Source: an uncultured Gaiellales bacterium
GTDB lineage: Bacteria; Actinomycetota; Thermoleophilia; Gaiellales; Gaiellaceae
DNA length: 52,044 nt
Assembly (NCBI GenBank): GCA_964569165.1
Contig: CAZMUG010000002.1
Span: forward strand, 1-52,044
Reading direction: 5' to 3'
Position numbers and translations under genes: made by a program. The notes below the pieces were generated by a model that did no database searches, had not been told where the DNA came from, and saw nothing but the letters and a program-made list of their open reading frames with translations. This document shows positions 1 to 52,044 of the stretch, in pieces (the first letter of the stretch is position 1; the number at the start of each line of letters is the position of its first letter).

Positions 1-735
1 GCATGCCAGCGTCACCAGCATCCACAGCGCGCTCGACGCGCTGTCGGAACTGATGGCGGATTCCTGCGCCCGTGCGCGACGGCGCCGCACATACCTCAGG
101 ACGAGCCACGCGGCAGCGCCGACGACGGCCGCCGCCACCACGTAGTCGAAGTACCGGAACGCGTGATGGAACTCCTCCCAGTTGTCGCCCGTGAGATAGC
201 CGGCGCCGGCGAAGGCGAAGTACCAGATCGCGGAGCCGAGGAGCGTGAGCACCGTGTAGCGGACGAACGGCACCTCCAGCACGCCCGCGGGCACCGAGAT
301 GAACGACCGCACGACCGGCGTCAGCCGCCCGAGGAACACCGCCCAGTCCTCCCAGCGCTCGAACCAGCGCTCGGCGCGGTCGAGCTTCTCCTTGTCGAGA
401 TGGAGCCAGCGGCCGTGACGCTCGAGGTACGGGCGCCCACCGTAGAGACCGATCGCCCAGCCGATGACCGCGCCGATCGTGTACCCGATGGTGCCGGCCA
501 GCGCGATGGCGAGGTAGGCCGGGAGGCCCTCCTCGATCGTGCGACCGAAGAGCGTGACCTGGTGGCCGGCGAACGCGCCGGCGGCCAGCGCTCCTCCGTA
601 CACCATCACGAGCTCGCTCGCCGCGGGCAGCACGGCGTCCACGAGCGAGAGGAGGAAGACCGCGTACAGGCCGTGGTCGCCGACGGCCGCCGTGACGAGG
701 TCCGTGAGCTCGCTCAGGATCGAGGCCACCGGCAC
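1..735 (-). CDS. DedA family (SNARE-associated) membrane protein, 3' end runs off the window
   Basis: The minus frame is open from GTG (complement of 733-735) to position 1. The translation ...RWFERWEDWAVFLGRLTPVVRSFISVPAGVLEVPFVRYTVLTLLGSAIWYFAFAGAGYL... is typical of DedA. It is absent from the ORF track because it is open-ended. Confidence 0.8.
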   Translation of the reverse strand, partial: MPVASILSELTDLVTAAVGDHGLYAVFLLSLVDAVLPAASELVMVYGGALAAGAFAGHQVTLFGRTIEEGLPAYLAIALAGTIGYTIGAVIGWAIGLYGGRPYLERHGRWLHLDKEKLDRAERWFERWEDWAVFLGRLTPVVRSFISVPAGVLEVPFVRYTVLTLLGSAIWYFAFAGAGYLTGDNWEEFHHAFRYFDYVVAAAVVGAAAWLVLRYVRRRRARAQESAISSDSASSALWMLVTLAC

Positions 736-771
736 GAGGGGAGACTGTAGTCGTCAGTCCGGAGCGGCAGG

Positions 772-2556
772 CTACGCTTTCGGGCGCCGCACCGCGATCG
801 GGCGCGTGAGCGAGACGGAGCCGAGCTCGTTCGTCGCCGTCACCCGAACGATGTAGCTCCCGGCGCCGACGAGTCTCCCCGTCTGGGTGCGCCCGTTCCA
901 GCTCGCGCTCTGGTCGCCCGCCTCGAGCACGGAGTTGGAGATCACTCGGAGGATCACGCCCTCCCGAGTCTCGACCGTCACGCGAACGCGCGCTGACCGC
1001 GCCTGGGCCCAGCGAATCGGCGCCGTGCTCGCAGTCGTTCGCCTGAGCACGAGCCGCGCCGGGGTCACACGCAGGAACCCGAGCGTCGAGTTCACCGAGA
1101 AGCGCTTGGTCACCGAGGACGGGATCCCCTGATCGTCCACGGAGGACACGGTCATCGTCCAGCGGCCCTCGGCGGGCGGGAGCGGGTCGGTCACCGGTGC
1201 CGGAGGCTCGCCCTCGGGCGGGGGAGGAGGCGGCAGCGGGAGCGGCGGGAAGGCGACGTCGTACGTCCCCGGCTCCCGCGGTCCGGCCTCCTGGGCGGCG
1301 ACGGTGCCGTCGGGCGCCGTGAGCGTCATGGTCACGCTCGACGGTCGCACGATCTTGAACGAGAGCTTCTGCGACTCCGCGACCCCGTCGCCGTTCGGGG
1401 ACACGACGGGCTCGAGCGGCGGCGGCGCGAAGACGCCGTAGTACTGGAGCATCAGGGCGGTGGAGATGGGTCGCTCGCGCCCGTCCGAGGGCGCGTTCAG
1501 GACCGATCCGTCGAATGCGATCGTCGCCGAGCCGCCTCCGTCGAACGCCATCGCCTGCACTGCGCCGAGCCTCGCCAGCGCGAGTGCGAGCTCGAAGTTC
1601 GTCATCCCCACCGACAGCCCGGGCTGCCGGCCGTCGACGACGACCATCAGGATCCGCCCGTCCGCTCTCTGCCCGATGGCGGACCTCGGCCCTCGCGGTG
1701 CGAGCTGCGACACCGTGAACCACTCGTCGGACCTGAAGATCGCCTTCCCGTCGCGGACGAGCACGGGGCCGCCGCCGATCGCGTCGGAGATGCCCTGCCA
1801 CTGCGGGTCGAGAACGAGCCGGATGCGCACCGAGGTTCCCACGGCCGCCTCGGCCTGGAGCCTCACCGCGGCATTCCCCCGTGCGACGAGCACCGCGGTC
1901 CCTGGTTGGAGCTGCACCGGGCCGTTCGGTACCAGTGCCGCCACCGGCGCGACGAGCTCGGCGTTCGGCACGGCGGCCGGGAACGGTGTGAGCACGGCAG
2001 CGACCGAACCGGGGACTGCGGGCGTTGCACGGCCCCAGTCGCTCGTGAAGAGGGCGACGCCGTTCTTGTCGGGTACCTCGTTGAGGTCGCCGAAGGTCTT
2101 TCGCTGTCCGGTCCCGCGCCAGGTGCCGACGAACTTCACTCTCCTGACGTCGAGAGTCCCGTCGAGGCCGATCCCGGCGCTCGAGCGATTCGCGTTCGGC
2201 GGCGCGATGAGAACCCCGTCCCGAATGAGCCCGCCGCTGGGGCGGCCGTCGGCGAAGCTGAAGTAGTCGCCGTTGACCCCGACCTCGGTCGTCTGTGCAG
2301 CGAGCCGCCGCTGCATCGACGAGAGCGTCTCCCGGTTGAGAATCGTCTCGTTCGAGAGCACTGGACGCAGCCGGTAGAGCCCCACGGGCCGCGGTCCGGT
2401 GACGACGTGCAGGAGCACCGGCCCGTGCGGCGTGAACTGGACCTCGGACGAGTACGTGACTCCCGGGAACAGCTGGGACTGCCCGGCGGCGCCCGGTCCC
2501 GCGACGGCGAGGGCGGTCAGGCCGGCGAGCACGAGGGCGAGCGAGAGACGGGTCAC
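772..2556 (-). CDS. Secreted phosphodiester glycosidase family protein (DUF2233/NAGPA-like) with Pro-rich linker and C-terminal Ig-like domain
   Basis: 594-aa ORF with a signal-peptide-like N-terminus (LALVLAGLTALAVAGPGAAG). Core motifs are GVNGDYF, AIGQRADGRILMVVVDGRQ, GMTNFELA and AMAFDGGGS. A PPLPLPPPPPPEGEPP linker is followed by a beta-rich tail. Confidence 0.75.
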   Translation of the reverse strand: MTRLSLALVLAGLTALAVAGPGAAGQSQLFPGVTYSSEVQFTPHGPVLLHVVTGPRPVGLYRLRPVLSNETILNRETLSSMQRRLAAQTTEVGVNGDYFSFADGRPSGGLIRDGVLIAPPNANRSSAGIGLDGTLDVRRVKFVGTWRGTGQRKTFGDLNEVPDKNGVALFTSDWGRATPAVPGSVAAVLTPFPAAVPNAELVAPVAALVPNGPVQLQPGTAVLVARGNAAVRLQAEAAVGTSVRIRLVLDPQWQGISDAIGGGPVLVRDGKAIFRSDEWFTVSQLAPRGPRSAIGQRADGRILMVVVDGRQPGLSVGMTNFELALALARLGAVQAMAFDGGGSATIAFDGSVLNAPSDGRERPISTALMLQYYGVFAPPPLEPVVSPNGDGVAESQKLSFKIVRPSSVTMTLTAPDGTVAAQEAGPREPGTYDVAFPPLPLPPPPPPEGEPPAPVTDPLPPAEGRWTMTVSSVDDQGIPSSVTKRFSVNSTLGFLRVTPARLVLRRTTASTAPIRWAQARSARVRVTVETREGVILRVISNSVLEAGDQSASWNGRTQTGRLVGAGSYIVRVTATNELGSVSLTRPIAVRRPKA

Positions 2557-2799
2557 GGCGGACCGAGGCTACCTGGACCGAATACGCCGTTTTCCAGGTC
2601 TTACACCATCCGAACAGGACATCGAGAGCGCTTCCGTACGGCGGCTGGCATCCTCCCGCTCGGTGCGCGTCCTGGTCACCTGGGCAGCCCTGCTCGGCAG
2701 TGAGGGTGAACCGGGCGACGGCATCGCGAGCTTCGCTCGCAGTCTGACGGAGCTCGACCCGCGCTGAAGCCAGGGGCGTCGACCTGCCCTCACCGTCCG

Positions 2800-3897
2800 C
2801 TATTCGAAGACCTCGACCTCGCGATACAGCGTGTCGCGCTGCACCGGGGTCTTCCCCATCGCCTTGATGAGGTGCACGAGCTCGTCGGTCGTCGTGCGAT
2901 GCGTCGTGCCGGCTGCGGACACGACGTTCTCCTCGATCATCACCGAGCCCATGTCGTCGGCACCGAAGGCGAGGGCCACCTGGCCGACCTTCATCCCCTG
3001 TGTCACCCACGACGACTGGATGTGGGGAACGTTGTCCAGGTAGATCCGCGAGACCGCCTGCGTGAGCAGGTAGTCGAACGACGTCGGCATGTCCTCGTCC
3101 CGGACGACGTCGTCGAGGCGGTTCCCGTCGCGCTGGAACGTCCAGGAGATGAAGGCGCGAAAGCCGCGCGTCTCGTCCTGGAGCTCGCGGATCCGGCGCA
3201 TGTGCTCCACGCGCTCCTCGAGCGTCTCGACGTGCCCGTACATCATCGTCGCCGTCGTCGACATGCCGAGCCGGTGCGCCTGGCGCATCACGTCCAGCCA
3301 CTCGTCCGTCTTCGTCTTCTTCGGCGCGATGATGCGGCGGACGCGGTCGACGAGGATCTCGGCGCCGCCGCCGGGGAGCGAGTCGAGCCCCGCATCGCGC
3401 AGCCGCGCGAGCGTCTCGGCGACCGTCAGCTTCGAGCGGCGCGAGATGTGCTGCACCTCGGGCGGCGAGAGCGCGTGCAGGTGGATCTGGTAGCGAGCCT
3501 TGATCGAGCGGAAGAGGTCCTCGTAGAACTCGATCCCGAGGTCGGGATGGTGGCCGCCCTGCATGAGAAGCCCGGTGCCGCCGATCGCGAGCGTCTCCTC
3601 GATCTTCTTGAAGATCACGGGCTTCGGCAGGAGGTACGCCTCGCGCGTGTCCCCGGGACGGCGGTAGAAGGCGCAGAAGTCGCAATCGGTCACGCAGACG
3701 TTCGTGTAGTTGAGGTTCCGATCAACGATGAACGTGACCTTCGACGGGTCCGTCAGGCGGCTCCGGATCTCGTTCGCGACGCGGCCGATCGCGACGAGGT
3801 CGCGCGAGCGGAGGAGTGTGATCGCGTCCTCGTCGGTGATCCGCTCGCCGTCGAGTGCCTTCTCGAGGACGTGCGCTGACGGGGTCAGGTCTTGCAT
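2800..3897 (-). CDS. mqnC: Cyclic dehypoxanthinyl futalosine synthase (radical SAM, MqnC-type)
   Basis: Motifs RNLNYTNVCVTDCDFCAFY (CxxxCxxC), LLMQGGHHPDL, HALSPPEV, GGGAEILVDRVR, TATMMYGHVE and FISWTFQ. ORF-track entry 2800..4863 is read-through. The first start that keeps the conserved N-terminus is ATG at complement 3895-3897. Confidence 0.85.
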   Translation of the reverse strand: MQDLTPSAHVLEKALDGERITDEDAITLLRSRDLVAIGRVANEIRSRLTDPSKVTFIVDRNLNYTNVCVTDCDFCAFYRRPGDTREAYLLPKPVIFKKIEETLAIGGTGLLMQGGHHPDLGIEFYEDLFRSIKARYQIHLHALSPPEVQHISRRSKLTVAETLARLRDAGLDSLPGGGAEILVDRVRRIIAPKKTKTDEWLDVMRQAHRLGMSTTATMMYGHVETLEERVEHMRRIRELQDETRGFRAFISWTFQRDGNRLDDVVRDEDMPTSFDYLLTQAVSRIYLDNVPHIQSSWVTQGMKVGQVALAFGADDMGSVMIEENVVSAAGTTHRTTTDELVHLIKAMGKTPVQRDTLYREVEVFE

Positions 3898-3934
3898 TCC
3901 GACATGGGAATGTCGGAATGCAAGACCTGACCCC
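3881..3934. repeat. Perfect palindrome: 25-bp arms, 4-nt loop (GGGGTCAGGTCTTGCATTCCGACAT-GGGA-ATGTCGGAATGCAAGACCTGACCCC)
   Basis: Read directly from the sequence. The left arm is 3881-3905 and the right arm is 3910-3934. It lies between the mqnA stop (3945) and mqnC and includes the mqnC ATG. Its outer 14 nt are shared with the palindrome at 8550-8591. Confidence 0.9.
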
Positions 3935-3944
3935 TGGACGACGT

Positions 3945-4706
3945 TCACGCCGCTACCTCCTCGCGCACGAACCGGAGCTCGGGGACGTGCGGAAGCTCGC
4001 CCGCGTCCCGTGCCATCTCGAGAAACGTGTACAGGCCGGCGCGCTCGCGCGGCCCGAAGCTGAAACGGAGCTTCTCGAAGTAGCGGGCCATGAAGCCCGG
4101 CGGGTAGCCGTAGGTCTCGCTCGCCTGCCGCGCGAGGCGGTCCGGCTCCGAGCGCGCGAGCCGAACCGAGGCGACGAGCGCGTGCTCGAGCTCGATCAGA
4201 CCGTCGACCACCGGCTCCGGTGCCGCCCAGACTGCGAAGACCATGGGCAGTCCCGTCCGCTCCTGCCACACCCGGCCGAGGTCGAAGTGCGGTGTCGGAT
4301 CCTCGAAGGCACTCCGGAGCGCCGAGTCGCCGATCAGGAGGGTCGCGTCCGCATCCATGCCGAGCGGGACGATCTCGGCTCTGGGGAGGAGGACGCGCAC
4401 GAGGACGACCGAGGTCGCGCTCTCCGGCGTCACCGCGACCGACCGGACCTGGCCGAACGACATGCGGGTGACGAGCTGGATCGAGTCCACCGCCCCCTCC
4501 GACGAGACGCAGACTCGCGGGAGGATCCGCAACCGGTCGGCGTTGCGCGCGTACTCGATCGAGGAGATGGGCGCGATGTCGAGCTCGCCGTCGAGCAGCA
4601 TGCGGTTGAGCTCGGTCGGGACGCCGGCGACCTCCTCGACCTCCGCCTCGAGCCCGTAGAAGACGGGCGCCATGTTCACGTAGCTGATGCGGCCCAGCCG
4701 GATCAT
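3945..4706 (-). CDS. mqnA: Chorismate dehydratase (futalosine pathway MqnA)
   Basis: The translation MIRLGRISYVNMAPVFYGL...LDIAPISSIEYARN...PMVFAVWAAP...YFEKLRFSFGPRERAGL has the periplasmic-binding-protein-like MqnA pattern. The ATG at complement 4704-4706 overlaps the upstream stop (ATGA). Confidence 0.85.
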   Translation of the reverse strand: MIRLGRISYVNMAPVFYGLEAEVEEVAGVPTELNRMLLDGELDIAPISSIEYARNADRLRILPRVCVSSEGAVDSIQLVTRMSFGQVRSVAVTPESATSVVLVRVLLPRAEIVPLGMDADATLLIGDSALRSAFEDPTPHFDLGRVWQERTGLPMVFAVWAAPEPVVDGLIELEHALVASVRLARSEPDRLARQASETYGYPPGFMARYFEKLRFSFGPRERAGLYTFLEMARDAGELPHVPELRFVREEVAA

Positions 4707-4933
4707 CGGCGTCTCCGCTGGACGAAGAGCCCGCCCGCGAACACGGCCACGCCGACCCAGAGCACGATGACGGGTAAGGACACGTTCGCGCTGACGGGGA
4801 ACACCCCGGTCGAGATGAGCGCCAGGAGCGCGAGGACGACCACGGCCAGGATGCCGAGCACATACGCCAGCCCGACCCACATCGGCGTCCCGCCCGAGCT
4901 CTCCGGCGGCTTCTCCTTCGGCCGCCGCTGCAT
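4703..4933 (-). CDS. Small membrane protein (76 aa, two predicted TM helices), function unknown
   Basis: The translation is MQRRPKEKPPESSGGTPMWVGLAYVLGILAVVVLALLALISTGVFPVSANVSLPVIVLWVGVAVFAGGLFVQRRRR. Its stop overlaps the mqnA ATG. Codon usage is GC3-rich like its neighbours. Confidence 0.6.
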   Translation of the reverse strand: MQRRPKEKPPESSGGTPMWVGLAYVLGILAVVVLALLALISTGVFPVSANVSLPVIVLWVGVAVFAGGLFVQRRRR

Positions 4934-4941
4934 CGTGCGGC

Positions 4942-5265
4942 TCACGACTCCTCCCGGAGAACGGAGCCGAGCAGCACGAGCCAGGCGGGGAGCAGGAGCA
5001 GGCCGATCGACAGGCCGGTGAGAACGCACCACGCGGAGAGCGCCACCGCCGCTCCGATCCGCACCGCGCGTCCAGGAACGAGCACCGGAGCCGCGCAGAC
5101 CGGGACCGGAAGGACGACGAGCGGCCAGACCACCCCTGACGGATCACCGTCGCTTCCAACGACGATCCACGTCGCCGCGAGCACTCCGACCACCGAGAGC
5201 ACGAACGCCGCAACGGCCAGGGGGTAGGGCCGCCCGCCCGGTACCTGCACGTAGTCAGCTCTCAC
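4942..5265 (-). CDS. Small membrane protein (about 102-107 aa, three predicted TM helices), function unknown
   Basis: This is the C-terminal part of ORF-track entry 4942..6150: ...PYPLAVAAFVLSVVGVLAATWIVVG...VVWPLVVLPVPVCAAPVLV...AVALSAWCVLTGLSIGLLLLPAWLVLLGSVL. The GTG at complement 5263-5265 overlaps the mqnE stop (GTGA). An alternative GTG lies at 5250. Confidence 0.55.
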   Translation of the reverse strand: MRADYVQVPGGRPYPLAVAAFVLSVVGVLAATWIVVGSDGDPSGVVWPLVVLPVPVCAAPVLVPGRAVRIGAAVALSAWCVLTGLSIGLLLLPAWLVLLGSVLREES

Positions 5266-6371
5266 TCCCACCGCCGGAGCTCGTTGTAGAGGGTGTCGCG
5301 CTGCACGGGGATGCGGCCCGCGTCGCGGACGAAGCGGACGAGCTCCCCGACCTTCTGCTCGGTGCCGGCGCTCGCGCCGGCGGCCTGGAACACCTCCTCG
5401 CGGACGACGGTGCCCTGGACGTCGTTCGCGCCGAAGTGGAGGGCGACCGCCGCGAGGGGCATCCCCATCATGATCCAGTAGGCCTTGACGTTCGCGACGT
5501 TGTCGAGCATCAGCCGCGAGAACGCGAGCATCTTCAGGTCGTCCGTGCCCGTCGTGTGCCGCCAGCCGCGACGCTCGAAGACGGTGTTCTCCGGATGGAA
5601 GGCGAGCGGGATGAACGCCAGGAAGCCGCCGGTGCGATCCTGCTGGTCCCGGAGCCGGAGGATGTGGTCCACGCGCTCCTCGTAGGTCTCGACGTGCCCG
5701 TACAGCATCGTGCAGTGGGTGGGGATGCCGAGCCGGTGGGCCGTGTCGTGCACGTGGAACCAGATGTCGGGGCTCTCCTTGCCCGGCGCGACGAGGCGGC
5801 GGACGCGGTCGGCGAAGATCTCGGCTCCGCCGCCGGGCAGCGACCCGAGGCCGACGTCCTTGAGCTCGCGGAGCACGGCCTCGTGCGAGAGGCCGGAGAG
5901 CGTCGTCATGTGATGGATCTCGGAGGCCGTGTAGCACTTGAGATGCACGTCCGGGAGCGCCTCGTGCAGCTGCGCGATCGTGTCCCGGTAGTAGGCGAAG
6001 TCCACGTGCGGGCTCTCCCCGTTGACCATGTGGATCTCGGTGTACTCCGTGAGCTCGCGCTGCCGGACGACGTCCTCGACGAGTTCCCCGGGAGTCATCG
6101 TGTACGCGTGCGCCTGCTTGCTCGTGGCCGCGAACGCGCAGAACTTGCACTTCACGCGGCAGACGTTCGTCTGGTTCACGTACAGGTTCTGGACGAAGTA
6201 GGCCTCATCCGTCCCCCCGCGGAGCCGTCGCGCGTCGTCGGCGAGCCGGCCGATCGTGAGCAGGTCGTCGGACTCGAGGATGGCGAGCCCGTCCTCGAAG
6301 TCGAGCCGCTCGCCGGCCTCGACCTTCTCCCGGATCGGCTCCAGCGTGCTCGGAGCGAGAACGGCTATCAG
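5262..6371 (-). CDS. mqnE: Aminodeoxyfutalosine synthase (radical SAM, MqnE-type); start apparently non-canonical
   Basis: Motifs NQTNVCRVKCKFCAF, TEIHMVNG, CYTASEIHH, GGGAEIFADRVR, CTMLYGHVE and FIPLAFHPENT. The conserved N-terminus (STLEPIREKVEAGERLDFEDGLAILESDDLLTIGRLADD...) lies upstream of the first GTG (6179). The frame opens at CTG 6371 directly after an in-frame TAG. Confidence 0.8.
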   Translation of the reverse strand: MIAVLAPSTLEPIREKVEAGERLDFEDGLAILESDDLLTIGRLADDARRLRGGTDEAYFVQNLYVNQTNVCRVKCKFCAFAATSKQAHAYTMTPGELVEDVVRQRELTEYTEIHMVNGESPHVDFAYYRDTIAQLHEALPDVHLKCYTASEIHHMTTLSGLSHEAVLRELKDVGLGSLPGGGAEIFADRVRRLVAPGKESPDIWFHVHDTAHRLGIPTHCTMLYGHVETYEERVDHILRLRDQQDRTGGFLAFIPLAFHPENTVFERRGWRHTTGTDDLKMLAFSRLMLDNVANVKAYWIMMGMPLAAVALHFGANDVQGTVVREEVFQAAGASAGTEQKVGELVRFVRDAGRIPVQRDTLYNELRRWE

Positions 6372-7270
6372 CTACTCCTCTCCACGACTGCCCAGGTCAG
6401 AGCTTCGAGCTCCTCCCGCCTGGCTGCGCCGTCGAGATGGGCTCGCGCCCGCGAAGCGTAGTGGAGCGCGCGCTCCCGGGACCGCTCGAGCGCACCGGTC
6501 GCGGCGACCCTGACCAGCACGCCCTCCTTCGGCCCCCCGGCGAGCGCGTCCGCAACCACGGGGTCCGCCTGGGCGGCGAGCAGCAGCGGGAGGGTCGGGG
6601 TCCCGTCGCGAAGGTCGGTGCCAGGCACCTTTCCGGTCTCGATCGTCTCGCCGGAGCAGTCGAGCACGTCGTCGGCGATCTGGAAGGCGATGCCGAGCAG
6701 GCGCCCGTACTCGCCGCTTCCGCCGCCGAGCACGCACGCGGCCTCGAACAGCTTGCCCGTCTTGAGGGCGCACCGCTCCACGTAGTCCTCGACGCGCGTC
6801 GAGGGGTCGTGGCGCTGGCTCCGTTGCAGGGCCTCCCCGCGGGCGAGCCCGAGCGCGGCGTCCGCGAGGATCGCGACGGCCCCGTCATCTCCCTCCGTTG
6901 CGAGGACCGAGAACGCGCGAGCGAAGAGGTAGTCGCCCGCGGCCTTCGCGGCCAGGGCGCCGTGCTCGCTCCACGCCGCGGCACGGCCGCGTCGGACCGC
7001 AGCGCCGTCGATGAGGTCGTCGTGGACGAGCGTCGCCATGTGCACGAGCTCGACGGCGACGCCTGCTGCGAGCGGCGGCTCCGTGCCCGGTGCCGACGAG
7101 AGAAAGGCGAGCGCCGGCCGCAGGCGCTTGCCACCCGCCTGCACGGCGTCTGCGCCCACCTCCGCGACGAGCCCGGGATACCGCGAGACTGCAGCGAGCA
7201 GGCGCTCCTCGACGTCCTCGAGGTAGTCGTCCAGTCCCGACGCCGCCCGAACCACCTCGAGCGCGCTCAC
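6368..7270 (-). CDS. Polyprenyl diphosphate synthase (trans-IPPS, long-chain type)
   Basis: Motifs GGKRLRPALAF, LVHMATLVHDDLID (first DDxxD), KTGKLF and FQIADDVLD (second DDxxD). The GTG at complement 7268-7270 overlaps the menG stop (GTGA). Confidence 0.85.
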   Translation of the reverse strand: MSALEVVRAASGLDDYLEDVEERLLAAVSRYPGLVAEVGADAVQAGGKRLRPALAFLSSAPGTEPPLAAGVAVELVHMATLVHDDLIDGAAVRRGRAAAWSEHGALAAKAAGDYLFARAFSVLATEGDDGAVAILADAALGLARGEALQRSQRHDPSTRVEDYVERCALKTGKLFEAACVLGGGSGEYGRLLGIAFQIADDVLDCSGETIETGKVPGTDLRDGTPTLPLLLAAQADPVVADALAGGPKEGVLVRVAATGALERSRERALHYASRARAHLDGAARREELEALTWAVVERSS

Positions 7271-7950
7271 GGCTTCGTCCCCGTGTGCAACGCGACGATG
7301 CCGCCTCCGAGCAGCCGGTAGCCGACGTCGCCGAATCCCGCCCCCTCCAGGAGGGCCGACAGGTCGTCGGGCCCGGGAAAGCGGCGCACGCTTGCGGGGA
7401 GGTATGCGTACGCCTTCCCGCCCGGGAGCACCTTGCCGGCAAGCGGGACGAGCACGTCGAACCAGATCCTGAAGAACGGTCGCAGGACCCCGCTGGGGCG
7501 CGTGATCTCGAGCACGGCCAGCTTTCCCCCGGGCCGAAGCACGCGGCAGAGCTCGCGCAGCCCGGCCTCGAGGTCCGCGAGGTTGCGGACGCCGAAGCCG
7601 ACAGTGGCGGCGTCGAACTGCCCGTCCTCGAACGGAAGCGCCAGCGCATCGCCCCGCACCCAGTCGATCGTCCCCGACTTCCGCCGCGCGCGCTCGAGCA
7701 TCTGCTCGGAGAAGTCGAGCCCGGCGACGTGCCCCCCACGCCGCTCGGCGGCCACGGCGAGGTCGCCCGTGCCGCAGCAGGCGTCGAGGACACGATCTCC
7801 CGGCCAGACGACGAGCGAGACGGCGAGACGGCGCCAGCGCTGGTCGAGCCCCGCGGTCATCACGCGGTTCATGACGTCGTAGACCGGCGCGATGCGGTCG
7901 AACATCCCCTCGACGGCGTCCGGGGCGAGCGTCCCGGACTCGTGCGTCAC
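7267..7950 (-). CDS. menG: Demethylmenaquinone methyltransferase (UbiE/MenG family)
   Basis: Motifs MFDRIAPVYDVMNRVMTAGLDQRWRR, VLDACCGTGD (SAM motif I), FGVRNLAD and LRPGGKLAVLE. The GTG at complement 7948-7950 overlaps the ubiX stop (GTGA). Confidence 0.9.
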   Translation of the reverse strand: MTHESGTLAPDAVEGMFDRIAPVYDVMNRVMTAGLDQRWRRLAVSLVVWPGDRVLDACCGTGDLAVAAERRGGHVAGLDFSEQMLERARRKSGTIDWVRGDALALPFEDGQFDAATVGFGVRNLADLEAGLRELCRVLRPGGKLAVLEITRPSGVLRPFFRIWFDVLVPLAGKVLPGGKAYAYLPASVRRFPGPDDLSALLEGAGFGDVGYRLLGGGIVALHTGTKP

Positions 7951-8537
7951 GGGTCGCCCCAGCGCCGAACGAGGGCATTGTCGATCCCGATCTGGTCGAG
8001 GCAGCGGGCGACGACGAAATCCACGAGATCGTCGATCGAGGCCGGCCCGTGGTAGAAGCCGGGCGCCGCGAAGAGAATGACCGCGCCGGCCTCGTTCAGC
8101 GTCGCCAGCCCGCGGAGATGGATCGACGAGAGCGGTGTCTCGCGAGGGACGAGCACGAGGGTGCGGCGCTCCTTCAGCGCGACCGAGGCGGCCCGGTGGA
8201 CGAGGTTCTGCATCGCGCCCGCCGCGAGCGTCCCCACCGTGGCCATCGAGCACGGACAGATCACGTAGGCGTCGACGCGGGCCGACCCGCTCGCGTAGGG
8301 GCTCGAGAAGTCGTTCTCGCCGTAGACGGTGACCTGCTCGGCCGCGCTCCCGACGAAGCGCGCGAGCACCTCCTCGCGCGGGAGCGAGGGATCGCCGTAC
8401 AGCTCCGTGGCGAGCACCTCGATCCCCGAGCGCGACGCCGTGAGCCCGATCTCGCAGTCGACGGCCGCAAGCGCCTGCAGGAGGCGCTCGGCGTAGGGTG
8501 CGCCGGAAGCGCCGGTCACGCCGAGGAAGACGCGCAC
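7947..8537 (-). CDS. ubiX: Flavin prenyltransferase UbiX (MqnM-type in futalosine organisms)
   Basis: 196-aa ORF with MRVFLGVTGASGAPYA, VICPCSMATVG, LKERRTLVLVPRETP and HGPASIDDLVDFVV. Confidence 0.9.
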   Translation of the reverse strand: MRVFLGVTGASGAPYAERLLQALAAVDCEIGLTASRSGIEVLATELYGDPSLPREEVLARFVGSAAEQVTVYGENDFSSPYASGSARVDAYVICPCSMATVGTLAAGAMQNLVHRAASVALKERRTLVLVPRETPLSSIHLRGLATLNEAGAVILFAAPGFYHGPASIDDLVDFVVARCLDQIGIDNALVRRWGDP

Positions 8538-8549
8538 GGCGGAAGACTA

Positions 8550-8591
8550 GGGGTCAGGTCTTGATCCGTGCACGGATCAGGACCTGACCCC
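8550..8591. repeat. Near-perfect palindrome (21-bp arms, one T.G mismatch): GGGGTCAGGTCTTGATCCGTG/CACGGATCAGGACCTGACCCC
   Basis: Read directly from the sequence. It lies in the 68-nt gap between the qcrC stop (8606) and the ubiX start (8537). It shares GGGGTCAGGTCTTG ends with the palindrome at 3881-3934. Confidence 0.85.
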
Positions 8592-8605
8592 GACCGAGAC
8601 CCGAC

Positions 8606-9427
8606 CTACTCCGAGCCCTGCGGCCCCTTGGAAGCCGCCAGGAACTCGCCCAGGGCGGCCAGGTTCTCCTCGCCGAGGTACGAGTAGGAGCCCATCACGG
8701 TGTTGCCGAACGCAGCCGGGTTGGTCAGGTACTGGACGAAGTACGCAGCGTCGTTCGTCGCCCCGACCGCAGAGAGATCGGGCGCCCCCAGGTTGCCCGA
8801 GCCCTGGCCCAGGTACGTATGGCAGTTGAGGCAACCGGACTCGGCGAACAGCTTGGCGCCGTCCACCGCGACCTGGTTGTTCTCGAAGCCCTGCTCCACC
8901 GACCACTCGGGGACGAGCGCCACGAGCTCGGAGCCGAGCGCCTCCTTCGCGGTCGCGCCCTTCCAGGTCAGGACCGCCATCGAGATCATCGCCAGGACGG
9001 CCGCCACCATGGCCACCGGCCGGCGCAGCGGGCGCCGCTCGCGGCGCCGGTCGTAGAACGGCAGCCCGATGAGCAGGATGAGGCAGATCGTCGGGATGCC
9101 GACGGTCGCGATGAAGACCGTCTCCGGCCACTTGAAGATCCGGAGCAGGTAGAAGAGGAAGTAGAAGTACCAGTCCGGGCGGGGGATGAAGTCGGTCGTG
9201 CCGGGCTCCGCCGGAGCCGTGTACCAGGGCCCGAGGATCCCCGCCTCCACCCCGTCCGCGGTGTAGTACCAGACCGCCGCCAGGGCCACGATCACGGACA
9301 CGACGACGAGCGACATGACCGTGTCGTGGAAGATCGCGTACGGGAAGAACGGCTTTCCCTCCTTCTTGACGTCGTCCTTGTACCGCGCGAAGTCCTCGCG
9401 GTTCAGCTCGCCGAGATCGCGCGCCAT
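8606..9427 (-). CDS. qcrC: Menaquinol-cytochrome c reductase cytochrome b/c subunit (subunit-IV-like membrane domain fused to a c-type cytochrome domain)
   Basis: The N-terminal part resembles the C-terminal third of cytochrome b (PRPDWYFYFLFYLLRIF). The C-terminal domain carries a CLNCH haem-c motif. Its ATG overlaps the qcrB stop. Confidence 0.85.
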   Translation of the reverse strand: MARDLGELNREDFARYKDDVKKEGKPFFPYAIFHDTVMSLVVVSVIVALAAVWYYTADGVEAGILGPWYTAPAEPGTTDFIPRPDWYFYFLFYLLRIFKWPETVFIATVGIPTICLILLIGLPFYDRRRERRPLRRPVAMVAAVLAMISMAVLTWKGATAKEALGSELVALVPEWSVEQGFENNQVAVDGAKLFAESGCLNCHTYLGQGSGNLGAPDLSAVGATNDAAYFVQYLTNPAAFGNTVMGSYSYLGEENLAALGEFLAASKGPQGSE

Positions 9428-10227
9428 CAGTCGCCGCCCCCGCTCCGGACGAGCCCGGTCTTCGTCCCCGTCGGTGTCGCAGCCGCCCGCTCACGCCCGG
9501 CGGCCTCGGAGGACCACGGGGGCGAGCTGATGCCGAGCCGGGTGACGAGGTAGATGTGGACGCCGATCAGCGCGATGAGCGCGCCCGGGATCAGGAGCAT
9601 GTGCATGGCGTAGAACTTCGCGAGCGTCTCGGTGCCGATCTCGGGACCGCCCGCGAGGAACTGCGCCAGCCAGGGCCCGAGGAAGGGAGCCGTGCCGTTC
9701 AGGTTGATGCCCACCGCCGACGCCCAGTACGCCGTCTGGTCCCAGGGGAGCAGGTAGCCCGTGAACCCCATCAGCATCCCGGTCGCGAGGATCAGCACGC
9801 CCGTGATCCACGTGAGCTCGCGCGGGTACTTGTACGCGCCGAACAGGAACACGCGGCCCATGTGCAGGAAGAGCAGGATGATGAACACGCTGGCGCCCCA
9901 GCGATGCATTCCCCGGACGAGCCAGCCCAGCGTCAGCTCGTTCGTGATCGCCTCGATCGACGAGTAGGCGACCGGCTTGCCCGTCTCCGGGTTGATGGCC
10001 GCGGACGGCTCGTAGTACATGGCGAGGATCACGCCGGTGAGCGCCTGCACGATGAACGCCGTGAGCGCGGCCGAGCCCAGGGTCTGCATCCACGTGGAGT
10101 CCCTCGGGACGTTCCGGAAGAGGAACCACTTCGTTCCCCGGACGGCGCCGGTGCGCTCGTCCACCCAGTCCAGGGGCGTCAGGACCGCCTGCTGCACGAG
10201 CGACTGCCGCTGTGACTTCGGGGCCAC
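9427..10227 (-). CDS. qcrB: Cytochrome b6-type subunit of the bc complex
   Basis: Motifs LTGVILAMYY, WLVRGMHRWGASVFIILLFLHMGRVF, GYLLPWDQTAYWA and FYAMHMLLIP. Confidence 0.9.
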   Translation of the reverse strand: MAPKSQRQSLVQQAVLTPLDWVDERTGAVRGTKWFLFRNVPRDSTWMQTLGSAALTAFIVQALTGVILAMYYEPSAAINPETGKPVAYSSIEAITNELTLGWLVRGMHRWGASVFIILLFLHMGRVFLFGAYKYPRELTWITGVLILATGMLMGFTGYLLPWDQTAYWASAVGINLNGTAPFLGPWLAQFLAGGPEIGTETLAKFYAMHMLLIPGALIALIGVHIYLVTRLGISSPPWSSEAAGRERAAATPTGTKTGLVRSGGGD

Positions 10228-11148
10228 CTAGCTCGTCACCTGGCTCGGGACGATGGGATAGAGCCAGGCCTCCGCGCCGTCCACGTGCACGCCCGGCACG
10301 GCCCACGGGTAGGCCGAGATCGTGGCGCTCGCGCCGGTGCCGCTGACGCTCCCGACCGCGTAGTGCTCGTTCAGGATCAGCCGGCCGTCCTTGATCGAGA
10401 AGGTGTACCGGTCGAGCGAGCGCACCGGCGGGCCCGCCTGCCGGTTCCCCTCGGCGTCGTAGAGGCCGCCGTGGCACGGGCACCCGAACGACTGCGCGAG
10501 GACGGGCCGGAGCTCGACGCCGTCGATCTCCTTCTTCGCGGCCTCGTCGATCGGCCCGTTGGGCTGCACCGGGCAGCCGAGGTGGACGCATCGGCTGTAG
10601 AGGATCGTGAAGCTCACCTCTCCTCCGTCGGTGAACCCGTTGTTGCGGACGAACGCCGTCCGCCTGCTGACCTCGCCCGCCTTCGGGTCGGACAGGTAGC
10701 TCGCGATGACGTACGTCCCCACCGGGAAGTTCTCCAGCGGGCCGAGATCGACGTCGTTCTCCTCGACGTTGGTGAACGACGGGAGGACCGTGAACCCGAG
10801 GACGGGAATCGTCACGATCGCTCCGATCGCCGCGCCCACCCCGATGCTCGAGGCCTCGAGGAACCTCGAGCGGGTGTAGGCGGGAAGCGGCTCGGTGCTG
10901 GCGGCGCGCGCGACGGAAGGGGTTGCCGCCCGGGCCTCCGGCTCGATCTCCGGCACGTCGCCGCGCACGTCCCGCGAGACGTCGCGCGCCCAGAGCAGCC
11001 CGAAGACGACCGCGAGAACGAGCCCGATCGCCCCGACGAGCATGCTCTCGAGCACGAGGCCGAGCAGCAGGCAGGCGACCCCGATCGCGAACGCGATCGG
11101 CCAGAGGCTGGGCCCGGGAACGTGCGTGTGGTTGCCTGAGTCGCTCAC
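10228..11148 (-). CDS. qcrA: Rieske 2Fe-2S subunit of the bc complex with three N-terminal TM helices
   Basis: The Rieske boxes CVHLGC and CPCHGG are present, and three hydrophobic N-terminal segments are seen. The gene lies directly upstream of qcrB. Confidence 0.9.
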   Translation of the reverse strand: MSDSGNHTHVPGPSLWPIAFAIGVACLLLGLVLESMLVGAIGLVLAVVFGLLWARDVSRDVRGDVPEIEPEARAATPSVARAASTEPLPAYTRSRFLEASSIGVGAAIGAIVTIPVLGFTVLPSFTNVEENDVDLGPLENFPVGTYVIASYLSDPKAGEVSRRTAFVRNNGFTDGGEVSFTILYSRCVHLGCPVQPNGPIDEAAKKEIDGVELRPVLAQSFGCPCHGGLYDAEGNRQAGPPVRSLDRYTFSIKDGRLILNEHYAVGSVSGTGASATISAYPWAVPGVHVDGAEAWLYPIVPSQVTS

Positions 11149-11164
11149 GTCGCGCTTGCGGGAT

Positions 11165-11191
11165 TCAATAACCAGCCCTGCCGGGTGTCAA
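11165..11191 (-). promoter_or_regulatory. Possible promoter of qcrABC (TTGACA, 15-nt spacer, TATTGA)
   Basis: On the minus strand TTGACA is the complement of 11186-11191 and TATTGA is the complement of 11165-11170. This is an isolated AT-rich patch 16 nt upstream of the qcrA GTG. The spacer is shorter than ideal. Confidence 0.25.
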
Positions 11192-11244
11192 CGACGTGCG
11201 GACCGTCGCGACCGGGGGATTCTGCACGTTGCGGCAGACGGGCG

Positions 11245-12696
11245 TCAGGAGAGCGCGTCGAGCCCGTACTCGGCCCACCGGCCGGACACGAGGTCGCGGA
11301 TCTCGTCGGACATGACGATCTCCTCGGGCCACGGCCGCGCGTCCTCCTCCGGGAGCTTGTGCGTCGCGTCGATGCCGAGCTTGCCGCCGACGAACTGCCG
11401 TCCCGGCGCATGGTCGAGGTGGTCGAGCGGGCCCTCGGTGATCAGGACGTCGCGCTTCGGGTCGACGTTCGCGCACACGCGGAAGAAGACGTCCTCGTAG
11501 TCGTGCACGTCCACGTGCCCGTCCACGACCACGATCGCCTTCGAGAGCGAGAGCATCCCGAGCCCCCAGAGCGCGTGCATGACCTTCTGCGCGTGCCCGG
11601 GGAACGCCTTGCGGATCGAGACGATGACGCAGTTGTGGAACGCGCCCGCGACCGGGAGGTCGTAGTCCACGATCTCCGGCAGGGTCATGCGCACGGCCGG
11701 AAGGAAGATGCGCTCCGTGGCCTTCCCCAACCACGCGTCCTCCGCCGGGGGCTTGCCGACGACGATGGACGGATAGATCGCGTCGCGACGCATGGTCATC
11801 GCGCTCAGGCGGAAGATCGGGAACGGCTCCGCGTGCGAGTAGTAGCCCGTGTGGTCGCCGAACGGGCCCTCGATCGCCACGTCGTCCTTCGCCACCCAGC
11901 CCTCGAGCACGATCTCGGCGTTCGCGGGCACCTCGAGCGGGACGGTCTTGCAGCGCACGAGCTCCACGGGCTCGCCCCGGAGGAAGCCGGCGAGCATCAA
12001 CTCGTCGATGTGCTTCGGGAGCGGCGCGCTGGCCGAGTACGCGGTAACCGGGTCGAGCCCGATCGCGACGGCGACGGGTATGCGGCCGTCCTCGGCCGCG
12101 AGCAGGTCGGCGCGGCCGTCCTTGTGCAGCTGCCAGTGCATGAACGTCGAGCTCCGGTCGATCACCTGCATGCGGTACATGCCGACGTTGCGCGTGCCCG
12201 TCTTCGGGTCGGCGGTGATGACGGCGGGGAGCGTGATGAACGGCGCCGGGTCGCCGGGCCAGCAGCGCTGCACCGGGAGCAGCGAGAGGTCGACCTCGTC
12301 GCCGGTGAGGACGACCTCCTGACAGGGGCCTTTCGAGACGACCTTCGGCCGCGAGTCGGCGATCGACTTGAGCTTGAGAAGCCCCTTGACCTTGTCGCGC
12401 AGGCCTTCGGGCGGCTGCAGCTCGAGCACGTCGCCGACCTTGGCCGCGACGTCGTCGAGCCTCTCGACGCCGAACGCCATGCACATCCGCTTCTCGGTCC
12501 CGAACTGGTTGATCAGGAGCGGGCGCTCGGACCCCTTCGGGCTCTCGAAGAGGAGCGCCGGCCCGCCCGACTTGACGACGCGGTCCACGATCTCCGTGAT
12601 CTCGAGGTCGGGGTCGACCTCCGCGGCGATGCGGCGCAGCTCCCCCTCGCGCTCGAGGAGCGCGATCCACTCGCGGAGGTCTCGGGGCGGCCGCAT
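11245..12696 (-). CDS. UbiD-family (prenylated-FMN dependent) decarboxylase, menaquinone-biosynthesis type
   Basis: 483-aa ORF with NVGMYRMQV, MHWQLHKDG, GPFGDHTGYYS and GKLGIDAT motifs. A ubiX partner is present in the same cluster. Confidence 0.9.
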   Translation of the reverse strand: MRPPRDLREWIALLEREGELRRIAAEVDPDLEITEIVDRVVKSGGPALLFESPKGSERPLLINQFGTEKRMCMAFGVERLDDVAAKVGDVLELQPPEGLRDKVKGLLKLKSIADSRPKVVSKGPCQEVVLTGDEVDLSLLPVQRCWPGDPAPFITLPAVITADPKTGTRNVGMYRMQVIDRSSTFMHWQLHKDGRADLLAAEDGRIPVAVAIGLDPVTAYSASAPLPKHIDELMLAGFLRGEPVELVRCKTVPLEVPANAEIVLEGWVAKDDVAIEGPFGDHTGYYSHAEPFPIFRLSAMTMRRDAIYPSIVVGKPPAEDAWLGKATERIFLPAVRMTLPEIVDYDLPVAGAFHNCVIVSIRKAFPGHAQKVMHALWGLGMLSLSKAIVVVDGHVDVHDYEDVFFRVCANVDPKRDVLITEGPLDHLDHAPGRQFVGGKLGIDATHKLPEEDARPWPEEIVMSDEIRDLVSGRWAEYGLDALS

Positions 12697-12722
12697 GGCC
12701 GCGTCAGTCTAGGGGCAGCCCG

Positions 12723-13083
12723 TCAGGCGGCCATGCGCATGAGCAGGGCGGGAACGGGGACGAGCCTCCGCCCCACCGGATCGGGCGCCAGCCGGAGCGC
12801 CTCCAGGGTGAAGGCTCCGAGCAGGGCAGCGTCCCCGAAGACGACGAGCGAGCGCTCCTCCAGGTCGTCGACGCGGATCGTCGCCCCAACCGATCTCGAG
12901 CTCGATCTCGCTGCCGTCGGCAATCACGAAGGGTGCCCGCGTGTGCGGAACCACACCGAGTCCCTCGAGGAAGGCCCTCGGCAGGACCGTGTACGTGGCG
13001 CCGGTGTCGACGAGCACCTCGACCGGCTCGAGCCGCTCGCTCCCGGACCTGCCAACCTCGATCACCACGCGGAAGGTGCCCAC
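12723..13083 (-). pseudogene. Retropepsin-like (clan AA) aspartyl protease, interrupted by a 1-nt frameshift
   Basis: Frame 1 reads MGTFRVVIEVG...VEVLVDTGATYTVLP...ADGSEIELEIGW. The family-typical continuation ATIRVDDLEERSLVVFGDAALLGAFTLEALRLAPDPVGRRLVPVPALLM is in another frame (ORF 12723..12923). The switch lies in the G-run at about 12883-12887. Confidence 0.6.
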
Positions 13084-13167
13084 GCGTTGCTTATACCGGC
13101 CGCGAGCTCGCGACGGAAGTGTCCGCTCCGGCCAGTCCAGCGGCGCGGGACGGACGGCGGCCGTGCC

Positions 13168-13320
13168 CTAGTGGCGCTTGCGCAGGCGGTGGATCAGATC
13201 CCCGCCGACGGCGACCGCGACGAAGATCAGCCCGACCACGAGCATCGAGAGGATGATGTCGCGGCCTTCCTCGGCCGCGGTCTTCCCGGAGGCGAGGAGC
13301 TCGATCAGCGCGGCGATCAT
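13168..13320 (-). CDS. Possible 50-aa single-TM small protein (below the ORF-track size cutoff)
   Basis: ATG is the complement of 13318-13320 and TAG is the complement of 13168-13170. The translation is MIAALIELLASGKTAAEEGRDIILSMLVVGLIFVAVAVGGDLIHRLRKRH. It has strong GC3 bias and sits 11 nt downstream of the preceding gene's stop. Confidence 0.35.
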   Translation of the reverse strand: MIAALIELLASGKTAAEEGRDIILSMLVVGLIFVAVAVGGDLIHRLRKRH

Positions 13321-13331
13321 CGCGCGCGACT

Positions 13332-13847
13332 CTACAAGACGAGCCGGGCGTGTGCAGCCAGGGCGCCGTCCACGGCGTCGCTCCCGGCTGCGGTGCGAGC
13401 AGCGGCCTCGAGCTCCCGCGCGTCGCCGCTCACGCGCAGGGCGTCCCGTGCCTCCTCGAGCAGGCCGCGCCCGAGGAGCGCGGCAGTGGCGGCCCAGGCG
13501 GCGCCGTCGCCGTCCCGGCCGTCCGCGCGGGCCTGGCCGCAGAGCGAGATCAGCTCCGCGAGGTCGGCCACCGCGGCGACGTCGCCGGACTCGGCCACTC
13601 GAACGAGGCCCTGCGCGTACAGGTAGTCACCGAGGAGGAGGGCCGTGTCGTCGTCCCCCGGCGCGAAGAGGCGCGAGCGCCCGTAGTGGACGAGGTAGCC
13701 CTCGTAGATCGTCTCGATCGCGAGCGCATGCCCCGGCGGGGCGAGCACCGAGAACACCGGCTCGGGCGAGCGCTCGGCCTCGGGTCGCAGCGCGTCCGCC
13801 CACAACGGGCTCTCGGCGGACGCCGCGGCGGCGATCTCCTCCCACAC
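13332..13847 (-). CDS. Hypothetical helical protein (171 aa)
   Basis: This is the C-terminal part of ORF 13332..14027. GTG is the complement of 13845-13847, 10 nt after the AI-2E stop. The segment IETIYEGYLVHYGRSRLF...ALLLGDYLYAQGLVRVA is faintly reminiscent of polyprenyl-synthase helices. No family is assigned. Confidence 0.5.
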   Translation of the reverse strand: MWEEIAAAASAESPLWADALRPEAERSPEPVFSVLAPPGHALAIETIYEGYLVHYGRSRLFAPGDDDTALLLGDYLYAQGLVRVAESGDVAAVADLAELISLCGQARADGRDGDGAAWAATAALLGRGLLEEARDALRVSGDARELEAAARTAAGSDAVDGALAAHARLVL

Positions 13848-13857
13848 GCGCGGGAGC

Positions 13858-15057
13858 CTAGCCCGACCCGCTCGCGGCCCTCGGCGGCTCGATCCGCGGA
13901 GGCTCGAGCTCGACCTCGACGGGCACGTCCGGCGAGCCCTCGTCCCAGGGCTCCAGGCGCACGCGCGTGCGGAAGAACTCCCAGATGGCGCGCATCCCGG
14001 CCATGGTCGGGAGCGCGACCAGCACACCCGCGATCCCGTACAGCTCGCCGCCGGCGAGCAGGCCGAAGATGACGAGCAGCGGATGGAGCCGCAGCGCGTT
14101 CGCCATCACGTTCGGGACGACGACGTGGCCTTCCACCTGGTAGATGAAGAGGAACAGGAGCCCGACCCAAACGAGCCCCCACGGCGGGTCGACGACGAGC
14201 GCATAGATCGCCGGCGGGACCGCCGAGAGCCACGGGCCGATGTACGGGATGACCTCGATGAACGCCGTCCAGAGGCCGAAGAGCAGGGCGTACTCCTCAG
14301 CCCCCTTGACGAGCCCCGTCACGCCGAGGACGTACATCCCCACCCCGGCGCTCGTCCCGATGACGGTGGACAGGATAGCCTGCCCCTTGAGGTAGCCCCA
14401 GAGCGCGCCCTCGATCTGCTGCGTGAGCGGCGGCCCCCCGTGCGGGGGGAAGCGGGAGTCGATCGAGCGCTCGAGGCGCGCCATGTCCAGGAGCATGTAG
14501 ATGGAGATCACGACGACGAGGATCGCGGAGAAGAAGAGGACGAAGACCGAGAACGCGGCTCCTCGCGCGAGCGAGAGCCCGTCCTGGACGTAGCCCGAGA
14601 TCTCGCCTGCGCTCAACGAGCCGATCCACTCGTTCACCTGCTCCCGGATCTGGAGCTGCTCGAGGCCGTGGTCGTCGAGCCAGGCCTGGAGCTCGTCGAT
14701 GTCGAGCTCCGCGGCCGTCTGCCCCGAGAGCGTCTCCTCGGTGACGTACGAGTCGACCCGGTCTGCCGCGTTCCGCGCCTGGTCGTACGCGACGAACCCG
14801 ATCGCGACGAGGATCGCGCACGCGACTGCGACGAACAGCGCGTAGACCATGAACACCGAGAGGACGCGTGGGACCTTCAGCCGCGTCACGTCCCGAACGA
14901 GCGGGTTGAGCGTGAACGCGATCACGCTCGCGGTGAGGAAGAGGAAGAGGACGTGGCCGAGCGTCCTGGCGAGGAGGAACGCGAGGACGAGGACGACCGG
15001 CAGGATCACGAGCTGGATCCACCTCGGGATCTGGATCGTCGGGCCGGAGCCGGCCAT
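13858..15057 (-). CDS. AI-2E family transporter (PerM/UPF0118)
   Basis: Multi-TM protein with FIEVIPYIGPWLSAVPPAIYAL and IYQVEGHVVVPNVM motifs. The ORF extends to 15144. The ATG at 15057 is preferred because 15144 would overlap the divergent gene. Confidence 0.85.
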   Translation of the reverse strand: MAGSGPTIQIPRWIQLVILPVVLVLAFLLARTLGHVLFLFLTASVIAFTLNPLVRDVTRLKVPRVLSVFMVYALFVAVACAILVAIGFVAYDQARNAADRVDSYVTEETLSGQTAAELDIDELQAWLDDHGLEQLQIREQVNEWIGSLSAGEISGYVQDGLSLARGAAFSVFVLFFSAILVVVISIYMLLDMARLERSIDSRFPPHGGPPLTQQIEGALWGYLKGQAILSTVIGTSAGVGMYVLGVTGLVKGAEEYALLFGLWTAFIEVIPYIGPWLSAVPPAIYALVVDPPWGLVWVGLLFLFIYQVEGHVVVPNVMANALRLHPLLVIFGLLAGGELYGIAGVLVALPTMAGMRAIWEFFRTRVRLEPWDEGSPDVPVEVELEPPRIEPPRAASGSG

Positions 15058-15125
15058 GGGCTGGATCGTACAGCCGACCCTGGCGGCCCCTGGCCCGGCC
15101 GAGGCCCTGCTACGGTCCGCCGAGG

Positions 15126-15890
15126 ATGGCGACACCTCGCTCACGGCATGCAGCGCGGCTGCGTGCGAGCCGGCGCCGGAAGCAGGCGCGCGCGCGCCGA
15201 CTGGCGGTGCTGCTCGTCGTCGCAGCGCTCGCGGTGGTCACGCTCTCCGTCACGGCGTTCGACGACGACGGCGGCACGTCGCCCGCGGCGTCGGGCCCGG
15301 CGCCCCTGCCCGTGACCTCCGCTCCGCCCGAACCGAACATTCTCGCGACGGTCGGCAACCTCCGCGTGCACTCCCCGGTCGCCCAGGGCGGAGTCACCGC
15401 CGTCGGCTTCCACGGGAGCGAGAGCGGGGCGCTGGTGCTCCAGCCCGTCGGCCCACAGGCGAACGAGGGCCTGCTCGCCCGGCTGTGGCGGCGCATCACG
15501 GGCTCGTCCCGGGCGGGCTATCGCTGGTACCAGCTCGCCCGCGGCCCTCTCCGCACGCTCGACGTCGGCGCGGTCGCCGGGACGGATGTCTACTCGCCGA
15601 TCGACGGCACCGTCGTCGCCGTTCGTGACCAGGTCATCTCGGGGCGAGTCATCGGCTCGGAGATCGAGCTCCGTCCCACCTCGGCTCCGTCGCTGGTCGT
15701 GTCGATCCAGAACGTCCGCCGGGACCCTGCGCTCACGGTCGGCGCCAATGTCGCGGCCGGCTCGTCCAAGCTCGGAACGGCGGCCGAGATCAGCCGCTGG
15801 GAGCGCCAGGCGCTCGCCGACTACGCCCCGGGCGGCGGGAACAACGTCTCGATTCGGGTCTTCCCGTCCGCGACGCTGGGCGTGCCGTAG
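15126..15890 (+). CDS. Membrane-anchored hypothetical protein with LytM/M23-like barrel segment
   Basis: A basic N-terminus and a TM segment (LAVLLVVAALAVVTL) are followed by a DVYSPIDGTVVAVRD segment resembling the M23/LytM hybrid motif. Catalytic His motifs are not evident. Confidence 0.6.
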   Translation: MATPRSRHAARLRASRRRKQARARRLAVLLVVAALAVVTLSVTAFDDDGGTSPAASGPAPLPVTSAPPEPNILATVGNLRVHSPVAQGGVTAVGFHGSESGALVLQPVGPQANEGLLARLWRRITGSSRAGYRWYQLARGPLRTLDVGAVAGTDVYSPIDGTVVAVRDQVISGRVIGSEIELRPTSAPSLVVSIQNVRRDPALTVGANVAAGSSKLGTAAEISRWERQALADYAPGGGNNVSIRVFPSATLGVP

Positions 15891-15902
15891 TCTCTCCGCG
15901 CC

Positions 15903-16685
15903 TTGCGCATCCTCTTCATCGCCGACGTCGTGGGAAGCCCCGGCCGGAAGGCGCTCGAGTCCCGCCTTCAGGGGCTACGGGCAGAGCTCGAGGCGGACGC
16001 CTGTGTCGTGAACGGCGAGAACGCCGCGGACGGGGTCGGGATCACGCCGCGCCTCGCCGAGCAGCTGCACGGCTACGGCGCGGACGTCATCACGCTCGGG
16101 AATCACGCCTTTCGACGGATGGAGATCGCGCCGTACCTCGAGGACTCGAAGCGCATCGTCCGGCCCGCGAACCTCCCGCGCGGGACGCCCGGCACGGGCC
16201 TCGCGATCGTCGAGGTCGGGAACGGCCGAAAGCTGGCGGTCATCAACGTCCTCGGCTCGCTCTTCCTGCACCCGGCGACCGGCATGTTCGAGATCGTGGA
16301 CGACCTCGTCGACGCGGCGCGCGCCGAGACCCCACTCGTCCTCGTCGACGTCCACGCCGAGGCCACGAGCGAGAAGGTCGCGCTCGCACGCTGGCTCGAC
16401 GGGAAGGTGACCGCGGTCGTGGGAACCCACACGCACGTCCAGACGTCGGACGCCGGGGTCCTCCCCCGCGGCACCGCCTTCATCACGGACGCGGGGATGA
16501 CGGGGCCGCACGACTCGGTGATCGGGGTGGAGGCCGATCTCGCGATCCGCAGGATGCGCACGGGGCTCCCGGTGCGCTTCTCGACGGCTCAGGGCGGTGT
16601 TCGCATCGAGGGCGCGCTCGTCGAGTGCGATCCGGGCTCGGGCCGGGCGCTCGGGATCGAGGCCGTCCGCGTCTCGCTCGACTGA
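15903..16685 (+). CDS. YmdB-like metallophosphoesterase (TIGR00282 family)
   Basis: TTG start. Motifs are MRILFIADVVGSPGR, VVNGENAADG, ITLGNH, VDVHAEATSEK, VVGTHTHVQTSD and ITDAGMTGP. Confidence 0.85.
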   Translation: MRILFIADVVGSPGRKALESRLQGLRAELEADACVVNGENAADGVGITPRLAEQLHGYGADVITLGNHAFRRMEIAPYLEDSKRIVRPANLPRGTPGTGLAIVEVGNGRKLAVINVLGSLFLHPATGMFEIVDDLVDAARAETPLVLVDVHAEATSEKVALARWLDGKVTAVVGTHTHVQTSDAGVLPRGTAFITDAGMTGPHDSVIGVEADLAIRRMRTGLPVRFSTAQGGVRIEGALVECDPGSGRALGIEAVRVSLD

Positions 16686-18406
16686 CCGTCCTCCTGCTCC
16701 GGCAGGAGCAGCCAGAGGAGCACGAACGGCAGGACCCAGGGGACGTAGAGGTAGAACCAGTGGGTCAGCGTCAGCTGCGACGCGACGAGCAGCGCGGCCG
16801 TGAGCGCCGCCAGCTGGACCGGGCCCTTGCGGCGCGGCACGAACGCGACGACGAGCGCGAGACAGACCGCGCCCGCCGCGACCAGAGGCTGGAGGAACCC
16901 GAGATCCGGGATCCCGGCGGCGTGGTACTGGCCCCAGCCCCAGAGCGAGAAGGGTGAGTCCCTCCCGGCCTGGAAGCCGACCGTGCGGTCCCAGAACGAC
17001 CGCGCCGCGTGGAGAAGGTCCGGCTCGAGCAGGAGGACCGAGAAGGCAGCGGCGGTCGCGAGCGCGAAGGCGAGCCCGAAGCGGAGGAGGCGGCGAGCCT
17101 CGGGCTCCGGGTACGTCGCCCACAGCGGCGCCGCGAGGAGCGCGCCGAACTTCGTCCACCCCGAGAGGGCGACCGCCGCTCCTCGGGCCCACGCCGAGGA
17201 CACGAGCCAGAAGCCGAGCACGAGAAACGCGGGCATGACCGCGTCGTTCGTGTTCGCGTCGAGGGTGTAGGCAGTGAACGGGTAGGCGGTCCAGCCGAAC
17301 GCGAGAAGCGCCGCGAGCCGGTTCCCGCCGAAGCGGCGGCCGACGAGGACGAGGCCGAGCAGGACGAGGAGGTCGAGGGCGATCGACGTCGCGTGGGCTG
17401 CCGGCAGCGAGTCCCACTTCCCGCTCCACCCGAAGATCGCCGTCGCCGGGACGTACACGAGGTACGACACGGGGCCGTAGGTGTCACCACGCTCGATCGC
17501 GGCCTCGCAGCGGCCGTTCGTCTGGATGTGGTCGCGCACCTGGCCCTCCGAGTCCTCGGGCCCGCACGGCTCGCCCTCGCGGGTCGGCATGTTCCCGTAC
17601 GGCGCCTCGCCGTCGAGCACCCGAGTCGCGCCAACGACCCCCGCAAGGCCGACGTCGATGACGCCACGGGGCGTCTCGAGGTTCAGCCCGATCCTGAAGC
17701 CGAGCAGGAACACCGCAGCCGCCGCGAGCACCCAGGTCGGCCAGACCGGGTGGAGCGGGCTCCCGGTCCTCCTCGCCCCGATCCAGAGCCCGCGGGCGAG
17801 GAGGTACAGCAGCACCGGGTAGACGAGCGGGACGCTGACGAAGATCTCGCCCGCGTTGAAGAAGGCGAGAGAGACGGAGAGCCCGAGGAGCACGAGCAGG
17901 TCGGCGTTCCTGGCCGAGACCGGGCGCCTCCAGTCCGCGAGGCCCGCGAGGAAGACGAGGCAGAAGCCGATCCAGACGAACGGGTTCAGGAGCGTCTTGC
18001 CCCCGAACGAGCCCGCACGACCGCGCGCCATCTTCCAGGCGACCTGCGGCCCGGTCCACGCCTCGGCCACGCGGCCCGAGGTGTCCTCGACCACCGCCTG
18101 CACGACCTGGCCGGCCTCCCCCGACCAGGCCTTCACGAGCCACGTCCTCGAGCCCTCGCGGAAGCTTGCGTCCGTGGCGGGATGGGGCGGGTACCGCTCG
18201 AGCCAGGCGGCGATCTTCGGATGGGCGAGCGCGCGCTCGACGGCCTCGTCCTCGGTCAGTCGCGGTGGATCGCCGGGAAGCGCGGGCAGCGCCGAAGGGG
18301 GCGCGGTCGGAGTTGTCGTCCCCTGCGCCGGCGGCGAGAGGAGGAGCGCGGCCGCCGCGACGGCGGCCAGCGAGCCCAGCGCTACCGTCGCGGCCCGAAC
18401 GACCAG
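16589..18406 (-). CDS. GT87/DUF2029-type polyprenol-phosphate-dependent glycosyltransferase; start uncertain
   Basis: Large multi-TM protein with an N-terminal signal/anchor (VALGSLAAVAAAALLLSPPAQG) and a periplasmic domain, followed by about 11 TM segments. The maximal ORF reaches 18607 inside gtrA. The boundary given here is CTG 18406. The 3' end overlaps the convergent ymdB-like gene by 97 nt. Confidence 0.7.
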   Translation of the reverse strand: MVVRAATVALGSLAAVAAAALLLSPPAQGTTTPTAPPSALPALPGDPPRLTEDEAVERALAHPKIAAWLERYPPHPATDASFREGSRTWLVKAWSGEAGQVVQAVVEDTSGRVAEAWTGPQVAWKMARGRAGSFGGKTLLNPFVWIGFCLVFLAGLADWRRPVSARNADLLVLLGLSVSLAFFNAGEIFVSVPLVYPVLLYLLARGLWIGARRTGSPLHPVWPTWVLAAAAVFLLGFRIGLNLETPRGVIDVGLAGVVGATRVLDGEAPYGNMPTREGEPCGPEDSEGQVRDHIQTNGRCEAAIERGDTYGPVSYLVYVPATAIFGWSGKWDSLPAAHATSIALDLLVLLGLVLVGRRFGGNRLAALLAFGWTAYPFTAYTLDANTNDAVMPAFLVLGFWLVSSAWARGAAVALSGWTKFGALLAAPLWATYPEPEARRLLRFGLAFALATAAAFSVLLLEPDLLHAARSFWDRTVGFQAGRDSPFSLWGWGQYHAAGIPDLGFLQPLVAAGAVCLALVVAFVPRRKGPVQLAALTAALLVASQLTLTHWFYLYVPWVLPFVLLWLLLPEQEDGQSSETRTASIPSARPEPGSHSTSAPSMRTPP

Positions 18407-18879
18407 AGCTTGTTGCCGACGAAGTTGACCGGCGTGACGAGCACGATGGCGATCGCCTGGGCGACGACCTCGCCGAGCCCGAGCGTCACGAGCAGGTGCA
18501 GCACCGCGAGGTTCGTGAGCAGCGCCGCGGTGGAGACGATGAGGAACCTCATCCCCTGGTAGGCGACGCCCCCGCGCTGCGCCCGGAACGTCCACAGCCG
18601 GTTCCACGTGTAGTTGTTCGTCACGGCGACGAGGAACGACCCGACCGCGGCGGAGATGTAGTGGAGGCCGACGACGTCGAGCAAGAGCGCGTAGACGGCG
18701 AGGTTGACCGCGTAGCCGCTGGCGCCGACGACGCAGAACTTGACGAGCTGCTCCCAGTTCTTCCGTTTGCGCAGGCCGGCGCGGACCCGCGCGCGGGAGA
18801 TCGGCTCGACGGCGGTCGCAGACGGTGAGTCCACGGTCACCGCAGGGTAGTCGGACACCGGCTCACGGCCACCACCCAT
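18382..18879 (-). CDS. GtrA family membrane protein
   Basis: The translation QLVKFCVVGASGYAVNLAVYALL...NNYTWNRLWTF...VNFVGNKLWSF has the GtrA pattern. ATG is the complement of 18877-18879. The longer ORF-track entry is Arg-rich read-through. Confidence 0.8.
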   Translation of the reverse strand: MGGGREPVSDYPAVTVDSPSATAVEPISRARVRAGLRKRKNWEQLVKFCVVGASGYAVNLAVYALLLDVVGLHYISAAVGSFLVAVTNNYTWNRLWTFRAQRGGVAYQGMRFLIVSTAALLTNLAVLHLLVTLGLGEVVAQAIAIVLVTPVNFVGNKLWSFGPRR

Positions 18880-18929
18880 TCGGTCGGACCTGGCCGAACC
18901 CTTCGTCTCCGCGCGGCCCGGCGCCCGTG

Positions 18930-19412
18930 TCACTTCGCCAGCGTTCGAAGCCCTGCGAAGCGAGCGGCCTGGCGACCGCGCATGCGCACCGCAGCGACGG
19001 GGACTGCGGCTGCGACCACGTAGCCGAGCACGGGCACGAAGGCGAGCAGGGCAAGCACGATCCCGAGCGCGCTCAGGTACGCACCGGTTCCGAACCGCGT
19101 GGCGCCTCGGCGAAGCGCGCCGCGAACGGCGACGGCCGCCGACAGGGACCCGATCACGACGCCGAGCGCGCACGCGGCGGCCTCCTCCGACTCGCCCACG
19201 AGGAGCCCGATGCCGACCCCGAGCGCCGCGCCCATGACAGCACCCAGGCCGACCCCGACGACGTTCGCCCCGAGGATCCCGGAGACGACGACGCCGAGCG
19301 CGACGCCGAGCCCGAGGGAGAGACCGAGCGTGTACCAGTTGCCCACGGCGGTCAGTGTAGAGAGGGAGAGTGCGGGCGCCCGGTGCGGCCAACCGAGCGT
19401 GCTGCTCACCAA
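18930..19412 (-). CDS. Glycine-zipper-rich membrane protein, unknown function
   Basis: 160-aa ORF with GLSLGLGVALGVVVSGILGANVVGVGLGAVMGAALGVGIGLLVG and a second hydrophobic block. An internal GTG is possible, so the start is uncertain. Confidence 0.55.
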   Translation of the reverse strand: MVSSTLGWPHRAPALSLSTLTAVGNWYTLGLSLGLGVALGVVVSGILGANVVGVGLGAVMGAALGVGIGLLVGESEEAAACALGVVIGSLSAAVAVRGALRRGATRFGTGAYLSALGIVLALLAFVPVLGYVVAAAVPVAAVRMRGRQAARFAGLRTLAK

Positions 19413-19485
19413 GGGCGTGGGAACACGTCTCGCAGGCCACGACCCGTCACCTGCGTTGGAGGCTCGGGTGCGACTCCCGGCCCGA

Positions 19486-20583
19486 TCAGCCCGCGCTCGC
19501 TTGTAGCCGGGCGATGACCGCGAGCCCGAAGCCCGCGGCGCGCAGGCCGTCGATCACGCGGTGGTCGAAGCTGAGGGAGATCGTGCCCGTGCTCCGGACG
19601 ACGATCTCCCCGTCGCGGACGACCGGGCGGGGCTCGACGCGCCCCACGCTGAGGATGGCGACCTCCGGGTGGTTGACGATCGGCGTCTGCAGCAGCCCGG
19701 CGAGCTTGCCGCCGCTCGTGACGGTGAAGGTCGAGTCGCGCAGCTCCTCCGGTCGCAGCGTGCCCGCGCGCGCGCCGTCGGCCAGGCGGGCGATCTCGCC
19801 GTGGATCTCGTCCACCGACTTCGTGTCCACTGCACGGACGACGGGGACCACGAGCCCCTGGTCCGTGTGCACCGCGACTCCGAAGTCGTAGCGGTCGAGG
19901 TAGACGACCTCGTCTCCCTCGAGCCGTGCATTCAGCTCCGGGAACTCCGGCAGCACGTCCGCGCAGGCCTTGAGCACGGTCGCGACCAGCTTCCCGAGGT
20001 CGACGTGCTCGAAGTCGCACTCCTCGACCCAGGTGACCGCCGGCACCTCCGCATGCGCGCGGGCCATGTGCTCGGCCATGACGCGGCGGACGCCTCGCAG
20101 CTTCTCGCGGCGCCCCCCCGTCTCCGGGGCAGCGGTCGCGGCAGCCCGGACGTCCTCCTCGCCGATCCTCCCGCCCGGGCCGGTGCCCGTGACCCCGGAG
20201 AGGTCGACCCCGAGCTCCTGCGCGATCCTGCGGACGAGCGGTGTCGCGGACACCCTCGCGCCGGCACCCCGCGGAGCGGCCGCCTGCGCCGCACGCGCAG
20301 TCGGGACCTCGCGCTGAGCCTCGCCGGGCGCCGGCAGCTCCTCTCCGGGCTCGCCGATCACGACGAGCTCGGTGCCCACGGGAACGACCTCGCCCTCCCC
20401 CACCAGGATCTTCAGCACCGTCCCCTCGTACGGCGACGGGATGTCGACGGTCGCCTTGTCGGTCTGGATCTCGACGAGCGGCTCGTCCTCGCGGACCGCC
20501 TGTCCCTCCGAGACGAGCCAGCGGTACACCTCGCCCTCGGTCAGCCCCTCCCCGAGGTCCGGGAGCGTGAACGCGCGTGCCAC
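19486..20583 (-). CDS. Dihydrolipoamide acyltransferase (E2) of a 2-oxoacid dehydrogenase complex
   Basis: It has a lipoyl domain (VEIQTDKATVDIPSP), a subunit-binding domain (ATPLVRRIAQELGVDLSGVTGTGPGGRI) and a catalytic domain (SLSFDHRVIDG). GTG is the complement of 20581-20583. Confidence 0.9.
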   Translation of the reverse strand: MARAFTLPDLGEGLTEGEVYRWLVSEGQAVREDEPLVEIQTDKATVDIPSPYEGTVLKILVGEGEVVPVGTELVVIGEPGEELPAPGEAQREVPTARAAQAAAPRGAGARVSATPLVRRIAQELGVDLSGVTGTGPGGRIGEEDVRAAATAAPETGGRREKLRGVRRVMAEHMARAHAEVPAVTWVEECDFEHVDLGKLVATVLKACADVLPEFPELNARLEGDEVVYLDRYDFGVAVHTDQGLVVPVVRAVDTKSVDEIHGEIARLADGARAGTLRPEELRDSTFTVTSGGKLAGLLQTPIVNHPEVAILSVGRVEPRPVVRDGEIVVRSTGTISLSFDHRVIDGLRAAGFGLAVIARLQASAG

Positions 20584-21050
20584 TAGCGCGGGCTCCTCGC
20601 GCCTGCGAAGGACGCGCGCGCACGCCGCGCGAACGTCTCGACGTCGCCCGGCGGCGGCGTCAGGCCCGCCTCGAACATCGTCGCCTGGAGCCGGGCGCCC
20701 CCGCCGTGCCGGTTGCGCTGCTCGGCCGTGACCGGCTGGACGACGAAGTGGATGTGGACCGGCACGCCTCCCTGATGCGACGAGAGGCACACGTAGACCT
20801 GGTCCGGCGCGGCCAGCTCGGCGACCACGGACGCGGTGTCGCGCAGCAGGGGGCCGAGCTCCGCGGTCTCGTCGCCCTCGAGCTCCCAGACGTGGACGAC
20901 GTGGCGCCTCGGCTTGACGATGAGCGTGCCGAGGCCGAGCGGCCCGACGCAGTGCTCGACGAGCCAGTGCGGCGTCTCCTCGATGAGGCCGCCGGGCAGC
21001 GCGGCCCGGCCTTCGGCGAGATCGCACGCGAGGCACCCGCGGACCCCCAT
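20583..21050 (-). CDS. HIT (histidine triad) family protein
   Basis: 155 aa with N-terminal CLAC and a histidine triad VHIHFVVQP. It shares 1-nt overlaps with E1beta (TGATG) and E2 (TAGTG). Confidence 0.8.
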   Translation of the reverse strand: MGVRGCLACDLAEGRAALPGGLIEETPHWLVEHCVGPLGLGTLIVKPRRHVVHVWELEGDETAELGPLLRDTASVVAELAAPDQVYVCLSSHQGGVPVHIHFVVQPVTAEQRNRHGGGARLQATMFEAGLTPPPGDVETFARRARASFAGARSPR

Positions 21051-22024
21051 CAGGCGGAGAGGACCCTGCGAGCCGCGTCCACGACCCGTTCGACCGACGG
21101 CATGTACGCGTCCTCGATCTGCCAGAAGGGATACGGCACGTCGTACCCCGTGACGCGCACGACCGGCCCGTGGAGATCGAAGATCGCCCTCTCCGCGAGG
21201 ACGGCCGCGACCTCGGCTGCGAACCCGCACACGCGCGGCGCCTCCTGGACGATCACCGCGCGGCCCGTCTTCGCCACCGATGCGAGCAGGGCGTCCTCGT
21301 CCAGCGGCTTGAGCGTCCGGAGATCGAGGACCTCGGCCGACGCCTCGCCCGCGAGCGCGTCGGCGGCGCGCTCCGCCAGGGGCACCATCGCGCCGTAGGC
21401 GACGATCGTGAGGTCCGTCCCCTCGCGCGCGATCCGCGCCTCGCCGAGCGGGACGACGTGCTCGCCGTCGGGGACCTCGCCACGCGCGCTCCGGTAGACG
21501 AGCTTCGGCTCGAGCACGACGACCGGATCCGGGTCGCGGATCGCCGCAGCCAGGAGCCCCTTGGCATCCGCCGGCGTGGCAGGGATCGCGAGCTTCACGC
21601 CCGGTGTGTGCACGTAGTACGTCTCGGGCGAGTCGTCGTGGAGCTCGGGCGCCCGGACACCCCCGCCGTAGGGCATGCGGACGACGAGCGGGAACTCCAT
21701 CGTCCCGTTCGTGCGCCAGCGGTAGCGGCCGACGTGGTTGATGAGCTGGTCGAGCGACGGGTAGCTGAACGCGTCGTACTGCATCTCGCAGACCGGCCGC
21801 CACCCGGCCATGCACAGGCCGACCGCCGTGCCCAGGATCCCGGCCTCCGCGAGCGGGGTGTCGATGCAGCGGTCGCGCCCGAAGCGCTCCTGCAGGCCCG
21901 CCGTCGCCCGGAAGACGCCGCCGAGCGTGCCCACGTCCTCGCCCAGGACGAGCACGGACGGGTCGCGCTCCATCTCGACGTGCAGCGCGTCGTTCACCGC
22001 TTCGACGAGGAGCCGCTCAGCCAT
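21050..22024 (-). CDS. 2-oxoacid dehydrogenase E1 component beta subunit
   Basis: 324-aa ORF with VLGEDVG..GGVFRAT, DTPLAEAGI and RTLKPLD motifs. Confidence 0.9.
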   Translation of the reverse strand: MAERLLVEAVNDALHVEMERDPSVLVLGEDVGTLGGVFRATAGLQERFGRDRCIDTPLAEAGILGTAVGLCMAGWRPVCEMQYDAFSYPSLDQLINHVGRYRWRTNGTMEFPLVVRMPYGGGVRAPELHDDSPETYYVHTPGVKLAIPATPADAKGLLAAAIRDPDPVVVLEPKLVYRSARGEVPDGEHVVPLGEARIAREGTDLTIVAYGAMVPLAERAADALAGEASAEVLDLRTLKPLDEDALLASVAKTGRAVIVQEAPRVCGFAAEVAAVLAERAIFDLHGPVVRVTGYDVPYPFWQIEDAYMPSVERVVDAARRVLSA

Positions 22025-22136
22025 GGCCGGTAAGGCCCCTGAAGGGCCTTACCTCCCCACCTCCCCGCTGAGGCCCTTCAGGGTCTCACCCTGTCTCAGA
22101 TGCCGCTCGGCCATGGCCTTACCTCCCCGCCTCCCC
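22012..22136. repeat. Duplicated E1alpha-stop/E1beta-start junction (about 90-nt period) with embedded hairpins
   Basis: GCCGCTCAGCCATGGCC (22012-22028) plus TTACCTCCCCACCTCCCC (22049-22066) is repeated as GCCGCTCGGCCATGGCC (22102-22118) plus TTACCTCCCCGCCTCCCC (22119-22136). Hairpins lie at 22029-22053 and at 22037-22048 paired with 22072-22083. Confidence 0.8.
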
Positions 22137-23201
22137 CTGTTCCAGGATCCTCCTGAGCTCGGCGAGATCCTGCGCGTGCGTGCGGGGGGGCTCGGCGTAC
22201 GCGTGCTCGAACACGAGCGACACGTCCGCCGGGGGCTCCGCCTCCGCGGCCGCGATTCCCGCTCGCAGGACCTCGAGCGCCTCCTGCCTGATCGCCTCGG
22301 CACCGTCCGCTCCGAGCACCCCGAGGCGCTCCAGGTAGCGCTCGTAGCGGCCGACGCACTCGTTCGCGCGCTCCTCGGCGACTCGCGCCTCGTCGACGTA
22401 CAGCGACGGGTCGTCCGCTGTCCCGTGCGGCGCCATTCGGTACGTCAGCGCCTCGACGAACGTCGGGCCCTCCCCTGCGCGAGCCCGCTCGACGGCCTCA
22501 CGGGTCGCCTCGTACACGGCGAGGACGTCACCGCCGTCCACGCGCACGCCCGGCATCCCGTACCCGGCGGCCTTGTCCACGAGCGACACGGCTGCGGTCT
22601 GCTGCGAGACAGGGGTCGAGATCGCCCACTGGTTGTTGCTGCAGAAGAGCACGACGGGCGCCTTCATGACGCCGGCGAACGTCGCGCCCTCGTGGAACGC
22701 GCCCTCCGACGTAGCCCCGTCCCCGAAGTAGGCGATCGCGACCCGGTCCTCGCCCTTCAGCTTCGCGCCCCACGCGAACCCGACGGCGTGCGGCACGTGG
22801 GTGGCGATGGGGACGGCGATCGACGCGACCCCGTACTCGGGCGGGCTCCACCAGCCGGACGGATGGCCTCGCCACCACTGGAGCAGCGTCGAGGCGGGGA
22901 TTCCGCGCAGCAGCCCGATCGCCGACTCCCGGTAGCTCGGGAAGATCCAGTCCCGATCGGCGAGAGCGAACACGGAGCCCGCCTGCATCGCCTCGTGGCC
23001 CCAGTAGATCGCGTACGTGCCGATACGCCCCTGCCGGTGGTAGACGACCGACCTCTCGTCGTACGTCCTGAGCAGGACGAGGTCGCGGTACAGCGCGACC
23101 AGATCGCCGGCCGTCAACCCCGCGACCTCTCCATCGGGAACGCCCTCGCCGTCGCCGATGACGCGACGCACGTCCGACTGCGCGGGAAGCACGCGGCTCA
23201 T
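22119..23201 (-). CDS. 2-oxoacid dehydrogenase E1 component alpha subunit (TPP-binding)
   Basis: Motifs YRESAIGL, AYFGDGATSEGAFHE, FCSNNQWAIS and TYRMAPHGTADD. ATG is the complement of 23199-23201. Confidence 0.9.
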   Translation of the reverse strand: MSRVLPAQSDVRRVIGDGEGVPDGEVAGLTAGDLVALYRDLVLLRTYDERSVVYHRQGRIGTYAIYWGHEAMQAGSVFALADRDWIFPSYRESAIGLLRGIPASTLLQWWRGHPSGWWSPPEYGVASIAVPIATHVPHAVGFAWGAKLKGEDRVAIAYFGDGATSEGAFHEGATFAGVMKAPVVLFCSNNQWAISTPVSQQTAAVSLVDKAAGYGMPGVRVDGGDVLAVYEATREAVERARAGEGPTFVEALTYRMAPHGTADDPSLYVDEARVAEERANECVGRYERYLERLGVLGADGAEAIRQEALEVLRAGIAAAEAEPPADVSLVFEHAYAEPPRTHAQDLAELRRILEQGEAGR

Positions 23202-23232
23202 CGAGTCCGATTCTAGGGAGGCGAGCCCGTCC

Positions 23233-24105
23233 TCAGACGAGGACGGTGACCGCGTCGCGCTCGGCCTCGTACACGGCCTCGACGACGTCTCCCACGTCCT
23301 CCCCGTCCACCTGCAGCGGCAGCGGGCGGTCACAGCGTACGACGACGCGGTCGAGATCACGACCTGCCAGCGTCCGCCCACCGCGAAAGCCGCGCCCGCG
23401 GGCTCCGCGGAGCAGCAGGCGAGGAAGGTCGCGCGGGCCCAGCCGGATCGGGGCGAGGAACGCGAGCCCTTCGGCGAAGTCCGCCCCGGGCACCAGGTCG
23501 AGGGCGACCGCTCCCGCATACGTGTAGGGCGAGCAGTTCGCGACCAGCACGAAGGCCGCGCGCCCGTAGCCCTCCACCTCCAGCTCCGGGTCGAACCGGG
23601 AGCGACGCTCCGTGAGCGCACCGGCCGCGCTCCGCAGGAACGCGCCGTCGCCCGGGCGCTTCCCGTCGGGCCGGCGGCCGAGCTCGTCCACACGGCGCAC
23701 GAGCTCGGCGTCGAACCCGAGCCCCGCGTTGAACCCGAACCGGCGGCCGTTGACGCGCCCGAGGCCGATCCGCCTCGTCCGCCCCTTCGCAACTCGCAGG
23801 GCCGCCTGCACGGGGTTCCTCGGAAGCCCGAGCGCCCGCGGCAGCACGCTCGTGCCGCCTCCTGGCAGGAAGCCGAGCGGGACGTCGAGCTCGATCCCGT
23901 TCAGCACCTCGTTGAACGTGCCGTCTCCACCGAAGACGTAGACAGCGTCGGCCTCGCGAAGCTCACGCGCGATCGCCGTGGCCTCGCCGGCCGCCGTCGT
24001 GAGCTTCGTCTCCGTGCCGGGCGGGAGCGCGGCCTGCACCGCGGCCAGGCGGTGCGTGTCCACCCCGGACGCGAACGGGTTGACGATCAGCAGGCGCACG
24101 GGCAC
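23233..24105 (-). CDS. Diacylglycerol/lipid kinase family protein (YegS/BmrU-like)
   Basis: Motifs LLIVNPFASG, VYVFGGDGTFNEV and LGFLPGGGTSVLPRALG. GTG is the complement of 24103-24105. Confidence 0.85.
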   Translation of the reverse strand: MPVRLLIVNPFASGVDTHRLAAVQAALPPGTETKLTTAAGEATAIARELREADAVYVFGGDGTFNEVLNGIELDVPLGFLPGGGTSVLPRALGLPRNPVQAALRVAKGRTRRIGLGRVNGRRFGFNAGLGFDAELVRRVDELGRRPDGKRPGDGAFLRSAAGALTERRSRFDPELEVEGYGRAAFVLVANCSPYTYAGAVALDLVPGADFAEGLAFLAPIRLGPRDLPRLLLRGARGRGFRGGRTLAGRDLDRVVVRCDRPLPLQVDGEDVGDVVEAVYEAERDAVTVLV

Positions 24106-24124
24106 ATCATCGGCGCGCGGGTGG

Positions 24125-24715
24125 CTATCGAGCGCTCGTCGTACGCGGCGCGGCGTAGCCGCCGATCCCGTCCACGAGAATCGCGACGAAGCGGTCCGCG
24201 AGCTCGTCGGTGTCGGCGTCCTCGCGCAGCCACGTGTACGCCCAGTTCGCCGCCGAGAGCACGACGAGCGCCGCGTCCGACGCGCGCAGGTCCACCCGCA
24301 GCTCGCCCCGCTCGACACCCTCGCGGAAGAGAGCGCGCCACCGCTCCTCGTACCGGCGGCGCTCCGCGACGAACTCGTCGCGGTGCTCACCCTCCAGGTA
24401 GCGCCACTCCCGCGTGAACACCGTCGCCGCGGCAAGCTGCTCCGCGACGACGCGGAGGTGCCCGCGCAGCGCCTGCCTGATCCGCTCCACCGCGTGCAGG
24501 TCGTCGTCCACGGCGTCGAGCGCGGCGTGGAACGCGTCTGCCCCCGCCCGCACCGCGTCGTACAGGAGCTGCTGCTTCGACTCGGTGAGCGAGTAGAGCG
24601 AGGCCTTCTGGACGCCCATCGCGTCGGCGATCTCGCCCATCGACGTGCCGTGGTACCCGCGTTCCGCGAAGAGCCGGGCGGCCGTCCGGACGAGCTCCGC
24701 GCGGCGCTCCGTCAT
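24125..24715 (-). CDS. TetR family transcriptional regulator (PaaR-like by position)
   Basis: N-terminal HTH (AARLFAERGYHGTSMGEIADAMGVQKASLYSL). It is divergent from paaA with a 38-nt gap and heads the lipid kinase/2-oxoacid dehydrogenase gene string. Confidence 0.85.
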   Translation of the reverse strand: MTERRAELVRTAARLFAERGYHGTSMGEIADAMGVQKASLYSLTESKQQLLYDAVRAGADAFHAALDAVDDDLHAVERIRQALRGHLRVVAEQLAAATVFTREWRYLEGEHRDEFVAERRRYEERWRALFREGVERGELRVDLRASDAALVVLSAANWAYTWLREDADTDELADRFVAILVDGIGGYAAPRTTSAR

Positions 24716-24722
24716 ACTCTCG

Positions 24723-24752
24723 ATGCTAACGACCGGTAGCCAGGGGGGTCAA
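24723..24752 (-). promoter_or_regulatory. Candidate leaderless promoter of the TetR gene (TTGACC, 18 nt, TAGCAT, 7 nt, ATG) overlapping an imperfect palindrome GCTAACGACCGGTAGC
   Basis: The -35 is the complement of 24747-24752 and the -10 is the complement of 24723-24728. The start ATG is the complement of 24713-24715. The palindrome at 24725-24740 is a possible operator. Confidence 0.35.
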
Positions 24753-24753
24753 C

Positions 24754-25659
24754 GTGGCCGAAGACGCGCGGACGCAGGAGTTCATCGAGTACGTCCAGTC
24801 GGGTGGGCTCGTCGAAGCCACGGACTGGATGCCCGACGAGTATCGGGCGCGGCTGATCAAGTTCATCGAGATGCACGCCAACTCGGAGCTGATGGGCGTG
24901 CTCCCGGAGCGCGACTGGATCCTGCGTGCGCCCACGCTGCAGCGCAAGCTCGCGCTGACGGCGAAGATCCAGGACGAGGTCGGCCACGCGCAGCTCATCT
25001 ACCGCGTCGTCGAGGACCTCGGCAAGCCCCGCGAGGCGTGCCTCGACGACCTCATCTCGGGCAAGGCGAAGTTCCACAACGTGTTCCACTACCCCACGCG
25101 GTCCTGGGGCGACGTCGGCGTCATCGCCTGGCTCGTGGACGCGGCCGCGATCGTCTCGCAGAAGGCGCTGCTCAAGACCTCCTACGCTCCGTACGCGCGG
25201 ATCATGAAGCGCGTGTGCTGGGAGGAGTCGTTCCACATCCTCCACGGGCGCGACGTCGTGCTCGCGATGGTCAACGGGACGGACGGCCAGCGCGAGCTCG
25301 TGCAGGAGGCGCTCGACCGCTGGTGGGGGCCGCTCATGATGTTCCACGGCAACCCGATCCCGGCCGAGGAGGATCCCACGTACTTCTGGCGGATCAAGAG
25401 CCAGGCAAACGAGGACGCGCGCCAGGAGTTCCTCGACGGCTACGTGAACCAGATCCTCGAGCTCGGCCTCACGGTCCCCGACCCGAAGCTGCGGCGGAGC
25501 GAGTCGGGCACGTGGGAGTACACGGAACCGGACTGGGACGAGCTGAGGTCGGTCGTCACCGGCCACGGGCCCGCGTCCGCGGAGCGCATCGCGTTCCGCT
25601 CGCTGTCGCGCGCCGAGGTGGACTGGGTGTCGCGCGTCGTGCTCGCGGAGGCGGCATGA
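24754..25659 (+). CDS. paaA: 1,2-phenylacetyl-CoA epoxidase subunit A
   Basis: Di-iron ligand pattern (NSELMG, QDEVGHAQL, WEESFHILHG) and the overall PaaA-like sequence. Confidence 0.9.
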   Translation: MAEDARTQEFIEYVQSGGLVEATDWMPDEYRARLIKFIEMHANSELMGVLPERDWILRAPTLQRKLALTAKIQDEVGHAQLIYRVVEDLGKPREACLDDLISGKAKFHNVFHYPTRSWGDVGVIAWLVDAAAIVSQKALLKTSYAPYARIMKRVCWEESFHILHGRDVVLAMVNGTDGQRELVQEALDRWWGPLMMFHGNPIPAEEDPTYFWRIKSQANEDARQEFLDGYVNQILELGLTVPDPKLRRSESGTWEYTEPDWDELRSVVTGHGPASAERIAFRSLSRAEVDWVSRVVLAEAA

Positions 25660-25837
25660 GGGACGGGGTCCGGATCGCGCCCCGGCGGCTCGCTCGGACA
25701 CGCCTGGAGGCGGGACCCTGGTAGACGCACGCCCCCGAGACGAGAGCGCCGCGAGCGAGCCGAGCCCGCCGCCGAAGGCCGCGGGCGGCCAGGGCGCGAT
25801 CTTCGAGGTCTTCCGGCAGGAGCGGAAGGGCAAGCCG

Positions 25838-26077
25838 ATGGAGCACGCGGGCTCGATTCGCGCGCCGAGCGAGGAGGCGGCCGAGGTGTACGCGCGGGAG
25901 TTCTACGGCCGGCGCGACGAGTCGGCCGCTCTCTGGATCGTCGCGCGGTCGGCCGTTCGCCAGGTCGACGGCTTCCCGGAGGAGTTCGACCGGAGCTATC
26001 GCCGCGTGGACGGGTACTCGCTCAAGGTGCGCCTCCGCGAGGCGCGCGAGCGGGCCGGGGCAGGCGACGGTGTCTGA
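25838..26077 (+). CDS. paaB: 1,2-phenylacetyl-CoA epoxidase subunit B (coordinates from first ATG; true start probably upstream)
   Basis: The translation HAGSIRAPSEEAAEVYAREFYGRR...LWIVA matches PaaB. The conserved IFEVFRQERKGKP strand lies in-frame upstream of the ATG. Confidence 0.8.
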   Translation: MEHAGSIRAPSEEAAEVYAREFYGRRDESAALWIVARSAVRQVDGFPEEFDRSYRRVDGYSLKVRLREARERAGAGDGV

Positions 26078-26127
26078 CACCGCACCGCTTGTTCAAGCCG
26101 TTTGCGGTGCCCCGGTGTCAGACACCG
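26068..26127. repeat. Intergenic inverted repeat built from two copies of GGTGTC(W)GACACC (about 21 bp stem, 3-nt bulge, 15-nt loop)
   Basis: CGGTGTCTGACACCGCACCGC (26068-26088) pairs with GCGGTGCCCCGGTGTCAGACACCG (26104-26127). It overlaps the paaB stop codon and precedes the paaC ATG. Confidence 0.8.
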
Positions 26128-26143
26128 TGGACGGCGAGGCCGG

Positions 26144-26815
26144 ATGAGCGAGCGCACCGACCTCCTGCTGTCGATCGCCGACGACGAGCTCTTCCTGGGC
26201 TGGCGCGACTCGGAGTGGACGGGGATCGCGCCCTTCCTCGAGGAGGACGTCGCGTTCTCGTCGATCGCGCAGAACGAGATCGGCCACGCCCGCGCCCTGT
26301 ACGAGCTCGCCGCGGCGGAGCTCGGCACGACCGCGGACGAGCTCGCGTTCGACCGCAGGCCCGAGGAGTACCGCTGCTCGCCGCTCGTCCAGCTCCGCCG
26401 CCTCGAGTGGGCACGGACGATCGCGCGCCGCTGGCTCTACGAGACCGCGGACGAGATTCGGCTCGACGCGCTTAGGGCCTCCGACGACCACGAGATCGCG
26501 GGCGTCGCTGCGAAGATGGACCGCGAGGAGGCGTACCACCGGATGCACGCGGAGATGTGGATCGACCGCCTGCTCTCGGCCGCGGAAGGTCGCGAGAGAC
26601 TCGACGAGGCCGTCGACGAGCTCTGGCCCTACGCGCTCGGAATGCTCGATGACGAGCTCCGGCCGGAGCTGCGCCGACGCGTGGAGGAGCGGCTCGGTCG
26701 AGCGCTTCCGGACGTGGAGCCGGTGCCCCGGAGCGTCCACGAGGCCGAGCTGGCCGAGCTCTGGGAGGAGATGACCTCCGTCCGCCGCTCCGAGCCCCCC
26801 GGCACGCAGTGGTAG
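26144..26815 (+). CDS. paaC: 1,2-phenylacetyl-CoA epoxidase subunit C
   Basis: The translation LSIADDELFLGWRDSEWTGIAPFLEEDVAFSSIAQNEIGHARALY has the PaaC pattern. ATG 26144 is preferred over GTG 26102, which lies inside the palindrome. Confidence 0.85.
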   Translation: MSERTDLLLSIADDELFLGWRDSEWTGIAPFLEEDVAFSSIAQNEIGHARALYELAAAELGTTADELAFDRRPEEYRCSPLVQLRRLEWARTIARRWLYETADEIRLDALRASDDHEIAGVAAKMDREEAYHRMHAEMWIDRLLSAAEGRERLDEAVDELWPYALGMLDDELRPELRRRVEERLGRALPDVEPVPRSVHEAELAELWEEMTSVRRSEPPGTQW

Positions 26816-27306
26816 GCGCGACCGTGCTCTCCGAGCAGGCAGTGTGGGACGCGCTCGCCGGCGTCCCCGATCCCGAGATCCCGGACGTCTCGCTGGTCGA
26901 CCTCGGGGTCGTGAAGAGCGTGAGCGTCGACGGTCACGACGTGGTGGTGGAGTTCACGCCGACCTTCATGGGCTGCCCGGCGCTCGAGCGGATGCGGCTC
27001 GAGCTCGGACGGGCGATCGAGGAGATCGGGGGCAGGCCGGAGATCCGCGTGCTCATGGACGACTCGTGGTCCACCGACCGCATCACGCCAGCGGGCCGGG
27101 AGAAGCTCCGGCTCGCCGGCTTCGCACCGCCTGCCCCGCGCCCAGCCGGAAAGCTCGAGCTCGTGCAGCTGCAGCGCGGATTCCGCTGTCCGTACTGCGG
27201 CTCGACGGACACGCGGCTCGACAACATCTTCGGCCCGACTCCGTGCCGCTCGATCCGCTACTGCAACGGCTGCCGGCAGCCCTTCGAGCAGTTCAAGACG
27301 ATCTGA
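26809..27306 (+). CDS. paaD: Phenylacetate-CoA oxygenase subunit PaaD (PaaJ in some nomenclatures)
   Basis: It has a SUF/MIP18-like N-domain (VPDPEIPDVSLVDLGVV) and a C-terminal Cys cluster (CPYCGS...CNGC). Its start overlaps the paaC end. Confidence 0.85.
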   Translation: MVGATVLSEQAVWDALAGVPDPEIPDVSLVDLGVVKSVSVDGHDVVVEFTPTFMGCPALERMRLELGRAIEEIGGRPEIRVLMDDSWSTDRITPAGREKLRLAGFAPPAPRPAGKLELVQLQRGFRCPYCGSTDTRLDNIFGPTPCRSIRYCNGCRQPFEQFKTI

Positions 27307-27307
27307 C

Positions 27308-28933
27308 GTGGCGACCAGCGCGTACCTCCGGACCGCGAACCAGCCTCCGCCGCTCGAGGGCTACGACCTCTTCTCGGAGAACCGCCCGCTCGTGGAGGCG
27401 CTCACGCGCGAGGGCGCGGCCGAGCGCACGGACGAGTGCGCCGCGTTCGGACGGCTCTGCGGCGGCGAGCCCCTCGAGCTCGGACGGCTCGCGAACGAGC
27501 ATCCGCCCGCGCTCCGGGCCTTCGACCGCTTCGGCGAGCGGCTCGACGAGGTCGAGTTCCACCCCTCCTGGCACGAGCTCATGCGGATCGGGGTCGAGGG
27601 CGGCGCTCACGCCTTCCCGTGGGCCGATCGCGGGCCGGCACCGCACGCCGCCAGGGCCGCACGGTTCATGACGCTCTCGTACGCCGAGGCGGGCGTCGGG
27701 TGCCCGCTCTCGATGACGTACTCCGTCCTCCCGGCGCTCCGCGCCGACGGCGAGCTCCTCGCGGAGTGGGGAGACGGCCTCACGTCGCGCCGGTACGACC
27801 CTGGATCGCGCGGCCACACCGAGAAGGCGGGGCTGCTCGCCGGGATGGCGCTCACCGAGCGCCAGGGCGGCTCGGACGTGCGCGCGAACGAGGCGCGTGC
27901 CGAGCCGCTCGCCGACGGCAGCTATGCACTGACGGGGGAGAAGTGGTTCTGCTCGGCTCCGATGTGCGACGTCTTCCTCGTGCTCGCCTACGCGCCGGGC
28001 GGGCTGACGTGCTTCGTCATGCCGCGCATCCTCGAGGACGGGGCGCGCAACGGGCTCCACCTCCGGCGCCTCAAGGACAAGCTGGGCAACCGCTCGAACG
28101 CGTCGGCCGAGATCGAGCTGCGCGATGCGCGGGCGGCCCGGCTCGGACCGGAAGGACGCGGCGTTGCCACGATCATCGAGATGGTCGTGCACACGCGGCT
28201 CGACTGCGTCCTCGGCTCGACCGCGCTCATGCGGCGCGCGGTCGCGGAGGCGACGCACCACGCCGCCCACCGGTCCGCCTTCGGCCGGCTCCTGGCGGAG
28301 CAGCCGCTCCAGCAGAGCGTCCTCGCCGACCTCTGCCTCGACTCCGAGGCGGCCACGGCAACGGCGATGCGACTCGCGCGGGCGGTCGACGAGCGCGAGG
28401 ACGACTTCCGCCGCCTCGCGACGACGGTCGCCAAGTACTGGATCTGCAAGTCGACGCCGCCGCTCGTGGCCGAGGCGCTCGAGTGCATCGGGGGCAACGG
28501 ATACGTCGAGGAGTCGCCGCTCCCGCGCCTCTTCCGGGAGAGCCCCGTGAACTCGCTCTGGGAGGGCGCGGGCAACGTCAACGCGCTCGATCTCTGGCGG
28601 GCTGCCGATCGCGAGCCGGCCAGCATCGAGGCGCTCCTGGCCGAGATCGCCTGCGGCGGCGGAGCCGACGCGAGGCTGGACGCGGCGACCGCACGGCTCC
28701 GGGCCGAGCTCGCGGACGCAGGCGACCGCGAGCATCGAGCACGCCGTGTCGCCGAGCTCGCCGCCCTCTGCCTGCAGGCGTCCCTCCTCGTTCGCCATGC
28801 GCCCACCGGAGTCGCGGACGCGTTCTGCGCCACCCGGCTCGGGGGAGAGGGGAGCCGCGCGTACGGAACCCTCCCGCGCGGCATCGACGCGGCGGGGATC
28901 ATCGAACGGCACCGCCCGCAGATCGACGCCTGA
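27308..28933 (+). CDS. AidB-like acyl-CoA dehydrogenase
   Basis: 541 aa with GMALTERQGGSDVRAN, KWFCSAPMCDVFLVLA, LKDKLGNRSNASAEIEL and ECIGGNGYVEESPLPRLFRESPVNSLWEG. Confidence 0.85.
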   Translation: MATSAYLRTANQPPPLEGYDLFSENRPLVEALTREGAAERTDECAAFGRLCGGEPLELGRLANEHPPALRAFDRFGERLDEVEFHPSWHELMRIGVEGGAHAFPWADRGPAPHAARAARFMTLSYAEAGVGCPLSMTYSVLPALRADGELLAEWGDGLTSRRYDPGSRGHTEKAGLLAGMALTERQGGSDVRANEARAEPLADGSYALTGEKWFCSAPMCDVFLVLAYAPGGLTCFVMPRILEDGARNGLHLRRLKDKLGNRSNASAEIELRDARAARLGPEGRGVATIIEMVVHTRLDCVLGSTALMRRAVAEATHHAAHRSAFGRLLAEQPLQQSVLADLCLDSEAATATAMRLARAVDEREDDFRRLATTVAKYWICKSTPPLVAEALECIGGNGYVEESPLPRLFRESPVNSLWEGAGNVNALDLWRAADREPASIEALLAEIACGGGADARLDAATARLRAELADAGDREHRARRVAELAALCLQASLLVRHAPTGVADAFCATRLGGEGSRAYGTLPRGIDAAGIIERHRPQIDA

Positions 28934-28969
28934 CGGCGGCCGGGCACGCGAATCTACTCTTTGGCGCCC

Positions 28970-29428
28970 ATGCGGGGCATCGGGGTCTTCGTCACCGTCC
29001 TGCTCGTCGCGGGCGGGGTCGCCATGTTCCTCTACACGAGGCCGCCGGACCGGAGCCTCGACGACCCGGGGCGGGAGTGGGTGGACGAGTTCACGGCCTG
29101 GAGTCTCGACCTGGAGCGGACGATCGACCGGGCCGAGGTCTCGATCGGGGTGTCGAGCGGCGAGCGCTTCGACACGTCGCTCGTGCCGGCTCTCGAGGCG
29201 TGCGCGCCCACGCTCCGCCGGCTCGGGCCGCCGTCCAACCCCCTCCTCGGCCGGGCCGTGGAGGAGGCGAGCATCGCGTGCAGCGAGATCGAGCATGCGC
29301 TCGCCGTCTACGAGCGCTACGGACCCCCGGCTCTCGCTTCGACGGAGCAGCACCTCAAGCGCGCGGCGAGATGGCTCGTCGCTGCCCGGTTCACGATCAA
29401 GCGACGTCTCAGCGGCAAGGACTACTGA
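28970..29428 (+). CDS. Hypothetical membrane-anchored protein
   Basis: The translation MRGIGVFVTVLLVAGGVAMFLY gives an N-terminal anchor followed by a helical soluble part. No family was recognised. Confidence 0.5.
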   Translation: MRGIGVFVTVLLVAGGVAMFLYTRPPDRSLDDPGREWVDEFTAWSLDLERTIDRAEVSIGVSSGERFDTSLVPALEACAPTLRRLGPPSNPLLGRAVEEASIACSEIEHALAVYERYGPPALASTEQHLKRAARWLVAARFTIKRRLSGKDY

Positions 29429-29458
29429 GCGCGGCCCCCAGCGGCATCCGGCCGGGCA

Positions 29459-29704
29459 TCAGACGGATCGCCACGACCCCGGTCTGATCCTGTACGCGTG
29501 GCCGTCCGGTGACGCCTCGCGGAGCACACGATCGACCTCCTCCGCGGACGGGCGGCTGCTTGCGACGAGGCGAACGGTCGCGAGGTCGGCGCTCTCGTCG
29601 ACCGCGATCTCGAGAACCGTGCCGAGGTCCCCGAGCGCGTCTCTGACGAGCGCCGCGCAGCTCTCGCAGCCGGCCTGCTCGATGTCGAAGACGGTCGCTT
29701 CCAC
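29459..29704 (-). CDS. Heavy-metal-associated (HMA)-like small protein with GCESC motif
   Basis: 81 aa: VEATVFDIEQAGCESCAALVRDALGDLGTVLEIAVDESADLATVRLV... has a ferredoxin-like HMA pattern. GTG is the complement of 29702-29704. The longer ORF-track entry is read-through. Confidence 0.55.
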   Translation of the reverse strand: MEATVFDIEQAGCESCAALVRDALGDLGTVLEIAVDESADLATVRLVASSRPSAEEVDRVLREASPDGHAYRIRPGSWRSV

Positions 29705-29728
29705 GAGCCGCAGAGTACCGCCGCTAGG

Positions 29729-29965
29729 GTGGACGTCGTGCACGTCGAGATCCTCTACTGCCCCACCTGAAGCGGCTACGACGCACGGGCCACGAGTCTC
29801 GCGGCCGAGCTCTCCTCGACGACGGACGCCACGACGACGGTCACGCCGGGCGGCCGGGGGCAGTTCGACGTCGTCGCGGACGGCAGGCTGATCTGGTCGA
29901 AGCAGGTGGTGGGTCGCTTCCCCGAGGACGGTGAGATCGTGCGGCTTCTGGACGCGGCGGGTTAG
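29729..29965 (+). CDS. SelW-like (Rdx family) thioredoxin-fold protein, candidate selenoprotein with in-frame TGA (codon 14)
   Basis: The translation is VDVVHVEILYCPT[TGA 29768-29770]SGYDARATSLAAELS...GGRGQFDVVADGRLIWSKQVVGRFPEDGEIVRLLDAAG. The CxxU position and the G.G.F.V..DG.LIWSK..GRFP pattern are family-typical. Neither half is a viable gene alone. Confidence 0.65.
29786..29807 (+). promoter_or_regulatory. Candidate SECIS-like stem-loop downstream of the in-frame UGA
   Basis: GGCC-A-CGA/GUC/UCG-C-GGCC (29788-29806) has 7 base pairs, one mismatch and an apical GUC loop about 28 nt 3' of the UGA. It was folded by eye only. Confidence 0.3.
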
Positions 29966-30939
29966 CGCAGCAGGAAGCCGTCCCCGACGGGATCGTCCGG
30001 GTCGAGCGTGAACACGTGCTCGCCGGTCCGGTAGGCGCTTCCCTCGACCTCGGTGACGACGGCCGGTATCCCCGCGACCTCGGCTTCCCCGACGACGCGA
30101 CCGGTGAACTCGGAGCCGACGATGCTCAGGTGCCGGAGCTCCTCGCCGCGCGGGAGCCGGCCCGAGCGATCGAGAAGGGCAAGGCGCGCCGACGTCCCGC
30201 TGCCGCACGGCGAGCGGTCGACCTCGCCGTCGGCGAAGACCGTGACGTTCCGCTGGGCGAGCGGGCGCTCACCCTCTTCCTGCCAGAAGATCACGCCGTA
30301 GACGTCCCGGAGCTCCGGCTCGAGGGGATGAACGACGTCGTGCCCGGCCTCGAGCTCTCGCTTGACCTCGCGTCCGAGCTCGATCAGGCGCGGCAGCTCG
30401 GCCGGCTCGACTCGCTCCTCGACCGACGCGTAGAACGCCCCGCCGAACGCGACGTCCGCGGCGCCGCAGCCGAGCTCGACCCGCTCTCCCCAGACGAACG
30501 AGGGCACGTTCCGGAACCGCACCGAGCGCACGCGCCCGTCGCGCACGAGGGCCCACGTCTCCAGCCGCCCGGACGGCACGTCCACGACCACGTGGTTCTC
30601 CCCCTCCACGCGCTCGACAACTCCTTCGTCCAGCGCCCACGTCACGAGCGCGATGGTGCCGTGGCCGCATGCCGTCGAGTAGCCCGCGTTGTGGAAGAAG
30701 ACGACGCCCAGGTCGGCACCGTCGTCGTTGGGCTCGACCACGTGGCAGCCGTACATGTCTGCGTGGCCGCGCGGCTCGAAGACGAGCAGGCGCCGGACGT
30801 GGTCGAGGCGCTCCAGTGCGTCGCGCCGCTTGTCGAGGATCGTCGCGCCGCGGAGCGGCTCGGTGCCCCCGGTCACGATGCGGAACGGCTCCCCGCCCGT
30901 GTGGTAGTCGACAGTGCGGACCTCGGTGTCAGACACCAT
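29962..30939 (-). CDS. Proline racemase family enzyme (Cys/Cys catalytic pair: racemase or 4-hydroxyproline 2-epimerase type)
   Basis: Motifs DYHTGGEPFRIV, NAGYSTACGHGTIAL and DRSPCGSGTSA. Both catalytic Cys are present, which argues against the Thr-containing dehydratase subtype. Confidence 0.85.
   Translation of the reverse strand: MVSDTEVRTVDYHTGGEPFRIVTGGTEPLRGATILDKRRDALERLDHVRRLLVFEPRGHADMYGCHVVEPNDDGADLGVVFFHNAGYSTACGHGTIALVTWALDEGVVERVEGENHVVVDVPSGRLETWALVRDGRVRSVRFRNVPSFVWGERVELGCGAADVAFGGAFYASVEERVEPAELPRLIELGREVKRELEAGHDVVHPLEPELRDVYGVIFWQEEGERPLAQRNVTVFADGEVDRSPCGSGTSARLALLDRSGRLPRGEELRHLSIVGSEFTGRVVGEAEVAGIPAVVTEVEGSAYRTGEHVFTLDPDDPVGDGFLLR
30925..30937. repeat. Copy of 13-bp palindrome GGTGTCAGACACC
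   Basis: Exact match to the arm at 26114-26126. It encodes codons 2-5 (VSDT) of the proline-racemase-family gene and abuts its ATG. Confidence 0.8.
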
Positions 30940-31070
30940 CGCCTGTCAAGTGGAACGCGTGAAAAGACTGCGCCATTAGCTCCACACACGAGCGTAGTCG
31001 CAGAGCAGCTGCCGGCGACCGGACATGTCTGACGCGCACAGAGGCCGGGCCACAGGGTTGGATGGCGCGA

Positions 31071-31089
31071 GACACGAGTGTCTGACACC
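31071..31089. repeat. GACAC-GA-GTGTC-T-GACACC: overlapping palindromes containing a 12/13 copy of GGTGTC(W)GACACC
   Basis: Read directly from the sequence. It lies in the 292-nt intergenic region between the PaaG-like gene and the proline-racemase-family gene. Confidence 0.75.
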
Positions 31090-31231
31090 GGGCTCGCGGC
31101 CCGCAGCGAGGATGAGGCCCCAGGGATCCGTCGTCAGGCGTGGACCCCCGAGGCCCCGGGAGTCGAGTACCGCTCCCCGAACGGGCGAAGCGGTGGGTAG
31201 AGGGCCGGTTTCGCCGGCTCCGCGCTGTCTC

Positions 31232-32008
31232 CTACCTGCCCTCGAACCTCGCGACGCGCTTCTCGAGGAACGCCTGCACGCCCTCGCGGAAGTCCTCGGT
31301 CCCGGATGCCGCCTGCTGCAGCTCGGCCTCGAGCGCGAGCTGCTCCTCGAGCGAGGCCGTGTACGCGTGCTCGAAGAGCCGCTTCGTCATCGAGACCGCC
31401 CGCGTCGGAAGCGCCGCATACCACTCGGCGAGCTCCGCCGTCCGCTTCGCGAAGCGCTCCGCCGGGATTTCCTCCGAGACGAGCCCCCAGATCAGCGCCT
31501 CGTCGGCGCTCAGGCGGCGGTTGGACACCATCCACTCGAACGCACGGGAGAACCCGAGCAGGCGATGGAGGAACCACGTGCTCCCCGCGTCGGGCACCAG
31601 CCCGATCCCGACGAACCCCGGGACGAAGCTCGCCTCGGACGACGCGATGCGCACGTCGCAGGCACAGGCGAGCGAGAGCCCGGCACCCGCACAGGGGCCG
31701 TTGATCGCCCCGAGCACCGGCTTCTCGAGAGCCCGGATCCGCCGCACGTTCGGGTGGTACGTCTCCTCGAGCGCCTGCCCGACGCCGCCGGGGAGCTCGG
31801 AGAACTCGCGCAAGTCCTGGCCCGCGCAGAAGCCGCGACCTGCGCCGGTGAGCACGACCGCGCGGATCTCCGGCACGGCCGCCTCGTCGAGGGCGGCTGC
31901 GAGCCCTTCGTGCATCGCGCGGTTGATGGCGTTGTAGACGTCGGGGCGGTTGAGCGTGATCGTGAGGACCGCGCCCGACCGCGACGTGACGACCGCGGCC
32001 TCGCTCAT
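31232..32008 (-). CDS. Enoyl-CoA hydratase/isomerase (PaaG-like)
   Basis: 258 aa with LTITLNRPDVYNA, GAGRGFCAGQDL, INGPCAGAGLSLACACD and EGVQAFLEKR. Confidence 0.8.
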   Translation of the reverse strand: MSEAAVVTSRSGAVLTITLNRPDVYNAINRAMHEGLAAALDEAAVPEIRAVVLTGAGRGFCAGQDLREFSELPGGVGQALEETYHPNVRRIRALEKPVLGAINGPCAGAGLSLACACDVRIASSEASFVPGFVGIGLVPDAGSTWFLHRLLGFSRAFEWMVSNRRLSADEALIWGLVSEEIPAERFAKRTAELAEWYAALPTRAVSMTKRLFEHAYTASLEEQLALEAELQQAASGTEDFREGVQAFLEKRVARFEGR

Positions 32009-32017
32009 CGCCCCAGC

Positions 32018-32836
32018 CTACTCGCCCTTGCCCCGCTCGAGGAACGCGCGCACGGCGGACTGCGCCTCCTCGCCGAGCATCGACATCGCAAGCCAGTCGC
32101 GAGCGTGCCCCACGGTCTGGTGCCATGCGAGGTCGCGCCAGACGTTGAGCTGCTGCTTCGCGTACCTGGTCGTCTCGGGGAGGCGCGCCGCGAGCTTCTC
32201 CACCCACTCGTCCACGACCGCGTCGAGCTCGTCCTCGGGCACCGCGCGATTCACGAGGCCCCACTCCGCCGCCTGCCCTGCGGGAATCTCGTCGCAGAGG
32301 AACACGATCTCACGTGCGCGGCGGTCCCCGACCATGAGCTGAAGCCACTGCGTCGCGCCCCCGGCGGGCACCGACCCGTGCTGCAGGCCCACGTGCCTGA
32401 TGAAGGCGGTCTCGACCATGACGGAGAGGTCGCACGCCATCTGCAGCTCGTTGCCGCCGCCGACCGCGATCCCGTTGACCCGCGCGATCGTCGGCTTGCC
32501 GAGCTCCCGGATCCGGTCGTGCATGTCCTTGAACGCGCCGAACCACTTCCAGTACTCCCTCGAGCTCCCGAGGAGGTCCTCGCCCCAGGAGCGGAGGTCC
32601 GCTCCGACGCAGAACGCGCGGCCCGTTCCCGTGACGACGAGGACGCGAACGTCGTCGTCCCAGGAGGCGTCCTCGCAGGCGCGGGCGATCTCCCGGAGCA
32701 TCCGGAAGTCGAACGCATTCAGCACGTCCGGTCGGTTCAGGCGGATCGTCGCCCGCGGCGGCGCTTTCTCGTAGACGACCGACTCGAGCCCGAGCTCGGC
32801 CGGGTCGCGAGGGCGGGGGTGCACGGGCTCGCTCAT
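32018..32836 (-). CDS. Crotonase superfamily enzyme (MenB/BadI-like branch)
   Basis: Motifs TIRLNRPDVLNAF, GTGRAFCVGADL, VNGIAVGGGNELQMACD and GSVPAGGATQWL. ATG is the complement of 32834-32836 and overlaps the EthD stop (ATGA). Confidence 0.8.
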   Translation of the reverse strand: MSEPVHPRPRDPAELGLESVVYEKAPPRATIRLNRPDVLNAFDFRMLREIARACEDASWDDDVRVLVVTGTGRAFCVGADLRSWGEDLLGSSREYWKWFGAFKDMHDRIRELGKPTIARVNGIAVGGGNELQMACDLSVMVETAFIRHVGLQHGSVPAGGATQWLQLMVGDRRAREIVFLCDEIPAGQAAEWGLVNRAVPEDELDAVVDEWVEKLAARLPETTRYAKQQLNVWRDLAWHQTVGHARDWLAMSMLGEEAQSAVRAFLERGKGE

Positions 32837-33114
32837 TCCACGGCGACGAAGTGGACGGTGAAGGGAATCCCCATCGCCATCGCATCCTTGCCCGAGGCGC
32901 CGAATGCCTCCGACTGGACGGCCGCGCGGAACGACTCCTCGTCGGCCCACTCGAACTCGGCGTAGTACCGGTAGGTGGGCTCGCCGAGCGGCGACCCGAG
33001 GACCTTCCCGTGCCGGAACGCGGCACACTCGACGGGCGGGACGAACTCCTCGACGTGCCGGCGATAGCGCTCCGGGTCGGGCTCGGACTCGTACTGGACG
33101 ATTGCACGGATCAC
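32833..33114 (-). CDS. EthD-family (dimeric alpha/beta-barrel) protein
   Basis: 93 aa: VIRAIVQYESEPDPERYRRHVEEFV...YYAEFEWADEESFRAAVQSEAF... It is preceded by GAGGAGAG 5 nt upstream of the GTG. Confidence 0.7.
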   Translation of the reverse strand: MIRAIVQYESEPDPERYRRHVEEFVPPVECAAFRHGKVLGSPLGEPTYRYYAEFEWADEESFRAAVQSEAFGASGKDAMAMGIPFTVHFVAVE

Positions 33115-33163
33115 GTTCGCTCTCCTCTGTCGGGGGATGCGGCGGAGCGTATAGCGTCCGCCC

Positions 33164-33610
33164 GTGAGCTCGACCGCCTTCGCCGCCGTCCTCGCCTTCA
33201 CCGCGGGGCTCGGAGGCGCCGTGCAGATCGCGGTGCAGGGACGTCTCGGCGACCGGGTCGGCTCCCTGGAGGCGGTTGCGGCGGCGGCGCTCGTCGGGTG
33301 CGTGATCGCGCTCGCGGCGCTCCTCCTCGCCCGCCGAACGCTCGCCGGCGTCGGCGACGCCGTCGCGGGCCCGAAGTGGCAGCTCCTCGGCGGCCTGATG
33401 AGCGTGTTCATCGTGCTCGCGATCACCGTCGCCGGCCCGCGCATCGGGATCGTCGCCACGACCGCGTTCCTCATCGCGGCCCAGTTCGGGCTGGCCGCGG
33501 TCATCGACCGCTACGGCTGGTTCGGCGTGGAGCGGATCCCCCTGACGTCGCTGCGCGTGCTCGGGATCGCGCTGCTCGTCGCGGGTGCTGCCCTCACCCT
33601 GCGGCGCTAG
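33164..33610 (+). CDS. DMT superfamily membrane protein (DUF606/YdcZ-like)
   Basis: 148 aa with five hydrophobic segments and FLIAAQFGLAAVIDRYGWFG. A possible leaderless start is TAGCGT at 33152-33157, 6 nt before the GTG. Confidence 0.7.
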   Translation: MSSTAFAAVLAFTAGLGGAVQIAVQGRLGDRVGSLEAVAAAALVGCVIALAALLLARRTLAGVGDAVAGPKWQLLGGLMSVFIVLAITVAGPRIGIVATTAFLIAAQFGLAAVIDRYGWFGVERIPLTSLRVLGIALLVAGAALTLRR

Positions 33611-33617
33611 GAACCGC

Positions 33618-34541
33618 GTGAGCCCGAGGACGAAGCTCTGGGTCGCCCTGGGGACCGTCTACACGATCTGGGGCTCCACGTACCTCGGGATCGCGCTCGC
33701 GGTCGAGACGATGCCACCGCTCTTCGCGGTCTCGAGCCGCTTCGTCGTCGCCGGGGGGATCCTGGCCGCCCTGGTCGTCTGGCGGAGGGGAGCAGGGTCG
33801 TTGCGCATCACGAAGCGGGAGCTCGTCGCGGTCGCTCTCGTCGGGGTCCTGTTCAACGGAGCGAACGCTCTGCTCTTCTTCGCGGAGGAGACGATCCCGA
33901 TCGGGCTCGCCTCGCTGATCATCGCGTCCGTCCCGCTCTGGGTCGCGCTCTTCCGGATCCTCGCGGGCGATCGTCCTCCCGCGCTCGTCCTGGCGGGAGT
34001 CGTCACCGGATTCGTCGGAGTCGCGCTTCTCGTCCGCCCGAGCGGAGACGCCGAGTGGCAGGGAATCGTCCTCGTCGTGCTCTCGGCGTTCGCGTGGTCG
34101 ACCGGCTCCTTCCTCTCGCCGCGCCTGCCGCTGCCGGGCGACTCCGTGACGGCGACCGCGTACCAGATGGGGATCGGGGGCCTGGCGCTCCTCCCGCTCG
34201 GCCTCGCGTCCGGGCCCCATCCGAGCGAGTTCTCCACGCGGTCGGCCCTCGGCTGGGCCTACCTCGTCGTCTTCGGGGCCATCGTCGGCTACACGGCCTA
34301 CGTCTGGCTCCTCGCCCACGCTCCGCTCTCGGTGGCGGCGACGTACGCGTACGTGAACCCCGTCATCGCGATCTCACTCGGCGCGATCGTGCTCGACGAG
34401 TCGATCACCACGCAGATCATCGTGGGCGCGACCGTCGTGCTCACCTCGGTCGCCGTCGTCGTGCGCCGCGAGCCCCCGACCGCCGATCCCGCACCGCTTC
34501 CCGCGGAGGTTCCGGCTCCCGCGAGTACGATCGGCCGATGA
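33618..34541 (+). CDS. EamA-family (DMT) transporter
   Basis: About 10 TM segments with a duplicated EamA pattern (IWGSTYLGIA..., AYVWLLAH...). GTG 33618 is preferred to the ORF-track start at 33585. Confidence 0.8.
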   Translation: MSPRTKLWVALGTVYTIWGSTYLGIALAVETMPPLFAVSSRFVVAGGILAALVVWRRGAGSLRITKRELVAVALVGVLFNGANALLFFAEETIPIGLASLIIASVPLWVALFRILAGDRPPALVLAGVVTGFVGVALLVRPSGDAEWQGIVLVVLSAFAWSTGSFLSPRLPLPGDSVTATAYQMGIGGLALLPLGLASGPHPSEFSTRSALGWAYLVVFGAIVGYTAYVWLLAHAPLSVAATYAYVNPVIAISLGAIVLDESITTQIIVGATVVLTSVAVVVRREPPTADPAPLPAEVPAPASTIGR

Positions 34542-35989
34542 GCGCGCTCGCCGGGCTCGAGCCCGTACGTGTCTGGCAGCGCTTCGAGGAGCTCACACGA
34601 ATCGCACGCCCGTCCAAGGAGGAGAGCGCGGCGCGCGAGCACGTGCTCGCATGGGCGGCTGCCCATGGCCTGGAGGCGCGGACGGACGAGGAGGGCAACG
34701 CCGTCGTCGTCGTGCCGGCGACGCCGGGGCGGGAGCACGCGCCGATCGTGGTCCTCCAGTCGCATCTCGACATGGTTTGCGAGCGCGACCCCGAGAGCCC
34801 GTTCGACCCCCGCGAGGGGCGCATCCACGTCGTCCGCGACGGCGACTGGGTGCTCGCCGAGGGAACGACGCTCGGCGCGGACAACGGGATCGGAGTCGCG
34901 GCGGCGATGGCCGTCGCGCAGGACTCCGCAGTCGCGCACGGCCCGCTCGAGCTGCTGTTCACCGTGTCGGAGGAGCAGGGGCTGGACGGTGCGAAGGCGC
35001 TCGATCCGGCGCTCGTCGAGGGGCGGATCCTCCTCAACCTCGACGGCACGAGCGACGAGTCGTTGACGATCGGGTGCGCGGGGAGCGCGCACACCTTCGT
35101 CCGGCTTCCACTCGGGCAGACACCCGTGCCCGAGGGCTGCACGGGCCTGGCCGTGGCGCTCGACGGAGCCCGTGGCGGCCACTCGGGAGGCGACATCGCA
35201 CGTGGCCGGGTCAACGCCATCAAGGCGCTCGGACGGGCTCTGGCCGAGGCGAGCCGGGCCGTCCCGCTTCGCCTCGCGAGCCTCGACGGCGGCGGCAGCC
35301 GAAACGCGATCCCGAGGGAGGCGCTGGCAACCGTCGTCGTCGCGACGGGGTCCGAGCGGGCGTTCGAGGATGCCGTCGACGCCGAGCTCGTCGAGCTCCG
35401 GGCCCGACACGCGGGCACGGACGACGGCGTCGCGTTCTCCGTCGAGCCCGTTGCCGTGCCCGCGGCGGCGGAGCCGGCGGCATCGGCACGAGCGCTGGAC
35501 CTCCTGACGGCGGTTCCCAGCGGAGTCATCGCCATGAGCGCCGCTGCGCCCGACTCGGTCGAGACGAGCACGAGCCTGAACGTCGCGAAGACGGAGGAAG
35601 GCGTCCTCACGCTGGCCTCCATGACGAGAAGCGCGAGCGTGCCCGCGCTCGACGACGTGGTGTCCACCATCGAGGCGGCGGCGCGAGCGGCGGGGGCGGA
35701 CCTGGAGGTCGTGCGCTCGTATCCGCCGTGGCGGCCAGAGCCGGAGTCGGGGCTCCTCAAGACGGCGAAGGGGACGTTCGCGCGGGTCTTCGGCTTCGAG
35801 CCCGGGCTCGAGGTCGTCCACGGCGGCCTCGAGTGCGCGGTGATCGGCGGGAAGCTCCCCGGGATGGAGATGCTCGCGCTGGGCCCGACGATCGAGGGCC
35901 CGCACGCCCCCGGTGAGCGGCTGGGCATCGCCTCGACGCAGCGCTTCTACCGCCTGCTCGGAGCGCTGCTCGACGACCTCTCCCGGTAG
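34538..35989 (+). CDS. pepD: Aminoacyl-histidine dipeptidase (M20C, PepD-like)
   Basis: Motifs LQSHLDMVCE, TTLGADNGIGVA, FTVSEEQGLDGA and HGGLECAVI. ATG 34538 overlaps the preceding stop (ATGA). Confidence 0.85.
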   Translation: MSALAGLEPVRVWQRFEELTRIARPSKEESAAREHVLAWAAAHGLEARTDEEGNAVVVVPATPGREHAPIVVLQSHLDMVCERDPESPFDPREGRIHVVRDGDWVLAEGTTLGADNGIGVAAAMAVAQDSAVAHGPLELLFTVSEEQGLDGAKALDPALVEGRILLNLDGTSDESLTIGCAGSAHTFVRLPLGQTPVPEGCTGLAVALDGARGGHSGGDIARGRVNAIKALGRALAEASRAVPLRLASLDGGGSRNAIPREALATVVVATGSERAFEDAVDAELVELRARHAGTDDGVAFSVEPVAVPAAAEPAASARALDLLTAVPSGVIAMSAAAPDSVETSTSLNVAKTEEGVLTLASMTRSASVPALDDVVSTIEAAARAAGADLEVVRSYPPWRPEPESGLLKTAKGTFARVFGFEPGLEVVHGGLECAVIGGKLPGMEMLALGPTIEGPHAPGERLGIASTQRFYRLLGALLDDLSR

Positions 35990-36085
35990 CGCGGCGGCTT
36001 CCGCGTGAGCCATCCGCGGTCTTCCGTGCGCGCGGAGACCGCAGCCGAAGAGCGAGCGGCCGCGCGGGCGTGAGCCCTGCTCGCA

Positions 36086-36742
36086 TCAGATCGCCTGCGC
36101 CAGACCGCAGCGCCGCTCGAGAGCGGTGAGGTCGAGGATCGTCGTCCGCCCGCGCCGCAGAGCGACGACGCCCCGCTCCTCCTCCTCGCGCAGGACGCGG
36201 TTGACCGTGGCCCGCGACGTGCCGGCCATCGCGGCCAGGTCCTCCTGGGTGAGGGGAACGACCTCGGAGCCGTAGGCTCGCGAGAGCTCGACCAGCCTGC
36301 GCCGGACCCGTGTCTCCGCGTCCACGTGGTGGGCTTCCACGATCCGGTCCGTGAGGCGGCTGAGCTGTCCGGCGAGCAGCCGGAGCAGCACGTCCTTCAC
36401 ACCCGGGTGGCTGCGCTGGAGCAGCGCGAAGTCGTCACGGAAGACCGAGCGGGTCTCGCCGTCCTCGAGGGCGGACACGGTCGCCGACCGGCGCGCTTCG
36501 GGAAGCAGCAGCGCGAGCTCGCCGAACACCTGCCCCGGCCCGAGCACCTCGAGCAGGACGCTGTCGCCCAGCGGCGTGAGCACCCGCGCACCGAAGCGTC
36601 CGCGCACGATCAGGTGCAGGGACTCGGCGGGGTCGTCGCGATGGAACACGACCTCGCCCTTCCCGAACGTCCGCCTGCGTGCGATCGCCAGCATCTTCCG
36701 AACGTCCTCGGCGGGAAGGTCGGCGAGCAGCGGCCACTCCAT
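36086..36742 (-). CDS. Crp/Fnr family transcriptional regulator
   Basis: It has a cNMP-binding-like domain (GQVFGELALL...RSATVSALE) and a C-terminal HTH (LTQEDLAAMAGTSRATVNRVLRE). ATG is the complement of 36740-36742. Confidence 0.85.
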   Translation of the reverse strand: MEWPLLADLPAEDVRKMLAIARRRTFGKGEVVFHRDDPAESLHLIVRGRFGARVLTPLGDSVLLEVLGPGQVFGELALLLPEARRSATVSALEDGETRSVFRDDFALLQRSHPGVKDVLLRLLAGQLSRLTDRIVEAHHVDAETRVRRRLVELSRAYGSEVVPLTQEDLAAMAGTSRATVNRVLREEEERGVVALRRGRTTILDLTALERRCGLAQAI

Positions 36743-36856
36743 GGCGGGAGTCTGTGTAACGGCGGTGACGTTCGCAACGTCGCGCGCGCGAGCGACACGG
36801 GGTGGCGGGGCTCGTAGGGTCAGGCCATGACGGATCGGACGAGAAGGAGGAGCACC

Positions 36857-37081
36857 ATGAAGCGGATCGTCGCCATCACCGCAGTCGTCGCAGGGCTCGC
36901 AGTTCCGTCGGTCGCGTCGGCCGGAAACGCCGCGGCGCCGCAGCTGGCGAGGCAGGCCGTGAAGCCACAGCTCGTGAAGAGCCAGCTCGTGCGGCCCGCG
37001 CTGGTCAGAAGCCAGCTCGTCAGGAGCCAGCGCGCACAGGCGCTGCGCTTCTCGTGGCAGCGCAGCCTGTTCCGCCGCTAG
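36857..37081 (+). CDS. Small secreted, highly basic repeat peptide (74-aa precursor)
   Basis: AAGGAGG lies 6 nt before the ATG. The signal peptide MKRIVAITAVVAGLAVPSVASA precedes PQLARQAVKPQLVKSQLVRPALVRSQLVRSQRAQALRFSWQRSLFRR. A strong hairpin follows the stop. Confidence 0.55.
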   Translation: MKRIVAITAVVAGLAVPSVASAGNAAAPQLARQAVKPQLVKSQLVRPALVRSQLVRSQRAQALRFSWQRSLFRR

Positions 37082-37105
37082 CAGGCTCCTCCGTTTCATC
37101 CGAGC

Positions 37106-37135
37106 GAGAGGGAGGGCTCTGGCGCCCTCCCTCTC
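37106..37135. terminator. Bidirectional terminator-like hairpin (12-bp stem GAGAGGGAGGGC / GCCCTCCCTCTC, 6-nt loop)
   Basis: It lies between the convergent stops at 37081 (+) and 37148 (-). There is no clear U-tract, as is common in high-GC genomes. Confidence 0.6.
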
Positions 37136-37147
37136 CGTCTGCCCGGC

Positions 37148-39361
37148 TCAGAGCTCCACGATGTCGTCCGGCCGCACGGGGACGCGGGGGAGCTCGAGGC
37201 CGGTGGCGTGCCGGAGCGCCGCGGCCACGGCCGCGGTCGAGACGACGGCCGGCGGCTCCCCGACCCCCTTGACGCCGTACGGCGCGTCCGGCTCGGGCTC
37301 CTCCACGAGCTCGGAGACGACGGGCGGCATGTCGAGGAACGTCGGGACGAGGTAGTCGGTGAAGCTCGCGTTCGTGATCACGCCGTCGCGAACCTGCAGC
37401 TCCTCCATCAGCGCGAGCCCGATGCCCTGAGCGGTCCCGCCCTCGATCTGCCCCTCGACGGCAGGGTGGTTCAGCACCCTGCCGACGTCCTGGGCCGTGC
37501 CGACCCAGACGACCCGGGTGAGGCCGAGCTCCACGTCCACCTCGACCACCACCCGCATCGCCGCAACCGCGAGCGCGACGTGGGCCGGGCCGTCCACGAC
37601 CTGGCCGGTCACGGGATCGAGAGGGTACGTGCGCGGGTGCCGGTAGACGCGCTCGACATCCACGGGCCCGCCCGTGCGCTCCCGCTCCTCGCGCGCCGCG
37701 CGGCACGCCTCTCGCACGGCGCCGGCCGCCATCCACGTCATCCGGGACGCCGAGCACGACCCCGACGAGCCGACGCGCGCCGTCGAGCCGGAGGCCAGGG
37801 TCACGTCCTCCGTCCCGAGCTCGAGGCGGGCGACGCTCAGCATCACGTCGGTGACGCCCTGGCCGACCTCCGCCGCGGCACAGTGGATCTCCGCCGTGCC
37901 GTCGTCGGCGAGCACGACCCGCGCGGTGCAGTAGTCGTCGAACCCCTCCGAGTAGCAGATGTTCTTGAACCCGACGGCGAAGCCGACGCCGCGACGGACG
38001 CCCTCGCCGCGCGTCGTGTTCCCGGCGCCGCCCGGGAGCCGGATCGGATCGCGGGGGAGCTCTTCGGGCTCGGGTACCGGGATCGCGGCGGCGCGCCTTA
38101 TCACCTCGCGGGTGGGAAGCGAGCCCGTCACCACCTGGCCCGTGGCGAGCCTGCCGCCCGGCTCGAGCGCGTTCAGGAGACGGAGCTCGACGGGATCGAT
38201 CCCGAGGCGCACGGCGAGACGGTCCATCTGCGCCTCGGCCGCGAAGCAGGTCTGTACGGCGCCGAAGCCCCTCATGGCGCCGCACGGCGGGTTGTTGGTG
38301 TAGACCGCGAGCCCCTCGACCAGCACGTTCTCGACCGCGTAGGGGCCGACGGCGAAGGAGCACGCGTTCGAGATCACCGCGGTCGAGCTCGACGCGTACG
38401 CGCCCCCGTCGACGAGGACCCGCATGCGCACCGCGAGCAGCCGGCCGTCGTGGGTGGCGCGGTGCTCCGCCCAGATCCGCGCCGGGTGCCGGTGCACGTG
38501 CCCGACGAACGACTCCTCCCGGGAGTACACCATCTTCACGGGCCGGCCCGTATGCAGCGCGAGCAGGGCGGCGTGGATCTGCATCGAGAGGTCCTCCCGG
38601 CCGCCGAAGGCGCCGCCCACGCCCGCGAGGTGGATACGCACTCGCTCCACATCGAGGCCGAGGCAGGGAGCGACCTGGTCGCGGTCCACGTGCAGCCACT
38701 GGGTCGCGACATGGATGTCCACGCCCCCCGCTCCGTCCGGGACGGCGAGGCCGGACTCGGGGCCGAGGAAGGCCTGGTCCTGGGCGCGGGTCTCGTACAG
38801 GCCCTCGACCGAGACGTCTCCCTCGACCTCGGGGTCGCCGCGGCGGATCACGATCGACCGCACGACGTTCGGCCTCGGATCGTCGCGGTACCCGTGGCCC
38901 AGGGTCGGGCGGTCGGGGTGGAGGGGCTCCTGCTCCGTCGCCGTCTCCGGATCGTCCACGGGCGGCAGCGGCTCGTACTCGACGCGCACGGCCGCGGCGG
39001 CGCGCCTCGCTTGCTCCGGCTCCTCGGCCGCGACGATCGCCACCGGCTCGCCGAAGTAGCGGACGCGGTCGATCGCGAGGACGGGCTGGTCGGGGAACTC
39101 GAGCCCGTACGTCTTCCTGCCGGGCACGTCCGCGTGGGTGAGGACGGCGTGCACGCCCGGGAGCGCGAGCGCCTCCGAGACGTCGATCTCGACGATGCGC
39201 GCGTGCGGGTGCGGGCTGCGCACGGTCCTGCCCCAGAGCATTCCCGCGGCGTGGAGATCGCTCGAGTACGCGAACTCGCCCGTGACCTTCGAGACCGCGT
39301 CGGACCGGCGAGCCGCCGGCGTCGCGCGACCACGGCGTGGCGTCGACGTGACCGTGGTCAT
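37148..39361 (-). CDS. Xanthine dehydrogenase family molybdopterin-binding (large) subunit
   Basis: 737 aa with GEFAYSSD, GGAFGGRE, MRGFG, AAAEVGQGV and YGVKGVGEPP motifs. Its ATG overlaps the FeS-subunit stop (ATGA). Confidence 0.85.
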   Translation of the reverse strand: MTTVTSTPRRGRATPAARRSDAVSKVTGEFAYSSDLHAAGMLWGRTVRSPHPHARIVEIDVSEALALPGVHAVLTHADVPGRKTYGLEFPDQPVLAIDRVRYFGEPVAIVAAEEPEQARRAAAAVRVEYEPLPPVDDPETATEQEPLHPDRPTLGHGYRDDPRPNVVRSIVIRRGDPEVEGDVSVEGLYETRAQDQAFLGPESGLAVPDGAGGVDIHVATQWLHVDRDQVAPCLGLDVERVRIHLAGVGGAFGGREDLSMQIHAALLALHTGRPVKMVYSREESFVGHVHRHPARIWAEHRATHDGRLLAVRMRVLVDGGAYASSSTAVISNACSFAVGPYAVENVLVEGLAVYTNNPPCGAMRGFGAVQTCFAAEAQMDRLAVRLGIDPVELRLLNALEPGGRLATGQVVTGSLPTREVIRRAAAIPVPEPEELPRDPIRLPGGAGNTTRGEGVRRGVGFAVGFKNICYSEGFDDYCTARVVLADDGTAEIHCAAAEVGQGVTDVMLSVARLELGTEDVTLASGSTARVGSSGSCSASRMTWMAAGAVREACRAAREERERTGGPVDVERVYRHPRTYPLDPVTGQVVDGPAHVALAVAAMRVVVEVDVELGLTRVVWVGTAQDVGRVLNHPAVEGQIEGGTAQGIGLALMEELQVRDGVITNASFTDYLVPTFLDMPPVVSELVEEPEPDAPYGVKGVGEPPAVVSTAAVAAALRHATGLELPRVPVRPDDIVEL

Positions 39362-39813
39362 CGCTCTGCGGCCAGCCTGACCGCGTCGAGGATCTTCTGG
39401 TACCCGGTGCAGCGGCACAGGTTTCCCGACAGCGCCTCGCGGATCTCGTCGTCGCTCGGATCGGGGACGCGGCGGAGCAGGTCGGCCGCCGCGACGACGA
39501 AGCCCGGGGTGCAGAAACCGCACTGCACCGCGCCCGCGTCGGCAAACGCCTCCTGCACCGGGTGGAGCGCGCCGTCGGCGCCGAGCCCCTCGACCGTGAC
39601 GACCTCGTGCCCGTCCGCCTGGGCCGAGAGGACGAGGCACGAGCAGACGAGCTCGCCGTCGAGGAGGACGGAGCAGGAGCCGCACTCGCCCTGCTCGCAG
39701 GCGTTCTTCGAGCCCGGGAGCTCGAGCCGGTCGCGGAGCGTCGTGAGCAGGCTCTCGCCGGCCCACACGTCGGCCTCCAGGCGCTCCCCGTTCACCGTGA
39801 GCTCGATCCTCAC
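39358..39813 (-). CDS. Xanthine dehydrogenase family (2Fe-2S)-binding small subunit
   Basis: Motifs CEQGECGSCSV, CGFCTPG and CRCTGY. The GTG overlaps the FAD-subunit stop (GTGA). Confidence 0.9.
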   Translation of the reverse strand: MRIELTVNGERLEADVWAGESLLTTLRDRLELPGSKNACEQGECGSCSVLLDGELVCSCLVLSAQADGHEVVTVEGLGADGALHPVQEAFADAGAVQCGFCTPGFVVAAADLLRRVPDPSDDEIREALSGNLCRCTGYQKILDAVRLAAER

Positions 39814-40598
39814 GCCAGGCACCTCTCGACAGCGCGCGTCGCGAGGACCCGGAGCGCGTGGCGCCGGTACGCAGCCGTCCCGCGGACGTCGTCGATCGGG
39901 CTCGCTGCGGATGCGACCAGCTCCGGGATGCGGTCCGCGTCCGCCAGCGGCGCCTGCACCAGCCTCGCGACGGGTGCCGCGGAGCCGAACGCTGCGCGCA
40001 CCTCCCCGCGCTCGCGATCGACGACGAGCGCGAGCGAGCAGACGGCGATGACCATCGCGTTCCTCGGGCCGACCTTCATGAAGGTCTGCGACTGTCCCGT
40101 CCGCGGCACGTACACCGAGACGATGAGCTCGTCCTGCGCCAGCGCGTTTCGCTTCACCCCGACGAGGAACTCCTCGAGGAGCAGCCGGCGCTCTCCCCGG
40201 ACACTCGCGAGCTGGACCTCGGCCCCCTCCACGAGAAGCGGGGGGAGCGCGTCGCCGGCGGGAGACGCCGTACCGAGATTGCCGCCGATCGTGCCGCGGT
40301 TGCGGATCTGCGGGGAGCCGACCGTGCGCGACGCCTCCGCGAGAGCGGGGTGCGCATCCGCGAGCTCGCGGACGACCTCCGCGTACGTGAGACCGGCGCC
40401 GAGCCGCGTGACGCCGTTCTCCCGCTCCCAGCCCCGGAGCTCCGTGACCTCGTTCAGGTTCAGCAGGGCCTCCGGCCTCGCCCGGTCGAAGTTCATGGAG
40501 ACCATGACGTCGGTGCCGCCCTGGACCGGGAGCGCGCCCGGATGCCGCGCCTTCAGCGCGAGCGCCTCGTCCAGCGTGCGCGGGGTGAGGACGTCCAC
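39810..40598 (-). CDS. Xanthine dehydrogenase family FAD-binding (medium) subunit
   Basis: Motifs QGGTDVMV, IRNRGTIGGNL and DDVRGTAAYRRH. Confidence 0.85.
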   Translation of the reverse strand: MDVLTPRTLDEALALKARHPGALPVQGGTDVMVSMNFDRARPEALLNLNEVTELRGWERENGVTRLGAGLTYAEVVRELADAHPALAEASRTVGSPQIRNRGTIGGNLGTASPAGDALPPLLVEGAEVQLASVRGERRLLLEEFLVGVKRNALAQDELIVSVYVPRTGQSQTFMKVGPRNAMVIAVCSLALVVDRERGEVRAAFGSAAPVARLVQAPLADADRIPELVASAASPIDDVRGTAAYRRHALRVLATRAVERCLA

Positions 40599-40601
40599 GG
40601 G

Positions 40602-41591
40602 CTAGCGCTCCTCTCTCACGTACGGGATCCCGAGAGCCGCGGGCGCCCCGAGCCGGCGCTTCGCGGCGCCGGACGAGACGGCGACGAGGACCACGACCGT
40701 CATCACGTACGGCAGCGCGATGAAGACCTCCGCCGGGACCTCGGTCAGCCAGCCGCGCGCCTGGAGGAGGAGGGGGAGCGCCGAGAACGCCCCGAAGAGA
40801 TAGGCGCCGACGAGACAGAGGTCGGCCCGCCAGAAGGCGAAGATGACGAGCGCGACCGCGATCCAGCCCGCACCCCCCGTCAGGCCGTTCACCCACTGCG
40901 GGGTGATCTGCAGGCTGAAGCACGCGCCCCCGACGCCCGCGAACGCGCCGCCCACCACGGTGTGCGCGTAGCGGTAGCGCGTCACGTCGATCCCCATCGC
41001 GTCAGCAGCGGCAGGGGACTCCCCCACGGCTCGGACGTTCAGCCCGAGCCTCGTGCGGGCCAGGTAGAGGCCGACGGCGAGAACGCATCCCCAGGAGAGA
41101 TACACGAGCGCGGACTGGTCGAACAGGATGGGGCCGAGAACCGGAAGGTCGCCGAGCCCGAGGACGTCGAGCGGAGCGAACACGTGCTCGGCGGGAGCGC
41201 CGCTCAGGTCGAGGTCGTTCCCGAGGTAGGACGAGAGGCCGGCCGCGCCGGCGAAGATCGTCAGCGCGAGGCCGGAGACGATCTGGTTCGCCCGCAGCGT
41301 GATCACGAGGAACGCGTGGATGAGCCCCATCGCGGCGCCGGCCACGGCCGCGACGGCCACGGCCGCCGTGAGCGAGACGCCACCCGCAGCGTCGAGCGTC
41401 TGGACCGCCCAGAAGCCCATCACGGCCCCCACGAGCATCATCCCCTCGACGCCGAGGTTCAGCACGCCCGAGCGCTCCGCCAGCACCTCGCCGAGCGCGG
41501 CGAAGAGGAGCGGCGTCCCGTACAGCACCGCGGAGGCGAGGATGAGGACGAGAAAGCTGTCGTTCACCCCTGCCGCCACGAGACCGGTCAC
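40602..41591 (-). CDS. ABC transporter permease (BMP/nucleoside-type, second permease)
   Basis: Multi-TM protein with ERSGVLNLGVEGMMLVGA. The GTG at complement 41589-41591 overlaps the upstream stop (GTGA). Confidence 0.85.
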   Translation of the reverse strand: MTGLVAAGVNDSFLVLILASAVLYGTPLLFAALGEVLAERSGVLNLGVEGMMLVGAVMGFWAVQTLDAAGGVSLTAAVAVAAVAGAAMGLIHAFLVITLRANQIVSGLALTIFAGAAGLSSYLGNDLDLSGAPAEHVFAPLDVLGLGDLPVLGPILFDQSALVYLSWGCVLAVGLYLARTRLGLNVRAVGESPAAADAMGIDVTRYRYAHTVVGGAFAGVGGACFSLQITPQWVNGLTGGAGWIAVALVIFAFWRADLCLVGAYLFGAFSALPLLLQARGWLTEVPAEVFIALPYVMTVVVLVAVSSGAAKRRLGAPAALGIPYVREER

Positions 41592-42718
41592 CGGCCGGCC
41601 TCCGCGGGAGTGCTTCCGGCCGCGGCGACCGGCGCGCGCCCGAAGCGCACGCGGTAGCGGATGAGCACCTCGCCGCCGAGGGCGCAGAAGAGGATGAGCC
41701 CCTGCATCACCCCCACGAGCCCGGACGGGAAGTCGGCGCCCTGCAGCGTGTACCCCGCGTTCTGGAGCCCGCCGAGGAGGAAGCCGACCGGCACGACGGC
41801 AAGCGGGCTGTACGCGGCGAGGGCCGCCACGACGATCCCCGTGTAGCCGAAGAACGACGACTGGAGCCCGGTCGGGTCGATCTGGTACGCGAAGTCGCCC
41901 TCGTAGCTCGCCCCTCCGAGCCCGGCGATCGCGCCGGAGATGCACATCACCGCGAGGATCTTCCTCCGGAGCCGCATGCCGGCGAACCGCGCGGTCCTCG
42001 GCGAGTCGCCGATCACCTGCAGCTCGAACCCGAAGCGCGTGCGGGCGTACAGGACCCAGAGCACCACCGCCGTGAGGATGGCGATCCCGAAGCCGAGTGG
42101 CACGAGCAGGCTGCCGAGCTCCCAGCTCGGCCACTTCGCCTCCTCGGGGATGCTCTTGCCCAGCGGGAAGGTCTGACCCTCGAAGCTCTCGAGATCACGC
42201 CAGTACGACTTCGAGTCGATGATCAGGTACGTCAGGACGAGCCCGGCGACGTAGTTGAGCATCAGCGAGGTGATGATCTCGTTCGTCTTGAAGAAGGCGC
42301 GGAGGAAGCCGGGGATCGCCGCCCAGGCCGCGCCCGCGAGCATCCCGGCGACGACCATCGCCGGGATGAAGACCCACGTCTCGGTCACTCCCCGGTCGCC
42401 GAGGTAGAGCGCGATGCCCACGCCCGCGATCGCGCCGAAGTAGAACTGCCCCTCGCCGCCGATGTTGTACAGCTGCATGCGGAACGCCGCCGCCGCGGCG
42501 AGCCCCGTGAACACGATCGGCGTGCAGAAGACGAGCGTCGACGTGAGCGCACCGTTCGCGAAGAACGCCGCGTCGAAGAGGCGCCGGTACGTCGTGAGCG
42601 GGTCGTGGCCGGTCGCGAGCAGCACGATCGCCATGAGGCCGAAGGCGACCACGATCGATCCTGCCGGGACGGCGACCGACAGCCAGCGCGGCTGGTCGAG
42701 CCGCCGCTCGAGCCTCAT
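41588..42718 (-). CDS. ABC transporter permease (BMP/nucleoside-type, first permease)
   Basis: 376 aa, multi-TM, with LYNIGGEGQFYFGAIAG. Its ATG overlaps the ATPase stop (ATGA). Confidence 0.85.
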   Translation of the reverse strand: MRLERRLDQPRWLSVAVPAGSIVVAFGLMAIVLLATGHDPLTTYRRLFDAAFFANGALTSTLVFCTPIVFTGLAAAAAFRMQLYNIGGEGQFYFGAIAGVGIALYLGDRGVTETWVFIPAMVVAGMLAGAAWAAIPGFLRAFFKTNEIITSLMLNYVAGLVLTYLIIDSKSYWRDLESFEGQTFPLGKSIPEEAKWPSWELGSLLVPLGFGIAILTAVVLWVLYARTRFGFELQVIGDSPRTARFAGMRLRRKILAVMCISGAIAGLGGASYEGDFAYQIDPTGLQSSFFGYTGIVVAALAAYSPLAVVPVGFLLGGLQNAGYTLQGADFPSGLVGVMQGLILFCALGGEVLIRYRVRFGRAPVAAAGSTPAEAGR

Positions 42719-44301
42719 GCCTCGGCTCCGGCCATGAGCAGCCCGATCTCCTCGACGCTCGCTTCGTCCGGGTCAACGGCGCCCGCCACCGCGCCCTCGT
42801 ACATGACGAGGATGCGGTCGGAGAGTGCCATGAGCTCCTCCAGGTCCTCGCTGATCAGGAGCACCGCGACTCCCCTGGCGGAGGCATCGCGGAGGTACCC
42901 GTGCACGGTCTCGATCGCCCCCACGTCGAGGCCACGGGTCGGCTGGGCAGCGATGAGCACGCGGGGTTCCCCCTCGAACTCGCGGCCGAGGACGAGCTTC
43001 TGGAGGTTCCCGCCCGAGAGGTTCCGCGCGGGCGTCTCGGGGCCGGGCGCCTTGACGTCGTAGCGCCCGATGAGCGTGAGGGCGAGCTCGCGCATCTTCC
43101 GCACGGCGAGGAGCGGCCCGCGCGAGACGGGTGCCCCGCGGTAGCGCTTGAGCGCGACGTTCTGGGTGATCGTGAGGCCCGGCGCCAGCCCGGTCCCCAG
43201 CCGGTCCTCCGGGACATGGGCGATTCCTCCGGCGATCGCCGCGCGGGGGTCGCCGCCCTCGAGCTTCCTCCCGTCCAGGCGCACGGTGCCGCTCTCCACC
43301 TCCCTGATGCCGTAGACCGCCTCGGCGAGCTCGCGCTGGCCGTTCCCGGCAACGCCCGCAACGCCGACGATCTCTCCCGCGCGCACGTCGAGCGAGACGT
43401 CCCGCACCGCGAGCCCGCCCCGGTCGCCCGCGACCGAGACCCTGCTCACCTCGAGCACGACGTCGCCGACGGGCAGGTCCCGGCGCGCTCGTCTCGCCTC
43501 TGCAACCTCGCGCCCGACCATGAGCCCCGCCAGCGAGCGGGCAGTCGCGTCCGCGGTCGCGACCGTCGCCACGTTCCGCCCGCCGCGCAGCACGGTGACG
43601 CGCGACGACACGGCCAGCACCTCGTGCAGCTTGTGCGAGATGAAGACGACGGTGCGTCCCTCCGCGGCCATCGCGCGGAGGGTCTCGAACAGCGTCTCCG
43701 CCTCCTGCGGCGTGAGCACCGCGGTCGGCTCGTCCAGGATCAGGATGCGGGCTTCCCGGTACAGCGCCTTCAGGATCTCCACCCGCTGCTGCTCACCCAC
43801 CGACAGCTGCCAGATCCGCGCGCGCGGATCCACGTCGAGGCCGTAGCGCTCCCCCAGCTCCGCGACGCGCTCCTCGATGCGGCGGGGGTGGAGCACGAAC
43901 GAGCGGCCGGCGTCCCGATGGTCGCCGAGGAGCACGTTCTCGGCCACGGTGAACGGAGCGACGAGGCGGAAGTGCTGATGCACCATGCCGATGCCCGCCT
44001 CGAGCGCGTCTCGCGGCGACTGGAACCGAACCTGCCTGCCGTAGAGCTCGATCTCGCCGTCGTCCGGCCGGTAGAGGCCGGTGAGGATGTTCGAGAGGGT
44101 CGTCTTGCCCGCGCCGTTCTCACCCAGCAGCGCGTGCACCTCTCCCACCTCGGCGTCGAAGTCCACGCGCTCGTTCGCGACCACGCCCGGGAACTGCTTC
44201 GTGATCCCCCGCATGGAGACGGCGAGGGTGGGAGAGGCGCCGGCGGGGCCGGCGCCTCTCGCTCGTTCGTCGGCCGGGAGAGGGGCGGTGGCCTCCTCCA
44301 C
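42715..44301 (-). CDS. ABC transporter ATP-binding protein with duplicated ATPase domains
   Basis: Walker A GENGAGKTT, the signature LSVGEQQRVEI and Walker B ILILDEP are present. The second domain has LSGGNLQK. Confidence 0.9.
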   Translation of the reverse strand: MEEATAPLPADERARGAGPAGASPTLAVSMRGITKQFPGVVANERVDFDAEVGEVHALLGENGAGKTTLSNILTGLYRPDDGEIELYGRQVRFQSPRDALEAGIGMVHQHFRLVAPFTVAENVLLGDHRDAGRSFVLHPRRIEERVAELGERYGLDVDPRARIWQLSVGEQQRVEILKALYREARILILDEPTAVLTPQEAETLFETLRAMAAEGRTVVFISHKLHEVLAVSSRVTVLRGGRNVATVATADATARSLAGLMVGREVAEARRARRDLPVGDVVLEVSRVSVAGDRGGLAVRDVSLDVRAGEIVGVAGVAGNGQRELAEAVYGIREVESGTVRLDGRKLEGGDPRAAIAGGIAHVPEDRLGTGLAPGLTITQNVALKRYRGAPVSRGPLLAVRKMRELALTLIGRYDVKAPGPETPARNLSGGNLQKLVLGREFEGEPRVLIAAQPTRGLDVGAIETVHGYLRDASARGVAVLLISEDLEELMALSDRILVMYEGAVAGAVDPDEASVEEIGLLMAGAEA

Positions 44302-44305
44302 CCGC

Positions 44306-45415
44306 TTACCCCTTTGCGCTCCCGATGACTCCCTTCACCAGCCAGTTCATCCCGTAGAGGCTGTTCGTGCCGCCCTTCAGCACCTGCATCTTCACTCCGG
44401 GCTTCACGCGCAGCTTCCCCTTCTGGTCGTACAGCGGCCCGGTGAACTCGTAGAACGTGCCCTTGATCAGCGCCTTCCGCTTGGCGGCGATCGCCGCCCT
44501 CGTCTTCTTGGACACCTTGGGGCCGAACGGCGCGATGTCGGTGAGGCCGTCCTTGATCGAGCCGTAGTAGAAGCCCGTCTTCCACGTGCCCTTGATCGCG
44601 GCCTTGACGCGAGGCACGTAGTAGACGCTCCAGTCGTAGATCGCGGCGGTGAGCCACTGCTTGGGAGCGAACGTGCGCGCGTCGGAGTCGTAGCCGACCC
44701 ACGGGATCCCCTTCGACTCCGCGTACTGGCCCGCCGACGGGCTGTCCACGTTCTGACCGATGACGTCGGCGCCCGCCGCGACGAGGCTCTCCGCTGCCTG
44801 CCGCTCCTTCTTCGGGTCGAACCAGGAGTTCGTCCACACGATCCGGACCTTGGCCTTCGGGTTCACGGCCTGAGCGCCGAGCGCGAAGGCGTTCGCGTGC
44901 CGGATGACCTCCGGGATCGCGAAGGGGGCGACGTAGCCGATCATGTTCTTCTTCGTGGCTGCCCCGGCCGCCATCCCCGAGAGGAAGATGGAGTCCTCGC
45001 CCGCGCCGAAGTACTCGGCCATGTTCTTCGACACCGCCGTGCCGGTCGCCATCTCGAAGAGGACGTCCGGGTGCTTCTTCGCCGCCGCGACCATCGCCGA
45101 CTGGAAGCCGAACGAGGTGGCGAAGATCATCTTGTTCCCGTCGCGGATCAGGCTCTCGATCACCTGTGCGACCTGCGGGCCCTCGGGGACGTTCTCCTTG
45201 TAGGTCGTCTTCACCTTCGCCCCGAGCGCCCTCTGGACGGCGAGGCGGCCCTTGTCGTGGGCCTGCGACCAGCCGCCGTCGTTGTGCGGCCCGACGTAGA
45301 TCCACGCGGCCTTGAAGGCGCTCTGCTCCGAGCGCGCGGACACGCTCGCCGCGAGCACGAGCCCTACGCCGGCGAATGCCGCCGCGAGCCCGAGAACTGC
45401 CCGTCTCCCTCTCAT
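44306..45415 (-). CDS. BMP-family (PnrA/Med-like) substrate-binding lipoprotein/secreted protein, likely purine nucleoside binding
   Basis: It has a signal sequence, then AAWIYVGPHNDGGWSQAHD and FATSFGF. GGAGGA lies 4 nt upstream of the ATG. Confidence 0.9.
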   Translation of the reverse strand: MRGRRAVLGLAAAFAGVGLVLAASVSARSEQSAFKAAWIYVGPHNDGGWSQAHDKGRLAVQRALGAKVKTTYKENVPEGPQVAQVIESLIRDGNKMIFATSFGFQSAMVAAAKKHPDVLFEMATGTAVSKNMAEYFGAGEDSIFLSGMAAGAATKKNMIGYVAPFAIPEVIRHANAFALGAQAVNPKAKVRIVWTNSWFDPKKERQAAESLVAAGADVIGQNVDSPSAGQYAESKGIPWVGYDSDARTFAPKQWLTAAIYDWSVYYVPRVKAAIKGTWKTGFYYGSIKDGLTDIAPFGPKVSKKTRAAIAAKRKALIKGTFYEFTGPLYDQKGKLRVKPGVKMQVLKGGTNSLYGMNWLVKGVIGSAKG

Positions 45416-45493
45416 CGGATCCTCCGATCTCCTGGACGTGACCTGCCGGGGCGACTATAGGACAGCGCACCGGGCCGTATTAGGCTTGCCGCA

Positions 45494-47185
45494 GTGGACG
45501 TGCTCCAGCGGAGGCTCGCGGTGGCGAGAGGAGACGAGCCGGCCGACCTCGTCGTGCGCGGAGGTCACGTCCTGTCCGTCTTCACCCGCGAGTGGCTCGA
45601 CGCCGACATCGCCATCGTCGACGGCGTCATCGCAGGCCTCGGGGAGTACGAGGGCCGGGAGTCGCTCGACGCGGGCGAGCGCTACGTCGTTCCCGGCTTC
45701 ATCGACGCCCACATGCACCTCGAGTCGCCGAAGCTGATGGTGGACGAGTTCGCGCGTCTCGTCCTCCCGCTGGGAACGACCGCGGTCGTCGCCGATCCGC
45801 ACGAGATCGCGAACGTGCTCGGCGTGGACGGCGTGCACTGGCTACACGACGCGACGTCCGACCTGCAGCTCGACGTCTTCTTCATGGCCTCGTCCTGTGT
45901 TCCGGCCTCGCCCTTCGAGTCACCCAGGCGGCCCCTGATCCCGGGCGACCTGGAGTCGCTCATGCGCCGGACCCGGATGCGTGGGCTCGCGGAGATGATG
46001 AACTTCCCCGGCGTCGTGGCGGGGTCGCCCTCCGAGCTGGAGAAGCTCGGGCTCGAGGGCGCCGAGCACGTGGACGGGCACGCCCCCGGGCTCCTGGGCA
46101 AGGAGCTGCAGGCGTATGCCGCCGCGGGTATCGGCTCGGACCACGAGGCCCTGACCGTGGAGGAGGGCCGGGAGCGCATTCGCGCGGGGATGTGGCTCCT
46201 CGTCCGCGAGGCGTCGATGGCGCGGAACCTCCGGGCGCTGCTGCCGCTCGTCGCGGAGCTCGGGCCCTCGCGAATGGCGTTCTGCACCGACGACCGCGAT
46301 CCCGACGACATCGCCGACTCGGGTCACGTCAACGGCATGGTGCGCGTGGCCGTCGAGGAGGGTGTCGCGCCCGAAGACGCGCTCGTCATGGCATCGCTCA
46401 ACCCGGCCCTCTGGCACGGGCTGCGCCACCATGGGGCGATCGCGCCCGGGTACCAGGCCGACCTCCTCGTCCTCCCCGACCTCGTGAGCTTCCAGCCGGA
46501 CCTCGTCCTGAAACGGGGACGACCGCTCGAGGAGATCCCCCGGATCCCGATCCCCGAGTGGGTGCGCCAGTCGGTGCGCGTGCACGCGGTCGGCCCCGAG
46601 GACTTCGCCGTGCCCTGGAACGGCGGCAGCGCTCGAGCCATCGGGCTCGTGGAGGACCAGGTGGTCACCGAGTCGCTCACCGTGGAGCCGGTCGTCGTGA
46701 ACGGCCTGGCGGTCGCGAGCGCGGAGCGGGACCTCGCGAAGATCGCGGTCGTCGAGCGGCACCTCGCCACCGGCCGCGTCGGCCTGGGCTTCGTCGCGGG
46801 CTCCGGGCTCCGACGGGGGGCACTCGCCTCGAGCGTGGCCCACGACGCGCACAACATCGTCGTGCTGGGGATGAGCGACGAGGACATGACCGCCGCGGTC
46901 CTGCACCTTGCACGGCTGGGCGGGGGGATCGTGGCCGTGGAGGACGGAGAGGTCCTCGCCGACCTCGCGCTTCCCGTCGCGGGGCTGCTCTCGGACGCGC
47001 CCCTCGCGACGGTCGTCGAGCGAAGCCGCGCCTGCAATGCCGCCGCGCGGGAGCTCGGCTGGAGCGGCACCACGCCCTTCCTGACGCTGTCCTTCCTCGC
47101 GCTCTCGGTCATTCCGCACCTGAAGATCACGGACCGTGGGCTCGTGGACGTGGACCGCTTCGAGCTCGTCCCGCTGCAGGCGTGA
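45494..47185 (+). CDS. ade: Adenine deaminase
   Basis: 563 aa with PGFIDAHMHLES, TAVVADPHEIANV, SDHEA and FCTDD motifs. Confidence 0.9.
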   Translation: MDVLQRRLAVARGDEPADLVVRGGHVLSVFTREWLDADIAIVDGVIAGLGEYEGRESLDAGERYVVPGFIDAHMHLESPKLMVDEFARLVLPLGTTAVVADPHEIANVLGVDGVHWLHDATSDLQLDVFFMASSCVPASPFESPRRPLIPGDLESLMRRTRMRGLAEMMNFPGVVAGSPSELEKLGLEGAEHVDGHAPGLLGKELQAYAAAGIGSDHEALTVEEGRERIRAGMWLLVREASMARNLRALLPLVAELGPSRMAFCTDDRDPDDIADSGHVNGMVRVAVEEGVAPEDALVMASLNPALWHGLRHHGAIAPGYQADLLVLPDLVSFQPDLVLKRGRPLEEIPRIPIPEWVRQSVRVHAVGPEDFAVPWNGGSARAIGLVEDQVVTESLTVEPVVVNGLAVASAERDLAKIAVVERHLATGRVGLGFVAGSGLRRGALASSVAHDAHNIVVLGMSDEDMTAAVLHLARLGGGIVAVEDGEVLADLALPVAGLLSDAPLATVVERSRACNAAARELGWSGTTPFLTLSFLALSVIPHLKITDRGLVDVDRFELVPLQA

Positions 47186-48516
47186 GCACGCTCTACGCGA
47201 ACGGCTGGATCGTCGCCTGCAACGACGCCCGGACGGAGCACGCGTCGGGCTGGCTGCTCGTGGAGGACGGCCTCGTCGCGGCGCTGGGCGCAGGAACCGA
47301 GCCTCCCGCCGGCGAGCGCGTGGACCTCGGCGGCGCCGTCGTCACGCCCGGCCTCGTCAACACGCACCACCACCTCTACCAGACGCTCACGCGCGCTCGC
47401 GCCCAGGAGGCGAATCTCTTCGGCTGGCTGCGCGAGCTCTATCCGGTCTGGGCCGGGATCGACGCCGAGGCCGAGTACGCCGCGGCGCGGGCAGGGCTCG
47501 CCGAGCTCGCCCTCTCCGGGTGCACGACCGTCTTCGACCACCACTACGTGTTCCCGCGCGGGCGGGAGGGCCTGGTCGAGGCCGAGGTCGAGGCCGCCAG
47601 GGAGCTCGGGGTCCGGCTCGTCGCCTCGCGCGGCTCGATGGACCTGGGTGTGTCGGACGGCGGCCTGCCGCCGGACGAGCTCGTGGAGGAGATCGACGCG
47701 ATCCTCGCCGACACGGAGCGTCTCGTCGGAACGCTGCACGAGACCGGGCACGGCGCGCGGGTGCAGATCGCGGTCGCTCCGTGCTCGCCGTTCTCGGTGA
47801 CGAGGCGCCTCATGCGCGAGTCGGCCGAGCTCGCGCGTCGCCACGGCCTGAAGCTCCACACGCACCTCGCGGAGACGGTCGAGGAGGACGCCTACTGTCT
47901 CGAGCTGTACGGATGCACGCCAGCGGAGTACCTGGCGGACCTCGGCTGGCTGGGAAGCGACGTCTGGTGCGCCCACTGCGTGCACCTGGCGAGCGAGGCC
48001 GTCTCCGACTTCGCCGCCTCCGGCACGGGCATCGCCCACTGCCCCACCTCGAACCTCCGCCTGGGAGCCGGCGTGGCACCCGTCCGCGAGTACCTCGACG
48101 CGGGCATCCGCATCGGCCTCGGCGTGGACGGCCCGGCGTCGAACGAGCGCAGCGACCTCCTCTTGGAGGTGAAGCAGGCACTGCTCGTGGCCCGCGGGCG
48201 AGCGGGGCCGGAGGCGATGACCGCCCGCGAGGCTCTCCGGCTCGGGACGCGCGGTGGCGCGGCGATCCTCGGACGGGACGACATCGGGTCGCTGGAGCCC
48301 GGGAGGTGCGCGGACTTCGCCGTCTGGCCGATGGACGCGCTCGAGCTCGGCGGAGCGGACGATCCCGTCGCCGGGCTCGTGCTGGCGGCGCCGTTTCGAG
48401 TCGATCGGCTCGTCGTCGGCGGGGAGGAGGTCGTGCGCGGAGGGGCGCTCGTGAGCGCCGACGAGGCCGAGATCGCTCGCGACCATCGGGTCCAGGCGCG
48501 AAGATTCGCGGCATGA
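47182..48516 (+). CDS. Amidohydrolase of the 8-oxoguanine/guanine deaminase group
   Basis: Motifs PGLVNTHHHLYQTLTR, HTHLAET, CAHCVHL and GVDGPASNE. GTG 47182 overlaps the ade stop (GTGA). Confidence 0.8.
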   Translation: MSTLYANGWIVACNDARTEHASGWLLVEDGLVAALGAGTEPPAGERVDLGGAVVTPGLVNTHHHLYQTLTRARAQEANLFGWLRELYPVWAGIDAEAEYAAARAGLAELALSGCTTVFDHHYVFPRGREGLVEAEVEAARELGVRLVASRGSMDLGVSDGGLPPDELVEEIDAILADTERLVGTLHETGHGARVQIAVAPCSPFSVTRRLMRESAELARRHGLKLHTHLAETVEEDAYCLELYGCTPAEYLADLGWLGSDVWCAHCVHLASEAVSDFAASGTGIAHCPTSNLRLGAGVAPVREYLDAGIRIGLGVDGPASNERSDLLLEVKQALLVARGRAGPEAMTAREALRLGTRGGAAILGRDDIGSLEPGRCADFAVWPMDALELGGADDPVAGLVLAAPFRVDRLVVGGEEVVRGGALVSADEAEIARDHRVQARRFAA

Positions 48517-48562
48517 GACGCCCCGGTGCCGCCCGCGCGAGGTCGAGGTTCGCGAGGACGGC

Positions 48563-48856
48563 ATGAGCATCTCGCTCTCCACCCACGTCCTCGACACCGG
48601 GACCGGGAGGCCCGCGCAGGGAGTCCTGGTCGAGCTCCTGCGGGACGGGCTGCCCGCCACCTCGGGGGAGACCGACGCGGACGGACGGATCTCACCGCTC
48701 GCCGACGGCCTCGAGCCCGGGGCGTACTCGCTCGTCTTCCACCCTCCGTCGGAGTTCTTCACCCGCGTCGAGCTCGAGATCGAGCTGCTCCAGGGGCACT
48801 ACCACGTCCCGCTCCTCGTCTCGCCCTACGGATGCGCGAGCTACCGCGGAAGCTGA
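48563..48856 (+). CDS. uraH: 5-hydroxyisourate hydrolase (transthyretin-like)
   Basis: The translation is STHVLDTGTGRPAQGV...HYHVPLLVSPYGCASYRGS, with the terminal YRGS signature. Confidence 0.9.
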   Translation: MSISLSTHVLDTGTGRPAQGVLVELLRDGLPATSGETDADGRISPLADGLEPGAYSLVFHPPSEFFTRVELEIELLQGHYHVPLLVSPYGCASYRGS

Positions 48857-49272
48857 CCGTCGAGGAGCTGGCCGACCTGTTCGAGGGCAGGACGCGGCTG
48901 GTCGAGCGGCTCGCGGAGATCGACGACCCGCTGGGAAGGGCGGACGACGTCCTGGCGAGTCTCGACGAGCCCGGCAAGCTCGAGGCGCTCGCCGCCCATC
49001 CGGCGATCGGCCGGCGCTCCGGGCTCTCCGCGCGATCCGCGGCCGAGCAGGGAGACGACGAGGACCCGTGCGTCCTCGCCGATCTCGCCGCCCTCAACGC
49101 CGCCTACGAGAAGAAGTTCGGGTTCCGCTTCGTCGTCTTCGTGAACGGGCGCCCCAGGAGCGAGATCCTGGGCGTGCTCCGCGAGCGGATCGAGCGGTCA
49201 CGAGCAGAGGAGCTGGACACGGGCTGCCGGGAGCTCGTCGCGATTGCGAGGGACCGATGGACCCGTACCTGA
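48832..49272 (+). CDS. uraD: OHCU decarboxylase
   Basis: Motifs AHPAIG, AAEQ, YEKKFGFRFVVFVNGR and RERI. ATG 48832 overlaps the uraH 3' end by 25 nt. Confidence 0.75.
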   Translation: MRELPRKLTVEELADLFEGRTRLVERLAEIDDPLGRADDVLASLDEPGKLEALAAHPAIGRRSGLSARSAAEQGDDEDPCVLADLAALNAAYEKKFGFRFVVFVNGRPRSEILGVLRERIERSRAEELDTGCRELVAIARDRWTRT

Positions 49273-50420
49273 GAGACGTCCTCGACCTCAGCCTCCGGAT
49301 GCTCCACGTGATCGCGGGGATCGCCTGGATCGGAGCGTCCTTCTACTTCGTCCGGCTCGACCTCGCGCTGCGCCCTCCGAGGCGGGCCGAGGACGCCGAC
49401 GCGGGGGTCGGCGGCGAGTTCTGGGGTGTCCACGGCGGAGGCCTCTACCACTCGCAGAAGTACCGCCTGGCCCCTCCCGAGATGCCCGAGCCCCTCCACT
49501 GGTTCAAGTGGGAGGCGTACACGACGTGGCTCTCCGGTTTCGCCCTGTTCGTCCTCCTCTACTACGTGGACGCTGACATCCGCCTCGTCGACCCGGGCAC
49601 GGCCGACCTCGAGACCTGGCAGGCGGTCGGTCTCAGCCTGCTCGGCATCGTGCTCGCCTGGGTCGTCTACGACGTCCTCTGCAGGCTGCTGGCCGAGCGG
49701 AGCGAGGTCGCTCTCGTCGTCGTCGGCACCGCCCTGATCGCCCTCGCGGCGTGGGGCGCAGGCCAGCTCTTCGCTCCCCGCGCCGCCTACCTCCAGGTCG
49801 GCGTGATGCTCGGGACGATCATGGCCGCGAACGTCTTCCTCGTGATCATCCCGGCTCACCGGAAGCTCGTGGCGGCGATGGAGGCGGGCCGGGAGCCGGA
49901 TCCCTTCCCGCTCTGGCGGGCGAAGACCCGCTCGGTGCACAACAACTACCTCACCCTGCCGGTGCTCTTCACGATGCTCGCGGGGCACTTCGCGTTCACG
50001 TACGGCGCCGACGAGGCATGGCTCGTCCTCGTCGCCATCGTCGTTCTGACCGCGCTGCTGCGGGTCTTCTTCAACCGCTGGCACGCGGGGCTCCGGGCCT
50101 GGTGGATCCCGGCCGTGGTGACGGTGGGCGTCGTCGCGCTCGCCGTCTGGCTCCGCCCCGCGGAGACGGCACCCGCGTCCGCCGGCGAGGTGACGTTCGC
50201 GGAGGTCCAGAGCGTGATCGCACAGCGCTGCGCGACGTGTCACGCAGGTGCCTCCGCGCCGCTCGGCGTGAGGCTCGAGACGGAGGCCGAGATCGAGGCG
50301 CGAATCCACGACATCGACCGGATGGCCGTGCAGACCGAGGTCATGCCTCCGGGAAACTCGACCGGCATGACCGAGGAGGAGCGCGCCCTGCTCGCGGCAT
50401 GGGTCTCCCAGAACGGCTAG
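49257..50420 (+). CDS. puuD: Membrane-bound urate hydroxylase with C-terminal cytochrome c domain (PuuD-type)
   Basis: N-terminal multi-TM domain (LHVIAGIAWIGASFYFVRLD, HWFKWEAYTTWLSGF) and C-terminal CATCH haem-c motif. It overlaps the uraD end by 16 nt. Confidence 0.8.
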   Translation: MDPYLRDVLDLSLRMLHVIAGIAWIGASFYFVRLDLALRPPRRAEDADAGVGGEFWGVHGGGLYHSQKYRLAPPEMPEPLHWFKWEAYTTWLSGFALFVLLYYVDADIRLVDPGTADLETWQAVGLSLLGIVLAWVVYDVLCRLLAERSEVALVVVGTALIALAAWGAGQLFAPRAAYLQVGVMLGTIMAANVFLVIIPAHRKLVAAMEAGREPDPFPLWRAKTRSVHNNYLTLPVLFTMLAGHFAFTYGADEAWLVLVAIVVLTALLRVFFNRWHAGLRAWWIPAVVTVGVVALAVWLRPAETAPASAGEVTFAEVQSVIAQRCATCHAGASAPLGVRLETEAEIEARIHDIDRMAVQTEVMPPGNSTGMTEEERALLAAWVSQNG

Positions 50421-50430
50421 GGTCGCGCGC

Positions 50431-50838
50431 GTGCTCGAGCTGACGGCAGGCGGCTTCTCGTTCACCGCGCGCCTCGAAGAGGAAGCCGCGCCGGAGACGG
50501 TCGCCGCGTTCCGCCGGCTGCTACCACTGGACTCGAAGATCATCCACGTCCGCTGGTCGGGAGAGGGCGGGTGGATCCCGATGGGAGACCTCGACGTCGG
50601 CATCGGCCCCGAGAACGCGACGCGGTATCCGAGCCCCGGCGAGCTGATCTTCTACCCGGGCGGCGTGAGCGAGACGGAGCTCCTGCTCGCGTACGGGTAC
50701 GTCGCCTTCGCCAGCAAGGCGGGCGGGCTCGCCGGAAACCACTTCGCGACGATCGTCGCCGGGAGCGAGAACCTCCGCGAGCTCGGGCGCCGGATGCTCT
50801 GGGAGGGCGCCCAGGACATCTCGTTCAGGGAGTCGTGA
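50431..50838 (+). CDS. DUF3830-like (cyclophilin-like fold) protein of unknown function
   Basis: 135 aa with IHVRWSGEGGWIP, ENATRYPSPGELIFYPGG and GNHFATIV. The assignment is from memory of the family pattern. Confidence 0.55.
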   Translation: MLELTAGGFSFTARLEEEAAPETVAAFRRLLPLDSKIIHVRWSGEGGWIPMGDLDVGIGPENATRYPSPGELIFYPGGVSETELLLAYGYVAFASKAGGLAGNHFATIVAGSENLRELGRRMLWEGAQDISFRES

Positions 50839-51841
50839 CGAGCCGGCACAGCGCGCCGGCCAGCACCTCCGCAGCGAGCGCCACGTCCTCCGGGCTCGAG
50901 AGCTCGTCCGGCGAGTGGCTGACGCCGCCGTTGAGGCTGCGGACGAAGAGCATCGCCGCGTCGACGCCGGCCGTCGCGAGAATCCCCGCGTCGTGGCCTG
51001 CCCCGGAGGGCAGCTCGACCACCTCGAGCCCGCGCCCGGCGATCTCGTCGCGAACCGCGCCACGGGCGGCTCCGGTGAACGCCGCCGGCTCGACGCGGTA
51101 GCCGGGCTCGAAGCCGATCGCATCGATCAGGCCGTCCAGCCGCTCCCGGTCGGGCGCCCGCACGTCGAGGCTCAGCCGCACGCGTGCGGGGATGACGTTC
51201 GCGCCGCCGGGCTCGACCTCGACGATCCCGATCGTCGCGACGCCCTCCTCCACCGCGAGCGCGAGTTCGCGGACGCGCAGGATCTCCGCCGCCGCAGCGA
51301 CGAGCGCGTCGTCGCGGCCCTGCATCGGCGTGGTCCCGGCGTGGCCCGCACGACCCTCGAGAACGACCGAGCCGCGCGCATAGCCGACGATCCCGGTGAC
51401 GACGCCGACCGGAGCGCCTCGCGCGGCGAGTCTCGGGCCCTGCTCCACGTGCAGCTCCAGGAACGCGCGGGGAAGCTCCCCGCCGAAGTCGCAGAGCGCG
51501 CGCGACCCGACGCAGCCGACCTCCTCCCCGCGAAACGCCACGACCGACCCCGCCCCGGTCTGCTCCACGGCATGGATCGCAGCGACGACACCGAGCGCGC
51601 CGTCGAGGCGACCGCCCTCCGGGACCGAGTCGAGATGCGATCCCACCCACACGTCCGCATGGCGCATCGAGCGCCCGAGGAGGTTCCCGTGCCGGTCCAC
51701 GTCGACGGCGAGGCCCGCCTCCTCGAGCCACATCCCGGCGAGTCGGTGGGCCTCGTCCTCCGCAGGGCTCGGATGCGGCCGGTTCGCGCCCGGTCCGCCC
51801 CCGATCGCGTACAGCTCGTCCAGCCGTTCCTCGATGCGCAT
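50825..51841 (-). CDS. M20-family amidase of the allantoate amidohydrolase / N-carbamoyl-amino-acid hydrolase group
   Basis: Motifs VDRHGNLLGR, GSHLDSVPEGGRLDGALGV, EGRAGHAGTTPM, GGANVIPA and SGAGHDA. At 338 aa it is shorter than typical family members. Confidence 0.8.
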   Translation of the reverse strand: MRIEERLDELYAIGGGPGANRPHPSPAEDEAHRLAGMWLEEAGLAVDVDRHGNLLGRSMRHADVWVGSHLDSVPEGGRLDGALGVVAAIHAVEQTGAGSVVAFRGEEVGCVGSRALCDFGGELPRAFLELHVEQGPRLAARGAPVGVVTGIVGYARGSVVLEGRAGHAGTTPMQGRDDALVAAAAEILRVRELALAVEEGVATIGIVEVEPGGANVIPARVRLSLDVRAPDRERLDGLIDAIGFEPGYRVEPAAFTGAARGAVRDEIAGRGLEVVELPSGAGHDAGILATAGVDAAMLFVRSLNGGVSHSPDELSSPEDVALAAEVLAGALCRLVTTP

Positions 51842-51890
51842 GGGCTGAATCTAGAGGTCGCGGAGCGGCGGAGCCCGACGTGCGACCGCG

Positions 51891-52044
51891 CTAGCGCTCG
51901 AAGAGGGCGGCGACGCCCTGCCCGACGCCGACACAGAGCGTCGCGAGCCCGTAGCGGCCGTTCCGGCGTCCGAGCTCGTGGAGCAGCGAGACGACGAGGC
52001 GTGCTCCGCTCATCCCGAGGGGATGTCCGAGCGCGATCGCCCCG
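51891..52044 (-). CDS. Acetyl-CoA C-acyltransferase (thiolase), C-terminal fragment at window edge
   Basis: The minus-frame translation ...[50 protein letters not shown]-stop contains the thiolase C-terminal signature. Confidence 0.8.

Follow-up and report, generated by a model that had tools for sequence, protein, structure and literature searches.

The window analysed here, a stretch of 52,044 nucleotides from an uncultured Gaiellales bacterium, carries on its plus strand a reading frame with an internal TGA. Read from GTG 29729, the frame gives VDVVHVEILYCPT up to the TGA at 29768-29770; past this triplet it continues as SGYDARATSLAAELSSTTDATTTVTPGGRGQFDVVADGRLIWSKQVVGRFPEDGEIVRLLDAAG for 64 further codons and ends at TAG 29963-29965, all of which translation reproduced as described in the first-pass annotation of this DNA. 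Motifs follow each other across the site in the order VEILYCPT-TGA-SGYD...GQFDVVADG...GRFPEDGE. We assign the segment 29738..29965 (+) as the coding sequence of a SelW-like (Rdx family) selenoprotein, on the strength of the translation, of matches to PF10262 and TIGR02174 and of the start positions of orthologous genes. The coding sequence comprises 75 codons, with the predicted selenocysteine (Sec) at codon 11. The earliest in-frame ATG, GTG or TTG 3′ of TGA 29768 is GTG 29906, in agreement with the initial observation that the 3′ piece lacks a start before this point, and this is the reason why no open reading frame (ORF) was listed mechanically for the frame. The accompanying remark that the locus escapes the six-frame track is correct only in that no start-codon ORF spans it.

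The G+C content of the window is 71.6%. Third codon positions are G or C in 13 of 13 codons of the 5′ piece and at a frequency (GC3) of 0.91 in the 3′ piece, values that mark coding sequence in this genome. When the 52 kb were scanned for TGA triplets flanked by coding composition on both sides, 29768 was the sole internal TGA. One other item was returned by the same scan, a trivial pair of adjacent genes in the same frame. Interpretation of the locus as two separate mini-ORFs was rejected.

The gene is flanked on both sides by genes on the opposite strand. Upstream lies a divergent gene (29459-29704, minus strand) for an HMA-domain protein with a GCESC (CxxC) motif, whose start is 24 nt from 29729; the first-pass description of this neighbour as a CxxC HMA-like protein was confirmed by a match to PF00403 (E=3e-7, above cutoff). 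Downstream, a proline-racemase-family gene occupies 29962-30939 on the minus strand, its stop codon overlapping that of the SelW-like gene; its best NCBIfam match, trans-3-hydroxy-L-proline dehydratase, falls below cutoff. The downstream neighbours conserved among homologous loci, namely this gene and two enoyl-CoA hydratase genes, lie on the opposite strand and, being convergent, are not co-transcribed with the SelW-like gene. The latter looks monocistronic.

Comparison with orthologues points to a start codon different from the one originally chosen. In all 15 close orthologues, an ATG or GTG coincides with the equivalent of 29738 or lies no more than one codon away from it, and in four of them an in-frame stop immediately 5′ of the start excludes a longer N-terminus. 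GTG 29738, two codons ahead of the VEI strand, is therefore most likely the start by this sequence comparison; it lies 9 nt downstream from GTG 29729, the start proposed in the first-pass annotation, which would add three codons. Seven nucleotides upstream from GTG 29738 is TAGGGT (29725..29730, +), a -10-like hexamer of the form TANNNT. Of 16 loci, 14 have a TANNNT 6-9 nt 5′ of the corresponding start, against a background chance of about 0.2% per locus. A consensus scan of 29300-30200 for promoters and terminators found nothing. Actinobacterial promoters have a -10 box of the form TANNNT, and leaderless mRNAs are frequent in this group. Considered together with the hexamer 7 nt upstream, this suggests by analogy that the mRNA may be leaderless, starting at approximately 29738. 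A leaderless start would account for the very short gap separating the gene from its HMA neighbour.

The locus belongs to the SelW-like/Rdx family, which has a thioredoxin-like fold. With U written as C, residues 5-75 of the protein match positions 1-73 of the 74 positions of the Pfam Rdx profile (PF10262) with E=3e-15. This match spans the TGA; the 3′ piece alone scores E=5e-11. The NCBIfam model TIGR02174 (CXXU_selWTH; SelT/SelW/SelH) gives 45.2 bits for a cutoff of 34.2, so that the family assignment made earlier from the bare sequence is upheld by two profiles that are significant across the TGA. The nearest solved structures by sequence are CxxC Rdx proteins from structural genomics (2OKA, 2OBK, 2OJL, 3DEX, 2FA8 and 2P0G). 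Solved Cys-type Rdx proteins match with E values between 5e-5 and 1e-3, and the redox motifs coincide in these alignments. The predicted CxxU motif of the window protein, encoded by TGC CCC ACC TGA (29759..29770, +; Cys-Pro-Thr-Sec), aligns with the CxxC of 2OKA and 2OBK, and TGA 29768 falls on the second Cys of their CTQC. The TGA thus occupies the second redox position, as had been noticed at the outset. All the family-invariant residues are retained (G38, G41, F43, D44, V45, S54, K55, R60, F61, P62 and E66). The fold was taken from the AlphaFold model of a homologue 70% identical to the window protein (P0001). The model has a pLDDT of 96.8, shows the order beta-alpha-beta-beta-beta-alpha and places the redox motif between strand 1 and helix 1. 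Its TM-score is 0.86-0.88 to the SelW-related crystal structures 2FA8, 2OJL, 2OKA and 2OBK, and 0.74 to mouse SelW (2NPB).

A scan of one genome per species yielded 68 related loci. The closest (56-72% identity) are from metagenome-assembled genomes (MAGs) of Gaiellaceae, Thermoleophilia and Actinomycetota, which identifies the source of the window as a Gaiellaceae-like actinobacterium. Further ones are from Vicinamibacterales and other Acidobacteriota, Desulfobulbia, Binataceae, Polyangiaceae, Planctomycetota and Eiseniibacteriota. In all of the 67 loci covering the site, which represent several phyla, the codon homologous to 29768..29770 (+) is TGA; a Cys codon at this position was found in none of the 67. 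Coding sequence is kept on both sides of the TGA with the frame undisrupted, and the 3′ side retains the motifs GQFDVVADG, FSK and GRFPE. Hence, the reading proposed from a single sequence stands comparison with related genomes, in which the locus is conserved as coding DNA. Reassignment of the genetic code was considered and rejected: TGA is the commonest ordinary stop in the window, closing 22 of 35 confident ORFs, and is thus not reassigned genome-wide.

In the protein databases, homologues appear either as 3′ fragments only (P0004-P0009 and P0012) or as full-length entries with Trp at the site (P0001-3 and P0010-11). Two of the Trp entries were traced back to DNA and the codon was found to be TGA, indicating that the Trp results from translation with the wrong genetic code (table 4). 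Some homologous fragments are already named "predicted Rdx family selenoprotein" by JGI.

Immediately downstream of the TGA lies a candidate bacterial SECIS hairpin (29788..29806, +), with a stem formed by 29788-29795 and 29799-29806 and a GUC loop at 29796-29798. The element reads GGCC-A-CGA / GUC / UCG-C-GGCC and comprises seven pairs and an A.C mismatch (29792/29802); the loop G, 29796, is 28 nt after the U of the UGA. This is the stem-loop with an apical GUC that the first-pass annotation had pointed out, and it was evaluated against the consensus model for bacterial SECIS elements (bSECISearch) as given in Fig. 2 of PMC13188914. The model specifies an apical loop of 3-9 nt, and the loop here is either GUC (3 nt) or, should the A-U pair open, AGUCU (5 nt). 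An upper stem of 4-16 bp is specified; the window stem has the seven pairs and one mismatch. The model calls for a G as the first or second loop nucleotide, with G or U usually coming next; in the window G 29796 is first in the loop and is followed by U 29797. For a specified UGA-to-loop spacing of 16-37 nt, the window has 25 nt (29771-29795), and homologues one codon shorter have 22 nt. Finally, the free energy is to be -7.5 kcal/mol or lower (PMC13188914), and the isolated hairpin folds at -10.9 kcal/mol. The hairpin agrees with the published model on every count.

Conservation of the hairpin was assessed by aligning 56 distinct homologues. All of them have the loop G, and at least 90% have the loop U. 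Standard pairs occupy 92.6% of cells, as compared to 34-51% after the partner column is shifted by 1-3 positions. Five of the eight pairs show double changes, with a total of 53 double-change cells versus 13.7 in shuffles (a count reached in 0 of 500), and RNAalifold independently gives the same helix. Several of the compensatory swaps involve synonymous Ala and Leu codons (for example, GCG..CUC to GCC..CUG). Because these changes are silent, the alignment points to selection acting on the hairpin RNA itself, in addition to any acting on the encoded Ala-Ala-Ser-Leu-Ala-Ala helix.

The window copy of the hairpin departs from its closest relatives at one position. At 29792, a Thr codon (ACG) in the window replaces the Ala codon (GCG), producing the A.C mismatch and making the stem 5.4 kcal/mol weaker than the Gaiellaceae consensus; the mismatch is absent from the closest Gaiellaceae relatives. 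Twelve of the 56 homologues likewise fail to pair here (six with A.C, six with U.C), so the family tolerates the mismatch. In its sequence context the window hairpin has a pair probability of about 0.37, and the 66-nt region 29765-29830 is not more stable than shuffled sequences (z=+1.4). It follows that support for the hairpin is comparative, not thermodynamic. Searches of Rfam returned no SECIS or other relevant family, either in the window at gathering thresholds or in 29600-30100 with E values up to 10.

We searched for the Sec machinery in the window and around the homologous loci. ARAGORN finds no tRNA of any kind in the 52-kb window and no tRNA-Sec in the 60 homologous loci scanned. Neither the window nor any of the loci gave a tblastn match to E. 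coli SelA, SelB or SelD, none of the approximately 40 window ORFs belongs to a Pfam family of the Sec machinery, and no selA, selB, selD or tRNA-Sec gene lies within 10 kb of any homologous locus. Two of the related loci carry further genes interrupted by TGA. In a Thermoleophilia MAG (locus L003), an ArsM-family methyltransferase (NF008823, E=1.6e-62, under the curated cutoff) has a TGA where the WxG-C-IAGAL motif has its conserved Cys; a 7-bp hairpin with the loop UGGAC starts 9 nt after this TGA, the loop lying 16 nt downstream. In a Gaiellaceae genome (locus L011), an AhpC/TSA peroxiredoxin has a TGA at the peroxidatic position, with a PF00578 match across it (E=9.5e-27) and, on the 3′ side, a 9-bp hairpin with the loop CGUGA recognized by eye from the sequence. 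Both ArsM and peroxiredoxin are known selenoprotein families (PMC13188914). The presence of these genes in the two loci makes it very probable, as far as sequence can tell, that the Gaiellaceae-type lineage decodes Sec.

The head-to-head arrangement of the SelW-like gene and the gene for the CxxC HMA protein, 24-33 nt apart, raised the question of whether they form a dedicated redox/metal-handling pair, as the first-pass annotation had ventured. The arrangement recurs in L003, where the gene order is the same as in the window (AidB-HMA-SelW-ProRac) and where the ArsM-like selenoprotein gene adjoins the HMA gene. However, an HMA homologue adjoins the SelW-like gene only in that locus, that is, in one of the 15 close loci and one of the 68 overall. 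The upstream position is occupied in the other loci by genes for an aldehyde dehydrogenase, PaaC/PaaD, an FAD oxidoreductase and others, and conservation is instead seen for the proline-racemase-family gene, which lies tail to tail with the SelW-like gene and is not transcribed together with it. The existence of a dedicated pair is therefore unlikely. A broader version of the idea, which we also consider doubtful, is that in a subset of Thermoleophilia (the window and L003) the SelW-like protein might be the redox partner of a module handling metals or metalloids. It builds on the head-to-head HMA gene in both loci and, for L003, on the adjacency of the HMA gene to the ArsM-type methyltransferase predicted to contain Sec. 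If true, the module would give the orphan SelW-like family its first bacterial physiological context, with the protein serving as a thiol/selenol relay for As or Se methylation or for metal transfer. In a weaker variant, Gaiellaceae, which are abundant aerobic soil actinobacteria, may keep the Sec machinery chiefly for small redox selenoproteins.

The remaining alternatives concern the decoding of the TGA itself. According to one, the locus is a relic: Sec would have been used ancestrally in the lineage, but its machinery would have been lost from this genome, the TGA would terminate translation after 10 residues, and the gene would be decaying. The Sec machinery is not seen in the 52-kb window, and the stem mismatch is missing from the closest Gaiellaceae relatives. 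Moreover, pairwise dN/dS values (Nei-Gojobori, NG86) range from 0.24 to 1.1, being near 1 to some relatives. Taken alone they do not demonstrate purifying selection, but this measure is unreliable here because GC3 above 0.9 compresses dS. On the other hand, the frame is intact for 64 codons past the TGA with a GC3 of 0.91, and not one family-invariant residue has been lost. Twelve of 56 homologues that look functional lack the pair at the mismatched position as well, and neither the loop G-U nor the promoter-like TANNNT has been damaged. These features make decay of the gene distinctly improbable. Alternatively, the UGA could be read through without selenium, for instance by a suppressor tRNA or a near-cognate tRNA for Trp or Cys, giving a CxxW or CxxC protein while the hairpin merely slows termination. 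Such a scheme could draw on the W found at the codon in some public gene calls and on the fact that Sec insertion here is deduced from sequence. Yet the W calls are table-4 artefacts on DNA that contains TGA, and TGA serves as the main stop in the window. Furthermore, the codon corresponds to the second, catalytic redox residue, a site at which family members work only with Cys or Sec, and the hairpin carries the G-U loop signature of a SelB-binding SECIS. We regard selenium-free readthrough as very improbable. Lastly, the idea of a nonsense-mutated pseudogene of an ordinary CxxC Rdx protein, which could arise from TGC or TGT (from TGC by one base change) in a family whose CxxC members are common in bacteria (PDB matches), is effectively refuted by the comparative data, as independent nonsense mutations cannot yield TGA in 67 of 67 homologues from several phyla, Cys codons in none, and a covarying hairpin 3′ of the codon.

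We thus favour the interpretation that the locus is a genuine Sec-decoded SelW-like gene, with a probability of roughly 0.88; Sec insertion itself is what we infer. Expression could be envisaged as follows, with the Sec-insertion steps modelled on the established E. coli scheme (PMC1794560, PMC13188914). The mRNA would begin at or next to GTG 29738, leaderless. As the ribosome reaches UGA 29768, the hairpin at 29788-29806 would be in position, exposing the conserved loop G-U 25 nt downstream. The loop G-U would recruit SelB-GTP-Sec-tRNA(Sec), and Sec would be inserted at residue 11 in place of termination. The product would be a 75-residue redox protein of the thioredoxin fold, with Cys-Pro-Thr-Sec where strand 1 ends and helix 1 starts. 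Based on the chemistry of the family, the Cys8/Sec11 pair may cycle between the selenol/thiol and the selenenylsulfide forms, the protein acting as a small thiol-dependent oxidoreductase.

The analysis leaves the knowledge of selenoproteins unchanged, the family, the CxxU motif and the SECIS having been described since 2005, and its value is mostly practical. Automatic gene finders miss the gene because its in-frame TGA would encode selenocysteine and not a stop; the locus illustrates well how a real gene can be truncated or mistranslated by standard ORF finders and in many public protein sets. Only the host clade is new, and mildly so: the data indicate that Gaiellaceae-type soil actinobacteria use selenocysteine. 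Literature searches combining Gaiella or Thermoleophilia with selenocysteine or selenoprotein returned incidental co-mentions only, and no paper linking them was found.

SelW-like proteins were reported as bacterial selenoproteins in 2005 (Zhang, Fomenko & Gladyshev, PMC1088965). In the Sargasso Sea data they constituted the most abundant selenoprotein family, with 48 genes and a CXXU motif (PMC1088965), and in 2006 they were found to have very few Cys homologues (Zhang et al., PMC1794560). A 2026 review lists them as "predicted with high confidence", selenium content having been experimentally demonstrated for no prokaryotic member (PMC13188914). The window gene shares with the bacterial SelW-like genes a length of about 75 amino acids, a CxxU motif after strand 1, the thioredoxin-like fold, a predicted UGA-encoded Sec, directly 3′ of which comes a small hairpin whose apical loop contains a G, and the scarcity or absence of Cys-form orthologues. 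It differs from those described in its host, an uncultured Gaiellaceae-like actinobacterium, in the CPTU version of the motif, in the A.C mismatch of the hairpin and in being probably leaderless. As every family criterion tested gave a positive result, the window gene is, by its sequence, an ordinary member of the known SelW-like family.

Outside this group, the Cys-type Rdx proteins from Agrobacterium (Atu0228, 2FA8), Pseudomonas (2OKA and 2OBK), Bordetella (2OJL), Vibrio (2P0G) and Streptomyces (SAV_2001, 3DEX) have the same fold, with TM-scores of 0.78-0.88 to the model of the 70%-identical homologue. Unlike the window protein, they carry CxxC and are translated without recoding; they also exceed it in length by about 25 residues. 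Mammalian SelW (2NPB) and MIEN1 (2LJK) have CxxU or CxxC at the same structural position within the same beta-alpha-beta-beta-beta-alpha core (TM-score 0.74-0.78). Mammalian SelW differs, however, in having its SECIS in the 3′ UTR, with another structure, and in its partners, glutathione and 14-3-3, which are eukaryotic. As for the RNA element, the SECIS of E. coli fdhF, the reference for bacteria, is also a hairpin inside the coding sequence just 3′ of the UGA, with a small apical loop containing G-U. The fdhF loop is GGUC, as compared to GUC or AGUCU in the window, both being flanked by stem pairs of the ...CAG/CUG... type, and it lies about 22 nt from the U of the UGA versus 28 nt in the window. 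The window hairpin lacks the bulged U of fdhF and has a more G+C-rich stem, folding at -10.9 kcal/mol as opposed to -4.2 kcal/mol for the minimal fdhF element.

Comparison of the orthologous loci identified a TANNNT hexamer on the plus strand (positions 29725-29730 of the window and the homologous positions in L001-L015). In 14 of the 16 loci, the window included, it is found 6-9 nt 5′ of the start codon, although the upstream sequence around it shows no conservation. The pattern places the start of the SelW-like gene most likely at GTG 29738 and suggests that the gene is expressed from a leaderless transcript.

Public protein databases render this family in two ways. Full-length entries (P0001-P0003, P0010, P0011) have Trp at the selenocysteine (Sec) position, while P0004-P0009 and P0012 are 3′ fragments beginning past the TGA. 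Inspection of the DNA behind two Trp entries, P0003 and P0010 (L073:1947-2168 and L074:184-402), revealed TGA at this codon in both; therefore, the gene calls behind both proteins used a genetic code in which TGA means Trp.

The SelW-like gene converges with a proline-racemase-family gene on the minus strand (29962-30939), whose top NCBIfam match, trans-3-hydroxy-L-proline dehydratase, falls under the cutoff. The two stop codons overlap (TAG at 29963-29965 versus TAA at 29962-29964, minus strand), and the tail-to-tail arrangement is kept in about 11 Gaiellaceae-type loci. The SelW-like gene sits within a phenylacetate/acyl-CoA catabolic neighbourhood (24125-33028) that includes PaaA/PaaC-type subunits (24730-25659 and 26078-26815), an AidB-like acyl-CoA dehydrogenase (27308-28933), a 155-aa ORF without family match (28961-29428), two enoyl-CoA hydratases (31232-32008 and 32018-33028) and a TetR regulator.

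Two other clusters lie in the window. A menaquinone (futalosine-type) and respiratory cluster (3945-12708) encodes a VitK2_biosynth-domain (MqnA/MqnD-like) protein, a CofH/MqnC-like radical SAM enzyme, a UbiX-like flavoprotein, UbiD and a cytochrome b split into separate ORFs (N-terminal part 9427-10227, C-terminal part 8606-9490). A purine-catabolism cluster (37148-51850) comprises molybdopterin and FAD subunits of xanthine-dehydrogenase type, a Bmp-family ABC transporter (binding protein, ATPase and two permeases), adenine deaminase, HIUase/transthyretin, a urate-oxidase-N-terminal-domain protein, DUF3830 and an M20 peptidase. The genes of the latter showed no in-frame TGA.

In-frame TGA codons were found in further genes at orthologous loci. 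In L003, a MAG from Thermoleophilia whose gene order matches that of the window, an ArsM-family methyltransferase gene (8854-9636, minus strand; NF008823, E=1.6e-62, score under the curated cutoff) adjoins the HMA-domain homologue, divergent from the SelW-like gene. Its TGA (9034-9036) stands where the WxG-C-IAGAL motif has its conserved Cys, and a 7-bp hairpin with loop UGGAC starts 9 nt past this codon, placing the loop 16 nt downstream. The protein is likely a second selenoprotein. In the Gaiellaceae MAG L011, a TGA (15227-15229) occupies the peroxidatic Cys position of an AhpC/TSA peroxiredoxin (14903-15361, minus strand), and the PF00578 alignment (E=9.5e-27) runs through it. 3′ of the TGA, the sequence read by eye shows a perfect 9-bp hairpin, GAGCUCCUG/CAGGAGCUC, closed by a CGUGA loop. 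This peroxiredoxin, too, is likely a selenoprotein, and Sec decoding in the family Gaiellaceae thereby gains support.
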